A stretch of DNA of 64,000 bases, taken from NCBI GenBank assembly GCA_976551045.1, contig CDPCPM010000022.1:8990001-9054000 (forward strand). Reading direction: 5' to 3'. Positions 1 through 64,000 of this stretch are shown here, in pieces. A model generated the notes under the pieces. It was not told the DNA's origin and made no database searches. It was given only the letters and a program-made list of their open reading frames with translations. Numbering within the stretch: the stretch's first letter is position 1; each line of letters starts with the position of its first letter. Both the position numbers and the translations under genes were made by a program. The stretch is from Glaucostegus cemiculus (taxonomy: Eukaryota).

Positions 1-560
1 TAAGCACCTCCGCTATTTCTTCCGGATCCATACACACTTTCCCGCTTCCGCTCTTGATAGGCCCTATCCTTTCACATCTCATCCTCTTACTCTTCATATA
101 CCTGTAGAATGCCTTGGGGTTTCCTTAATCCTACCTGCCAAGGCCTTCTCATGCCCTCTTCTGGCTCTCCTAATCTCTTTCTTAAGTTCCTTCCTTTTAG
201 CCTTGTACTCTTCCAGATCCCTAACATTACCCAGCTCTCTGTACCTTTTGTGCGCTTTCCTTTTCTTCTTGACTAGCTTTATTATAGCCTTCGTACACCA
301 CAGTTCCTGCATCCTCTCGTGACTCCCCTGTCTCATTGGAACATGTCTGTGAAGAGCTCCACACAACTACCCCCTGAATATCTGCCACGTATCTTCTGTA
401 CTTTTCCCAGAGAGCATCTGCTCCCAATTTAATCTTCCAATTTCTTGCCTGAGAACCTCATAATTCCCTTTACTCCAATTAAACGCCTTTCTAGTCTGCC
501 TGTTCCTATCCCTCTCCATTGCTAACATAAAGGAGATAGAATTATGATCACTGTCACCAA
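1..560 (-). mobile_element. CR1-clade LINE ORF2 fragment
   Basis: Frameshifted translation (KKKRKAHKRY...KKEIRRARRGHEKALAGRIKE) is homologous to the CR1 ORF2 linker at 27277-27681. Confidence 0.8.
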
Positions 561-574
561 AATATCTAATATGC

Positions 575-1085
575 AGAACAGCTTTTCACTATCCACTCAA
601 TTTATTCCCTTCATAATCTTGGATGCCTCTATCAGGTCCTCCCTCTGTGTCCTTCACCTCAAGAACAATAAAATTATCCAGTCTCTCCTCATAACTCAAA
701 CGTTCCATTCCAGGCAACATAAGACCGTAAGATATAGGAGCAGAATTAAGCCATTCAGCCCTTTGAGTCTGCTCTGTCATTTGATCATGGCTGATTTATT
801 TTTCCCTCTCAACCCCATTCTCCTGTCTTCTCCCTATAACCTTTGACGGCCTTACTAATCAAGAACCTATCAGCCTCCACTTTAAATATACCCAATATCT
901 TAGCCACCACAGCTGTAATGAATTCCACAGATTCACCACCCTCTGACTAAAGAAATTCTTCCCCACCTCTGTTCTAATCTGATATTCTGGTGAATCTCCT
1001 CAGTATCCTTTTCAGTGCATTTATGTCCTTCCTTTTGTATGCCAACCAGAACTGCACACAACATTAAAACTGTGCTCTGCTCAAA
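575..1085 (-). mobile_element. Two nested CR1 3'-end fragments (the inner one ~716-976)
   Basis: MLPGMERLSYEERL and RGDLIE-like ORF2 C-terminal motifs are interrupted by a second CR1 3' UTR (gctgaatggcttaattctgctcctatatcttacgg). Confidence 0.65.
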
Positions 1086-1239
1086 GTTCTATTGGGGGTA
1101 CTGAATGTAATACACTTGATATGCAGAGTGCAAGTGAATCACTTTTTAACCTTAACCCTACTCTTCTCATCATTTGGGACCATTTGAGTGGGAAGACGAG
1201 AGGTAAAAGGACAGGTATTACATCTCTTGTGGTTTCCAC

Positions 1240-1550
1240 TGATTGAGGAGTTTAAAACCAGGGGTCACTTTCAGGATAAAAGGTATGTCAGTTGGGACTA
1301 AGATTTGGAGACATTTCTTCATGCAGATAATGGTGAATCTTTGGAATTCTCTATGCCATGGTGCTGAGGGAGTGGTTGAGTTCACTCAAAACAAAGATCG
1401 ATAGATTTCTGGACATTAGGGGAACCAAGGCATATGAGGATCATGCAGGAAATGGCAATAATGTAGGTAATCAGCCATGATTTTGATCATGGTGCAGCAG
1501 GTTTAAAGAGCCAAATGACCGACTTTTGCATCTGTTTTTTATGTTCTTAT
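1240..1550 (+). mobile_element. CR1 3'-end fragment
   Basis: Decayed TRGH...FFxQxVVNLWN coding sequence followed by a CR1-type 3' UTR ending atgttcttatg. Confidence 0.6.
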
Positions 1551-4500
1551 GACTATCAACAGCAGTATAATTGCTGAAACCTAATGTGGTTATCCTTGTG
1601 AGATAGATGATTGCAGGGTGTAGGTGGTCAGCATTGACCAAACGCTTATTTGTGGAGAACACATATTCACTGATCAGATGCTGGATATTTAGTGATGAAC
1701 AATTCATCTTCTGAGTGTCCAAAGCCCGTCCACTATCTATAAGGCTCATCAAGAGTATGGTGGAATAGCGTTCACTTGTTTGCCTGAGTACAGTTCCAAT
1801 AACACTCGAGAAGCTTGCATCATCAAGAATGAAACACCCCATTTGATCCACTAGCTTAAACATTCACTTCCTCCACCATTAGTTTACCATGGATGGAGAA
1901 GATACCATCTGCAAGCAAATTTCCAAGGATCTTTTGACAGCGTTTCAACCCAACTACTTCTATCACCAAGAAGGTTAAAGACAACAGGTGCACAGGAAAA
2001 CCAAAATTTGCAAGATCTTCTCAAGTGAGAAGAGAATACCTCCATCATGACATTGAAAAATATAATTTTCACCTTGGCTGGCCCAAGATACTGCAACTCA
2101 ATACTGAACATTATTGTAGAAGTAACTTCAACAGCTTGACTGCAGTTGATACAGAAATTTCTCAAGGACTATAAGAGGTGGGCAATGAATGCTAATCTTA
2201 CAAGAGCCACCCATTTAACATGAAAGAGTGAACTTTAGACCCTTGGCATAAAAGCATACTTTATCTAAAGCCTGGCAAAATCAACTTTCAATGTTATATC
2301 CTCTATGACCTCATTATCCTCTTCTGCTCTGATAACCTTTCATAATACACATACGTCCGCATCATACTACTTTTAATCCCATTGAAAAATGTTTGTAACA
2401 TAGAATCCAAGTGAAATCAGCCTGGATTCTATTTATTTTGTGTAAACTCCAATTTTTTGTATGCATTCTTGGCATGGAATCCTGCAGAACTGCATGTGCG
2501 ATTGGACATTATGTTAATGCCTACATCCAGCTTATACTGATCTAACCAATTTGACTGCTTGTTTTGAAGGAAGCCACGTCACTTAACAATTTTCTTACTG
2601 GTACATTATTAAAGGCTTTTTTGGACACCATGGAATATAATATCTAATGGACTAATATCATCCATCAATTAAATTAAGCTGATGTGCTAGGACTATTTCC
2701 AAAAGCTATGCTGGGATTCCATAATGACCTCTGCATATTATTGTAAAGGTCCCCTCTGTTAATTCTCTCACAAAAATGATATCAAAGTAATTGTCCAAGA
2801 ATTCCCAGGTACTAACTTATTCACTTTTTAAATATAGGCAAAAACTCTTTGCATCAGAATTTTACCAGACTTCAACTGATAGCTAACATATGGGCAAGGA
2901 TTAGCAGAACACAGATCCTGTGGGCTACAACCCACACCAATTTCACTTATAGCCACATGGGAGTGATTTTTGTATGCAAGTAATGTGTTATGCGAAAGAC
3001 ACTTAAGTGACAAAGTATTGTGATTTCTGGGCCTTTTTTGAGGTTACAAATGTGAACTGAATGCAATTTTTGGAGGAATAAGACAGAAATTGCACCCACT
3101 TTTGAGAACTTTCAACATTCTCTGTTTTATTTCAGATTTCCAGCATCTGCCTTCTTTTTGCCTTTTGTAATTTTGAAGTTATGCTCAGCACAAACTGAGT
3201 TGTAAAATGTTCCATTGTGGCTGAAATTTTTAAAGGCATCATTTGTTTACTGGAATGGATGGCTTTAGTAACCTGATATGGAAAGCACCAGGATGGAGAA
3301 AGGAATGAGCACTGTGTTTCTCTGACATTGGACTGGATATCACAATGATAGAAGTGGACACTGGGAAAGAGGTTCAAATTGGTTGGCAGCTGACTTCTCT
3401 GTCAAAGAGAGCAGTAAGCTTCAGCCATGAAATTCTGAGATATTTAGCCCACTGTTGCATGAATCCATCATGGATTTATGCAGGGGCTCCCAAAACTGGT
3501 ACATGTAAAATCTATCCCATTCATGGCCAGATACAAAAGGCTGAAGTTTGGACACCAATGCATCTATTTGCAAAGCCATTACTGGACATCATAAAAAACT
3601 TAAATTATGAGGAAAATTTGGCTTGGTAAAGATTACCTTTTTTTGAAAGAGAGGCTAAGTGGTCAATTACTTGAAGGGAACAGTCAATTATAAGTGCACC
3701 AGAGAAAGCAAATAGGAGAAACCTATTTCTCTCTCAGGGAGATCAATAACCATGTTCTTAAAGTTATTGAAAAAATGGTTAAATGGAATTTGAGAAGAAC
3801 TTTTCTTCATTCAGCAGGTGCTTGGGGTCTGGAAGCCACTTCCTGTAAAGGTGGGTAAGGTAGAAGCACTTACCAATTTTGAAATATATTTGTGTGACAA
3901 TTTGTTGCTGCATAGTCTTCAATCTATAGACCAGACAGCTGCCTTAGGGTTAGTATGGACGAAATGACAAAATGGCTTCCTTGTGTGTCAAAAATCTCTA
4001 CGATACTTTCATTGGAGCAACATGACCCCTTTTGTTCAGGTTCTGAGACACTTACACTATAAAGTTCTTCTGGGCCATACATAGAAAAGACCTAAATACT
4101 GTATAAATTGGAAATAGTTTGTATAACAAATAATTGGACTTAACCAAGATCAGTTCCAAAATTTGACAGTTCAGTGATGCTCATCAGTATTGCGGTAATC
4201 AATCTTCTGAATTATATTGTCTGAAATCATTACTAAAATTATTGTCCATTAATATACCATCAATTAACTAATTAGGATTTTCCAATGTGCAGGCAGAATG
4301 TTACTTCAATTTTTCATTAAGTAAATGCTTCAAAATATTGAAATTTTCATACATTTATTAACGTTAACAAATTCTGTTTTACTTTCTATTAAGTTTATAC
4401 CTTGAAGATATTAATATTTTTAAAATCTTAAAAGATAGGATATGTTTTGAAATGAAAAGCATTTTCTTTAAATATTTTCCTTTTGTCAGAGTATTTTATA

Positions 4501-5269
4501 AATACAAGTCTTTCTTTCAAGCTTATAAGGATACTGCAAATGTAATTATGAGTGTAAGATTGTCGTTGTTAATCTAAAGAATGGGAGAATTAAACTAGTG
4601 CAAGCTCTGAACTAGCTAATACAGAGTGATCTAAATACAGGTGCCAAGAGAAGAAAAAAAAATCCCACAGCACATTCCAACTGGATCCTTAAAGAATTGC
4701 AGGTTTGCTTGGGATTCAGTAGACCATCAGTAGGGTCATAAGAACTGTGCATAGAGACAGCTTTCACAGAAGATCTGTGTTCGATGGTACAGGACAAGAG
4801 AGCTCTTTGTATGAAAAGGTGGGAACTTTCATGGTTGTCCTGCTGTGTATCAAGGAACCCATGGCCAAGTAGAGGAGATGATTCAAAAGCCAACTTGACA
4901 GAAGAAGCTAAAAGAGGAGGGGAGTAGGCCTCCAACTAGAGGACCAGTCATGCCAGTATCTTTGGAGATGCCAGACCATATGTTCACATCGTTGAGCAGC
5001 AATGTGGCTGGAGGCCATGTTTCTCCAAGGACTGTTACTGAGAACTGGCATTGGCTGTCGGCAGAGCCTCAGGCACAAAGTCCTGCCTGGGCCATTCTGC
5101 TAATAGCAGTGAAGGTCATATTGGCCCTCAGTATCTTTTTGCCCAGAATATTCCACAAAGGTATTGCAGATTTCAGCTATATCTCTTACGTTGCGGCACA
5201 TTTCTTTGTTGGAGAAGTACCAGAGAATTAGTACTTTAGAAAGTGAAATTAATTTTACTCTCTTAAAGA

Positions 5270-6010
5270 ACAACAGACAGCCCCAGCATTCAGTTTTCTC
5301 AACATTGATCCTGAACACCATTACCAATGCTGAGTGAATAAAACAGTCCATGGAGAAAGATTTGAATAACATTTTGACTCGGGCTAAAAAATGACAAATA
5401 ATATTTGCTGCATACAAGTGTCAAGCAATAACTATTTCCATTAAGAGGATATTCAGCAACATCGCCACCACCTAATCCTCAGCTATGAACAGCATGAGAA
5501 ATCACTCTTTACTGGAACCATAGCAAGATTAGGTACCTACTTACACAGGTGCAAAACATGTTTGAGTTTGGGTACTCTGCAGCAAAACATTGTCCTCCTG
5601 ATTTAAAACAAGTTTTTCAACCATCTGCAAAGTAGGATCAGGAGTATAATGGAATATTCTCCACTTGTTTTGATGACATAGCTCCAGCAATTTGATGACA
5701 TCCATGACATACCAGTTTGCTTAACTGGTAACATGATCAACCACCATGAACATTTATTCAGGCCATGTCTTGTGTACAATGACTGCACAGAAGCTACTCA
5801 ATAAGGCTTCTTCAACATTATCTGGAAAACCCACACTCAATTTCCTGAGGGAGGTTTATTGCCTTTTGCTAGTAGGGTCCTTTTTATCCTCCTCACAAGA
5901 TTCTAATCTACTATCTCTATAGGTTCTCATCACCCATTCAAGGGCAGTTAGAATAAATTACTGAATGCTTAACTACTAGTGATGTTCACATCCTTTGAGT
6001 AAATGATAAA
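5270..6010 (+). mobile_element. Old CR1-group LINE 3' fragment (a related piece lies at ~1600-2220)
   Basis: Decayed WQIxFAxxKCQAITIS and YKAxVRSxMEYSP-like motifs, shared with 1740-1900. Confidence 0.45.
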
Positions 6011-6550
6011 TATCCTCTTAGCATTTATTCTGTCAATTCCACTCAGAATCTGAAATGTTTCAGTGAGATCCCCTTTCATTCTTCTATAGCACAAAGAACC
6101 AAGGCCCGACCTGCTTGTTCTTTCATCATAAATCAACTTATTCATCCCAGGAATCAATCTAGTGAACATTCCCTGAACTGTTTCCAATGCAAGCACATCC
6201 TTCCTTAAACATGGAAAACTCTGCAGAGTACTTCAGCTGTAATTTCATCAGCACCCATAATGCTGCATTAATGTTCCTTTACTTCTGTACTCCATGTCTA
6301 TTACAATGTAATTCCATTTGCCTTTTGGATTACTTGGAGTGCCTGCATACTGATATTCTATGTCTCATCACTAGCACACCCAGATTTCTTTGTGGTGTAG
6401 CATTCTGCAGTCTCACTCCATTTAAATAATAATTTGCTTATTTCATTCTTCTTTTGAAGTTGGATAACATCACATTTTCCCACATTATATTCCGTCTGCC
6501 AATTTCTTGCCCACTCACATAATCTAACTAAATATCGCACTGTAGGCTCT
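6010..6550 (-). mobile_element. CR1 ORF2 C-terminal fragment
   Basis: EWARNWQTEYNVGKCDVI and LALETVQGMFTRLIPGM...KGDLTETF motifs. Confidence 0.75.
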
Positions 6551-6897
6551 TGTCCTCCTCACAAGATGCTAACTACCTCTGTAGGTTCTCATCACCCACT
6601 CAAGGCCAGTCAGAGTAAACTGTTGAATGCTGAACTACTAGTGATAGCCACATCCTTTGAGTGAATGAAAATGAAGAAAACCAAAGTTCTCCTTTGCCAG
6701 TCCCTGTCCCACCTTCTTTCTGTTGTTGTTCATCTCAATGTCTACTCAGGCTGCATTTGTGAATAGAAGAACAAAGTAAATCAATAAAACAAACACAGTT
6801 TATACATCAATATCAAATCCTTACAAACATCAATTAATCACCCATGTGTGCAACTTTAGGGCCTCCCTATTGCCTGCCCTATTGCTTCTCATGGAGC

Positions 6898-7090
6898 AAT
6901 AGAGACATGCAGCTTGGAAACAGGCCTTTTGGTCCATTGTCTACATTGACTATCAAGCACCCATTTATATCAATCTTACACTAATCTCATTTTATTTCTC
7001 CCCACATCATCAACTCCCCCAGATTCCACCACGCACATAAAGCTAGGGGTAGTTTGCAGTCACCAATTAATCCAACAACCCACATTTCCG
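6898..7090 (-). mobile_element. SINE 3' half with CR1-derived tail
   Basis: Similar to 31686-31860 of the fuller SINE copy. Confidence 0.55.
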
Positions 7091-10000
7091 ACATTGTGAT
7101 TTGCTAGTGGCTGCAGCCAAACTGAGGAAGGACAATTCACATGTCATAAAGAAATATCTTAAGCAGCTCAGGGCCCAGATGGGATGGGTTTGAGCTACAC
7201 CATCTTGCTAGGAACAGCAGCAGTCTGGTTTGCATGTTAATGAACTGAGCCTTCATTCTGGAAGCTAAAGACACATTGAAAAATTCAGACTTTTGGAAAG
7301 TTCTACCTGAACTGTAATGGAAGATGGGACCTTGGTGAATGGATGCTCCATGATAGTTGGATCTGCAAATGTTTGAAATGGAACTGGCCATTGTTTATAC
7401 ACTGAAAAAAATTAGGTTCTGAAGTTTGGAGAAAGCCCTGCACAAGACTGAAAATGGAAAAAGCCTTGATATCCAATACAAGCTTTCAGAGAGACCTGCC
7501 AATGCCTCAGGCATCTCATGGTGCATGACAATCAACCATGATAATCATCTAAGTCCTCTGGAGCAGAACTCATGGGTAGCTTTGCCTGCCCTCTTTGGAG
7601 CAAGAATTTGCATTCCCTTGCCTTGGCTACAGCTTTATGCCTAGTGACGTACAATTTGTAAATCCTATCTAAGCCACCATCTACAACATAGATCATCTTA
7701 ATGTTACATATGCAGAATAATTTATATGTAGATGTTAACTGTGAATCACACATAGAATTGTTATTTTTTGTTTTCAATAGCTTCGCTGGAATTTTTTTAA
7801 AACTAAGGCTGAGTTTGCATCAGAAGGTGGTTTCACTTTGATATTTTTCCTGCAGAACAAATGAAAGGAATTAGCAATGTCACTTATGCAAATTGTACAC
7901 ACACACAATTTATAAGATTTCCCTTCATAACCAATGGTTTTCTTTCAGGATTTTTGGGGTACACATTCCCATATACATCGCACCCAAACTTGTTCATAGT
8001 GTTATCTTGATGTTGCTTTGTATCTGAAAATTAGAAAATTTACCAGGAAGATCTTAAACATTAAATTTAGATAAGCATTCACGAATAATCGGGTTTTAAA
8101 TGAGTAAAGCATGTGCTTTCATTCTTTCATAAGAGGAAAATATTGTTGTCAAAACAAGTATTCATACCTATCCCTTACCTTCCATGAGAAGATGTTGATG
8201 AGGGACTTCTATGAACTGCTGCAGTACCTGTGCTGGAGATACGTCCAAGGTGCTACAAGTTGGGGAGTTCCAGGATGACATTGACCTTGTAATGAAGGAA
8301 TACCATTATATTTCCAATACTGTAAACTCAGTTGAGCAGGTTTCTTGCCAACCTTCTGCAGCTAAACAAATAAACAAAAAAAACCAACCAAACAAGGCAA
8401 TTGAGAAAATTCCTGGTGAAAATATCCAAATTCAAAGAAAGAGAGAGAAAGAAAGGAAATATTGTGAGGACCTCTGTGATGGTTACTGGAGAAACACATT
8501 TAATAATTTTTGTAATATATTTGTGTTTATTATCCTGGAAAACATTCTTCCAATATTTTTTCACTAAGAAGACAAATTGAATTTGGAAATCATCCATTTA
8601 AGCAGAACAGGCTAATTACATTGTCTATACTTTAACCTTCTTATTTGAGAAGGCTACTGCTTTACTTGTGCCTGTTTATTTTCAACCTTTGTCTTTGGGA
8701 GGCTAATTATATGATTCGTATTATCCAATTGCAATCATCCTAATTAATTACAACTGTTCTAGCTGTAGAAGAAATGTATTTTCAGCAGCAATAATAAAGT
8801 TCATATTACATTAAAGCTGAAAAATGCATTGAGAATTGTCTAATGAGTAAGAATTTGATGAAGAGCTTGGTCAATCCAGATTGTTTTGGGCTCTGTTCCC
8901 AGCAATGCTGCCAAGCCTAGCTCTCCAATTGGTAATGCTTCTACATTTTCATCTTCCTTGATTTTGGGATTTCACTCAACACCAGATTCAATTCTTCTCA
9001 TGAATTAACCGGTACATGGTCAAAGTCTGTTGTACCCATTCTTAGTACTACCAGAAACACAATCCTAGTCTTTCTAGATTCCCAAACCACAACATTGCCT
9101 TCCCTTTGGGACAATTACCAGGACTTCAGTGTACTAAGCTACAAAATCACCCTCTCCATTCTTAAAATAACAAAAAATATCTTCATCACCAAAATAACTC
9201 CCATTACCATCAAAGCACAATAAACAAAGTAGCTGATTGAGAACCTAAATTCCTTTCACTCTGATCCAAATTGCTCATTTACTGCCAATAGGCTGTAATA
9301 TTGACTGCAATCTTCCTGTAGCCAGAATTATTTTTTAAAAATGCAGCAATTAGTGCCTTAAAATACAGCCACTGCAATGAATGCATTGGTGTTTATGATT
9401 TCCAGTGTTGTTAGAAGTATTCATGATTGAATATGTGTCAGTGAGTGCATTCCCATCATCATTTCCTTTTACCATGGTTGCTCCTGCAAGAGAAAAATAA
9501 GTGCTTGCCATCACTTCTATAATTCATTTATTTTGAATTAATTTAGAGTTCTTAGCTTTATTTCTCACTCCTGTGCAGCCAGAATCTAGCTGCAAGGGCA
9601 TGTATACCTATGGAAAATAGAGATCATTATGTGTTAATATAAGATAAGAACCTTTATTGTGATATAGATTGCACAGTCTCAAAAGTAAGTGAACAAAGAT
9701 AGTAGACATCCATGAAAAGATATAAACATAAAATGTTTTAATAGTTAAATGATATCAGACACTCAGTTGAAATTATACATTTTTACTATTTTAACGTTTA
9801 AAGCATTCTGGGCTTTGCTAGCTGAGGCATTATTAGTATCTTGAAAAGAGCTGTCTCTGAATCCCTCTGACTGAAGCAAGATTGAATCATCAGCACAGAG
9901 CAAAGAGATTAAGTAATTGCAGTTTCTTCAGAAGGTCAAGTGACAAAAGGGTTATACTCATTACCATTTTTAAATTGCTTTACACTCAGATTTGTTGGTG

Positions 10001-11159
10001 AAGGATTTATAAAGCATTTCAAGAGTATCCATGAATCCAATGGAGCTAAGGCCCAGTGGTTTCCAAATGGGATCCTCCATGTTGATCTTCCAGGTCTGTG
10101 AGAGGTTTACATGCTAGTACATCTTAAAGCAACTAGAATCTTTTAAATTGGTGCCGAATGTCATATAATTCCCTTGAAATTTGTTAAACTAATTCAAAAA
10201 ATCTAGATTAACCTTCCTGAGTGCAATTACTGAGAGTGAGCCAGTGGAGGGGAACTGGCGGGAGTGGCGTGCATTAATGAAGCCTGTGGCTCAAGGCCTG
10301 CAATGAACTAACTGAGTGCAGGAACATGGGTGGACCTGTGAAGGATACCTACGTACATTTGTTTTGTCAGTCTGAAAAATACTTGAAATAAAAATCATTA
10401 TTTTGCAACCTAAGTGTGTATAACAGCATTTTCTGGCTCTCGGAGACAGGCTGTGGTTCAAATAACAAAGCTGCAAGACGAGAACTGTTACTACTTCTTT
10501 TATTAAAAAGAAGAGAAATATCAGTAAAGTTAAGAATATAATCATTATCAATCACATAAAAGTTTTACAGACTGGTGTGAAGAAAGCTGTTGGATTTTTA
10601 GTTTTTATTATTGTGAATAGAAGCCTGACTTGGCAACTCCTTTTCAATTGAACAAACATTCTAAGTCACGTGGGAAATCCAGGAAACTTCTCACAAAGTG
10701 GACAAACAAACATGTAAGAAAGAGAGACACAAGATACAATAGATGCTGGAATCTGTAGCAACATACAAAATGCTGGAGGAACTCAATGGGTCAGGCAGCA
10801 TCAATGGAAGGAAATGGACAGTTGACAGTCAAACATGTAAAAAACGTTTCCTTGAATCTTGAGCAACAGTCAGCATTGTAATAAATCTGAGAGCCATGTG
10901 GATGGTATCCTTTAAGAGCTTGTTATCCTTCATTTTTAGTGTCTACAGGCAGATAGGGAATAGGTGATTTGCTGATAATCAACACAGAACAAGCATTAAT
11001 GCAGTAGTCTTACTCTCCAGCAGGTTCTGAGTAAAAGTGAGGAAGGCAGTCTTCAGACAGTATAACTAGAGCCCAATATCATGGAAGCATGGGGGATTTA
11101 GCTGAACAAGGGTGCTTGTAAGGATGCAGGGAACAGTAAGGGGAGGAGGAAAGTCAGAA

Positions 11160-12102
11160 AAGCTATAGTGTAGAAACATCCAATAATTGGGGTGACGAAT
11201 GTCTGTTTCTGCAAATGTATATGCAATTTTACATCAAAGATAACTGAATGAACACAGCAAATTCTGAGATGTGGAGGGTGAACAACTAGAGGTCTTACCC
11301 TACACTGGAATCACTGATATATGTAGAAAGAACAATGAGATTGTGCAGCCAGAATTTAGGACACTAGAAATGGGCTAAAAAATTAGGACCACAAAAGGTA
11401 GTGATCTCTGGCTTACTATGGTTCTAGACATGACTAGTATTGGAACAAGAGGATAATTCAGGTGAATACATGGTTGATAAAATGGTGCAGACAGGAGTGC
11501 TTTGGATCCCTAGGGCATTGGAATGTTTGTAGGTGAGGTGGAAACTGAAAATACACCTTCGCAGAGCTAGGACTAATTTCGTCATGAGGCATTCACTAAT
11601 ACATCATGTTTAAATTTATTTGGAAATAGACTGGCATTAGAATGAATTTTTAGAAAGGAGAAAAATATACACACAGCAATGTAAGAAATAGTTTCGTATT
11701 GGATGGGTTCATGAGAAGTAAATAAGAAAACATATAAGAGAGCTTTATGATACATGTATTGTGTATGAATAAAATTAATAAAGTGCAGGATTAAATAGCC
11801 ATATGGAATTTTAATGCTGTGGTGATAATAGCCAGGATGGGGTTGGGTATTAAACATTCTTGAATACAATTTGTTAAGGAAAGGTAGGAATGAAAAGAAA
11901 GGAGGCCAAGTGGGTTGAGGGTGAACACAGTGATGACTGATGGGAGGTGGAGGTTGGGTGGATAGCAACAACTGATTGTAGAGCTGAAGGGTGGATGTCC
12001 TTGAGAGGCCAAGGAGGAAATCCATGTGTGTAGAGTTAAGAAACAATAGAGATGTCATTACCTTTCTGGGTCTATTCTATAGTTCACCAACTGGAGATAA
12101 AG
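11160..12102 (+). mobile_element. Old CR1 element: ORF1 esterase remnant and ORF2 endonuclease start
   Basis: SMCVELRNN...GLFYSSPT is homologous to WVELRNRKG...GLCYRPPN in the younger CR1 at 28172-28675. Confidence 0.55.
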
Positions 12103-12705
12103 AAATAAAGAAATTCAGCATGTCCCCATTGAAACTCACCAATTTTTATAAGTGTACCATAGAAGGCATCCAATCTGAATGCATCACGGCTTGGTAGGGC
12201 AACTGCTCTGCTGGAGATTGCAAGAAACTGCAGAGAGTTGTGTACACAGTTCAGCACATCGCAAAAACCAGCCTCCCCTCTATGGACTCTGTCTACATTT
12301 CTCACTACCTTGATAAAGCAGCCAACATAATGAAAAACCCCCACCCCAGACATCATCACTTCTTCCCCATCCCATTAGGCAGAAGATACAAAAGTCTGAA
12401 AACACATACCACCAGGCTCAAGGACAGCTTCTATCCTGCTGTTATAAGACTATTGAACAGTCTCCAGTATGACAAGATGGACTCGTGACCTCACAATCTA
12501 CTTTGTTATGGCCTTGCACCTTATTGTCTGCCTGCACTGCACCTTCTCTGTAACTGTAGCATTTTATTCTACATTCTGTTATTGCTTTTCCCTTGTACTA
12601 CCTTAAGGTACTGATGTGATGAAATAATCTGTATGGATGGCATGCAGAACAAAGTTTTTCACAGTACCTCAGCACATGCAATAATGATGGACTCATTTAC
12701 CAATT
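12103..12705 (+). mobile_element. Rex1/Babar-type LINE 3' fragment inserted into the old CR1
   Basis: KKFSMSPLKLTNFYKCTIE...CITAW and PLGRRYKSLKTHTTRLKDSFYP; closely similar to 15670-16170. Confidence 0.8.
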
Positions 12706-12959
12706 CAGAGGAAAACAGAGAAGAGCAAAACCAATAAAATTGAGCAGTGGTCATGAGACATCTTACCAATCCTCATGTTAACTGAGGTAATAGAATAGAG
12801 GGCTAAGAGGGGTAAAATTTCAGCAGTGAATTCAGGAGAACTTCCTCTATCTGTATGTTTTCAGCCAATAGTTTGCTGATCAGAGGCAGAGAGTGATGTT
12901 TGAGAGTTGTTTCTGTGATTGGAAGCCTCTGTCTACTGGCATTCCACAGGGATTGGAGC

Positions 12960-14615
12960 TGGGACAAAGGCATCTTTGTGTGTATGTCCAAAGATCGCTG
13001 AATGTACTTCAGCAACACAGGTAGAAAAGGTGTTAAGAAGCTATACAGCATACTTGTCTTCACCAGCTGAGGCTTACAAATGTAAGAGCCAAGAGATTAT
13101 GTACAACTATATAAAACATGAGCTAGGCCATTGCTGGAGCGCCACCACACTACAGAAAGGATGTGATTGCACTGGAAAGGGTGCAGAACAGATTCACCAA
13201 GGTGTTGCCCACGATGGATATTTGGATGAGGAGAGACTGAATCGGCTTGGTTTGTTTTCCTGGAGGTGGAGAAAGTTGAAGGGGAACCTGATAGTGGTGT
13301 ACAAAATTATGAGGAGTGTAATTAGGGTACATGGTGAGGAACTTTTCCCCTGAACATGTCTATAACCAGACAACATAGACAACAAGGGGAGGAAATTTAG
13401 AAGGGATTTGAAGGAGATTTTTTTTAACCAGTGAATGGTTGAAACCTAGAATGCACCATCTGAGGAGTGGTGGAGCAGTTACTCTTGCAACTTTTAAGTA
13501 CTCAAACAAGCCTTGAAATGCCATGGCGTAGAAGCTGCAAGCTGAGAGCTGAAAATAGGATTAGCAGAAATCATTATTTGATGGTTTGCATAGACATGGT
13601 GAGCTGAAGGGCCTGGTTCTATCCTGTATGATTCTATAGCTCTATAATTGTTCCATTTGGACCATGTTGTCCATTGAACCAGAAAAAGTGGATGTGTGAC
13701 AGATGTCAGGTGGATAGCATCTGAGGATCAGGCTAAATATAGAATGGTCAGAGGGGACATTTAAATAAAGAAGTCATAAAAAAAAGAGAACAAAGAAGCT
13801 GACACAGCTAAAATAAAAATAAGCCTTAGTCTTTTAAAGACGTATGAACAGCAAATGGGTAGAATGAGGAGATGCAAGATTAATTAAGACCCAAAGAAAA
13901 AGTCCACTTATACATGCAAAGGGCTTGGATGAGGTGTTAATTGTTAACTTTTCATCTGTTTTTGATAAAGAAGATTATACTTCTAGTTATAGTAAATGAG
14001 GACAGGATGTGCCCTATGTAGCTGAAAGGTTGAAATTGCAGAGGTACTGACTTCTTCCAATCCTCCCCAAACAATGAGACCACAGTATTAGTATACTGCA
14101 AACATTACATGTTAAAAAAGGATATGAAGGTAAACCTAGAGACAGGAGGGCAGTAACAATAATCAGGAATAAAGATAATAGTCAGTTGGATATGTACAGA
14201 TCAATAAAAGAAAAGCAGCATAGATGTTTTTTTTCAGGGTAAATACTACTTCATTTTGCAAATGAAAGTAAATTTAGTAAAAGGGCCGGTACCCTGAACC
14301 ATATGGACCACTTCAGATGCAGTCCCATCAAACATGTGTATAGTTTGTAGCAAAGGACTTAACACTTCATATTCAGGACTAATGAAAATAATGCTGTCAA
14401 TTGACTTTCAGAAGGTTTTTGATAAAGTACCATACAACAAGCTTGTCAGAAAAACTGAAGAACATTGGAAAAATATCTAGTAGCAGGCATGGATACAATA
14501 TTATCAGGAAATAAAGTCATGGTAAATGGTTATTTTCAGTCTGGAGGAAGGTATGCAGTGGTGTTCTTCCAGAGTAAGTACTAAGGTCACTGCTGCCAGG
14601 ATATATATGAATGGC
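12960..14615 (+). mobile_element. Decayed CR1 fragments (3' end to ~13640, internal RT region ~13690-14615)
   Basis: EERLNRLGLFS...GNLIVVYKIM motif, CR1 3' UTR at 13590-13640, and a DFQKxFDKVP motif at ~14402-14432. Confidence 0.6.
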
Positions 14616-15049
14616 CCAGATTTTCCCACATTCACCATTCTCCAAGCTGTTATGTCTGCACTTATTTTGTGCAGATCATTGAGTGGAAAGTATTCCAAGA
14701 AGCTGAAAGTGACCTGGTCAGTAAGATCCAGCACAGTGTAGATCTTTCCAATCATAACAAGTATCACTCACAGAAATGTTATGGCAACTGCTAAGTCACA
14801 TCTCCAGGCTGAACCAACAGTCAAAGAGTTGATTATTTGTCTGGTATTCACAGACATTTAAAAACTAATAAAAGTTTGCAACACTATTGAACATTTAAAT
14901 ATTGTAAAAAAAATTAAAACAGAAACAATTAAAAAATAATTAAATACATTTAAGTATATTCCATTAATTAGTAAAAGCTTACCTCTTTCCATACAGTCAT
15001 TCCTATCTATTGAAAGAATGGAGTTACTGAATGAATGCAATGTTTAACT

Positions 15050-16170
15050 TCTGGAGCATCTGGACAGAAAAGACACCGACATCAGACTGTTGTTCATTGA
15101 CTACAGCTCCACCTTCAATACTATCGTTCCAAGCAAGCCCATCTCCAAACTCCTAGACCTGGGATTCAACACATCCCTTTGCAAATGGATCCTTGACTTC
15201 CTGCCCGACCGCAATCAGTAAGGACAGGCAGCAACACTTCTGCCACCATTATTCTCAACACTCATGCCCCTCAAAGCAGTGTCCTCAGCCCCCAACTGTA
15301 CTCCCTATACACGCTTGACTGTATGGCCAGGTTCTGCTCTAACTCCATCAACAAGTTTGTAGATGATACCATTGTACTGGCCTGCATCTCAAATAACAAT
15401 GAGTCGGAGTACAGGAAGGAGATAGAGAGCCTAGTGACATGGCGTCATGACAACAATCTTTCCTTCAGTATTAGCAAAACAAAAACAGCTGGACATTGAC
15501 TTCAGGAAGTGGGGCAGGTCACACACTCCCGTTTGCATCAACAGTGCTGAGGTTGAGAGGGTTGAGAGCTTCAAGTTTCTGGGAGTGAACATCACCGATA
15601 GCTTGTCCTGGTCTAACCACATAGATGCCACGTCCAACGAAGCTCACTGGCATCTCTACTTCCTCAGGAGGCTAAAGAAATTTGGCATGTCTCCTTTGAC
15701 CCTCACCAATTTTTATCGATGCTCCACAGAAAGCATCCTATCTGGGTGCATCGCAGCTAGGTATGGTAACTGCTTTGCTCGTGACTACAAGAAGCTGTAG
15801 AGTTGTGGACACAGCTCAGCACTTCACGGAAACCAGCTTCCCCTCCATGGACTCTGTCTACACTTTTCACTGCCTTAGTAAAGCAGACAACATAATCAAA
15901 GACCCACCCCCCCAAACATTCTCTCTTCTCCCCTTCCCATTGGGCAGAAGATACAAAAGCCTGAAAACACGTACCACCAGGCTCAAGGACAGAGTCTATC
16001 CTGTGTTTTAAGACTATTAAACAGTCCCCTAGTACAAAAAGATGGACTCCTGACTTCATCATCTACCTCATTGTAGCCTTGTACCTTATTGTCTGCCTAC
16101 ACTGCACTTTCTCTGTAAATGAAACACTTTATTCTGCATTCTGCTATAGCAAACCAATTACCAATTTACC
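15050..16170 (+). mobile_element. Rex1/Babar-clade LINE, 5'-truncated RT to 3' tail
   Basis: LEHLD...[16 protein letters not shown]...CKWILDFL, PQxxVLSP, KFVDDT, VESFKFLGVNI and LYFLRRLKKF motifs; tail aaaccaattaccaatt. Confidence 0.85.
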
Positions 16171-16409
16171 TGCTGCAGGTTCACCAGGCACATTTCCCAT
16201 TGTAATTATGGGGAAACTCTAGGAACCTGGTGCATTATCACAGCACTCCATGAGAAGTCCAAAGTCGGAGTGCTGTGGGGAAATTACCAGCTGTCAGTTG
16301 TGAGAAAGTTTGAGATTTCTGTAAACCCAAGCTTCCTGATGATCTTAGAGGGAAATGCCAAGTGTTCCATATGAAACTCTCAACATTTCTCAGAAACTCT
16401 CAAATAGTG

Positions 16410-17320
16410 ACCAGGACATCATTTTAAAATTTGTAGATGACACAAGAATGGAAATATGGTAAACAGTGAGGAGGGACAAGAAAGACTTCAAGAGGATGCA
16501 GAAAAGCTGTGGAATGGAATTAGGCATAGTAGATAAAATTTAACACAGGAAAGCATGACATGATACATTTTGCTTGAAGGACTGAATTAAAGCATGATAA
16601 TACAAAAGGTAGTTAGTTTTAAAGGTGGGTGCAGGATTAGAGAAACTCTTGGATGTACATATGCACAAATTGTTGGATGTGACAGGACAGGTTGAGAAAG
16701 ACATTAAAATAGCATTCAGAATCATGTATTTGATAGATAGACATATGTTATATGTGGTACATTGTATATGGCAAGAAGGTTATTCTGAACCTCTGTAAAA
16801 CATTGGTTTGATTGTAACTAGAGGTCAGCATTTGATTCTGCTCACCACACCATGGGAAGGATGTGAAGGCTTTTGGGAAAGTTTGGTAGATTGGTTCCAG
16901 GTTTGATAGCTTGCATGGATTGGAGCAGCTGGGATTATTCTCTTTAGAGCAGAGAAGGTTGCAGGGTGATTTGACAGGGTTGTTCAAAGTCATGAGGACT
17001 CCAGACAGACTGAAGAAAGAGGAAGCCTTCCCATTGGAGAAAGTATTGCGAGCATAGATTTAAGTGACTGGCAAAAGAACCAAGGTTAACTCTAGGAAAA
17101 TGTTTTTCCACATATTGAGTAGCCCTGATCCTGAATCCACTGCCTTATAGATAGTGGAGTCATATTCAATTGTCACTCTTAAAAGCAAACTGGATAAATC
17201 ATGAGGGAGAAAAAATTTATAGGGCCACAAGCAATAGGATTGACTAGATTATTCTTGTAGATTGCTGACACAGTCTTGATTGGCTGAGTGGCTTCCTGTT
17301 CTATTCTGATTCTATAGCTT
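16410..17320 (+). mobile_element. Old CR1 3' fragment
   Basis: KFVDDT at ~16428, LGLFSLEQRRLQGDL at ~16930 and a CR1 3' UTR at ~17270-17320. Confidence 0.65.
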
Positions 17321-18080
17321 GGTCTTATTTAAAAGTTGTGTGGTTCCAGTGTAATACAATGCTTATGATAAAGTTATTCACAAATCATTTATTGTGCAAG
17401 AGATTCTGCACCTTATTATATGCTCATTACCCAATGCACATAATGAGAGAATATGTGAAATAGCATTCCTCATCTAACAAGATGTATTAAGCAACTGAAT
17501 AGATTGATAGTTACCAAATCTGGGAGACAACAGAAGACGTTTCACTCTGAATGTAGCTGACAGCTGTCTTGTCCTGCGGGCACACATGCAACTAGGCTAC
17601 TAACTGGCCCTCTGCATAGGATCTGAAGATACAGCCTACATAACCTTTGGTACATTGTCTCAGAATTTGAGGTTGTAATGACTGTGAAGCTGTCAGTGCT
17701 CACCATCATTACAGTGTATAACTGACAACTTCTGCCATCCACGCATACACAAGTTTGGAAGTCCAGATAATGCTGTTAGTGATATGCTGCTCTTGTAGAA
17801 GCTGTTGCAGCTTTTTCAGATGCACTCTTAGAAACTATATGATGCAAATGTCAACATATTCCACTCTTTTCTCATTGTAAAATCCATTGAGAATGCTAAA
17901 CCTTGTGGTTAAGTTGTGACTGAAAATTTAAGTGGTCTGCTATCTCAATATTACTGCTAATTAATCTGCTAAGGGTTATAAAAAATTATTTTATAGTTGT
18001 GGGGTATCATTTCCTTCAAATTTTAAAATGTTGATTTTCAGAGTTATGAAAGTTATTTTTTTTAATTTATGATATTTAAA

Positions 18081-18339
18081 ATATCTTTATTAGTCACATG
18101 TACATCAAAACACACAGTGAAATGCATCTTTTGTGTAGAGTGTTCTGGGGGTAGCCCGCAAGTGTTGCCACACTTCCTGTGTCAACATAGCATGCCCACA
18201 ACTTCCTGACCCATATGTCTTTCGAATGTGGAAGAAAACCGGAGCACCCAGAGGAAACCCACACAGACACAGGGAGAACATTCTACGCAAAGATGCATTT
18301 CACTGTGTGTTTTGATGTACATGTGACTAATCAAGAAAT
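18081..18339 (-). mobile_element. V-domain-type SINE whose tRNA head is replaced by an inverted copy of its own tail
   Basis: The body matches the complete copy at 34940-35203; 18081-18146 is an inverted repeat of 18275-18339. Confidence 0.85.
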
Positions 18340-21300
18340 CTTATTTTATCTGATAAATTCCAGGCCTCATTTGCAGAAGAAGACATAAAAAAAACCCTGC
18401 ATGGAATAAAATGAATAGGGAACATAATTCCTTTGTTTTTTAAAGAAATATTGAACATTCTCCCCTATTCTTTTCTCAGCTGGTGCATCCTTTTCCGAGA
18501 CAATTAACTTTGTAAATTCATTTTGAAACTGAACATCTCTATGTTGGGGCTATGGAAACGAATCTATGGAAACAAGTCAGGACTATAAAACAGCTGAACA
18601 ATTAAAAAATTAGGTTTCTCAGTTCAACAACAATACTATCCTTATATCAATACATTCTTTGCTATTTAGAGTCTGTTAGTTTATCACTGCACAAACTCGT
18701 AATATCTAGTGAATATCAAGATGTCACAAACGTCTTATATAGAAGGATAAATTTACAATGAGTATATAACTATGTATTTTGGAGTGGAGATATTTCAGAT
18801 ATTTTTGTATGCTTTTCTGCTGAAATAGTACAAAAAATGATAATTAAACCACCTAACCTGCAAGAGTCATAGTAGCTTCAAAAACTCAGTGGCTTATATG
18901 ATACTTTAATTCAAAATCTATCAGCTTCTATTAAATAAGCCTCAATGTGATACAAAACAGAATTACCCTGTTATTAAAATCTCACATTAATATAGGGATT
19001 ACATCTATGTTGGAAACAATAGTTATGTTTTTCTGCAGTGGGGTCAAATAAAAATTTAATTTTACACAGGAGACATTTTAGCAAATATGGATGCTCGCAG
19101 CAGCCACACATAAGCAATGAATCATAAGGATTACTTAAGATAACTACTCTTCCACAGAGTGGCCCTAAACATATTCAATAAACATTTATCTTTTACTGAT
19201 AATCAAAAAGTTGCAGATGCTAGAAGTCTGAAATACAAACAAAAAGTGCCGGAAATATTCAGTTCTGACGAAGGGACACCAACCTGAAATGTTATGTATT
19301 TCTCTCTGCACAGATGATGTCTTACCTTCTGACTGCTTCTAGCATTCTCTGTTTTTATCCAAGTAGTTATCAATCTGCAGCTATTCAACTGAGACTTTTA
19401 AATGTAATGAAACATGTTAAATACATTCAAGACATCACTTTACAAATATAATCTACAATTTTGGCTCATACACTAAAAAGATGAAAATTAGGTGGGAATT
19501 CTCCATTTTAAGACTTTTTTTCTACCCAATAATTTTTGTCCATCTTGGAGAACTATGATCCTTGTTAAACCATGTCCATAAAACAGTAAAATTTCCTGCT
19601 ACCAGAAACCTTATTGCTTATAGCCCTCTTTAACTCCGATGAAGCAATGCCAAGTCTTTGGTTGTGCTGCATTAATGCACCTAGATGCTGCTGTACACAA
19701 GGAAATCTAATAATGGCTTTCCTGTTTGCATTGCTGTATAAAGTCTCATTTTCCTTCTGTACAAATAAGCTGCAATGATATCAAATGCAAATTTAAACTT
19801 ATTGCTACTTTTACCAGAAGGAAAATGCTGTACTTTTCAGGCAATGGTGTAGAAATATTATTAGATCAACTTCTCTTCAGAAAGGGGATATTATTTCTTT
19901 CTTGATAGTCAGAAAATTGGGCCAATAATGTTTGACATTTGAACACAAACAGTCCTATTCAGTGACCATGGTTAGAGTGATGTAGAAGCTTACTCACTTC
20001 ATTAGATGTGCTAAGAGATTTCTCTATAACATTACATTAATGGACTATATTAAATATACATGCATGAGTAGTTCTCTCCCATCCACACAGTCTGATAGTT
20101 AGCTTCCCATGATTGCCCATTTCATGCCTAGGCACATTTTGCATCAGTTCTTTTCTCCACTAATAGCACCTTTCTTAACATCCTTAACTGTTGTTCCCTC
20201 TGTCAATTCCTTCCACGTACTGTACTTGCATGATGCATGATCCTGTTAGCATACTCCCTGTGGGCAGCACACTGATAGATGTTCTTCCATGCATGTCCTT
20301 AAGGCAAACTGAATTAAGCAATCCCTCCTATGGTTTTTGTAGTACCATTCTGCACATAACGATTGGGGAGAAGGCCACATGGGAAAATGATCTTCCCAGT
20401 CACTGTGCTCTTACTATATTTAAGGAGACTTCAGTGCAGATCCAGGGCAGGGAAACTATTGAGGAAGTAGGTGATTGCAAAGTTTGGAAGGCTGATCTCA
20501 CCTGGGGATTCTCCCAAGATAATCCAATGTACTTACACTTTGCAAGCAAAAAGTATGGTGAACAACAATTCCTTGTCATTCTTTCAGCAGAGTTTACCAT
20601 TGCAAAAAGACTTGTTCCTCTTCATTTTCCTATTTGTCAGATTACAAAGAAAACTAGACTTTATCTCACACTATGTATCATGAAATAATTGTATGAAAAG
20701 GCACAGAAAAGGTGCATCCATCTTGAGGAAACTTGATAGAAAATTGGAGGCGAGAATGCAGGATGATACCCAAATCAAAAAGAATCGGAAAGAACTGGCA
20801 TTATTACAAGTGTAACAGAAAGCTGTTTTCTGTTGGGTCATCCAAGTCATATTAAATTTAAGACCAAGATTATTGCAGTTAAAGGTATTAAAGAATATAA
20901 ATCAAAAGGCAATTAAGTGAAGAGGAAAGAGATCAGGTATAAGTTAAAAGTGGTAGAACACTGTGGCACGTAGAATGGTCTATTCTGTATCCCTGTGCAT
21001 CTTTCTTTTCAAATACATTCTATTTAACTCTTGTTTTGTTTCTCTCTGTCTCTCTTTAATTTTGTGTGATCTGTTATTGAAAAAAGACATTAGAGGCCAG
21101 GGGTTATATTCTCTAGTGGGGCCTAGGAGTAAAATGTTACCTTTTTCCTCTCCTACCTCACCCCTTCAGCCTCCATGTCCATCTCCTCTTGTTTCTCCAC
21201 TATCATCCCTCCTAAACTGTACTTCCTTCCAACATTAGACACTCACACCTTCTCCTTCTATCCATTTCCTCACTAAATCTATTAATGTTTTCAAAAGTTA

Positions 21301-24300
21301 AATTATTTCATTAAAAAATTAACTTAATTCAGGAAGAAGAATGACCTACTTACTTGCAATATATAAACTGACTGCTCAGCCTTAACAATGTAGGCCACTT
21401 GCAGAAGGGAAAGCACAGCACCACAGAGACCTCATTTTCTGAAATCTAATATTTGTTCTCAATTGGTATCATCCAGAATCATCTTCAGAGCCATAGTACA
21501 TGCACAAAGAGGGAATGATTAGGATATAATGAAGGGAACAGATCAATAATATTTATGCTGTATGTGCAAGTACCTTAAAAGGCTGGTAGTTCTACGGTCC
21601 TGTCAGTAGCTCACATACTGTTACGAATGTAAGGATTTTAAAATGTGCATATTGTCAGCTTTTAGTAGTTGAAACAACTGTTAGCAGCCACAAAAAAATT
21701 GACTCAACAGCTTGTAGAAATCAAGCATGTGAAGTATGTCATAAAAAGCTTCATGTTAGTTTGAGTTCTCTATATAAGACATCACAAGTTAGCAAATATC
21801 CTTTGTTTCCTAATTCAAAAATCATATCTGATTACCTGAACCTGGTGCCAACAAATGCCCTGAATACAGAAAGCTGCAAAAGGATATTTTAAACATTTAA
21901 TTTTGTGGTCATTTAGTCCTATCTTCCTTTGCGACAAAACATTGTAAACCACTCACCACGATGAAAATATGAACATGATAAATTTCATAGGTTGAATACA
22001 CAGAATATGCAGAAAATACAATGGGAATTCAGAGCAATCAACTCTGGCTTACTGGAGAATTTTCATGACTCATAATATTCACTTGAAGCATTCTTTTTCC
22101 TTGCAATGTCTGTACTCCTTCACCACTACCTTATAAATCCATTCTTATCCTACTGTAATGAAATATTAACTGTGAATACCATATGATTTCTGTAAACTTC
22201 AAAATAAATTGGTCAGCATGGACATGTGTTCTTAGTACTCACTCCAGCAGCAAAAATAAATTATCTCAGATGTTAAGTGTTCAAAACACTTAATTGCAAA
22301 GCACTGCAAATTCTTTCAATGACTATGAAGCAGATTCCAGAAATCATGCATATTTCCTACAATGAAAACTAATGCCACTTATGTGATTCATACCTAAGTA
22401 TAGTTTAGTTAATTTAATTATATGCATGCTTGTCAAATGCCATTTTGATTCCGAGATCTATTTGATTGTTGATCATGATATCATTTATCTATTTAGAATT
22501 ATCCCTGCTTGTACTTTTAATTAAGGTTATTTTGTTGTACCATGAGCACATTGTGAATCAGATTAGAAGCTTGAATTCATGAGCAGTGTGAACAGGACAC
22601 TTGAGGACAATTTACTACCAACATAATCCACCAAAGTGTGAGCCAGCTCCAGAAGCTTTTGCAATAGAATCCAACTCGAAGCCAACACTTTATCCATGAC
22701 TGCTCAGAATTAGTACTGTGGACTAGAGGGCAGAGTAGAGTGCTGTCACTTCTGAGTTAAGTAAGCTAGTTTGGGAGAATCATCATAAGAGCTATACTGC
22801 AACTACTAACATCATTTGCCCACCATTCCTGTAAATCAGTATCTATACAAAATCAAAATAAATGCCACAGTGTAAGGTGCTAGGATGAAGTTACAGCAGG
22901 ATAAGCAACTCATCTCCAACTTATTTCTGATGCAGTATATGTAATAGTGGCATGGAAGTTGTGCATGCAAGTTATGTCCGTGGAAAGGCATATGCAACAT
23001 TATGGTGCTGTATGTGAAAAAAATGATTATAGAACAAGAACATACATTTATTAATGCCTTTAAGTGGCTCCTTATTTGAAGGAAGTCTAAATGAAGGTTA
23101 GGTAACTAGATAGGCAGATATAACTGGGGATGCACTTAGAGAGGGTGAGATGGAGGTGCAAGATATGGGCAAGGCTAACTTCCATGTGATCAGAAAAAAT
23201 AATGTCTGTGATAAACCAAGGAAATTGATAACTGGACAAAAGTGAGAAAATTGGGTAACTAGCTTATACCAAAGGAACAAGACCTTGTGTTGCCAAAAAC
23301 AATCATGAATCAGTACAGGGCAAAAGAAAACTAAGCATACACTATTCTGCTGTTTAAGAGAGATACAAAGAAATCTGAATTTAAATAACCTGTACAGACA
23401 CTGTCCTGAACAGTAGTTTAGTCACTTCCTCAAAAAAAAAATTCAAATTGGTCAAGTAAAGCCTGCTGTGGCTCCTAAATAAAAAGATGACAAAACAGTA
23501 GGAATTACAAAAAAGGAGAATTGCAAAAATGAATAATAACATCAAGACAAAATACTTACAATTATATTGGGAGGAAATGAGAGTTTTGAGTAGAAATATA
23601 GAACTTTAAAAAGTAATGATATTATTCATGAAAATAAGAAAATGGGGATTTGTTGAATATTTGCTTTATATTTACAGTAGAGGAAGAGCATGGCATTTCA
23701 GACAACTACTGAATCAGAGATAGAATCTCAAGCAAATCAATAAAACAATGGTTGACAATTCCCCAGGCCCAGATGATCTAGGAAATGGTCATTTCCCAGT
23801 TGCGTGACCCACAGTTTAAGGCCTCTTTGATGAACTGATGGTAACAATGTGGGTGGAAATTAAAATTATAGTGAATTGTAGTAATCCTATTTGACCCTGC
23901 TTTGCTTATGTTATCAAGGCCCTTGGCTCTTTCCAGCAGTAACTCAGGCCACACAGACAGTAGTCCATTCCAAAAGGGATTGAGCAGACATTTAGCAGTT
24001 GATGGAGACACAAGAGACTGCAGATACTGGATTCTGGAGCAACAACCACTCTGCTGGAGGAACTCAGTGGCTCAAGCAGCATCAGTGGGAGGGAAGGAAT
24101 TGTCAACAAAACCCAACCCAAAATGTCGACAATTCCTTTTCCACCCACAGATTCTGCTTGACCCGCTTGGTTCCTCCAACAGATTGTTTGTTGGTCGAAC
24201 AGTTGATATTCAGTTTCTTATAAGATATTCACCCTGTCACTACATTGCTTTTACTATAAATCAGGTGGCAGTGAAGCAAAAACCAATGTCATTGTTTTGA

Positions 24301-25192
24301 CCTGCTCAACATTTTTTCTTGTATTTAATAAAAATTCAATATGATGAAAAGGTCTCTGTTCTTTGTTTTTGTTTGCATTACTGATATAAATAAGCATATT
24401 TCATATTCATTTTCTAACAAAACATAAACCAGATGTTCAGTCAATTTAATTTGTGCTGCCAGGTGCTTGAGATTGGAGAATTTAATACTTATTCAAAGAA
24501 ATTCCCCTGAACACTCTGCATTGGGGAATTTTGCTTACAGTTTCAATATTTAGAGTTGATTTTGGCAGATATTTTCAGCTCCAACATCCGAGTCCATTTT
24601 CTTACTGACTGTTCTAGCTATAATCTTATAATGTGGAACAGTTGGACAGCAGATGATGATCTTGGTATAATCAGACTTTTTCAGCAATATTAAAAACTGA
24701 AAAATTTAATATTGTCAAACATACGTCCTGCTAGATGTTGTACTATGTCCTGCGAAGTCATCAAATCTTCATGAATAAGTAGTATTTTATATGCATTTCA
24801 GAAATCCCAACTTTCTGTTTAACTCACAATTTGGAAACTTCATTTTTCATCACCCATTACACCTCCCACATCAGGTCCCTTATTCACTGCAACATGTACT
24901 TATGAATTCCAATGTAGTTGTAGAGACATGATTAAGTGATTTTCTTCACAGTTGAAGTATGCAAATATTCCATTGGCTGTTCCTCTGGTCATTGACTACA
25001 GTTGGCAAAAACTATTAATTGGCCTACCATGCAATGAAGATGGGTCTCATGGTAAACTTCACAAATGAACATAACTCTGTCTGGTTTCAGTCTCTGTGAA
25101 CCTTTGCAGCCTTACTTTCCAAATGTCCCATTTTCCCAAAGACAGCCACACATGAATCTTCACTTCCTTTGTCCAATCAGGTTACACTTAAA

Positions 25193-28100
25193 CTAGAGGG
25201 GCGGGTTGCACTTGAATCAGAGGGGGACCAATATCCTAGTGGAAAATTTGCTTTTCCACCAGGGTATGGATCGGATTCGAGAGAGCAAAGTTAGTGAGAA
25301 GGCGGATACATGCAGCAACCAAAGAGTGTAGGCCAAGCAATCAGGATAGCCATGTCTACAGTGAAAGGGCAGGTAGGACCACTGTTTTAAATTGTATCTA
25401 TTGGAATGCATGTAGCTTACTAGGTAAGGCAGATGAACCAAGAGCATGGATTGCCTCTAGGGAGTGGGATATTGTGGTCATAACAGAAACATGGCTGAGA
25501 GAAGGGCAGGACTGGCAGCTCAATGTCCCAGGACAACGATGCTTTAGACATGACAGAGGAACAGGTAAGTGGAGGGAGTGTTGCTTTTTTGATAAGGGAG
25601 GACATAACAGCAGTGCTCAGAGAGGATATTCTTGGGGGGGGGGGTCATCCAATGAGGCCATTTGGGTAGAACTTTGAAATAAGAAGGGGATTGTCACCTT
25701 GGTAGGGCTATGTTATTGACCTCCCAATAGTCCATAGAACCATAGAAATATAGAACTCTATGGCACAGAAACCAGGCCATTTGGCCCTTCAAGTCTGTGC
25801 TGAAACTTTATTCTGCTAGTCCCATTTACCTGCACCCAGTCCATAACCATCCAGACCTCTCCCATCCATGTAGCTATCTAATTTATTCTTAAAACTCAAG
25901 AGTGAGCCTGCATTTACTACATCAGATAGCAGCCCGTTCCACACTCCCACCACTCTCTGAGTGAAGAAGTTCCCCCTAATGTTCCACCTAAACCTTTCCC
26001 CTTTCACCCTAAAGCCATGTCCTCTTGTACTTATCTCTCCTAATCTAGGTGGAAAGAGCCTACTTGCATTAACTCTGTCTATACCCCTCATAATTTTGTA
26101 AACCTCTATCAAATCTCCCCTCATTCTTCTCCGCTCCAAGGAATAAAGTCCTAACCTGTTCAACCTTTCCTTGTAACTCAACTCCTGAAGACCTGGCAAC
26201 ATTCTATCCTTCCTATAGTTAGGTGGCCAGAACTGCACACAATACTCCAAATTTGGCCTCACCATTGTCTTATACAACCTCACCATAACATCCCAACTCC
26301 TATACTGAATACTTTGATTTATGAATGCCAGGATGCCAAAAGGCTTCTACAACCCTGTCTACCTGTGACGCCACTTTCAGGGAATTATGTATCTGAACTC
26401 CCAGATCCCTTTGTTTCTCTGGACTCCTCAGTGGTCCTACCATTTACTGTGTATGTCCTACCTTGATTTGTCCTTCCAAAGTGCAACACCTCACACTTGT
26501 CTGCATTAAATTCCATCTGTCATTTTCTGGCCTGTTTTTTCAGTTGGTCCAGATCCCTCTGCAAGCTCTGAAAGCCTTCCTTGCTGTCCACTACACCTCC
26601 AATCTTAGTGTCATCAGCAAACTTGCTGATCCAATTTACCATATCATCATCTAGATCATTGATATAGACAACAAATAACAATGGCCCCAGCACAGATCCC
26701 TGAGGCACACTACTAGTCACAGGCCTCCAGTATGAGGAACAATCATCCACTACCATTCTCTGTCTTCTCCCATATAAGACAATTTCAAATCCAGTTTACA
26801 ACCTCTCCTAGTGTCTGAACCTTCTGAACTAATCTTCCATGTGGGACCTTGTCAAATTTCTTACTAAATCCATGTATACAACATCCACGGCCTTTGCTTC
26901 ATCTACTTTCTTGGTAACCTCCTCAAAAGACTCTACAAGATTCATTAAACACGATCTACCTCGCACAAAGCCATGCTGACTATCCTTAATCAGCCCTTGG
27001 CTGTCCAAATACTTGTATATCCGATCCCTCAGAACACCTTCCAATAATTTACCTACTACTGATGTCAGGCTCACCAGCCTATAATTACCTTGTTTTACTT
27101 TTAGAGCCTTTTTTTAAACAACGGAACAACATGAGCTACCTTCCAGTCCTCTGGCACCACACCCGCTGCTAAGGACATTTTAAATATATCTGCCAGGGCC
27201 CCTGCAATTTCTACACCAGTCTCTCTAAGGTCCAAGGAAATATCTTGTCAGGCCCAGGGGATTTATCGAGCTTTATTCACTGTAAAGCAGCAAGCACCTC
27301 CTCCGCTTTAATCTCTATATGTTCCATGACACTACTGCTTGTTTCCCTTCCTTCCATATACATTATGCCAGTTTTCTGAGTAAATACTGATGCAAAAAAA
27401 CTGTTTAAGATCTCCCCCATCTCCTGAACCTCCACACATAGATGACCACTCTGATCTTCTAGGGGTCCAATTTTGTCCCTTACTATACTTTTACTCTTAA
27501 TATACTTGTAGAAACCCTTCGGGTTTACCTTCATATTATCTGCCAAAGCAACCTCATGTCTTCTTTTTGCCTTCCTGATTTCCTTTTTTAGTATTTTCTT
27601 ACATTTTCTATACTCTTTAAGTACCTCGTTGCCTATACCTGCTATACACCTTTCTCTTTTTCTTAACCAGATCGCCAACATCCCCTGAAAACCAAGGTTC
27701 CCTATGCCTGTTAACTTTGCCTTTAATCCTGGCAGGAAGATGCAAACTGTACTCTCAAAATTTCACCTTTGAAGGCCTTCCACTTACTGAACACATCCTT
27801 GCCAGTAAACATCTTATCCCAATCCACTCTTCCCAGATCCTTTCTCATTTCCACAAAATTGCCCTTTCTCCAATTTAGAACCTCAACTCGAGGACCAGAC
27901 CTTTCCTTATCCATAATTAACTTGAAACTAATGACATGATGGTCACTGGACCCAAAATGCTCACTTACACATACTTCTGTCACCTGACCTGTGTGGTTCC
28001 CTAATAAGAGATCAAGTATTGCATTCTCTCTCGTTGGTACCTCTATAAATTGATTTAGAAAACTTTCCTGAACACATTTGACAAGCCATCCAGCCCTTTC

Positions 28101-31100
28101 ACAGTGTGGGAGTCCCAGTCAATATGTGGAAAGTTAAAACCCCCTACTATTACAACTTTCTGTTTCTTATATCAGTCTGCTATCTCACTACAGATTTGTT
28201 CCTCCAATTCTCTCTGACTATTGGGTGGTCTATAACACAACCCTATTAGTGTGGCCACACCTTTCCTGTTTCTCAGCTCCACCCACATGGCCTCTGTAGA
28301 TGAGCCCTCCGGGCTGGTCTGTCTATGCACAGCTGTGATATTTTCCCTGACCAGTAATGCCACTCCTCCATCTTTCATCTTTCCCCCTCTATCACGTCTG
28401 AAACAATGGAAGCCCGGAACATTAAGCTGCCAGTCCTGCCCCTCCTGCAGCCAAGTCTCACTAATAGCAATAATGTTGTAATCCCACATGCCAACCCATG
28501 CTCTAAGCTCATCTGCCTTACCTACAATACTCCTTGAATTGAAATAGAAGCACCTGAGAACATTTCCATCATATACAAACCTTTGATTTCTGTCTATACC
28601 TGCAGTCCTTGTATGACCTTTTTCCACCTCCACCTCCCTATCTGCTCTAACACTCTGGTTCTCTTCCCCCTGCAAATCTAGTTTAAACCCCCCGGAACAG
28701 CACTAGCAAACCTACTCGCAAGTATGTTAGTCCCCCTCCATTTCAGCTGCAAACTGCCCCATTGGAACAGGCCCCACCTTTCCTAGAACAAAGCCTGATG
28801 TCTGTGGGAACTTGAGGATCAGATGTGTCAAGAAATTGCACATAGTTGTGAGAATTGTAGGTTAGTCCTAGTGGGAGATTTCAATTTTCCTGTTGTCAAC
28901 TGGGCTACCCAGAGTGCAAAAGGCTGGGGCGGAATTTGTGCGGTGTGTCCAAGATAGTTTCCCCATGCAATATATAGAGGAACCAATTTGGGAAGGAGCA
29001 ATACTGGACCTCAACTGTATCTGAAGTGGCAGCTGGGGAGCACTTTGGGTCCAGGGACCACAATTCTATTAGCTTTAAAATAGTTATGGAAAAAGATAGA
29101 ACTAGTCCACAGGTTAAAGTCCTGAACTGGAGCAAGGCCAACTTTGAGGGCATTAGGCAAGATCCAGCTGGGGTTGACTGGGTGACTCCATTTAAAAGCA
29201 AAGGAACAGTTGGAAAATGGGAGGCTTTTAAAAGTTATATCAAGAGTTTAAGGGCAGCATGTTCCCGTTAGGGTGAAGGGTAGACATACCAAGGTCAGGG
29301 AACCCTGGTTGACGAGAGATTTCAAGGCTCTGGTCAGGAAGAAGAAGAAAGCATACATCACATTTAGGCAGCTGGGTAAAAAATGAATCCCTTGATGAAA
29401 ATAAGAAGTTTAAGACCAGGCTTAAGGGGGAAATCAGGAAGGCAAAAAGAGAGTATGACATGGATTTGGCAAAGATAATCCCAAGAGGTTCTTCAGTTAT
29501 ATTAACAGTAAAAGAGTGACTAGGGGGAGACTAGGTCCTCTTAAAGACCATCAGGACCACCTCTGTGTGCAGCTGCAGGAGATGACTGAGATATTTAATG
29601 TCTCTTTCTCCCCATTGTTTACTAAAGAGAATATCATGGATGCCAAAGAAATTAGGGTAATAAGTGGTGAGGTATTGGATCACCAAGCTTCCTTGAAGCA
29701 CATTAAGGGGAGCAAATCCCCAACACCTGACCAAATGCACCCCCGAATCTTATGGGAGGCCAGGGAAAAAGATCACGGAGGCCTTAGTAGAGATATTTGC
29801 TTTGTTGTTAGCCACTGGTGAAATCCCAGAAGTTTGGAGGGTGGCTAAAGTTGTTTCATTATTCAAGAAGGGTAGCAAGGACAGGCCAGGGAACTACAGG
29901 CTGGTGAGTCTGACTTCAGTTGCAGGGACGTTACTGGAGGCAATTCTGAGGGACAAGATCTATCAGCACTTGGATAGTCAAAGCCTGATCAGCATGTTTT
30001 TACGTGTTAGAGATCATGTCTGATTAATCTTTTGGAGTTTTTTGAAGAGATAACTGAGGGGATAGATGAAGGTAGGGCAGTGAAAATTGTCTACATGGAC
30101 TTTAGTAAGGCATTTATCAAGGTTCCACGTGGCAGGCTGATCTGGAAGGTTAGGTCGCATGGGATTCAGGGGGAGCTAGTGAGAATTGGCTCAATGATAG
30201 AAAGCAGAGGGTAATGGTTGAAGGTCGATTCTTCAGCTGGAGGCCTGTGACTAGTGGGGTGTCCCAGAGATCAGTGTTGGGACTTCAGTTATCCATTATT
30301 TATGTAAATGTTTTAGATATGAATGTAACGATTAGCAAGTTTGCTGATGATACTAAATTATGGGGTCTTGTTGATGGTGAAGCAGGTTACAATGAATTGC
30401 AAAGAGATCTTGATCAGTTATGGAGATGGGGAATGGTAAATGGATTTCAAATTAGAAAAATGTGAAGTGATGCATTTTGGACATTCAAACCAGGGTAGGA
30501 CTTATACAGTAAGTGTCAAGTGTTGTGGAACAGAAGGACTTGGGAGTACACGTACACAATTCGCTGAAAGCATCCGCGCAAGTAGACAGGGTAGTGAAGA
30601 GGGTGCTTAGCCTGCTGGCTTTCATCAGTCACCGCATTTAGGAGTAGGGACATTATGTTGCAGTTATATAAGTTGTTGGTGAGGCTGCACTTGGAGTATT
30701 GTGTACTGTTTTGGTCACCCTGTTATAGGAAAGACATTGTCAGGCTGGAGAGGGTGCAGAGAGATTTAAGGGGATGCTACCTAGAGGGCTTGAGCTATAG
30801 GGAGAGTTTGGCTATGCTGGGTCATTATTCCTTTGAGACTGAGGGGTGATCTCATAGAAGTTTATAAAAGCATCAGGGGTATGGATAAGGTGGTTGGTCA
30901 TAATCTTTTCCCCAGGGTGGGGAATCCAAAACGATACGAGATACGAGATAAGAGGGGGGAGGTTTAAGAGAGACCTGAGAGGTAACTTCTTTACACAGAG
31001 GGTAGTGAGTACCTGGAATGAGTTGCCAGAGGAAGTGGTCAAGGCAGGTACAACTGCAACATTTAAGAGGCATTTGGATAGGTACATAGAGGGGAGGGGC

Positions 31101-31220
31101 ACGGAGGTTATGGGCAGAACGGGGACAATTGGGACTAGCAAGGAGAACGCTATGGTCGGCATGGACCAGTTGGGTCAAAATGGCTGTTTCCGTGCTGTAT
31201 TACTCCATGAGTATGACTTA
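25193..31220 (+). mobile_element. CR1 LINE (ORF1 end, ORF2 endonuclease-RT, 3' UTR) split by an antisense CR1 insertion; host parts are 25193-25732 and ~28800-31220
   Basis: GLHLNQRGTNIL (ORF1 esterase end) and NCIYWNACSL...ITETWL (APE domain). The frame xPPNS|xELEDQMC resumes at ~28803 and continues through YMDFSKAF, SKFADDTKL and GNFFTQRVVSTWN. Many frameshifts. Confidence 0.9.
25733..28797 (-). mobile_element. Younger CR1 LINE nested in the opposite orientation
   Basis: ORF1 end, APE domain (ISETWL, CYRPPN, GSSDH), RT (QHGF, PQGSVLGP, KFADDTK) and 3' UTR, with a tandem (TTCTATGG)-like tail at 25733-25756. Confidence 0.92.
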
Positions 31221-31264
31221 TTATTAACACAATGCATTCAGCGAACCTGCAACAGAGAATCAAG

Positions 31265-31471
31265 ATGTTATAGCCTTGCACCTTATTGTCTACCTGTACT
31301 GTATGTTCTCTGTCACTGTAACACTTCATTCTGCATTTTGTTATTGTTTTCCCTTGTACTACTTCAATCCATTGTTGTAATGAAATGATCCGTATGGATA
31401 GCATGCAAAACAAAGTTTTTCACTGTACCTTGGTACATGTGACAATAATAAACCAATTCAATTCAATTCAA
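31265..31471 (+). mobile_element. Rex1-family 3' UTR fragment with (CAATT)n tail
   Basis: Closely similar to 12505-12705; ends aaaccaattcaattcaattcaat. Confidence 0.8.
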
Positions 31472-31685
31472 TAAAGTATTTACCTTCTCCAATCTGTTTC
31501 ATCATTCACTGAGGTCATGGCTGAACTGTGACCAAACCTTTTCCACATATCTGATAATAGCTCTAGCCAACAAAACTTCATGAATCTCAAATTTGAAATT
31601 AAATTTCTTTCAACTCCATGGATTCTAACTTCACTGAATTGTTGGTCTTTATCAAATGCCCTCATATTCCCTCATCCACTCACGT

Positions 31686-32001
31686 CATAGAGGAATACAG
31701 CGTGGAAATGGGTCCTTCAGCCAAGTGAGCCCATGTCAACCATCAACTACCCGTTTACAATAACCTTATATTCATCCCACATTCTCATCTCCCAGCAGAT
31801 TCTACCACTCATCTACAACTGAGGCCACTTTTTGGTGGTTAATAAACCTATAAGCCACGTCTTTGGATGTGGAAGGAAACTGGAGTACCCAGAGAAAACC
31901 CGCCCAGTCACAGGGAGAACACACAAACCCCACACAGACTGCACCTGAGATCCCTGATGCTGTGAGGCAGTTGCTCTAGTAGCTGCACTACTCTACCACC
32001 C
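31686..32001 (-). mobile_element. tRNA-derived SINE with V-like core and CR1-derived tail
   Basis: Core ggaaactggagtacccagagaaaacccgc...cacagggagaac is shared with the other SINE copies; decayed tRNA head at 31950-32001. Confidence 0.7.
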
Positions 32002-32794
32002 ACTACTTCCCCCATTCTCAGTAAATTCAATCAGTTTTGTTCAACATTTACTAATCAATGCTCTCTTTGAGCAGCTGAACACTTCCAGGTGTGTCTTTAA
32101 TGAAAGACTGCAGTAGTTACCCAATAACAGATGTTGGGCTGACGAGTTATAACTCCCTTGTTTCCTTCTCTCAGCTTTTTTTTTAACAATGGAGCAACAT
32201 ATACAGTTTTCTAATCCACAGGAATGGTTTCTGAATTGAGAGGACTTTGGCAGCTTATAGTTAGGGCATCTGTACTGTTCCTACTCCTACCTATTTCTTC
32301 AAATACTGTGATGGTTTTCGGGAGCTGTCAGCTTTCACTACAAATTTTTTTTTTCATTATATTATTGGATTAAGTTTATTTTGCTGAGGACCTATTTCTG
32401 ATGCAATATTGGTTTTTTTTCCCCAAGCTGTCCTCTTTCTTTGCTATAAATAGTTAAAATGATCATTCAGCATGGCTGCTGTTTTTTTGTTCTATTCACA
32501 ATATTGCCTTTACCTGCTTTAAGGGATCAACATTGCTGAATACCTTTGAAAAACAAAAATAAAACACCTGCAGATGCTGGGAATTTGAAATAAAAACAGA
32601 TAACGCTAGACATACTCATCTGATGAAGAGTCTTTGACATGAAGTGTTGGCTCTGTTTCTCTGTCTACAGATGCTGCCTGACCTGCTAAGTGTTTCCAGC
32701 GTTTTCTATTATTATTGCTACTAATTAACTTCATATTAATCTAATTTTTTTTGGTTGATTTTGATATCTTGCAATCTTTCTTAAGGCCAAGATC

Positions 32795-33490
32795 CTTAAC
32801 AGTTTTGAAGAGCAGAGAGACCTTGGGGTGCAAGTCCATGACTCATTAAAAGTGGTTACACAGGTAGATAGGGTGGTTAAGAAAGCTTATGGAATGCTTG
32901 CATTTATTAACCAAGATGTTGAGTATAGGAGTCAAGAAGTTATGATGCATCTCTGGAACTCTGGTTAGGCTGCATTTAGAGTATTACATGAAATTCTGAT
33001 CACTTCACTATAGGAAATATGTTGAGGCTTCAGAGAGGGTGCAGAGGAGGTTTACTTGGATGCTGCCTGGATTAGAGGGCATGTGCTATGAGGAGAGGCT
33101 GGACAAACCTGGGCTCTTTGGAGTGGCAGAGGCTGAGGGGCGATCTGTTGGATGTGTATAAAATTATGAATGGCATAGATAGGGTGGACAAGCAATATCT
33201 TTTTCCCATTATTGAGCAATGCAATACCAGAGGGCATGCATTTAAGGTGAGAAGGGGTAGGTTTAGAACAGATGTAAGGGGTACTCAGAGAGTGGTGGAT
33301 GCCTGGAATGTGTTGCCTGATGGGGTGGTGGAGGCAAATTCATTGGGGGCTTTTAAGAGGGGCTTGGATGAGCACAAGAATGAGAGGAAAATAGAGGGGT
33401 ATGGGTATTCTGTAGGTAGGAGGGATTAGCTCTGTTGGCACAACATTGTGGGCCGAAGGATCTGTTCTGTGCTGTACTGTTCTATGTTCT
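32795..33490 (+). mobile_element. CR1 3' fragment
   Basis: RLRGDLLDVYKIM, TRGHAFKV and QRVVDAWN motifs; 3' UTR ending gctgtactgttctatgttct. Confidence 0.85.
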
Positions 33491-34939
33491 CATACTACCC
33501 TTTTGTAGCTCTGTCTATTTTGTGACCTTTTATTGTTCTTTATACCTCTCCCACTCATGAGGATCAATGCTAATTTATAGCTTTTTTTGAGTGTTTCTTA
33601 GGTTTATTGTTCATTACACTTTTACTTTACTAGTGTTATTTTTGACAACAAGAATCCTTGGCCTGTTGGGGTTAAAACTGTTCTGTGTCATATTATATTC
33701 TTCTTATTTAACTTCTTGTCCTGTTCTACTGTGGATTACCCATTTGCAGACAAACATTGAAAGCAATAGGCAGTGTTCAACTCATTGTCTGGAAGCTTCA
33801 CCCAAATTCAGAATTTTTGCAGCTGTTCTGCATTTTGTCATTTGAACACTACATTGAACTCTATCAAGTACACTTGGTTAGGCAGTGACCTAAATCTGGA
33901 TTCATATTCATTACTACATCTGAGATGACCTGATTCCTTACTGTTTCTGGGATAAACTGTTGTAGATAACTATCCAAAATGTGCTTATCTCTTTATCTCA
34001 ATTTATATGACAGTTAGAATCTCCCATTAAAATTGTGCTAGTTGTAGTGATGTGTAAAACTAATATTGTCATGTAAAAACATATTGTAAGATAAAGCTAT
34101 TTCTGTCCCCTAATATTAGACTTAATTTCAACAATGGAGCTCTAAGGTGGTACAATTAAAGAATAAACAGTCCATTGGAAAGTTCTCTTAAAGATAACAT
34201 CTGTTCATAAGATTATTGCAGTCTTTACAGAAGAGCAATTTGTTACCGGGGTTATTTCGGCAAATTGATGGCAATTTAATGATTCTGATTACTGTTTACG
34301 GGGTTTGCTTATTTTGCTTTCATAAAAATGTTAATTTCCTTTGTCTCTTCCACTTTTTTACATGTCAATTTCTTTCATTCTTTCTTGAAAATTCTAGGTT
34401 GCTCATGTTGAGCATTTTACTATTACCAGCATCCTTTCAGTGGAAATATCAGGGCTCTGTAAACCTAAATTAGAAGTCATAAAGCTGAATGTGACAGGAG
34501 CTGGATGCGGCCAGGGCATGAATCAGAAAGACGGACAGAATAAAACTGCAAGTAAAGAGATGGAAGAACCACGCTAGCTTGCGATACAGCAGGAAAAAAG
34601 ATCAAATAACCTGAATAAAGACAGACAGTAGGGAGAGAGATAAAAGAGGGAGCATTATAAGTCATAACCAAGAGACTATTCAAAGTGCAGAAATAGAGCC
34701 AAAGTAGAAAAAAATCAATTTCATATTTTATTCTTCTCTCTAAGATTTCCTTAAAGGTCACTTTAAAATACCATAACAGTCAATGTGTTGAAATCTTGTA
34801 TTCTCTTTTAACAGAACAGAGCACATTTGGAAGTTTCTATTCTTGGATATAGATACTCTAGAGTAATATTATTTACTAGAAGGAAGGCACTGCTTTATGT
34901 GCATTTTAGGCTGCCTCCTTGGACTAGGTTTGAGGATAT

Positions 34940-35203
34940 AAGATATCTTTATTGGTCACATGTACATTGTAACACACAATGAAATGCATCTTTTTTGTGT
35001 AGATCATTCTGGGGGCAGCCGCCATGCTTCTGGCACCAACATAGCGTGCCCACAACTTCCTAACCCATATGTTTTTGGAATGTGGGAGGAAACTGGAGCA
35101 CCTGGAGTAAACCCATGCAAGACACAGGGAGAACGTACAAACTCCTTATAGACAGTGGCCGGAATTGAACTTGGGTCGCTGGCGCTGTAATAGCGTTATG
35201 CTA
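34940..35203 (-). mobile_element. tRNA-derived SINE, near full length
   Basis: B-box GTTCAATTCC on the minus strand at ~35161-35170, the V-like core, and a tail shared with the 18.1-kb copy. Confidence 0.8.
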
Positions 35204-36385
35204 TGGAGCAGCTGCAGAAAATTTTGGAAGGGACAGGAAACAGCGAGTGGCTATGGTTCAGTACCAATGACACAGATAGAAATAGAGTGCAGGTCCTGTA
35301 GGCAGGTTGATAGGAAAGAGGGTAAGAAACAGGACCTCAAAGGTGGTAATTCTCAGATTACTCGCTGTGCCACACACTAATGAGTAGAGAAATTGGAGGA
35401 CTGTACAGGTAAACATATGGCCGAAAAGATGTCACAAGAAGGAGAGTTTTAGATTCCTGGGGCAGGGTGTTCAGTTCTGGGAAAGGAAGGACCAATACAG
35501 GCTGGATGGACTGCACTTCAGCAGAGCTAAAACCAATATTCCCATGGAGAGGTTCCCTAGTGTGGTAGTGGAGACATGGGGTTTAAACTAACTGTGTGAG
35601 AGCTGTATTGAAAAGAAGCAAAATGGTGCAGTAGGGATTAGGAGAAAGAAAAACCATCAGAACAAGAAGTAGCATGTTTTTACAGGAGAGAGTATAAGAA
35701 GGTCAGAACATGCTGGAAACACTCAGCAGGTCAAGCAGCATCTGTGAAAAGAGAAATCAAATTAACGTTTCAGATCACAGACCTTTTATTCTTTGTGGGT
35801 TATCAAAAAGATAGACCTTTAACTATTCTAGAGGCATGTAAACAGCAAAAGGATCATAAGAGACTAAAAAGAAAATCTTCTCCTGGGGCAGAGGGCATGG
35901 CTGAGGTACCAACTGAGTACTTTATGTCAGTCTTTACCAAGGAGAGGATCCTGTTGGAGGCTCAGTGAAGGTTAATGTCGTTAAGTGTCTGAATAGGCTA
36001 AAAATTGATAAAGAAGTGGTGCTAGAAGGGCCAGCTGGATGGAAAGTAGTCCAGATGGGCTGGACCCTAGGTTTCTGAGGAAAATAAGGGAGGAAATTAA
36101 AGAGGCCCTGAGCGTCTTCTTCCAAACAGCTATAGATTTAGAGGTGGTACCCTGGAAATCTGCAAGTGTTTCACCCTAGTTCATACATGGGTGTAGGGAT
36201 AAACCTAGTAGCTACAAACCAGTTACTTTAACCCCAGAGCTGGAAAAAAATCAAGAAATAATAACTAGGAACAGAATTAACAGTAAGTTGGACAAGTGTG
36301 GATTAATTAGAAAAAGCTGGCATGAATTTGTTAAAGATAACAGAGTGGGTCAATAAGGAAAATGAGTTTGATGTGGTACATGGTA

Positions 36386-36796
36386 CAGGTCCTCCCCAGG
36401 TTACAAATGCCAAACTTATAGGCATCCCATATATATAACCAAGCATTCAGGAGAGCGGTGGGATGGTTGATAACAAATTTTCTGGCTGCTGAGGGGCTGC
36501 AGGCATCTTCTACCAGGTGGGAATGGGACATTTTCCACATGCCTTTCTTCCCCCTGACCCGAGCAGCAACAACCACAGGTTGGAATGAGCCAAGCAGAAC
36601 TGGGAGCGCTGAGCAGACTCACTCACTCACTCACTGAATCAGTGAGGCCGGCTGGCAGCTGTTCTGCCTGCAGCTGCTCACTCTCCTGTCACATCTGTTT
36701 CTGTGATTCGCACCCACACACTTCTTTCGACATGAATAGATTGGGTTTCAAACAGTTCTCAGGAATGGAACCCTGTCATAACCTGGGGACTGCCTG
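36386..36796. mobile_element. pogo/Tigger-like (Tc1/mariner superfamily) MITE, 411 bp
   Basis: Imperfect TIRs CAGGTCCTCCCCAGGTTA / CAGGCAGTCCCCAGGTTA, flanked by TA at 36384-36385 and 36797-36798. It interrupts a CR1 RT motif and has no ORF. Confidence 0.75.
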
Positions 36797-37004
36797 TAAA
36801 TATTGACTTTGAATAGGCTGCTTGATAATGTGGTACACTATCAGTTTGTCATCAACAGTAAGGGCCATGGGATAAAAGGGGCCACGGCAGCCTAGATAGG
36901 AAGTTTTCTAATGGGAAACAGAGAATAGTACTGAAAGACTGTTTATTGGACTGAAAGAAAATGTTGAATGGAGTTTCCCAATGGTTAGTATCAGGACCAT
37001 TGCT

Positions 37005-37268
37005 TTTTAAATTTAAATTAAATTTTTAAATTTTATTTACAGCATGGTACAGGCCCTTTCAGCCCTCCGAGTCCACGCCGCCCGTTTTAAAGCCCCAAAT
37101 TAACCTACCCATAGCTCTTTCAGAATGTGGGAGGAAACCGGAGCACCTGGAGGAAACCCACGCAGACACAGGAGAACGTACAAACTCCTTACAGTCAGCG
37201 ACGGGAATTGAACCCCGATCGCTGGCACTGTAACAGCGTCGCGCTAACCGCTACGCTATCGTGCCGCC
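37005..37268 (-). mobile_element. Young tRNA-derived SINE (HE1/V-SINE-like) with intact Pol III boxes
   Basis: Minus strand GGCGGCACGATAGCGTAGCGGTTAGCGCG (A box) ... GGTTCAATTCCC (B box). CpGs are retained; V-like core and A-rich tail. Confidence 0.85.
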
Positions 37269-40200
37269 ATAGACATTAATGACTTGGACATGGGTATACA
37301 TGGTACAATTCACAAATCTGACTGTGATTAAAAAACTGGTTATATTAAGCTTTGAGGATGATAGTAAAAGCCGCAGACTGGCTTATGGAATGGGTGAATA
37401 GGTTGCAGATGTAATTTAATGGGAGTGATCCATTTTGGTAGGAAGAATGTGAAGAGGCGTTATAGACTAGAGGGCACAATTGTAAAAAGGGTACAAGAAC
37501 ACAGAGATCTGGGGGTATATACACATAGTTTGTTGAGGCTAGAAAAGTTGAGAAAGTTGTTGGAAGAGCATATGGAAACCTGACGACTTTATATGTAGAG
37601 ACAGAGTATAAGAGAAAGAAAGTCATAAAGAACTTCTATAAAACACTGATTTGATAACAACTGGAGTAATGTGTTTAGTTCTGGGCATGACACTTTAGGA
37701 AAGTTCGAAGTTGTAATGGCTTTAGTGATGGTGCAAAAGAGATTTGCAAAAATGACTCCGCGGAGTATATGAGGGACTTTAGCTATGTGGATAGAATGGA
37801 GATTCTAGAATGGAGATTCTAGAATGGATCAGAGAACATTATAAGAGGATCTGATAGGGATATTTAAAATCATGAAAATATAAACAGAATAAAAAGAGTG
37901 AAACCATTCCCTTTGGCAGAAAGGGACATAGGATAAAGAAGCAAAAGTGACATGAGGAAAAACTATTCTATTCAGTGAGTAATTAATCTCTAGGATGGAC
38001 TGCCAGGTGTCGGAGTGGAGGTAAATTCAACTGTAGCACTCAAAATCAGCTAGCTATGCTTCTGAAAGGAGAGAAGTTGCACAGTTTTGGAGAGAGGGCT
38101 GAGAGAGCGGGACAGCTGGATTGTCCTTACATAGAGTCAGCATGGACCAGGTGGGCTGAATGGCCTCTATCTGTGCTGTAAATATTTTGAAGTTCTGTGA
38201 AATATTTTCACACAACAGATGTCATTTAGATTTCAGAATCTTCTCTTTCACCCAACCTTGCGTCAAATTTAACTTTTGTGTATTGCCAACATTTCAAGCT
38301 GCTGGTATTTGTTTCATCAAAATAATTATCATAAGAACATTTAAATGAGGCAATAAGGTATTGGTATGCATCAAACACTTATTTATTCACATTGCTAAGT
38401 TTCCAGTTTCAACAGGACAGACAGAATCCACTTTCATGGGAAGAATGTTAATGTATACCTGCAGTAATAACTAGAGCAGTGAAATGGTTTCAAGGGTCAT
38501 TATGTTGGGTTAAGTAAGTCCCTTGCAGACTTGGAATTCTGAAAATAGCTGATGCAGCAATGTCAATGAATGGAATCAATCTGATATTTAATCTAAACAA
38601 GTTGCTAGAATACTGGAAACAAGTATTTTCATGCTTGACCAAGACCTAGTCCTTTGACAAAAGTCTCATTACTGCAGAAACTGGAATTCTAGAATTTAAA
38701 ATAAAGAGCTTAAAGCACTCAGCAGGTCAGATGATATGTTTTATTGAAGAGTGATCCTTGAAATGTTAAGTTATTATTCTTTCTTTGTAAATATTCTCTG
38801 TAAATGCAAATTGTTTCCTGGACTTCCACTTTTTGTACATATTGATAGTGCTGAGCAAGTCACCATTAACTTCAGGGCCAGAATGTTGCTGGCTTATTAA
38901 TGCTGTGGCAGTGAACAAATAAGAACATTTTATGATACGGTAGCTGGCCCAGTTCCAGACCAACTCTTCACCAATCTGTTCTGATAATATTTTCCTTACT
39001 ACTTTTAACTTGCCTTTGTGCAAAACCTAAAGATTTTGACACCCGCAAAATCTTCAAGCATTTTCATTTAGGAATATGCATTAGGACCTAGCAACCAAAA
39101 CAGCTGATTTGAGGAATCAATAGCCATCTTCAACAAAGGACATCTATCTCCCTGCTGCTCATGTACAATATCATCCTGGACTTACTCCTACAAAACAACC
39201 TATAATACCAGGAATATCTGGATTTAGTTGACAGGCACATACACTTCAACTTCTAAGTAGTATTCACCCCAGTCTGTTAAAGGAAGCAAATTCCTAGTGG
39301 CTGGAGGCAGCACATTTGTACTTCCCTAATCAGCGGATGGTTGTCTGCTGGAGATTTAAGGAAAAAAAGCAGTCTCTGTGTTGTTCACAGTATTCCCAAT
39401 AGGAAATGCTGCAATGAACAACGGGGTTCTAAACACCCGTGTATAGGACTCCCTCTTAACAAAGGTTCAGACTGATGAGCTTCCCTCCCTACTTGCCCAT
39501 ACACATACCATGAATTACCAAAGACTACAATATCTGAAAACATCTGAGGTCAGGTGCAGGCAATTCAAAGCACAACAACTATCTTCAGGTGGAGCAATGC
39601 TGGACTGAAGGTCCTGTTTGCACACTGTATGACTCCATGTATTTTTAGTCGAAGAATTATTTTTCGTTTCACTTTTGGTCACCTTAATTACACTATTCAG
39701 TTTGTGCTTCATTTCCAAAGACTTACTCTGCAGCTTTACAATTCTTGAATTTGAATTCCTGATTTGGTTACCTTTTTTCTGGAAGTTTTTAATTCTTGAT
39801 TGTTTCTTTTGTAACAAAGGAAAGGTTTCAGGTGGACTATGTAACAGGTTTGATCACCCTGCTCAAAAACTACAGCATTCTGATTGGCTGAATGCTGGTC
39901 TTGCAGTTGAATAGATTGCAATTGCTTTCTGCAGCATCCTGCGGTTAATGATGCTGTTGTTGCAGCTGTGCACTCTTGGAACTAAACAAGTGATTAAGGG
40001 TTGCAGCACACTTCAGACATGAACGAATTTATGGTTGGATTTGTCTGAGTCCTTCTGAGAAGGAAGTTCTGTTCCATGGGAAAGGTGTGTTCATAATGAG
40101 AAAGTTTGGCTAGAGAAGTCACCTGTGCTAATCCAAGCAAAATTCACTCAAGAAGCTGGTTGCCGTGTTGCAAATGATCATAGCAGGGGCACCAAGGTAG

Positions 40201-40911
40201 AAAACCCTTCTCAGTTCTCCCTTTGGTTCTTTTGTGAAGAACATAACCTATGCTTTTCCCTGGCCCCAACATGATTAAAATGATTAAACAGGCAAAACAT
40301 CACTGTGTACTCCTTGTGCTTTTGTTCACACCTTGAGATACTATTTCACTTGGCAAGTGTTGCTGACTCGTGCATTTGAAGATCCTGCCATCACGATTAT
40401 CAAAAGGTGAAATTCCCTCTATTACTGTCATTATTTATTTATTTAATATTATTTCATGATAATAGAGAAAAAATTAACAAAGAGGAGGAATACATATTCA
40501 CCCTTTTCATTCACATAGCCAGTGAGATCCGAGGAGTAAATTGGAGTGAATCAGAGACAGCAAAGCTGGAGGCCTGGTCTAAAGTAGGAATTCATTTCCA
40601 TCCTGTAGGAATCATGGACTCATTTCACTTACTGCCTCATTTTGGAATTAAAACTTAAAGTGAATGAAAGGCAAAAAAGTGCAGATATTAGAAATTGGCA
40701 ATGAAGTCAGACAATGCGAGAGGTATGCAGCAGATCAGGCAGCAACTATAGAGAAGGAAGCATCGTTAATGTTTCAGGTCAATGACTTTATATCAGATAT
40801 TCTGACGATAGATCATTCAGCCAGAAACATCAACTCTATTTCCTTCTTCATAGTTGCTGTCTGACCTGCTGCACATCTCCAACATTTTCTGTCCTTATTT
40901 CTCAGTGAATG

Positions 40912-41160
40912 AGCCAGCTTGGTTTTTAGTTGGCAGCAATTTCTTCTCAGTCAGAAAGCTGTGGGCTCAGCAATTAAGCACAAAATCTTGACTGGCATTT
41001 CAGGTTGGACAGAAAGCTGTCGTTTGGAAGCACTGACTTTCAAATATGACTAGAAACAAAGGATCATCTTTCTTTTCATATGGATGTTAAAAATCCACGT
41101 TCTCATCTCAGAAAGCAGTAATTCCCTCTTACTGATCTCGCCAACAATTATCCCACAAGG
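40912..41160 (+). mobile_element. Ancient Deu-domain SINE remnant (an antisense piece lies at ~45520-45620)
   Basis: Weak resemblance to the Deu core as I recall it (tggatgttaaaaatcc...gccaacaattatccc). Not verified by alignment. Confidence 0.4.
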
Positions 41161-44100
41161 ATTCATCGAATGTGACAGAACTGAAGAAGGCCAGTTAATT
41201 CAAAATGACTGTACTAGCTCTCAAGTAGAATTGTTCACTTGGTCCCGCCCTCTCTACTATTTCTCCATAGTCTTATAATATTTTTCTCTTCAAGTATTTA
41301 TCTATTGTGACAGATCTTCCATCCTGATCCCAGCACTGGCATTAACCACGGTTGTGCTGTTGCTCAGATGGACTGCAAGTCAATGGAGTACTGTGATCCT
41401 CTGTGGGCTTCCCAGCTCTCGGACTGTGAAGCCTGCCCACTGAGCTTGAATGGCTTGAACCTGGCTTAAGTAGGGCAGTCCTCACTCACATGAATGTAAA
41501 AAAATCAGCTATCAGTCAAGGTTCATGGATTTTTTCAAAATATTTCTTTAACTTAATTTAATGTTTTAGTGTTTTGAATGTAATTAAAAATTTAAAGATT
41601 TTGAACTATTTATTATTGTTTAACAGGTCCTAAGTGTTAGTCACAGTTTGTGATTATCAAAGTCATTCACAGTCAGTAACACTGAAACTTTGACAGCTGG
41701 TGAGATTGGTGGCTGGACCTTGTTTGCTGTAAGAGTAGTTCTGTGAATACAGCAGGTTGCCTCTGCTGACTTGGCAAGACTGAGGTCTGGGAGACTGCAG
41801 GGGCAATGCTGGAACAAACACTGTGGGCCAGTGGCAGGCTGTGAAAAATCTGCCCCTTAACTGAATCTCTTGCTAACACCCTTTCAGGCAGTGCATTCCA
41901 GAATATGGCACATGATTCCCCAATGACTTAAACACCTCCGTCAAATGCTCTCTTAATTTTCTCAGTTCTAAAGAGAAGAATTCAAGGTTTTCCTGCCTCT
42001 TTGCATGATTGAAGTCCCAGATAAAAATTTGTTTGCATTTTCTGCAGCTCCTTCACTTTGTTCATAATGTGAGGGATCTTTGATTGGGCATCTAACTCCA
42101 GTCTTATAAAGGTTTAGCATAACTTCCTTGCATTTGTACTTGAAGTCTTTATTAATAAAGTCAAAAATCTAATATACATTTTAAAACAGACTTCTGAACA
42201 TTAACCCCTAAACCTACAAAGATCTGTCTTTCTTTGCACTCTCTTTAAAGTTGTATAATTTAGCTTCTTTATTAACCTCTCTCTCCTCACTTCCACCCCC
42301 CAGCCCTGTCATCTGATCACTACAACTACTGCACTTTGCTCTGATGTAATGTGCATTAATTCCAAACCCTCTCCCCCTTCCACCCCCCCAACCCCATTCT
42401 GGACTCATTCCCTCAAAATCATTATCACCCTTATCAATATTCAACACTGACACTTGGTTTCTGAATGCACCGTGTGGATTCCTGTACTCTTTGTTCCTTC
42501 CTCCCATTCTGGTTAGACACCCATTGACTTTTGTTTAACTGGTTGCAGCTGAAGATCAACAGGTCCTTTAAAATGCACTCCAAGAAATTTCCACAGTGTT
42601 CCAGATCACACAGGATTTGCAGCCATTTACCTTTGATGTCCCATCATTTTATTAGAAGACCATTTTTTATTAGAAGACCGTTAGGTTATGTCCAGTATTT
42701 ATACCTGAATATATACTGTACATATACAAATATTACTTCAGCCCCTTTCTAATTATTATTTAATTATTTTAATTCAGATGTTTCAATATAATGTTGTATC
42801 ATGTTGTATGTTGTTCATTTTAATTTTATTCACTTGGAAATAATTCACTATTCGAATTATTTTTAAATTTAATCTTATCTTTACTTTAACTTACTTCAGG
42901 CCGCCTTCTCCCTTCATTGGTTTACCTTACTTGTGCATTGGCTGATACCTCTCCAGTAAACAGTTTCAGAAACACCTTGGTTCTAGCCTGGCATTTAACT
43001 GCAAGCCGTAATATTTAACATCTGAAAGAAGTACAGAGAATGCTGGAAATACTCAGCTGGTCATGCAGCATCTGCAGGGAGAGAAAGAGTTATGCTTTGG
43101 GTACATGTCCTAACATCAGAGCTGAAAACTCATAAATGTTATTGTATTAATAATTTGTCTGAGATTCACTTAGCTGGAGGATTGCTAATTGCCAACTGGT
43201 AGTTTTAAAATAAAATTCTACAGTAAGAAAACAAGTTTCAGTATGATAACTGATACCATCTGTGCTATTTACCTGCAATTTGCAGGTGAATTCTTACCAA
43301 CAAATTCACCAATTTACTGTCATCATTCTGTACACCAAGACATCCCATTTAGCAGATTTGTCCAGCACTGCTTGCACTTACTTATCCGGTCAATTTTCTC
43401 ATTTTTTCAGATTGGTCCTCATTGTGTACAGATCTGTTGCCTGCAGAGAAAAAGTGAATAGCAATTTATGATGTTTTGAGGGTCTGAAAGATACTATAGT
43501 AACATCCAGTTCTCTTTCATCTATTTCAGAAATTCCAAGCACCAATACCAGAAAACAGGAAAAACAAACTGTAGATGAGCTAAAATAGCAATTAATCACA
43601 AAGGCTGAAATTCACGATCACTGCCAGATATAGTAAGATGCCTTCCAAGCTCCGTCACTGGCGCAGTACAATGGAAAAATAGTCCAACAAAGAATATTTA
43701 CAACATTTGTAACATCTGTAATAGTGCTGATCTTTGACAGTGAATTGCAAGTGCTGCAATCAGACATCAGGGAGACATATCAGATGGACAAACGTTAATA
43801 GAACAGGTGGCCAATGAAACTTGCATTGTCAACAATGAATATTTCTGTAAGGGTACTGGAAATTGTAACCAATTTGGAGATCTGCAGTATGTTGGCAGAC
43901 GTTGGGGTGTTGTTAATTACTGTGCCAAACGGCATTCTTCCAGGAAATGATAAGAAGTTTGCATTTCTGCTATTTTGTAAAAGATCCATTAATTAGACCA
44001 TGACAATTTATCTGGTTGCTGGCATCTGTTGTTAACTGAAGCAATACGACGTGAGTCTTCATCGTTTAGAAGGTGGAGGAATACTTCCCGGCCTATACTT

Positions 44101-44249
44101 GAGGAAAGGAGCAGGAAATCATCCCTCGAAAAATAACATATATTTCTATCATAATGTCACAATCTCAGAATATTCTGAAGTAATTCAAACCCTATTATTT
44201 ACATTTTATGGTCAATGTTTTACCATTAAAAAAATCCACAGTCACAATG

Positions 44250-45260
44250 GAGAAGATTGTGGAGTTAAAAATAAATTGCTGGAGGAACTTGGCGAGTCAG
44301 GCAGCATCTGTGAAGCCAATGACATTTTGGGTCGAGACCCTGCATCAGGACTGAGAGTATAGAGGTGAGATAACCAGTATAAAGAGGTGAGGAGGAGGGG
44401 CAAGGTAGGAGCTGGCAGGTGATAGATGGAACCAGGTGAGGAGGAGAGATGGAGGTAGAGACAGAGGCTGGAAGGTGATGTGGATACGACAAAGGGCTGC
44501 AGATTCTGGAATCTGATATGTAGGGAAGAAAATAGGTCGAACCAGATAAGGGAGGATTGATGAGCAAATGTACCCTGTGAGGGAGGGGAGGAGACCCAGT
44601 GGGTTGTGTGTGGGTGATGGGCAGATGGGACCAGATGGGGGAGGAGAAAGAGACTGGTAACAGGGGACTGTTGGGGGGGGTGTGGTCAGAATTGGAAAGA
44701 TGGGGAAAGAACCTGGGTGGGTCAGAAGGCAAGAGGGGGTGCGGGTTATCTGAAATTGGTAAGTTCAATGTTCATACCATTGGGTTGTAGCCTACTCAGG
44801 CAGAATATGAGATGCTGATTCTCTGGTTTGTGTTTGGCAGTGGAGAAGGCTGAGGATGGACAGGTTGGTGTGGGAATGGGAAGGGGAGTTGAAATGACAG
44901 GTAATTGGGAGCTCAGGATGGCCATTGCGGATGGAGAGCAGGTGCGCAAGAAAACAGTTGGCTTGGTCTTGCTGATGTAGAGGAGGCCACATTCAAAAAC
45001 ACTGAATGCAATGTACATGGTTGGAGAAGGTTCTTGTGAATCCCTGCCTCTCCTGGAAGGATTGTTAGGTCACTGGATGGTGGTGAGGGAGGAGGTGTAG
45101 GGGTAGGTTTCGCACCTCCTACAAATGCAGGGAAAACTGCCAGGGATTGAGGAGGGGTAGGGAGGGGAGGGATGAGCAAACCAAGGAGTCACAGAGGGAG
45201 TGGTCTCTCCGGAAAGCAGAAAGGGCTGGGGAGGGGAAGATGTGACTGGTGGTGGGATAG
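44250..45260 (-). mobile_element. Penelope-like retroelement 3' portion: RT tail, GIY-YIG endonuclease pseudogene and terminal repeat with a hammerhead-like core
   Basis: Across frameshifts: TSHIFPSPALSAFRRDHSL, CGLLYISKTK (the YIG half-motif), HPELPITCHFNSPSHS and QHLIFCLSRLQPNGMNIE*. Decayed CTGATG..GGGTCTCGACCC.AAA at 44321-44353. Confidence 0.8.
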
Positions 45261-45869
45261 AGCTGTTGTCTCACAGCTCCAGTGATGCAACGGCTCTGTC
45301 ACAGCTGCAGTGACCCAGGTTCAATCCTAACATCCAATGCTTTCAATGTGAAGTTTTCATGCTCCTTCAGTGAGTATGCTGATTTCCCCTGGTGTTCCCT
45401 TTAACGTTAATTGGTGCTTTTTGGTCGATGCAGACTCATGTGGCTGCATGACTCTGTGACCTCAACTTGTTCCAATTAATACAGTCAAGGAAACAATTAA
45501 ACAATTTATTCTAGCTGTGCTAATTAGGGGATAAATACTGGCTAGAATGCTGAGGAAATTCTTCTCCTACATGTTTTCTGTCAATCTGTGAATTTAACAT
45601 CTCATCAGAAAGACAATTAAAATTCTGAAACTGATGCTCACATGTTCAAAATGTGTGATCGGTAACTGTACTTACTCATCTTATTTCAAAGTGTTCAACC
45701 TTTGGCAATTATATTCCATGATCAAGGTCACCTGAACCTCAGCTGCAGTATGCAGACCACTCCCGTGTTTGTCTGCACTCAGAAGCCAAACTCCAAGCCA
45801 TCAATGACTCATTCACTGAAGTACAAAAGAGGATGTGCCTTGCCCTCAATCTCCACAAGAGATTGGAGA

Positions 45870-46070
45870 AACAAGAGACTGTGGATGTTGGAATCTGGAG
45901 CCAAAAATAACCAAACTGCTGGAGGAACTCAGTGAACCAAACAACATCTGTGAGAGGAGAGGAATTAGTCCTGATGAAGTGTCTTGACCCGAAATGCTGA
46001 CAATTCCTCTCCCACCATAGATGCTGCTCAACCCATTGAGTTCCACCAGCAGTTTTTTTTTGCTACACAT
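45870..46070. repeat. Short palindromic Penelope terminal-repeat-derived element with a central hammerhead core
   Basis: Arms gctggaggaactcagtg...catctgtg...ggaatt and aattcc...atagatg...tgagttccaccagc. Core GTC-CTGATGA-AGTGTCTTGACCC-GAAA at 45968-45994. Confidence 0.7.
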
Positions 46071-46830
46071 GACAATGATCCTCCGCCAATTTTCCATCCC
46101 CACATCAGACTGCTCTCCAACGATAAACGCCATGGCAAGGCATTGGAAACCATGGACTATTTTCCATATCTTGGGAGTTACTTCCTGACGAAGGCAGACC
46201 TCAATGATGAAATATTCAATATTGCCTTCCAGGCACCATTCTCTATTAAGGAAAAGAATATTTTAAGAACAAGAGCTCAGAACATCCACAAGACCCATGG
46301 TCCACCAAGCAGCAGTCATTCCTATCCTCTAATTTGCTTCTGACCTCTGCACTACCTCCAGGAGATATGCCAGTGCACTGGAAGGAGACCACCAACAATG
46401 TCTCTGCAAAATCTGTGAGGATAGGTGAACCAATGTCAATGGCTTTTCCTAGACCTACATCCCTGGTATTGAGGCCCTAGTTGGCTTTGGTGCCTGACAC
46501 CTATCTCGTGTAATAGATATTTTATTCCAAGGTCTGTCACAGTAAGAGATTCCCAGGTGGTCAGAGGAAAAGATTCAAAGATGTACGCAAACCCACCTCA
46601 AAAAATCTAACAATCCACTGACTCTTGGGAATCCCTGGACCTTGACCGTTCAAAACGGAGAAGGAGAATTTGGGGGTGGAGTTGAGGACCTCATGTCCTT
46701 TGATTGGAAGCACACAGGAATTCGACAGAAATGGCAGAAGAAGCAGACCACCCACCCATCTGCCCTGTTGGGCACTTCCTTTCCCTTCTATTTGCAGTTC
46801 TCTCATTGCTCACTTTAGAAGCCACAAAAC
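46070..46830 (+). mobile_element. RTE-clade LINE 3' fragment
   Basis: LETMDYFPYLGS...DLNDEI and GGQRKRFKD (46556-46582) are typical RTE C-terminal RT motifs. Confidence 0.7.
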
Positions 46831-48454
46831 CAGAGTGAACACAAGTCATCCACTATCTCAAAGGAATGGCTAAGAAGAATCTTATCAACATGGACCTTAG
46901 TAAATTTGTGTTCAGGAGGGATATGTGAATGGTGGACAAATATTGGAAAGGCAGTAAACAAGCCATATGTTGAAAATAAGTATTTGTTGTCTGGGATAAA
47001 CCAAATGAAATGATGCAAAACTGATGTAATATAAATGTTTACTGATCATTACTGAGAATCTAAGCCTTGATCTACATAATCTTGTGTAGGTAATCTCAAC
47101 CAACCTTCCCAGTGGTGTACTGAAAGTATTATGATTCTTGTTGGATGTATATGTGGTCAGGAGCATTCAGAGGAACATGAAAGTAGTTAACTGTGTCTTG
47201 AATTTTGGGAAAGCCTGTTCTGAAATCAAAACAAAAGGTATATCCTTGTGCTTCTGGCTGTCCATTAATCAGCTTCGCCTCATTTACCCTGAAGCTTTTT
47301 CTAATTAGAATCAAATGAATAAATTAAAATGATGCCACAGTCCATCACCTCCATTGAGTCCTCTAATACAATATGTCCTGTTGAGGTCTCTGTCTCAGAT
47401 CAATTCTTGGGGAAACTGTAACTCTTTTCAGTTAAACAATGGACAGAAAAAAACCAATTTCTTTAGTTTACCAGAATTTATATCTTCCATCTCCATTTCC
47501 TCCATCTCAGATAGAACTAGAATGTTTAAAGTGTCCTTTTCAATGATAAATTAGTTTTCCAACACAATACATACTCCACACAATATCTTATCTATCTGAC
47601 AAAGGGTCTTTGACCTGAAATGTTAACACTTTAAAGAATTTCCAGCACTTCCTGTTTTTGCTTTAGATCACCAACATCTGAAGGATTTTGGTTTTCATTT
47701 TCTCTATTACATAGAGTATCTAGTTGCACTTCTGCATCGTCATTTGCATTTATTGCCAAACTCAAGCTGTTGTCATCTCCAGGTTCAATCACTGCAGTGT
47801 TCTACTGACATCAAGCTCTGTAAACTTCAGCTAATGCAGCCCACATCAAGTCTGAACCTACTATTAATCTCATCCTCACTGAATAAAATTGGTCTCAACA
47901 TTTTTGTGTTACATTTAATCCATGATCACACACCGTCATTTCTTTGTAATTTGTTCCAACTCTTGTAGTCGTCTCACTGAACTCTCTAGTCTTCTGACTT
48001 CAGTTTTCTTTGAAACCTAAACAACACTCTCACTTCACAATGACAGTTTCAGCTGCCCAGACATCAAGTTCTGGAGTTTCGTCACTAACCCTCTCTGTCT
48101 TTCAACTTCCATCTTCTCCAGTAAAATCCAGTTTAACATCCATGTCTTTGGATTTTACTCATTTTTCTTTATCAGGTCTTCTTTTACATTTATTACAACT
48201 CTGTGAAGTATTTTAATTTGTCAAACATTTCCAAATAAAAAATTAAATGGCACAAAATGAACTCACAGACATTGTATTGGGTAATGACGACAAAGTAAAG
48301 CTTGATCTGATGTCACATTGTTTCATCATCATTTTACAATTATTTTGACAAAGGAACTAATGGTATAAGGGTTTGCCTTGAAGGATTGTGGTTAATACTG
48401 AATAAAAATCCTATATTCGTGCACAACTATACTAAACAAAATATGAAGCTTCAA

Positions 48455-51400
48455 ATTATTGTTTTTAGAAATTTTATTTATACAATAATAAAACTATATA
48501 CAGATATAAACACTGTAAACTGACAGTATAATACGGTACAGAGTTTTAAACTGCACTGTTTATCAGGCTTGGCAGCATTAGCAAAGACATCAACTTATAG
48601 GACCACTGGATACACAATAACATCTGTTCATAAAAAGTTTTAGGTTTATAATGTGCTCTTATAGTCAAAAGTTGTTCAATGTGGGGTTGGGAATTTGTGC
48701 ATTTTTTATCTGCTGTTTGAATTCAGTCAACATGCACTTCAGGTCAGAAGTACAATATGAAGAATTTCCTCCAGCTTCCATGGAAAGGAAAACTAAGTAC
48801 TCCAGAGTATAGAACAAATTGTCAGCCTGAAACTTAGAATAGAATGTTTCTTATATTGTTGCAATAATGCATTTTAATCACATGTCAGAAGACCATTTGC
48901 TTGCTGCCTCAAAGTAATATTTTAAATTTCTCCCGAGATCTATCCTCAGAGAAATCTCTGAATAACACTGTCAGTCAGTTTTAAGGGTTGGGCTGATTGG
49001 ACAACAGGAGTGCTGCAAACTTTACCAGGGTTCACGTTCTTGATAACCAGTGGCTGCTATTGGCACACTTTGTGTTTGGTTTTGTGCGTGTGTTGAGAAA
49101 AAGATTCGGGTCAGCTATCATCAATTCCATAATCGAACAGGCTGCTGATATTTGATGCCCAGACTTGCAGATGACTAATCACCATCTGGTGCAAAATGCC
49201 AGAAGGTTGTGAGGATATACGTTGCACAACACTTCAGTGGAAATTGCCATTTTTATAGGAGATGGAGAATATTGGAAAGAATTATTGCATACTAGATAGA
49301 AAATAAATATACTCTAAAGTAAAAAAAGAACCTTCCTTAAAATTCTGGAAAGAATTTAGTCATTAAAAAAAATCTAATAGGGACTCCAGTCACAGAGTAG
49401 CAAGAGACTAGTTAACAATGAGGAACAGCCTGGAGAAGTTAAAAAGTATGGTATTTATTAATGATATTAAGAAATTCTTAAGTCATGTTTGTTCAGACAC
49501 AAATTTTACAGTCATTTGAGGCTATTAAGCCTTTGCAAGTAAAATGAAAGTTGTATTTGTTGTGACAAATGGTAGGGAAATATTTGATGACAAAAATCAT
49601 TGGATGTGTTAAAACAAAAACTTATAAACACATTTAGGCTGTGCATTATACTGTGAACTCTGGTTGTGAAAAGTTCCTGAACAAATGATTTTTGTGCACT
49701 TCAATACTTAAATGTTTTTTTTGGCAAATGTTCCACAAGAAGAACCATTCAATCAAACTATCTAATGCCGCTTACATTAAGTAGCAATACTCAAATACAA
49801 ATTATCACTGGAAAATGAAAAGGGTAAATTACCTCAAACAGCACAGAAGAAACAGTTTACAAGCAACAAAGAAGTGTCAGGGCACTTTTGACAGCCTATT
49901 ATTTTAATTTCCCCAGTTGTGTCACAATATTCATGTGAAATACACGCAATCAATCTCATGATCTGCTTTCTTACAACAATTAAAGCTGTAATATATCATA
50001 AATTCAGTTTAAGTTCATGATAATATTTAATGCAAAAATCCAAATTAACAAAATTATGAAGTTATAAAATTGGAATAAAATGTTTCAAAGTTTGTAAGTA
50101 TTCATTCTCATTCCAATCCTTCTTCCAAGACTCTTCCATCATTGTCTGATTTCATAAATAGCATGTCCATACCGAATGTAAAAGGAATTGCATCTGGTGC
50201 TATACTGCATGCCTTCAACTATGAACAATTTTAAAACCTTCTACATACATTTTACAGATAATGTCACTAGTAGCTCTCAGAACAGAATGCTCATTTTGAA
50301 ATATTTACAAAATATGTAGATTTCTCATGTTGAGGTTCCTCAAGTAGAAACAGAACTGAAATTTTCTTTGTGAACAAATGTAAAGAAAATATTTTTACAG
50401 GTGATTACAGTTCTAATGTCTATAAGCGAATAGCAGTTGTACTGCACCTTTTTGATATTTAACACAATAAAAGCAATGCACAATAAAATTACAGCAATTC
50501 CAAGGTAAATAATTTACAGAGAGCACAACACAATAAAGAACATTTCTGTTCTTTAATCTTAAATGTATTTGAAATCAACTTAGCATGTTGTTACCAAAAC
50601 CTAGGCAAAAAAAGATCCAGGAACATCTTTATAAAACAAAATCACTTAATAAAATGAATTAAACAACTGTTTTTCAATCCTTTATCTGAGAATTAATTAA
50701 CTGTTAAGAATCTAGGGAAACAATAAAACTTGAAAACTTTATTTGAATTTTTAACACTGTATCAAGTAATTAGTGAGCATTATCCATTCACATTACAAAT
50801 TGCCTCACAAATCCCAAAACTATTTGGAGAAATTTCTTTCAATTACTCATTTATTTTCCAGATTACTAATCAGAAGCTTCCTTCAGTAAGACAATTCCAA
50901 ATCAGTTCTGATACTTGTGTTTATTAGAAAATAGTTTAACAAACAGCAAATATGTATGCAGCATGAAGTTATTTATTTTAATTGATTTCATTAAGGTTTG
51001 TATGATTTTTGGTGAACCATACGAAACCTGTTTCATACCGATTGTATATGTGGAGCAGACGTTCAGGAGTAATTCAATGACCATAATACAAAGGTACCTG
51101 CAATTAATATTTTAGAAAGGGGCAAAAGATGAATTTTACTTCAACATGCTATCAAAAGGCATGCATGACAAAAGCAAATGTTGTAAGTCATTCATTAAAC
51201 AGAAAATAAAAATAATTTGGCTAAAGTCCTTCTGGCAATTTTGATATCCTCCTAAAAGTGGCAGTGGTGTTATATCCAGTCAATGCTACATGGTAACATT
51301 ATATTGAGCAGGTTGTAAACTTTCAATTCAAATAATTAATTGAAAAATGATGTTTAATAATATTCTGTTCTTTTGCCATTTATGTTATGTTAATATTATT

Positions 51401-52615
51401 GCAGAATAAGTGAACAACATCATTGTTCTGGATTACAAGAGAACACAATAGCCTTCCCATTGTATTTGCATTCTGAGAAAATCTAACCAACCTAAATATT
51501 AATAAAATTAACTTTGACACTGTCTTTACTTAAGCCTTTATTTATTTTGGCATTGGGTCTCATTTCTCAATATCGCATTTTTTTGAATGAACATAATGCT
51601 GTCAACCACCTCAAGGATACTTGTGAATGAGAACAAACCAGATTCTCCTTACTGCAGATCTGTTTGATAAGCTGGCACTAAATAATGATAGAAAAAGGAT
51701 GGAATTTGATGAAGAAAAATTACAACACTGAAAATTCCCCTTTCTAGAATTTATGACTGTGTTTACTTCAACAATTATTCTAGCACATTTTTGTACAAAA
51801 CTACCTTCTTTGATCTGTTTTATTGAAACTACCAAGAACTCGTTGATTGGATTTGCATCAAACTCTTCCTCAAGTTGTCATTTGATGAAGGAAGTGTTTT
51901 TAATACTAATTTGAATGGGGAAGCAAAATATGTTCTTATCACAGCTTACTGAGCAGCACAGTCACCAAGCAGATAAATAATCATGCGTTTCGTGCTAAAA
52001 ATGTCCTGTTGCATGTAGGCCGAAATTGTGTTGAAAGCACTTTGCAAAAAGCTGTTCATGGCAGTAATTGGTTTATTCTTCTGTCTTATTGAAAGAAAGC
52101 AGTCATATCCTTGTGCATGAATACTCTACACAAAATTTAATAGCATGTACTTAATGTACATTTCATATGCAAATTTGAACAATGGCATTGTTCCAAAAAG
52201 AAAATAGACAGAATTTGTTTCAATCTAGGAATTTACTCCTTGTGCACTTGTGCAGTCTTCAATGTTATTGTTTGAAATCCTTCTTCAATAGTGCCACACA
52301 TGCCTAACTGGACAAAATTACTTTTGGCACCAAAGCAGAACGCATAGTTCAAAGTCTTCAGAGAAAAATATTTCTCCTTTCTCAAGAGAACTGCAAAATA
52401 TTGCCATCTACGAGAATTTTTAAAATTGATCAGATGGGTTCAAAACTTACTTGCCTTTTAGGAATATATCCAACTGTATTGGAGACAATTACCACAGATT
52501 GTTTCCACTTATTATTTAGTAATGGTCATGCACCATGAACACCAATTTAAATATGATCTTCACTAGCAATCTCACACTTTTTTGACCTCTTGTTTTTCTT
52601 CAAATCCTTGCCTGG
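48455..52615 (-). other. NLGN1: Probable long 3' UTR of NLGN1
   Basis: AT-rich stretch almost free of the LINE debris found elsewhere in the window. It follows the stop codon and ends at a well-formed polyadenylation context. The end point is inferred, and more proximal AATAAA sites also exist. Confidence 0.55.
48473..48478 (-). terminator. Candidate distal polyadenylation signal AATAAA of NLGN1
   Basis: Minus strand reads ...ctgtatatagttttattattgtatAAATAAAatttctaaaaac..., with upstream UGUA elements and a downstream U/GU-rich tract (tattttgtttagtatagttgtgc). Repeat density rises shortly beyond this point. Confidence 0.55.
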
Positions 52616-53435
52616 CTATACCCTAGTTGTTGAATGTGAATGGGGATGAGGATGCGGAAGGGTGCTGTTTTGTCCTCCAGTAAATGTGTTGAATGTGTGG
52701 AGAGGCTGCATTCCAGGTATGGTACTTGGAATCATTGTAATGGTCTTCGGTGTCATTAAAGGTATATCATCTGGAGATCGCCTCATTGCTAATGTATAAT
52801 CCGGAGGACAGGCTGTCCGCAGAACAACCTCATGTGGATGGATGGAATCACATTCGTGATCAGTGTGCTTCATCTGTAGGGACATAATTTCTTCTTCTTG
52901 TGCATGAGTTAGGTCGTTAGTGGTGTTACGCTGAGGGCTGCATCTTCTATGAACATCATGCCTCCTTTTATCCTTCTTATAATACAAAGCTGCAAAGGCA
53001 AGGATATTCAAAAACAATAGGGAAGCTCCAACAGCAATAGTAACGCTTAACTCTGTTGAATAGTCCCTTTGATCAACCAAGAAAGGACCTGCCGAATGCT
53101 TCTGGTCATCCTGTTTAACAGTAGGAAAGACTGATGTCACAGGACGTTTAGTGGTAACAGACCACTTCTTTGATGGTCTGTTTGTAATTTCTGATGGAAC
53201 TTTAGTTGTTGTAGAAGTATACTGGGAAATGTCATTCAAGCTATGTAAATGAGGAACCAGCTCCAACCATAAGTTGACTTTATTAGCTCTATAATGCTCT
53301 TTAACACGTGGTTTCAGTCCGATATGCAGGTAGAGTTGATCTTTCTGAGAATACCTTGACCAGGCAACCTCTTCAAAACGGTTTGGCTTGGTGTGGATAA
53401 ATTTGGTATCCTGAGGAACTGGTTGATTTGGGTCA
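52616..53435 (-). CDS. NLGN1: Neuroligin-1 last coding exon: end of the ectodomain, stalk, transmembrane helix and cytoplasmic tail ending in the PDZ ligand HSTTRV
   Basis: Acceptor cctacag|T at 53437-53436 completes GG|T (Gly) before [14 protein letters not shown] segment [24 protein letters not shown]; NLGN1-type tail [25 protein letters not shown]; stop TAG at 52618-52616. Confidence 0.98.
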
Positions 53436-53628
53436 CTGTAGGAGGAATAAATTTGTATTTTACAGATCATGAAGGAATCACATTGAAAAAGAAACAAAAT
53501 AACCATAATTTTCCAGATATTCTGTTATATGTTTTACATATTAATCTTCTGTTTGGAAGATACTGCTGACTCTGTTCTAAAGATATGATTGGTTATAAGG
53601 TATACAACAAGAATGAAATAAAGTCAGC

Positions 53629-54016
53629 TGTTACGAAGTAGCTTACTTAGGCAAATACCCCTTTAAGATGGGACATTGTGTGTGTGCAACGTATTACGTC
53701 AATAGAAGATAAGACTAACGTGATGAGGTCATTGCAAGAAAGAAAAAAGATAAGAGAGAGAGAGACAGACAGACAGATAGAAAGAGAGAAGAAGGAGAGA
53801 TGGCAGCCTGTTTTGTTTCTGTCGATGGATGAAGGACAGTAACTGTGTTTGTCACTAAAATCCGTGGATGGATTTCTGGAGTAGTTCAGTGGAGTTCACT
53901 TTGTCGGTAACCTGTAGAAGGACACAGGTGTTTGCGTGGACAACCACATTTTGGATGCTCTTCAGAGTGGCAGATACTGTGGAACAAAGTGACGGAATTC
54001 ACTTTGCTGCTAACCT
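53629..54016 (+). repeat. Inverted copy of the first 388 bp of the LTR (pairs with 55656-56043)
   Basis: Manual base-by-base comparison with the reverse complement of 55656-56043 gave 3 mismatches in 388 bp and no indels. Confidence 0.95.
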
Positions 54017-54940
54017 AGCAGTTTCTTGTAAAGTGTCCACATTCTTTTCATTTAGGTATGCAGCTATTTCAGCTGGTACACATCTTTTAAAGTCTTCTAT
54101 TAAAACTAATTCTGTCAATTTCTTATAATCATCAACTACATCTTTCGCCATACACCATCGTTCAAAACATATTCTCTTTCCATTGGCAAACTCCATGTAT
54201 GTTTGATCTGAAGTTTTCTTCAAGTCTCTAAACTTTTGTCTGTACGCTTCTGGTACCAACTCATACACTTTCAAGATTGCTTGTTTTACCTTTTCATAAT
54301 CAGCTGCCTCCTCCACAGACAAAGCAGAATAAGCTTTTTGAGCTTTGCCTTTAATCACACTCTGTAACATAAGAGCCCATCTCCTCTTTGGCCAATTTAG
54401 ACTCGTAGCAACCTTTCCAAAATGTTGGAAATACTGTTCAACCTGATCTTCATCAAAAGGAGGGACTAATCTTACCTCCCTACTGGCTGAAAACTCATCA
54501 TCAGAATCAGAATCTGAACTCTTTCTCTGCATTCTTAACTCATGCTTCCTTTGTTCCTCCCTCTCTTTATTTTCCAGCTCCATCCTCCTCAATTCCAACC
54601 TCTTTTCCTCTAGTTTCCTTTGTTCTGCTTCAGACTCAAATTTCAATCGGTCCCTTTCTCGTTCAGACTCTAGTCTCCTTTGCTCTCGTTCAGACTCTAT
54701 CTTTGCTAACTGAATTTGGGCATCAGAAATCGTTTGTTCACTGCCAGGAAATTGTTTTACTACTCCCTCTTCAAACACTTGCATCTTCACATAATGACCA
54801 GCTATTATTCTCTGGATATCTGCTTTTCTCATAGATTGTGTTACTGTCGTAAGTTTTAGCTCTGTAGCAAGAATTAATAATTCAGACTTCTTCATTCTCT
54901 GCAATCCACTTGGTGTGGGTTTTTTCATAATCACCTCCAT
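53999..54940 (-). CDS. gag: Retrotransposon Gag (coiled coil plus capsid with SCAN-like C-terminal domain), C-terminally truncated, open frame of 313 aa
   Basis: ATG at 54940, ~150 nt downstream of the PBS. Motifs VPPFDEDQVEQYFQHF, WALMLQSVIKGKAQKAYSAL and YELVPEAYRQKFR...LVLIEDF are typical of Gmr1-like Gypsy gag. No CCHC knuckle; the stop codon is supplied by the inverted LTR copy. Confidence 0.88.
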   Translation of the reverse strand: MEVIMKKPTPSGLQRMKKSELLILATELKLTTVTQSMRKADIQRIIAGHYVKMQVFEEGVVKQFPGSEQTISDAQIQLAKIESEREQRRLESERERDRLKFESEAEQRKLEEKRLELRRMELENKEREEQRKHELRMQRKSSDSDSDDEFSASREVRLVPPFDEDQVEQYFQHFGKVATSLNWPKRRWALMLQSVIKGKAQKAYSALSVEEAADYEKVKQAILKVYELVPEAYRQKFRDLKKTSDQTYMEFANGKRICFERWCMAKDVVDDYKKLTELVLIEDFKRCVPAEIAAYLNEKNVDTLQETARLAAK

Positions 54941-55090
54941 TGCTACTGGTTTCCACACACACGCCAATTAAGAAAATTTATTGGACTAACCCCAATGTCC
55001 AAACTCAGACCTCCAGTACCAATCTTAAGTTTGACTGCAAGCCAAATCTTTGGACTGGATCCCAGAACGACACTCATTAATCTTGGGAAG

Positions 55091-55108
55091 ATCCCGGACG
55101 AGCCCCCA
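55091..55108 (-). promoter_or_regulatory. Primer-binding site, tRNA-Pro
   Basis: Minus strand TGGGGGCTCGTCCGGGAT is the canonical 18-nt tRNA-Pro PBS, directly downstream of the LTR end. Confidence 0.95.
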
Positions 55109-55112
55109 ATTT

Positions 55113-56043
55113 TGTTACGAAACCAGCAACAAAAGAAGCACACCAATTCATACTTCAGTGTTAACTACTTTATTAATAACTACATCCGATAATATGCAAA
55201 ATAAGAATAAAAAGTTAGTATATTAGTACACAATAAAATGTTAGAATCTTAAACTATAACCCCAAAAACTACTCGTCGTGTGTGTGCGGCAAGTTCCTAA
55301 ACTCCAAGTCCAGGAATTAGTTCTTAAAGTTCAGTTCAATAAGCCGTAAGATGACACGAATAAAGGCTTCTTCACAAGCACTGTCCACCGAAGACAAAAC
55401 ATAGCTATAGAGAGAGATTAGAGAGGAATCACGAAATCCAAATGTTCCACTTGAAACTCAAACGACACTTCAGGGCTTACTCGGTAGTGACTTTCTCACC
55501 CTGAAAACTCCTTGTATGTTGACTGTCCATGCAAATACCTGTGTTCTTCTACAGGTTAGCAGCAAAGTGAATTCCGTCACTTTGTTCCACAGTATCTGCC
55601 ACTCTGAAGAGCATCCAAAATGTGGTTGTCCACGCAAACACCTGTGTCCTTCTACAGGTTAGCAGCAAAGTGAATTCCGTCACTTTGTTCCACAGTATCT
55701 GCCACTCTGAAGAGCATCCAAAATGTGGTTGTCCACGCAAACACCTGTGTCCTTCTACAGGTTACCGACAAAGTGAACTCCACTGAACTACTCCAGAAAT
55801 CCATCCACGGATTTTAGTGACAAACACAGTTACTGTCCTTCATCCATCGACAGAAACAAAACAGGCTGCCATCTCTCCTTCTTCTCTCTTTCTATCTGTC
55901 TGTCTGTCTGTCTCTCTCTTATCTTTTTTCTTTCTTGCAATGACCTCATCACGTTAGTCTTATCTTCTATTGACGTAATACGTTGCACACACACAATGTC
56001 CCATCTTAAAGGGATATTTGCTTAAGTAAGCTACTTCGTAACA
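55113..56043 (-). repeat. 5' LTR (931 bp) of the Gypsy-type element
   Basis: Minus strand runs TGTTACGAA...TTCGTAACA (TG..CA with a 9-bp terminal inverted repeat). AATAAA at 55174-55169. A PBS follows 4 nt after the end. Confidence 0.9.
55524..55783. repeat. 103-bp tandem repeat (~2.5 copies) inside the LTR
   Basis: The anchor ACAGGTTA recurs at 55551, 55654 and 55757; the two full units look identical. Confidence 0.9.
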
Positions 56044-56189
56044 CAGCTTTTAGTGGAAATTCTTTGAATTCTATTCATCTTCATATCTTCCAAAAGTTCT
56101 TTTCATTTTTGTTAACACTCAAATGTAAGATTCCCTCTATTGTTTTAAATTGAGCTCAGCCAATGAGCAAAGACAAAACAATTTAAGGT

Positions 56190-58390
56190 TTGCAGTGCAT
56201 GCATATAAATGGAAGGAGCATGGCAGATAAGACTGGTAAGCTGCAAGCACAACTTGCTTTATGGGACAATGATATGATGGTGGAGACATGGCACAAAGAA
56301 CAAGAGGATTGGAGGATTGACACCTAATATTTCTGAGTACAAGATATTAAGGAAAGATACAGAAGGAATAAGGAAAAGAAATTATGAAGGCAATGAAAAA
56401 TGTTGTAGTTGAAGAGTTAAGGACTGATTCTTATTGGATTTAAATGTGGAACAAGAGAGAAGCTGTAACATTGCTTGTGTACCAAAGGCCACTAAGTAGT
56501 GAAAGGAAAGTAGAAGAAGAAATATATTGGAAAATTACAGAAAGACACAAAGATCACACACACTGATATTGACCTGAATAGAGATAGATGGGACAAATTC
56601 CGAAAAATGGCATGCCAACTTTCTTGGTCAATTAGCAAGAAAACAGAACTGGAACTGATTCTGGAGAATTAATGTGAAGGAACAGCAGGCAAACGTCCTT
56701 GGAAAGCAAAATATTAAAATAACATAGATAGTCAAGAAAATTGTGAATATTTTCCTTCTATCTCCAGAGTACAGAATCTGCCATAGCCAAAAATGATAAC
56801 CAGAGGGATAAAAATAAAGAGGAATTAGTTAAAAGATTGTGGCCTTTGAAGTAGGAAAGCCACCTGGTGGGATGGCATGAACCTGACACTTTTGAGGAAA
56901 AGATAGAAATTCCTGAGCACGGGACTACAGTGTTTCAGTCTTCCGTGGATAAGTTGATGACATCCATGGATTGCAAGTGTTGCATTTTTGCTTAAAAAAA
57001 AATCACAGAAGGCTAATCATAGCAAGTACAGGCCATTTAAGTGATTGTCAGTTTTGAGGAAACCTTTGGAGACAATAAATCAGGACAATATTAATTGTAA
57101 AGGTTCAGACTAGTAAAGTGTATACAGATGTGTTAATGTTACAGATAAAGATGAAAAGGATAATGTGGTTAATGTGGACCTCAAATGGAACTTGCCAAGC
57201 TATTGCAAAAAAAGAAGTTAGCAAAATTATACCCCCAGGATACAAAGGATTAGAAAATAGTGGTGATTTTTTTCATAATGTAGGGAAGAGTCAAACAGTA
57301 TTTTATTAAAGCTTATTTCAGAATAAATGGTATTCTTCATCAATATCTTTAACTTGAACTTACCTTAAAGTGTATAATTACAACTTAAAAATGATACATC
57401 ATTTCAAAATATAACAAACAATGTAAACATAGTAATAGGTAGAAACATTGGGTAGACATGTGACTGGTTTGAAATTCAATGCAGAGAAATGTGAAGTAAC
57501 ACATTCTGTTAGGAAGAACAAGGGGAAACAACTTGCATAGTTGGGACAATTTTGAAGGAGATTAGGAACAGTGTGGCCAGGAAATGTGTGTACAGCCCAC
57601 TGCTGCACTATGGCAGTTTGGATAATGGAAATTCACCTTCATGGAATTCACAAATCACTATAAAAAAATCTGGGCTATGAAATAAAAACTTGCTCTTACG
57701 GAATTTATGTTTTAAAAAATTAATTAATTAACAAGTTTTTTCCAACTTGCATTTCTTGGCACATGCATAGATGATAGAGCTTTGCATTATGGAAAATCGC
57801 AATACAGCAGTATGGATTGTTTTCTAGGAACACAAGCCCCCACTTCCTTCCCCATGCCACCCCCCCCCCCCAGCTACAACACATAACACTGTAATATGGG
57901 GGTCATCTGCACAAACAGGTTGAGAAAGCTATTGAAAACATACAAGATCTTTTGCTTTATAGATGGAGGTACATTAAAGCAAATAAGGTATGCTGAGTTT
58001 TTATGAAGCATCATCCAAAGTACTGAACCGGGAAGGAGATTTGATGGAGATATTTAAAATAATGAATGGTTTTGATGGAGCAAATAAGAAGAATTTTTTT
58101 TTGTGGGAGATGGGTCAGAAACCAGGAGATACAGATTTAAGATTATATCAAAAGAACCAGGGGCAGCATGAGGAAACATTTTCTTGTACCCAGAAGTCAC
58201 TGTGTTCTGGATTGCACCAATTGAAAAGGTGGCAGTAGCTGAACAATAAGTATTACTCAGAAGTGAGTAATATACTTCAAATAAAAACTGCATAACTATT
58301 GGAAGGTAAAAGGGAACTGAATTAATTAGATGGTTCTATCAAAGAGCTGGCACAAACACATTGGGCTGAATAGCCTTCCTCTTTGGTCCA
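56190..58390 (+). mobile_element. Very old CR1 remnant in the last NLGN1 intron
   Basis: Decayed ETW, WxLKFNAEKCEVTH and GDLMEIFKIMNGFD motifs, with a CR1 3' UTR (gggctgaatagccttcctct). Confidence 0.6.
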
Positions 58391-58940
58391 TCACTTTAAG
58401 TTGACAATAATTATGACAGACAATTACTTTTGGTTAAAAATGACCCAATTCAACTTCATTCTACCTTTGACATACTAAAATGAATACTTGCTCACTTTCT
58501 TGCACTCAAACTACAATCTGTTAACCAGACTTTCAATTCATTTTAATTTTTTTGTTTTCTATATTGTTGTTGCTGGGGTTGTATTAAGTAGCTGCAGCGA
58601 GAACTTCAATTAAATAAGAAAACCAAGGCTGTGCTAAAATGGTTTGAAAATATTTAGGGAAATATTTAATAAGCAGATGTAGGGAATGCAATTTTGTTTA
58701 TAGCCACTTTTATTGAAGTTGGCAATTTCCTTAGAAGTAAATTATATCAGAAATATCCAACATATCTGAATGCAATCAACATATCATTGCGGTGGTCTCT
58801 GGATTAACAACCAGATGACCAGACAGAGGTTAGAAGCAGATAACAGTTTATATTAGAAGTACCGAGGTTAACATCAAAATTTATAAATAAACAATTTTTG
58901 GTAATATTTGTAGTATTATTAATTCTTACCCATGACTTAC

Positions 58941-59730
58941 CCTGTTTTTGCAAAGTTAGTCCAGTACGTCATCACAACAGCACTTAGCATGACATCATTT
59001 TTGGAGAAATTACAAGGGAAAAGTTCAGTAGCACCAATCATTGGAACCCCAAACACATAAGGAATTTCATCTCCATGTGATGCATCAGCCCAAGCTGGCA
59101 TCATGTCACTCTGGCAGTGATGATAAAAGGCATAGAAGAAAGTGGGTGAACCAAACCCTGAATGTAGGTCAGCTGTAGCCACTGCTGGTGCCACCCATTG
59201 ATGGTCAGTAAACAAAGCCAACAATGTTTTCCTCCGAGTTTCCGGATTATGACGGTCCGCCCAATCTGTATACATGAACTTGATGGTCTCCCTTAGGACA
59301 TCCTTGCCTTCAGGATAACCATACAAGTTATCCACAAAATTAGATACAGCAAAGTCGAAATCACTGGCTGAAACTCCATCCTCGTTGTCCACTATGTTTT
59401 CAACAAATTTATATCCCTCACCTTGGTTTACTCCCAGCATGATGTCATAGTTAAGGAATTCACCCTGTTCCATTAGAATCTGAGGATCATCTGGTATAAC
59501 ATCTCCATCAATGACTGGTCCAAAGGCAATATGGTATCTTGCAGGCTGTATGTCCTGTTCAACAAGTTCCTTGTACTGTTTGGAACGTAAACATTCAATC
59601 AAGTCAATTGTATCTATCATGTTGCAGCCAACTTTTGTGGCCAACTGCCTTGCGAACTTTGCTGGCTGATAGCTGACTGCCCAGCTGGACAAAGCAGTAC
59701 CACTTTGTGCTATTGCTCTCTGAAAAAGGC
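58941..59730 (-). CDS. NLGN1: Neuroligin-1 large exon (790 nt; [19 protein letters not shown]...WTNFAKTG)
   Basis: Acceptor ccacag|GC at 59732-59731 and donor AGG|gtaagt at 58940-58939; phases match both flanking exons. Contains NLGN1-type [14 protein letters not shown] and [16 protein letters not shown]. Confidence 0.97.
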
Positions 59731-61156
59731 CTGTGGACAGATATCACAAAGGGTACTAAGAAAGTCATCAATGTTTATTACAACATTTAATTGTTACACT
59801 TTAATGAGAACTAGAGGTGGCACTTGATCATCAAAGTGGTTCAAAAGTATTATTCCCTTCAAAATTCAAAATTCTATAATGTCTTAATTAACTGGTCACA
59901 GCACTTGAGAATACCTAAAATTGAGGCCTATCAAGAAAATAAAAGTACTTGTAGTTATCTATGCTTGTTAATACTTTACACTTAATTTTACATCCACCTT
60001 ATGGATTATTTGATGAATTTATTTAGTATTTGATGGTCACTATCAAATTTCCAAGTAATATTATAGCTATAGTTTTAATGGCATAGCTGCTCACTTTGCG
60101 AGTTACTGAACTAAAAGTTCCATATTCACTACTACTTAAGTATATTTATTAATTCACATTATAATAGAATTCTGACATCATTACACACATAAACATTCTA
60201 TTTCACCAGAGAACACAATTTAAATTATAATGTAACATATTTAAATACACAGAACATTTCTCCTCCATGGATTCTGATGGAATGTTGGCACCTGTCTTTT
60301 CTCTTTGCAGGTTTGATGCATTTATCTCTTCAGTCTTTTTCCACGTTATATTTTGTATAGCATTCTTATGCATCAACATATTAAGAATTAACAAAAGCTA
60401 TGGCCTACCACATTAAGTAACAAATCATCATCTAATCTTTCGTGGTAAACAATTACAGAGATGTTCTGTAAAGATTCTCGATCATTTTAGCTGTTTGGAA
60501 GGTTATTTATGAACTATAAACAGTAACAAAATACTGAAAATATGCAATATATTCTTTTTTCACCAGCTCCAACAACTGCTGAAAAGTATATTAGAGAAAA
60601 AATTAGGAAAAATCAATCATTAAATGCATTAGGGTGTTATATTTTACAGTAATTAATGGTAAAAAGAAACAGTATTTTATGTTAATTTACATGTTGGTCA
60701 CTAAAGAGTTTAATCAAAACCTCAAGCTATGGCAGCTACTCTGAACCTCAGTTTGCTGTGTAAGAGAGGCATTACACATTCTTCTGACAAATTCACAGTA
60801 TAGTTTAAAAATTCTCCACAGGACGATACACTAAAACACCAATTATATACATTTTCAAGAAACTAAATGATATTCTCTTTAACTCAAAATGTCTTCAAGT
60901 GTAGCAGCGTCATTTCTTGTGGATTAATTTTAAAGTATAAAAAGAAGAGAAACCCCTTAGCACTTTAAAGAACATCATATTTCCGACTACTGAGGATGTG
61001 TTTGAACAAAGAGAAAACCAAGAGAATTATTTTGAGCCTTGCAAGCCACCATCACGTTAAACACATGAAAGAAGAGAACATTTCAGAAATTTATGTTTGA
61101 CTTTCAATTTCAAAATAAATTACTCACATTTGCTGGATTAATTGTAAAATATTTTG

Positions 61157-61159
<3 letters not shown>

Positions 61160-61193
<34 letters not shown>

Positions 61194-61213
61194 TATATAT
61201 AAATATATATATA
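61160..61213. repeat. (TA)n microsatellite, imperfect
   Basis: Directly visible dinucleotide run. Confidence 0.95.
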
Positions 61214-62555
61214 ATATAAAATATTTTCTTATCAGGAAAATTCTAAGTACTAAACTGCAATCTACATTTTAGGATAAAATGACAAAGCAACTTCAGATTT
61301 TTCAACTCAATTTTTGCATCATGTGACAATGGTTCTGTGCATCAGCATGACAGATGATAACTGAAGGAAGATGAAGTATTCAAAACTTAAAATACACAAA
61401 TTGATCAGTGCATCAATGGACTCCTTTTATCATGGTTTAAGGTGGAGTTCAATTCATAAAGCAGCTTTCAATAAGTCATCAAAAATGTGATCATGAAAAA
61501 TTTAGTTTGGTCACTTTTGCAGCACTTTCAGCACTGTGCAGGCATAAAATATATTTAAGATTATTGAAACAGACAGCAAAGATTTTGAGACAAGAGACTC
61601 CACGTTGTTAATATTTCAAATTTTCTGATGTATTTTTAAACATCATGTTCTATGTAAGCTTCCACACAACAGGCTCGTGTCTTGCTTCATGTAATCCACA
61701 GACAGTAAAATATGAATAAAGTAAGGATGTAAATTTGCCAGTTAATTATTGGTGAAAGCCACAAATTTGCATTTCCATTAGTCTTTCAGGAGACTGTCTC
61801 CTAATTAAGTTTGTTTTTCAAAATTAAAATATAAAGTAATCGCACAACAATAATGACAGTGGACAAACAGAATTGATAGGCAGGCAATGGGCATGCATAA
61901 GGGTGAGAACTGTATGTGGAGCAAGATGCAGAAAATAAATTTGATGAATTAATGGATGATCAAGTTTGCTTCTACCTAAAATCTAATCTACTCTAGTAGT
62001 GGTAGGCATATGGGGTAAACAGATACTCACGCACATAAACATCTGCTTGTGACCTTGATGCTTTGACAATTTTGGATCATGCATGCAAAACATTCAAACA
62101 TTTTTCAAATGACAGCAAGCAGCTCATGCATTCTCAAACAAAAGATTTCTGAACCAGGCACTGAATTTTTTCCTTCATTTTATTTGAAATTCTACAATCC
62201 AATAACATCACTGATGGAAGAATGAAAGTAGAAAGTGGAGTGGCATGACAAAAGGACTTTAATATATCTGCCCATCATTAGTAATATCATTTGGCAGCAT
62301 ATATTTCAAGAGTGGGTTTATTTTGACAAACAACCACTTTTATAAGAAGGGGAAATAACCAAAAACATCAGCTACTTTGATGTGCTGGCGTGCTGTTCAG
62401 AAGTCCACTAAAATTTTTATTTTGCTGTTGTTTATAAAGATCAATAGGCTAGAGAAAATGTGTCACTCAAAATGTGAGCATGCACATAAGAGTTGACTCA
62501 GAATAAAAAAAATCTAATACAGCCAAAAAGATTGCTCTTTTCTGAGTTTCAGTCA

Positions 62556-62939
<384 letters not shown>

Positions 62940-64000
62940 TCAGATATATTTGAATTATTTATGTCATATTCGCAGTATTTCAGTTTCATGGTGTCATAAA
63001 AATTTTGGATTTTTCAGAGGTTCAGCAATTAATAAATTGCAAACAAAAATGTACCAAATAAAGTTATTTTCTAACCATGGATAATCTTCTTCCTGCAGTG
63101 TTATTTTCTAACATGGACCAAAAATCTCTGCTCAGATCAGGATTCAGTGTGTCTGGGACCTAACTTCTCCTGTTTATGTTCAGCTTTAATTGTTACAAAT
63201 GTTCATGTGGTATTCCTAAATTGCTGTTTTCAATTTTCACTGCAACAATTGATTATCATTTGACAAAAGTGGAATTATCGATTTACTTTTTATACAAAAT
63301 GGGGTGTTTCACCACCTCCAGTGGAACAAACCAAACAACCACTATCAAAAAGTATCAGTGACATTCTACAGCACTGACACTTCCACTTTCAACAGAAATA
63401 AAATGAGTTACTTTAATTATGATTATATCAATGCGACGATTCCTATTATTTTGTATGTTGAGAAGCAATCCATTAGATGTACAAATACATTGGTTTTCTT
63501 GGATCAATAACTTGTTGTTGAGCATTACTCAGCATTACTTTTCCATTAACTTCAAAGCTAAAAGAAAATAAGGTACTATGTAAAGCAGACTGCCAATTTG
63601 CTATGAGCCTGTTTTATGCAACAGGTGTAAACCAGCTTCACTTCTGCAGTCCTGATGATTTTCTGTTTTTCATGCAAATATATACTGGTTTCCCTAGAGA
63701 ACAGATATTGAGTTCATGAGAAGTATTTGCACTAGTTTGCCACAGCACCATTGGTACATGTTTTTCATCAGCTCATGTCAAGCTTTGGACGTGGCAATAT
63801 CATTGCTTTGCCCATTAGTGTGCATTAAGCAAGAATAGTTCCACAAGTGACATGCATCTGCAACAATTAACTAATGCTGACTGATGTCATACTTGTACCT
63901 CTTAAAGGAGAATCCAATCACTGCAAGAAGCCCATTTGGGAACCACACACAGAGGAATGACAGATGAGGAAGGACATGTGTTTTGTGGATGTAGTGCACG

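Follow-up and report, generated by a model that had tools for sequence, protein, structure and literature searches.

A canonical insertion of an LTR retrotransposon has two direct LTRs with TG..CA ends, a primer-binding site (PBS) beside the 5' LTR and a short target-site duplication (TSD), for which a range of 4-6 bp has been reported (PMC8220671); no TSD length specific to Gmr1 was found in the literature examined. Gmr1-like elements are marked by a SCAN domain (10.1101/2025.03.03.638093) and encode integrase upstream of RT-RNase H (PMC8220671; 10.1101/2025.03.03.638093), and the standard pathway of reverse transcription has been described (PMC10886601). In grasses, products of template switching with intact TSDs have been described (PMC1950507), and HIV proviruses are reported to be shaped by aberrant strand transfers at several stages, on both the plus and the minus strand (PMC12657518); among defective HIV proviruses, one with an inversion and one with an inversion plus a deletion accounted for 1.3% each (PMC9278108). 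In Mu killer of maize, both terminal inverted repeats (TIRs) derive from one end of the parent element (PMC3440606), and for Ginger elements the conversion of LTRs into TIRs has been called unclear, with two incidental opposite LTRs suggested as a source (PMC2836005). Here, an insertion from a 64-kb window (the whole stretch of DNA analysed) is described that lies in a neuroligin-1-like gene, within its last intron, and in which the 3' end of a Gmr1-like element is replaced by an inverted copy of its own U3. As far as the DNA itself can tell, the structure is well formed and genuine, and it is apparently undescribed so far.

Anatomy of the insertion and its parent family

On the plus strand, the insertion consists of CAGC, a 388-nt arm, gag in antisense, a leader with the PBS, the LTR on the minus strand and again CAGC (Table 1). 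The initial annotation had described this arrangement, with a perfect 4-bp TSD, arms differing at three of 388 positions and a 9-bp sequence common to both LTR ends, and all of its parts were confirmed: CAGC abuts both ends exactly, the two arms (53629-54016 and 55656-56043, 388 nt each) carry 3 mismatches, and the LTR is bounded by TGTTACGAA as a perfect 9-bp terminal inverted repeat. The TSD is direct, not inverted, and among lengths of 1-11 only 4 (trivially also 1) gives a match; a match by chance is expected in about 1 in 160 cases for any 4-mer, and for CAGC in about 1 in 260-560. The inverted arm extends precisely to LTR position 1, where it abuts the TSD, and it stands where the 3' end of the element (pol, purine tract [PPT] and 3' LTR) is missing. 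TG..CA ends, a TSD in the 4-6 bp range and a PBS beside the 5' LTR are all present, and in place of two direct LTRs there is one LTR with an inverted partial copy.

Table 1. Coordinates of the features of the insertion and its host intron (positions in the window)
Feature	Position	Strand	Basis or remark
Last intron of neuroligin-1-like gene, 5505 nt	53436..58940	-	exons and homology
Target-site duplication, left copy CAGC	53625..53628	+	flank comparison
Inverted copy of LTR positions 1-388 (U3 side)	53629..54016	+	begins TGTTACGAA
Truncated gag ORF, 313 aa	53999..54940	-	ATG 54940, TGA 54001-53999
10-nt junction microhomology	54007..54016	-	gag codons 309-311 plus one base = antisense LTR 379-388
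SCAN (capsid C-terminal) domain, aa 230-311	54008..54253	-	Pfam profile
Primer-binding site, 18-mer, 4 nt downstream of LTR end	55091..55108	-	sequence match
Complete LTR, 931 nt, TG..CA	55113..56043	-	one full copy only
AATAAA near LTR 3' end (LTR position 870)	55169..55174	-	host-gene sense
Tandem array in U3, 2.5 copies of 103-bp unit	55524..55781	.	self-comparison
Target-site duplication, right copy CAGC	56044..56047	+	flank comparison

The PBS, which we take to be of the tRNA-Pro type, fixes the orientation by its place 4 nt past the LTR end, so that U3 forms both the outer end at 56043 and the outer end of the arm. LTR positions 1-388 are probably all U3, judging from the AATAAA at 870 and from TATA-like words at LTR positions 635 and 786. 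The mismatches between the arms fall at LTR positions 22, 30 and 134, the last of them at an (AG)n/(AGAC)n boundary; they comprise two non-CpG transitions and one microsatellite change, and they do not separate the origin models considered below. Neither a PPT before either LTR start nor a 3' R was found in the element, and no pol remnant was found in the 64-kb window, where tblastn with three full polyproteins matched gag alone. Furthermore, self-BLAST with the element and both flanks revealed no second copy and no repeat across the insertion point in the window, and Rfam gave 0 matches within 50000-60000. Two other occurrences of TGTTACG were rejected as LTR ends, one at 21619 that has no matching terminal repeat and one at 52924 that falls inside a neuroligin exon.

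The gag ORF contains neither a nucleocapsid knuckle nor pol, and its final two residues and stop codon are supplied by the arm. The SCAN domain was recognized by Pfam with an E value of 4e-11 and 43 bits (cut-off 27), and it covers profile positions 1-80 of 90, as against 1-89 in intact relatives. The best relatives of gag are batoid proteins. The closest, among the best 120 of 873 matches, is Pristis pectinata P0122, a 1424-aa polyprotein in the order SCAN-IN-RT-RH (78% identity over 192 aa), and the match to full-length gag, among the best 120 of 692, is also from Pristis (67% identity). Integrase lies ahead of RT-RNase H in 3/3 of the top long relatives scanned, the element itself being without pol. 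Judged by its gag, the parent is a Gmr1-like (SCAN-gag) Ty3/Gypsy LTR retrotransposon with batoid relatives, and these homologs suggest that the host is probably a batoid as well. No protein more than 78% identical to gag was found among the best 120 of 692 and the best 120 of 873 matches, and the host's own element family seems to be missing from the protein collection searched. No PDB sequence matched gag at E up to 1. Classification as a domesticated capsid-only Gag was not adopted, given the clipped SCAN domain and the absence of any sign of selection.

The insertion makes up 44% of the intron and has the same orientation as the host gene; a gap of 193 nt separates its end from the last splice acceptor. 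The top PDB matches of the upstream exon are neuroligin-1, and neuroligin exons are colinear on either side of the element. In the host pre-mRNA, the two arms are predicted to form a duplex of 386 base pairs (-752 kcal/mol); this hairpin, together with a sense-strand LTR poly(A) signal and donor-like sites, lies near the last acceptor of neuroligin-1 and could alter splicing.

The gag/arm junction and the origin of the second U3 end

The first 9 nt of the arm extend the gag frame as R-L-A and are followed by G. In a MAFFT alignment of 120 near-length homologs, positions 309-312 are R, L, A and D in 75, 86, 107 and 109 proteins, respectively; among the long homologs, 106 of 120 aligned to the site (14 were dropped) and the corresponding counts are 52, 78, 104 and 105. 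The motif is present in 11 of 13 batoid-named proteins examined (R-L-A-D in 5 and K-L-A-D in 6), and the closest relative is identical across TLQETARLA. Because Asp codons start with G, about 10 nt would be common to the sense strand of gag and the antisense strand of the LTR, and because the inner 10 nt of the arm (54007-54016) are common to gag, 378 nt of it are uniquely LTR. The strict junction pattern occurs at 7 of 127,980 positions in the window (background 5e-5) and at 2 of 921 antisense-LTR positions, both of them tandem copies; the decamer lies at 55553 and 55656, of which the second is the one in register with the arm. The longest exact match between the retained internal sequence and the antisense LTR does not exceed 10 nt. 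Taken together, the residues of the homologs indicate that gag sense and LTR antisense probably share a 10-nt microhomology at the gag/arm junction, which argues for a homology-guided join and against an arbitrary misjoin.

Inverted repeats that are long and nearly perfect are known to give rise to assembly or library artefacts, such as a fold-back read, an amplification chimera or a repeat misjoin. An artefact is very unlikely here, however, because the inversion reaches no further than the LTR terminus, beyond which lie the TSD and unique flank, the host exons keep their order on either side, the arms differ at 3 sites, the join obeys the microhomology in the gag frame, and 5/5 junction 31-mers tested occur just once in the window, with no N. 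Another history would be that of two independent convergent insertions that were later joined by deletion, with CAGC matching by coincidence. A single microhomology deletion would be enough for this, and opposite LTRs from separate insertions have been proposed as the origin of Ginger TIRs (PMC2836005); however, two near-identical copies would have to land near each other and the TSD would have to match by a chance of 1/160 to 1/560, which makes this history extremely improbable.

The explanation that is preferred, tentatively and with confidence somewhat short of even, is a plus-strand switch during reverse transcription that produced a cDNA with two U3 ends, which was then inserted by integrase. 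The element would be a dead-on-arrival insertion, its Gmr1-like cDNA having been mis-made within the particle. After a normal second strand transfer, the plus strand would have copied the LTR, the PBS and most of gag to the end of SCAN, and would then have jumped via 10 complementary bases to a second plus-sense U3 strand, most simply the displaced plus strong-stop DNA; copying of this acceptor up to its PPT-defined 5' end would leave an authentic U3 end at each side. Since U3 and U5 agree over their first 9 bp, integrase is proposed to have inserted the product normally, with a 4-bp TSD, and leftover flaps may have been trimmed by the host after integration. A single error of reverse transcription would account for the junction, the exact terminus and the TSD together. 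In addition to the strand transfers in HIV and the grass products described above, concerted-integration assays with RSV employ U3-only donors (PMC10209032), and foreign DNA ending in TG..CA is reported to be accepted by Ty1 integrase, with TSDs being made (PMC2939329). However, it should be noted that this is a single locus, that every truncated EVD insertion reported kept two LTRs (PMC10462705), and that no precedent for a two-U3 insertion, in vivo or natural, was found in the literature searched, in which older virology is sparsely covered.

A further point against the switch in reverse transcription is that an identical final sequence would result from events after insertion, with a 9-bp return homology at hand. 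A normal provirus may have undergone deletion, inversion and deletion, or a double template switch at a fork, with one join at the 10-bp homology of gag and LTR and the other at the 9-bp terminal repeat of the LTR, and with the TSD being the original one; in variants, the 3' LTR would have flipped before a deletion, or two deletions would have followed the nesting of a sister copy in antisense. Microhomology-flanked inversion-deletions are a known class of structural variant. Homology of 9-10 nt is found at both junctions, the TSD and TG..CA ends come at no cost, and antisense nested self-insertion is known for EVD (PMC11624286); however, two homology-guided joins are required, and at least 3.7 kb of coding sequence (P0122 has 1232 residues beyond the junction) would have to be lost along with about 540 nt of LTR. 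When the surviving LTR is counted in place of the lost one and the deleted internal DNA is left out, the terminal 9-mer is one of 6 return sites of at least 9 nt and one of 17 of at least 8 nt in a narrow count, and one of 33 in a wide count. The competing sites of at least 9 nt being just 6 in the narrow count, the odds gained by models that place the event at the time of integrase action are modest. An origin after insertion is judged somewhat unlikely.

The initial annotation had named a copy-back cDNA and a post-insertion template switch as the two possible origins; these were the right main candidates, the copy-back model is strengthened by the 10-nt microhomology, and a third model has to be added to them. 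Here, two cDNAs would have given one U3 end each to one integrase complex, the chromosome would have been cut with a 4-bp stagger, and host end-joining would have fused the free arms at the 10-nt microhomology. This would account for the exact ends and the TSD and would permit the arms to differ from the outset; moreover, two-donor concerted integration of U3/U3 ends is a standard format of the RSV assay (PMC10209032), and in aberrant HIV integrations host polymerases are reported to append viral DNA of either strand by short homology (PMC5041404). However, both cDNAs would need long and unequal resection, a germ-line double-strand break would have to be survived, and host-finished HIV ends are usually long duplications or deletions, not a short TSD (PMC5041404). 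Participation of two cDNAs is, on balance, unlikely. The probabilities assigned to the origin models are a matter of judgement.

Age, mobility and implications

The divergence between the arms is 0.8% (95% interval 0.16-2.3%), and the CpG observed/expected ratio is 0.57-0.61 in the LTR versus 0.17-0.24 in the flanks. When substitutions were simulated in gag (2000 per level), the frame stayed open in 80% of cases at 0.4% substitution, 50% at 1.2% and 18% at 3%. The structure had been called recent from the low divergence of the arms and the unbroken gag; this stands in the sense of a divergence under about 2.3% and of retained CpG, but the open gag contributes little, as the simulations demonstrate. 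Substitution rates in elasmobranchs are slow, and because of these rates and of possible arm-to-arm conversion, "recent" may still mean millions of years.

It had also been suggested that the element could represent an unusual non-autonomous class, and that the same junction at several loci would establish a mobile family. The class is unsupported: the element lacks both a PPT and a 3' R, and the window contains no other copy of it. The predicted transcript has R-U5-PBS and is without a 3' R and PPT, so that minus strong-stop DNA would find no acceptor on its own RNA and normal retrotransposition would be impossible; the PPT and the 3' LTR or R by which TRIM/LARD-type elements are copied are absent. 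Membership of a mobile non-autonomous family, whether spreading through RNA or, with a Ginger-like or Gypsy integrase, as a TIR DNA element, is highly improbable. The TGTNR ends, TIRs and 4-bp TSD fit the anatomy of Ginger, for which integrase-driven excision has been termed theoretically possible (PMC2836005), and an LTR and PBS are retained; however, TRIM-type non-autonomous elements retain two LTRs, a PBS and a PPT (PMC10886601), the 64 kb hold no second copy, and the chimeric tail is present in 0/240 homolog proteins, which is weak evidence, the host's family seemingly not being in the collection. Recurrence of the junction would be insufficient as proof of mobility, since the microhomology is built into the parent and the same join could arise de novo. 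The element is probably a one-off copying accident that is unable to spread.

It is doubtful, and indeed distinctly unlikely, that Gmr1-like elements recurrently make two-U3 cDNAs by microhomology strand switching that are then inserted by integrase. If they did, then, because integrase precedes RT in these elements, the same event at a more downstream point would, in one step, enclose gag-PR-IN between TIRs and leave out RT, which would be a Ginger-like anatomy and a one-step route from LTR ends to TIRs; this is speculative, and the present copy stops in gag. Such products within host transcripts would likewise be ready-made hairpin "killer" alleles against the U3 of the family, and for EVD, LTR hairpins have been proposed, not demonstrated, as silencing triggers (PMC11624286). 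If the ends predate insertion, the locus would be a natural germ-line example of integrase using two U3 ends. Such two-U3 products would be missed by LTR finders based on direct repeats, and probably by standard provirus primer sets. As a single dead copy unable to spread, the element has moderate weight at present.

Comparison with described systems

With Gmr1-like Gypsy elements (P0122), the insertion has in common the SCAN gag, the TG..CA LTR, the PBS and a short TSD; however, it is without pol, PPT and 3' LTR, and its second end is an inverted U3 copy. The template-switch complexes of grasses are similarly aberrant products of reverse transcription that were still integrated and are flanked by TSDs (PMC1950507); unlike the element, they keep direct outer LTRs, and two U3 ends are not described in the part of that report cited here (PMC1950507). 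The HIV proviruses with inversions are likewise integrated products of aberrant reverse transcription, again with no description of two U3 ends in the sections cited (PMC9278108). In autointegration inversion circles, an LTR likewise adjoins an inverted segment of the element; however, these are unintegrated dead ends with junctions at the LTR ends, whereas the element is integrated and its junction lies mid-U3 (PMC7197481).

In architecture, the nearest counterparts of the insertion are Mu killer and the Ginger transposons. Mu killer resembles the insertion in being a part-deleted element with two inverted same-side ends, near a host transcript and with a long hairpin predicted, and here the inverted one-end duplication lies within a host transcript, in the neuroligin-1 intron. 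Mu killer is a plant DNA transposon with demonstrated silencing (PMC3440606), whereas the present case is a vertebrate LTR element in which U3 alone is duplicated and a silencing role would be putative. Ginger1 and Ginger2 share TGTNR termini, TIRs, a 4-bp TSD and Gypsy-type ends (PMC2836005), which correspond here to TGTTA ends, 388-bp arms and CAGC. However, the TIR is 388 bp as against 40-270 in Ginger (PMC2836005), the element is a single copy that carries gag and a PBS, and its TSD is CAGC and not the CCGG/CCGT for which Ginger1 is specific (PMC2836005). Gag is its only coding content, with no Ginger integrase/transposase, and its ends are those of an LTR with a PBS. DIRS elements have inverted LTRs, a tyrosine recombinase, no TSD and an internal complementary repeat; membership in this group is ruled out by the TSD and by the DDE integrase encoded by the relatives. 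Altogether, the element is a defective Gmr1-like derivative, and not a canonical insertion or a member of the TRIM, Ginger or DIRS groups.

Sequence differences within the LTR sequences

Two of the three mismatches between the arms lie no more than 30 nt from the terminus, at 53650 and 53658 in the inverted arm versus 56022 and 56014 in the intact LTR. The local small palindromes at these two mismatches are better fitted by the bases of the intact LTR than by those of the inverted arm; this is a weak hint that the terminus-near changes occurred in the inverted arm. The two full 103-bp units of the U3 tandem array also differ at three positions, all of which are G/A differences when read in the element sense and are clustered within 16 bp at the edge of the array (55524-55545).

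RNA-processing signals and other repeats

The poly(A) signals and donor-like sites of the element are situated no more than about 2 kb from the last neuroligin-1 acceptor, on the sense strand of the host gene, and could truncate the neuroligin-1 transcript; alternatively, LTR-driven chimeric transcripts could be produced. Among the homologs of the element's gag, four batoid Gmr1-type Gag proteins (P0003, P0014, P0077, and P0145) were annotated with host-like names or as fusions to host gene models, and these are probably annotation artefacts or exonised elements. Elsewhere in the window, the old LINE-like fragments, which we take to be CR1-like, include an inverted pair (64% identical), and identity within the dispersed repeats is 79-91%.

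RNA-processing signals of the element and other repeats in the window
Feature	Positions	Strand
AATAAA (sense-strand poly(A) signals)	55174, 54982, 54571	minus
Splice-donor-like sites	55499, 55480, 54475, 53646	minus
Old LINE-like fragments	26207-27962 vs 29038-30734	
Further old LINE-like fragments	25816-26346, 28172-28702, 30858-31388	
Dispersed repeats, first set	12106-12585, 15673-16150, 31266-31449	
Dispersed repeats, second set	18074-18344, 34936-35196, 37107-37239	

Spacing between the LTR and the PBS

The LTR end is separated from the PBS by a 4-nt spacer (AAAT, 55109-55112); this spacer is usually 2 nt. The U5 end of the element's family may perhaps need unusual processing, which, speculatively, could favour U3 ends.
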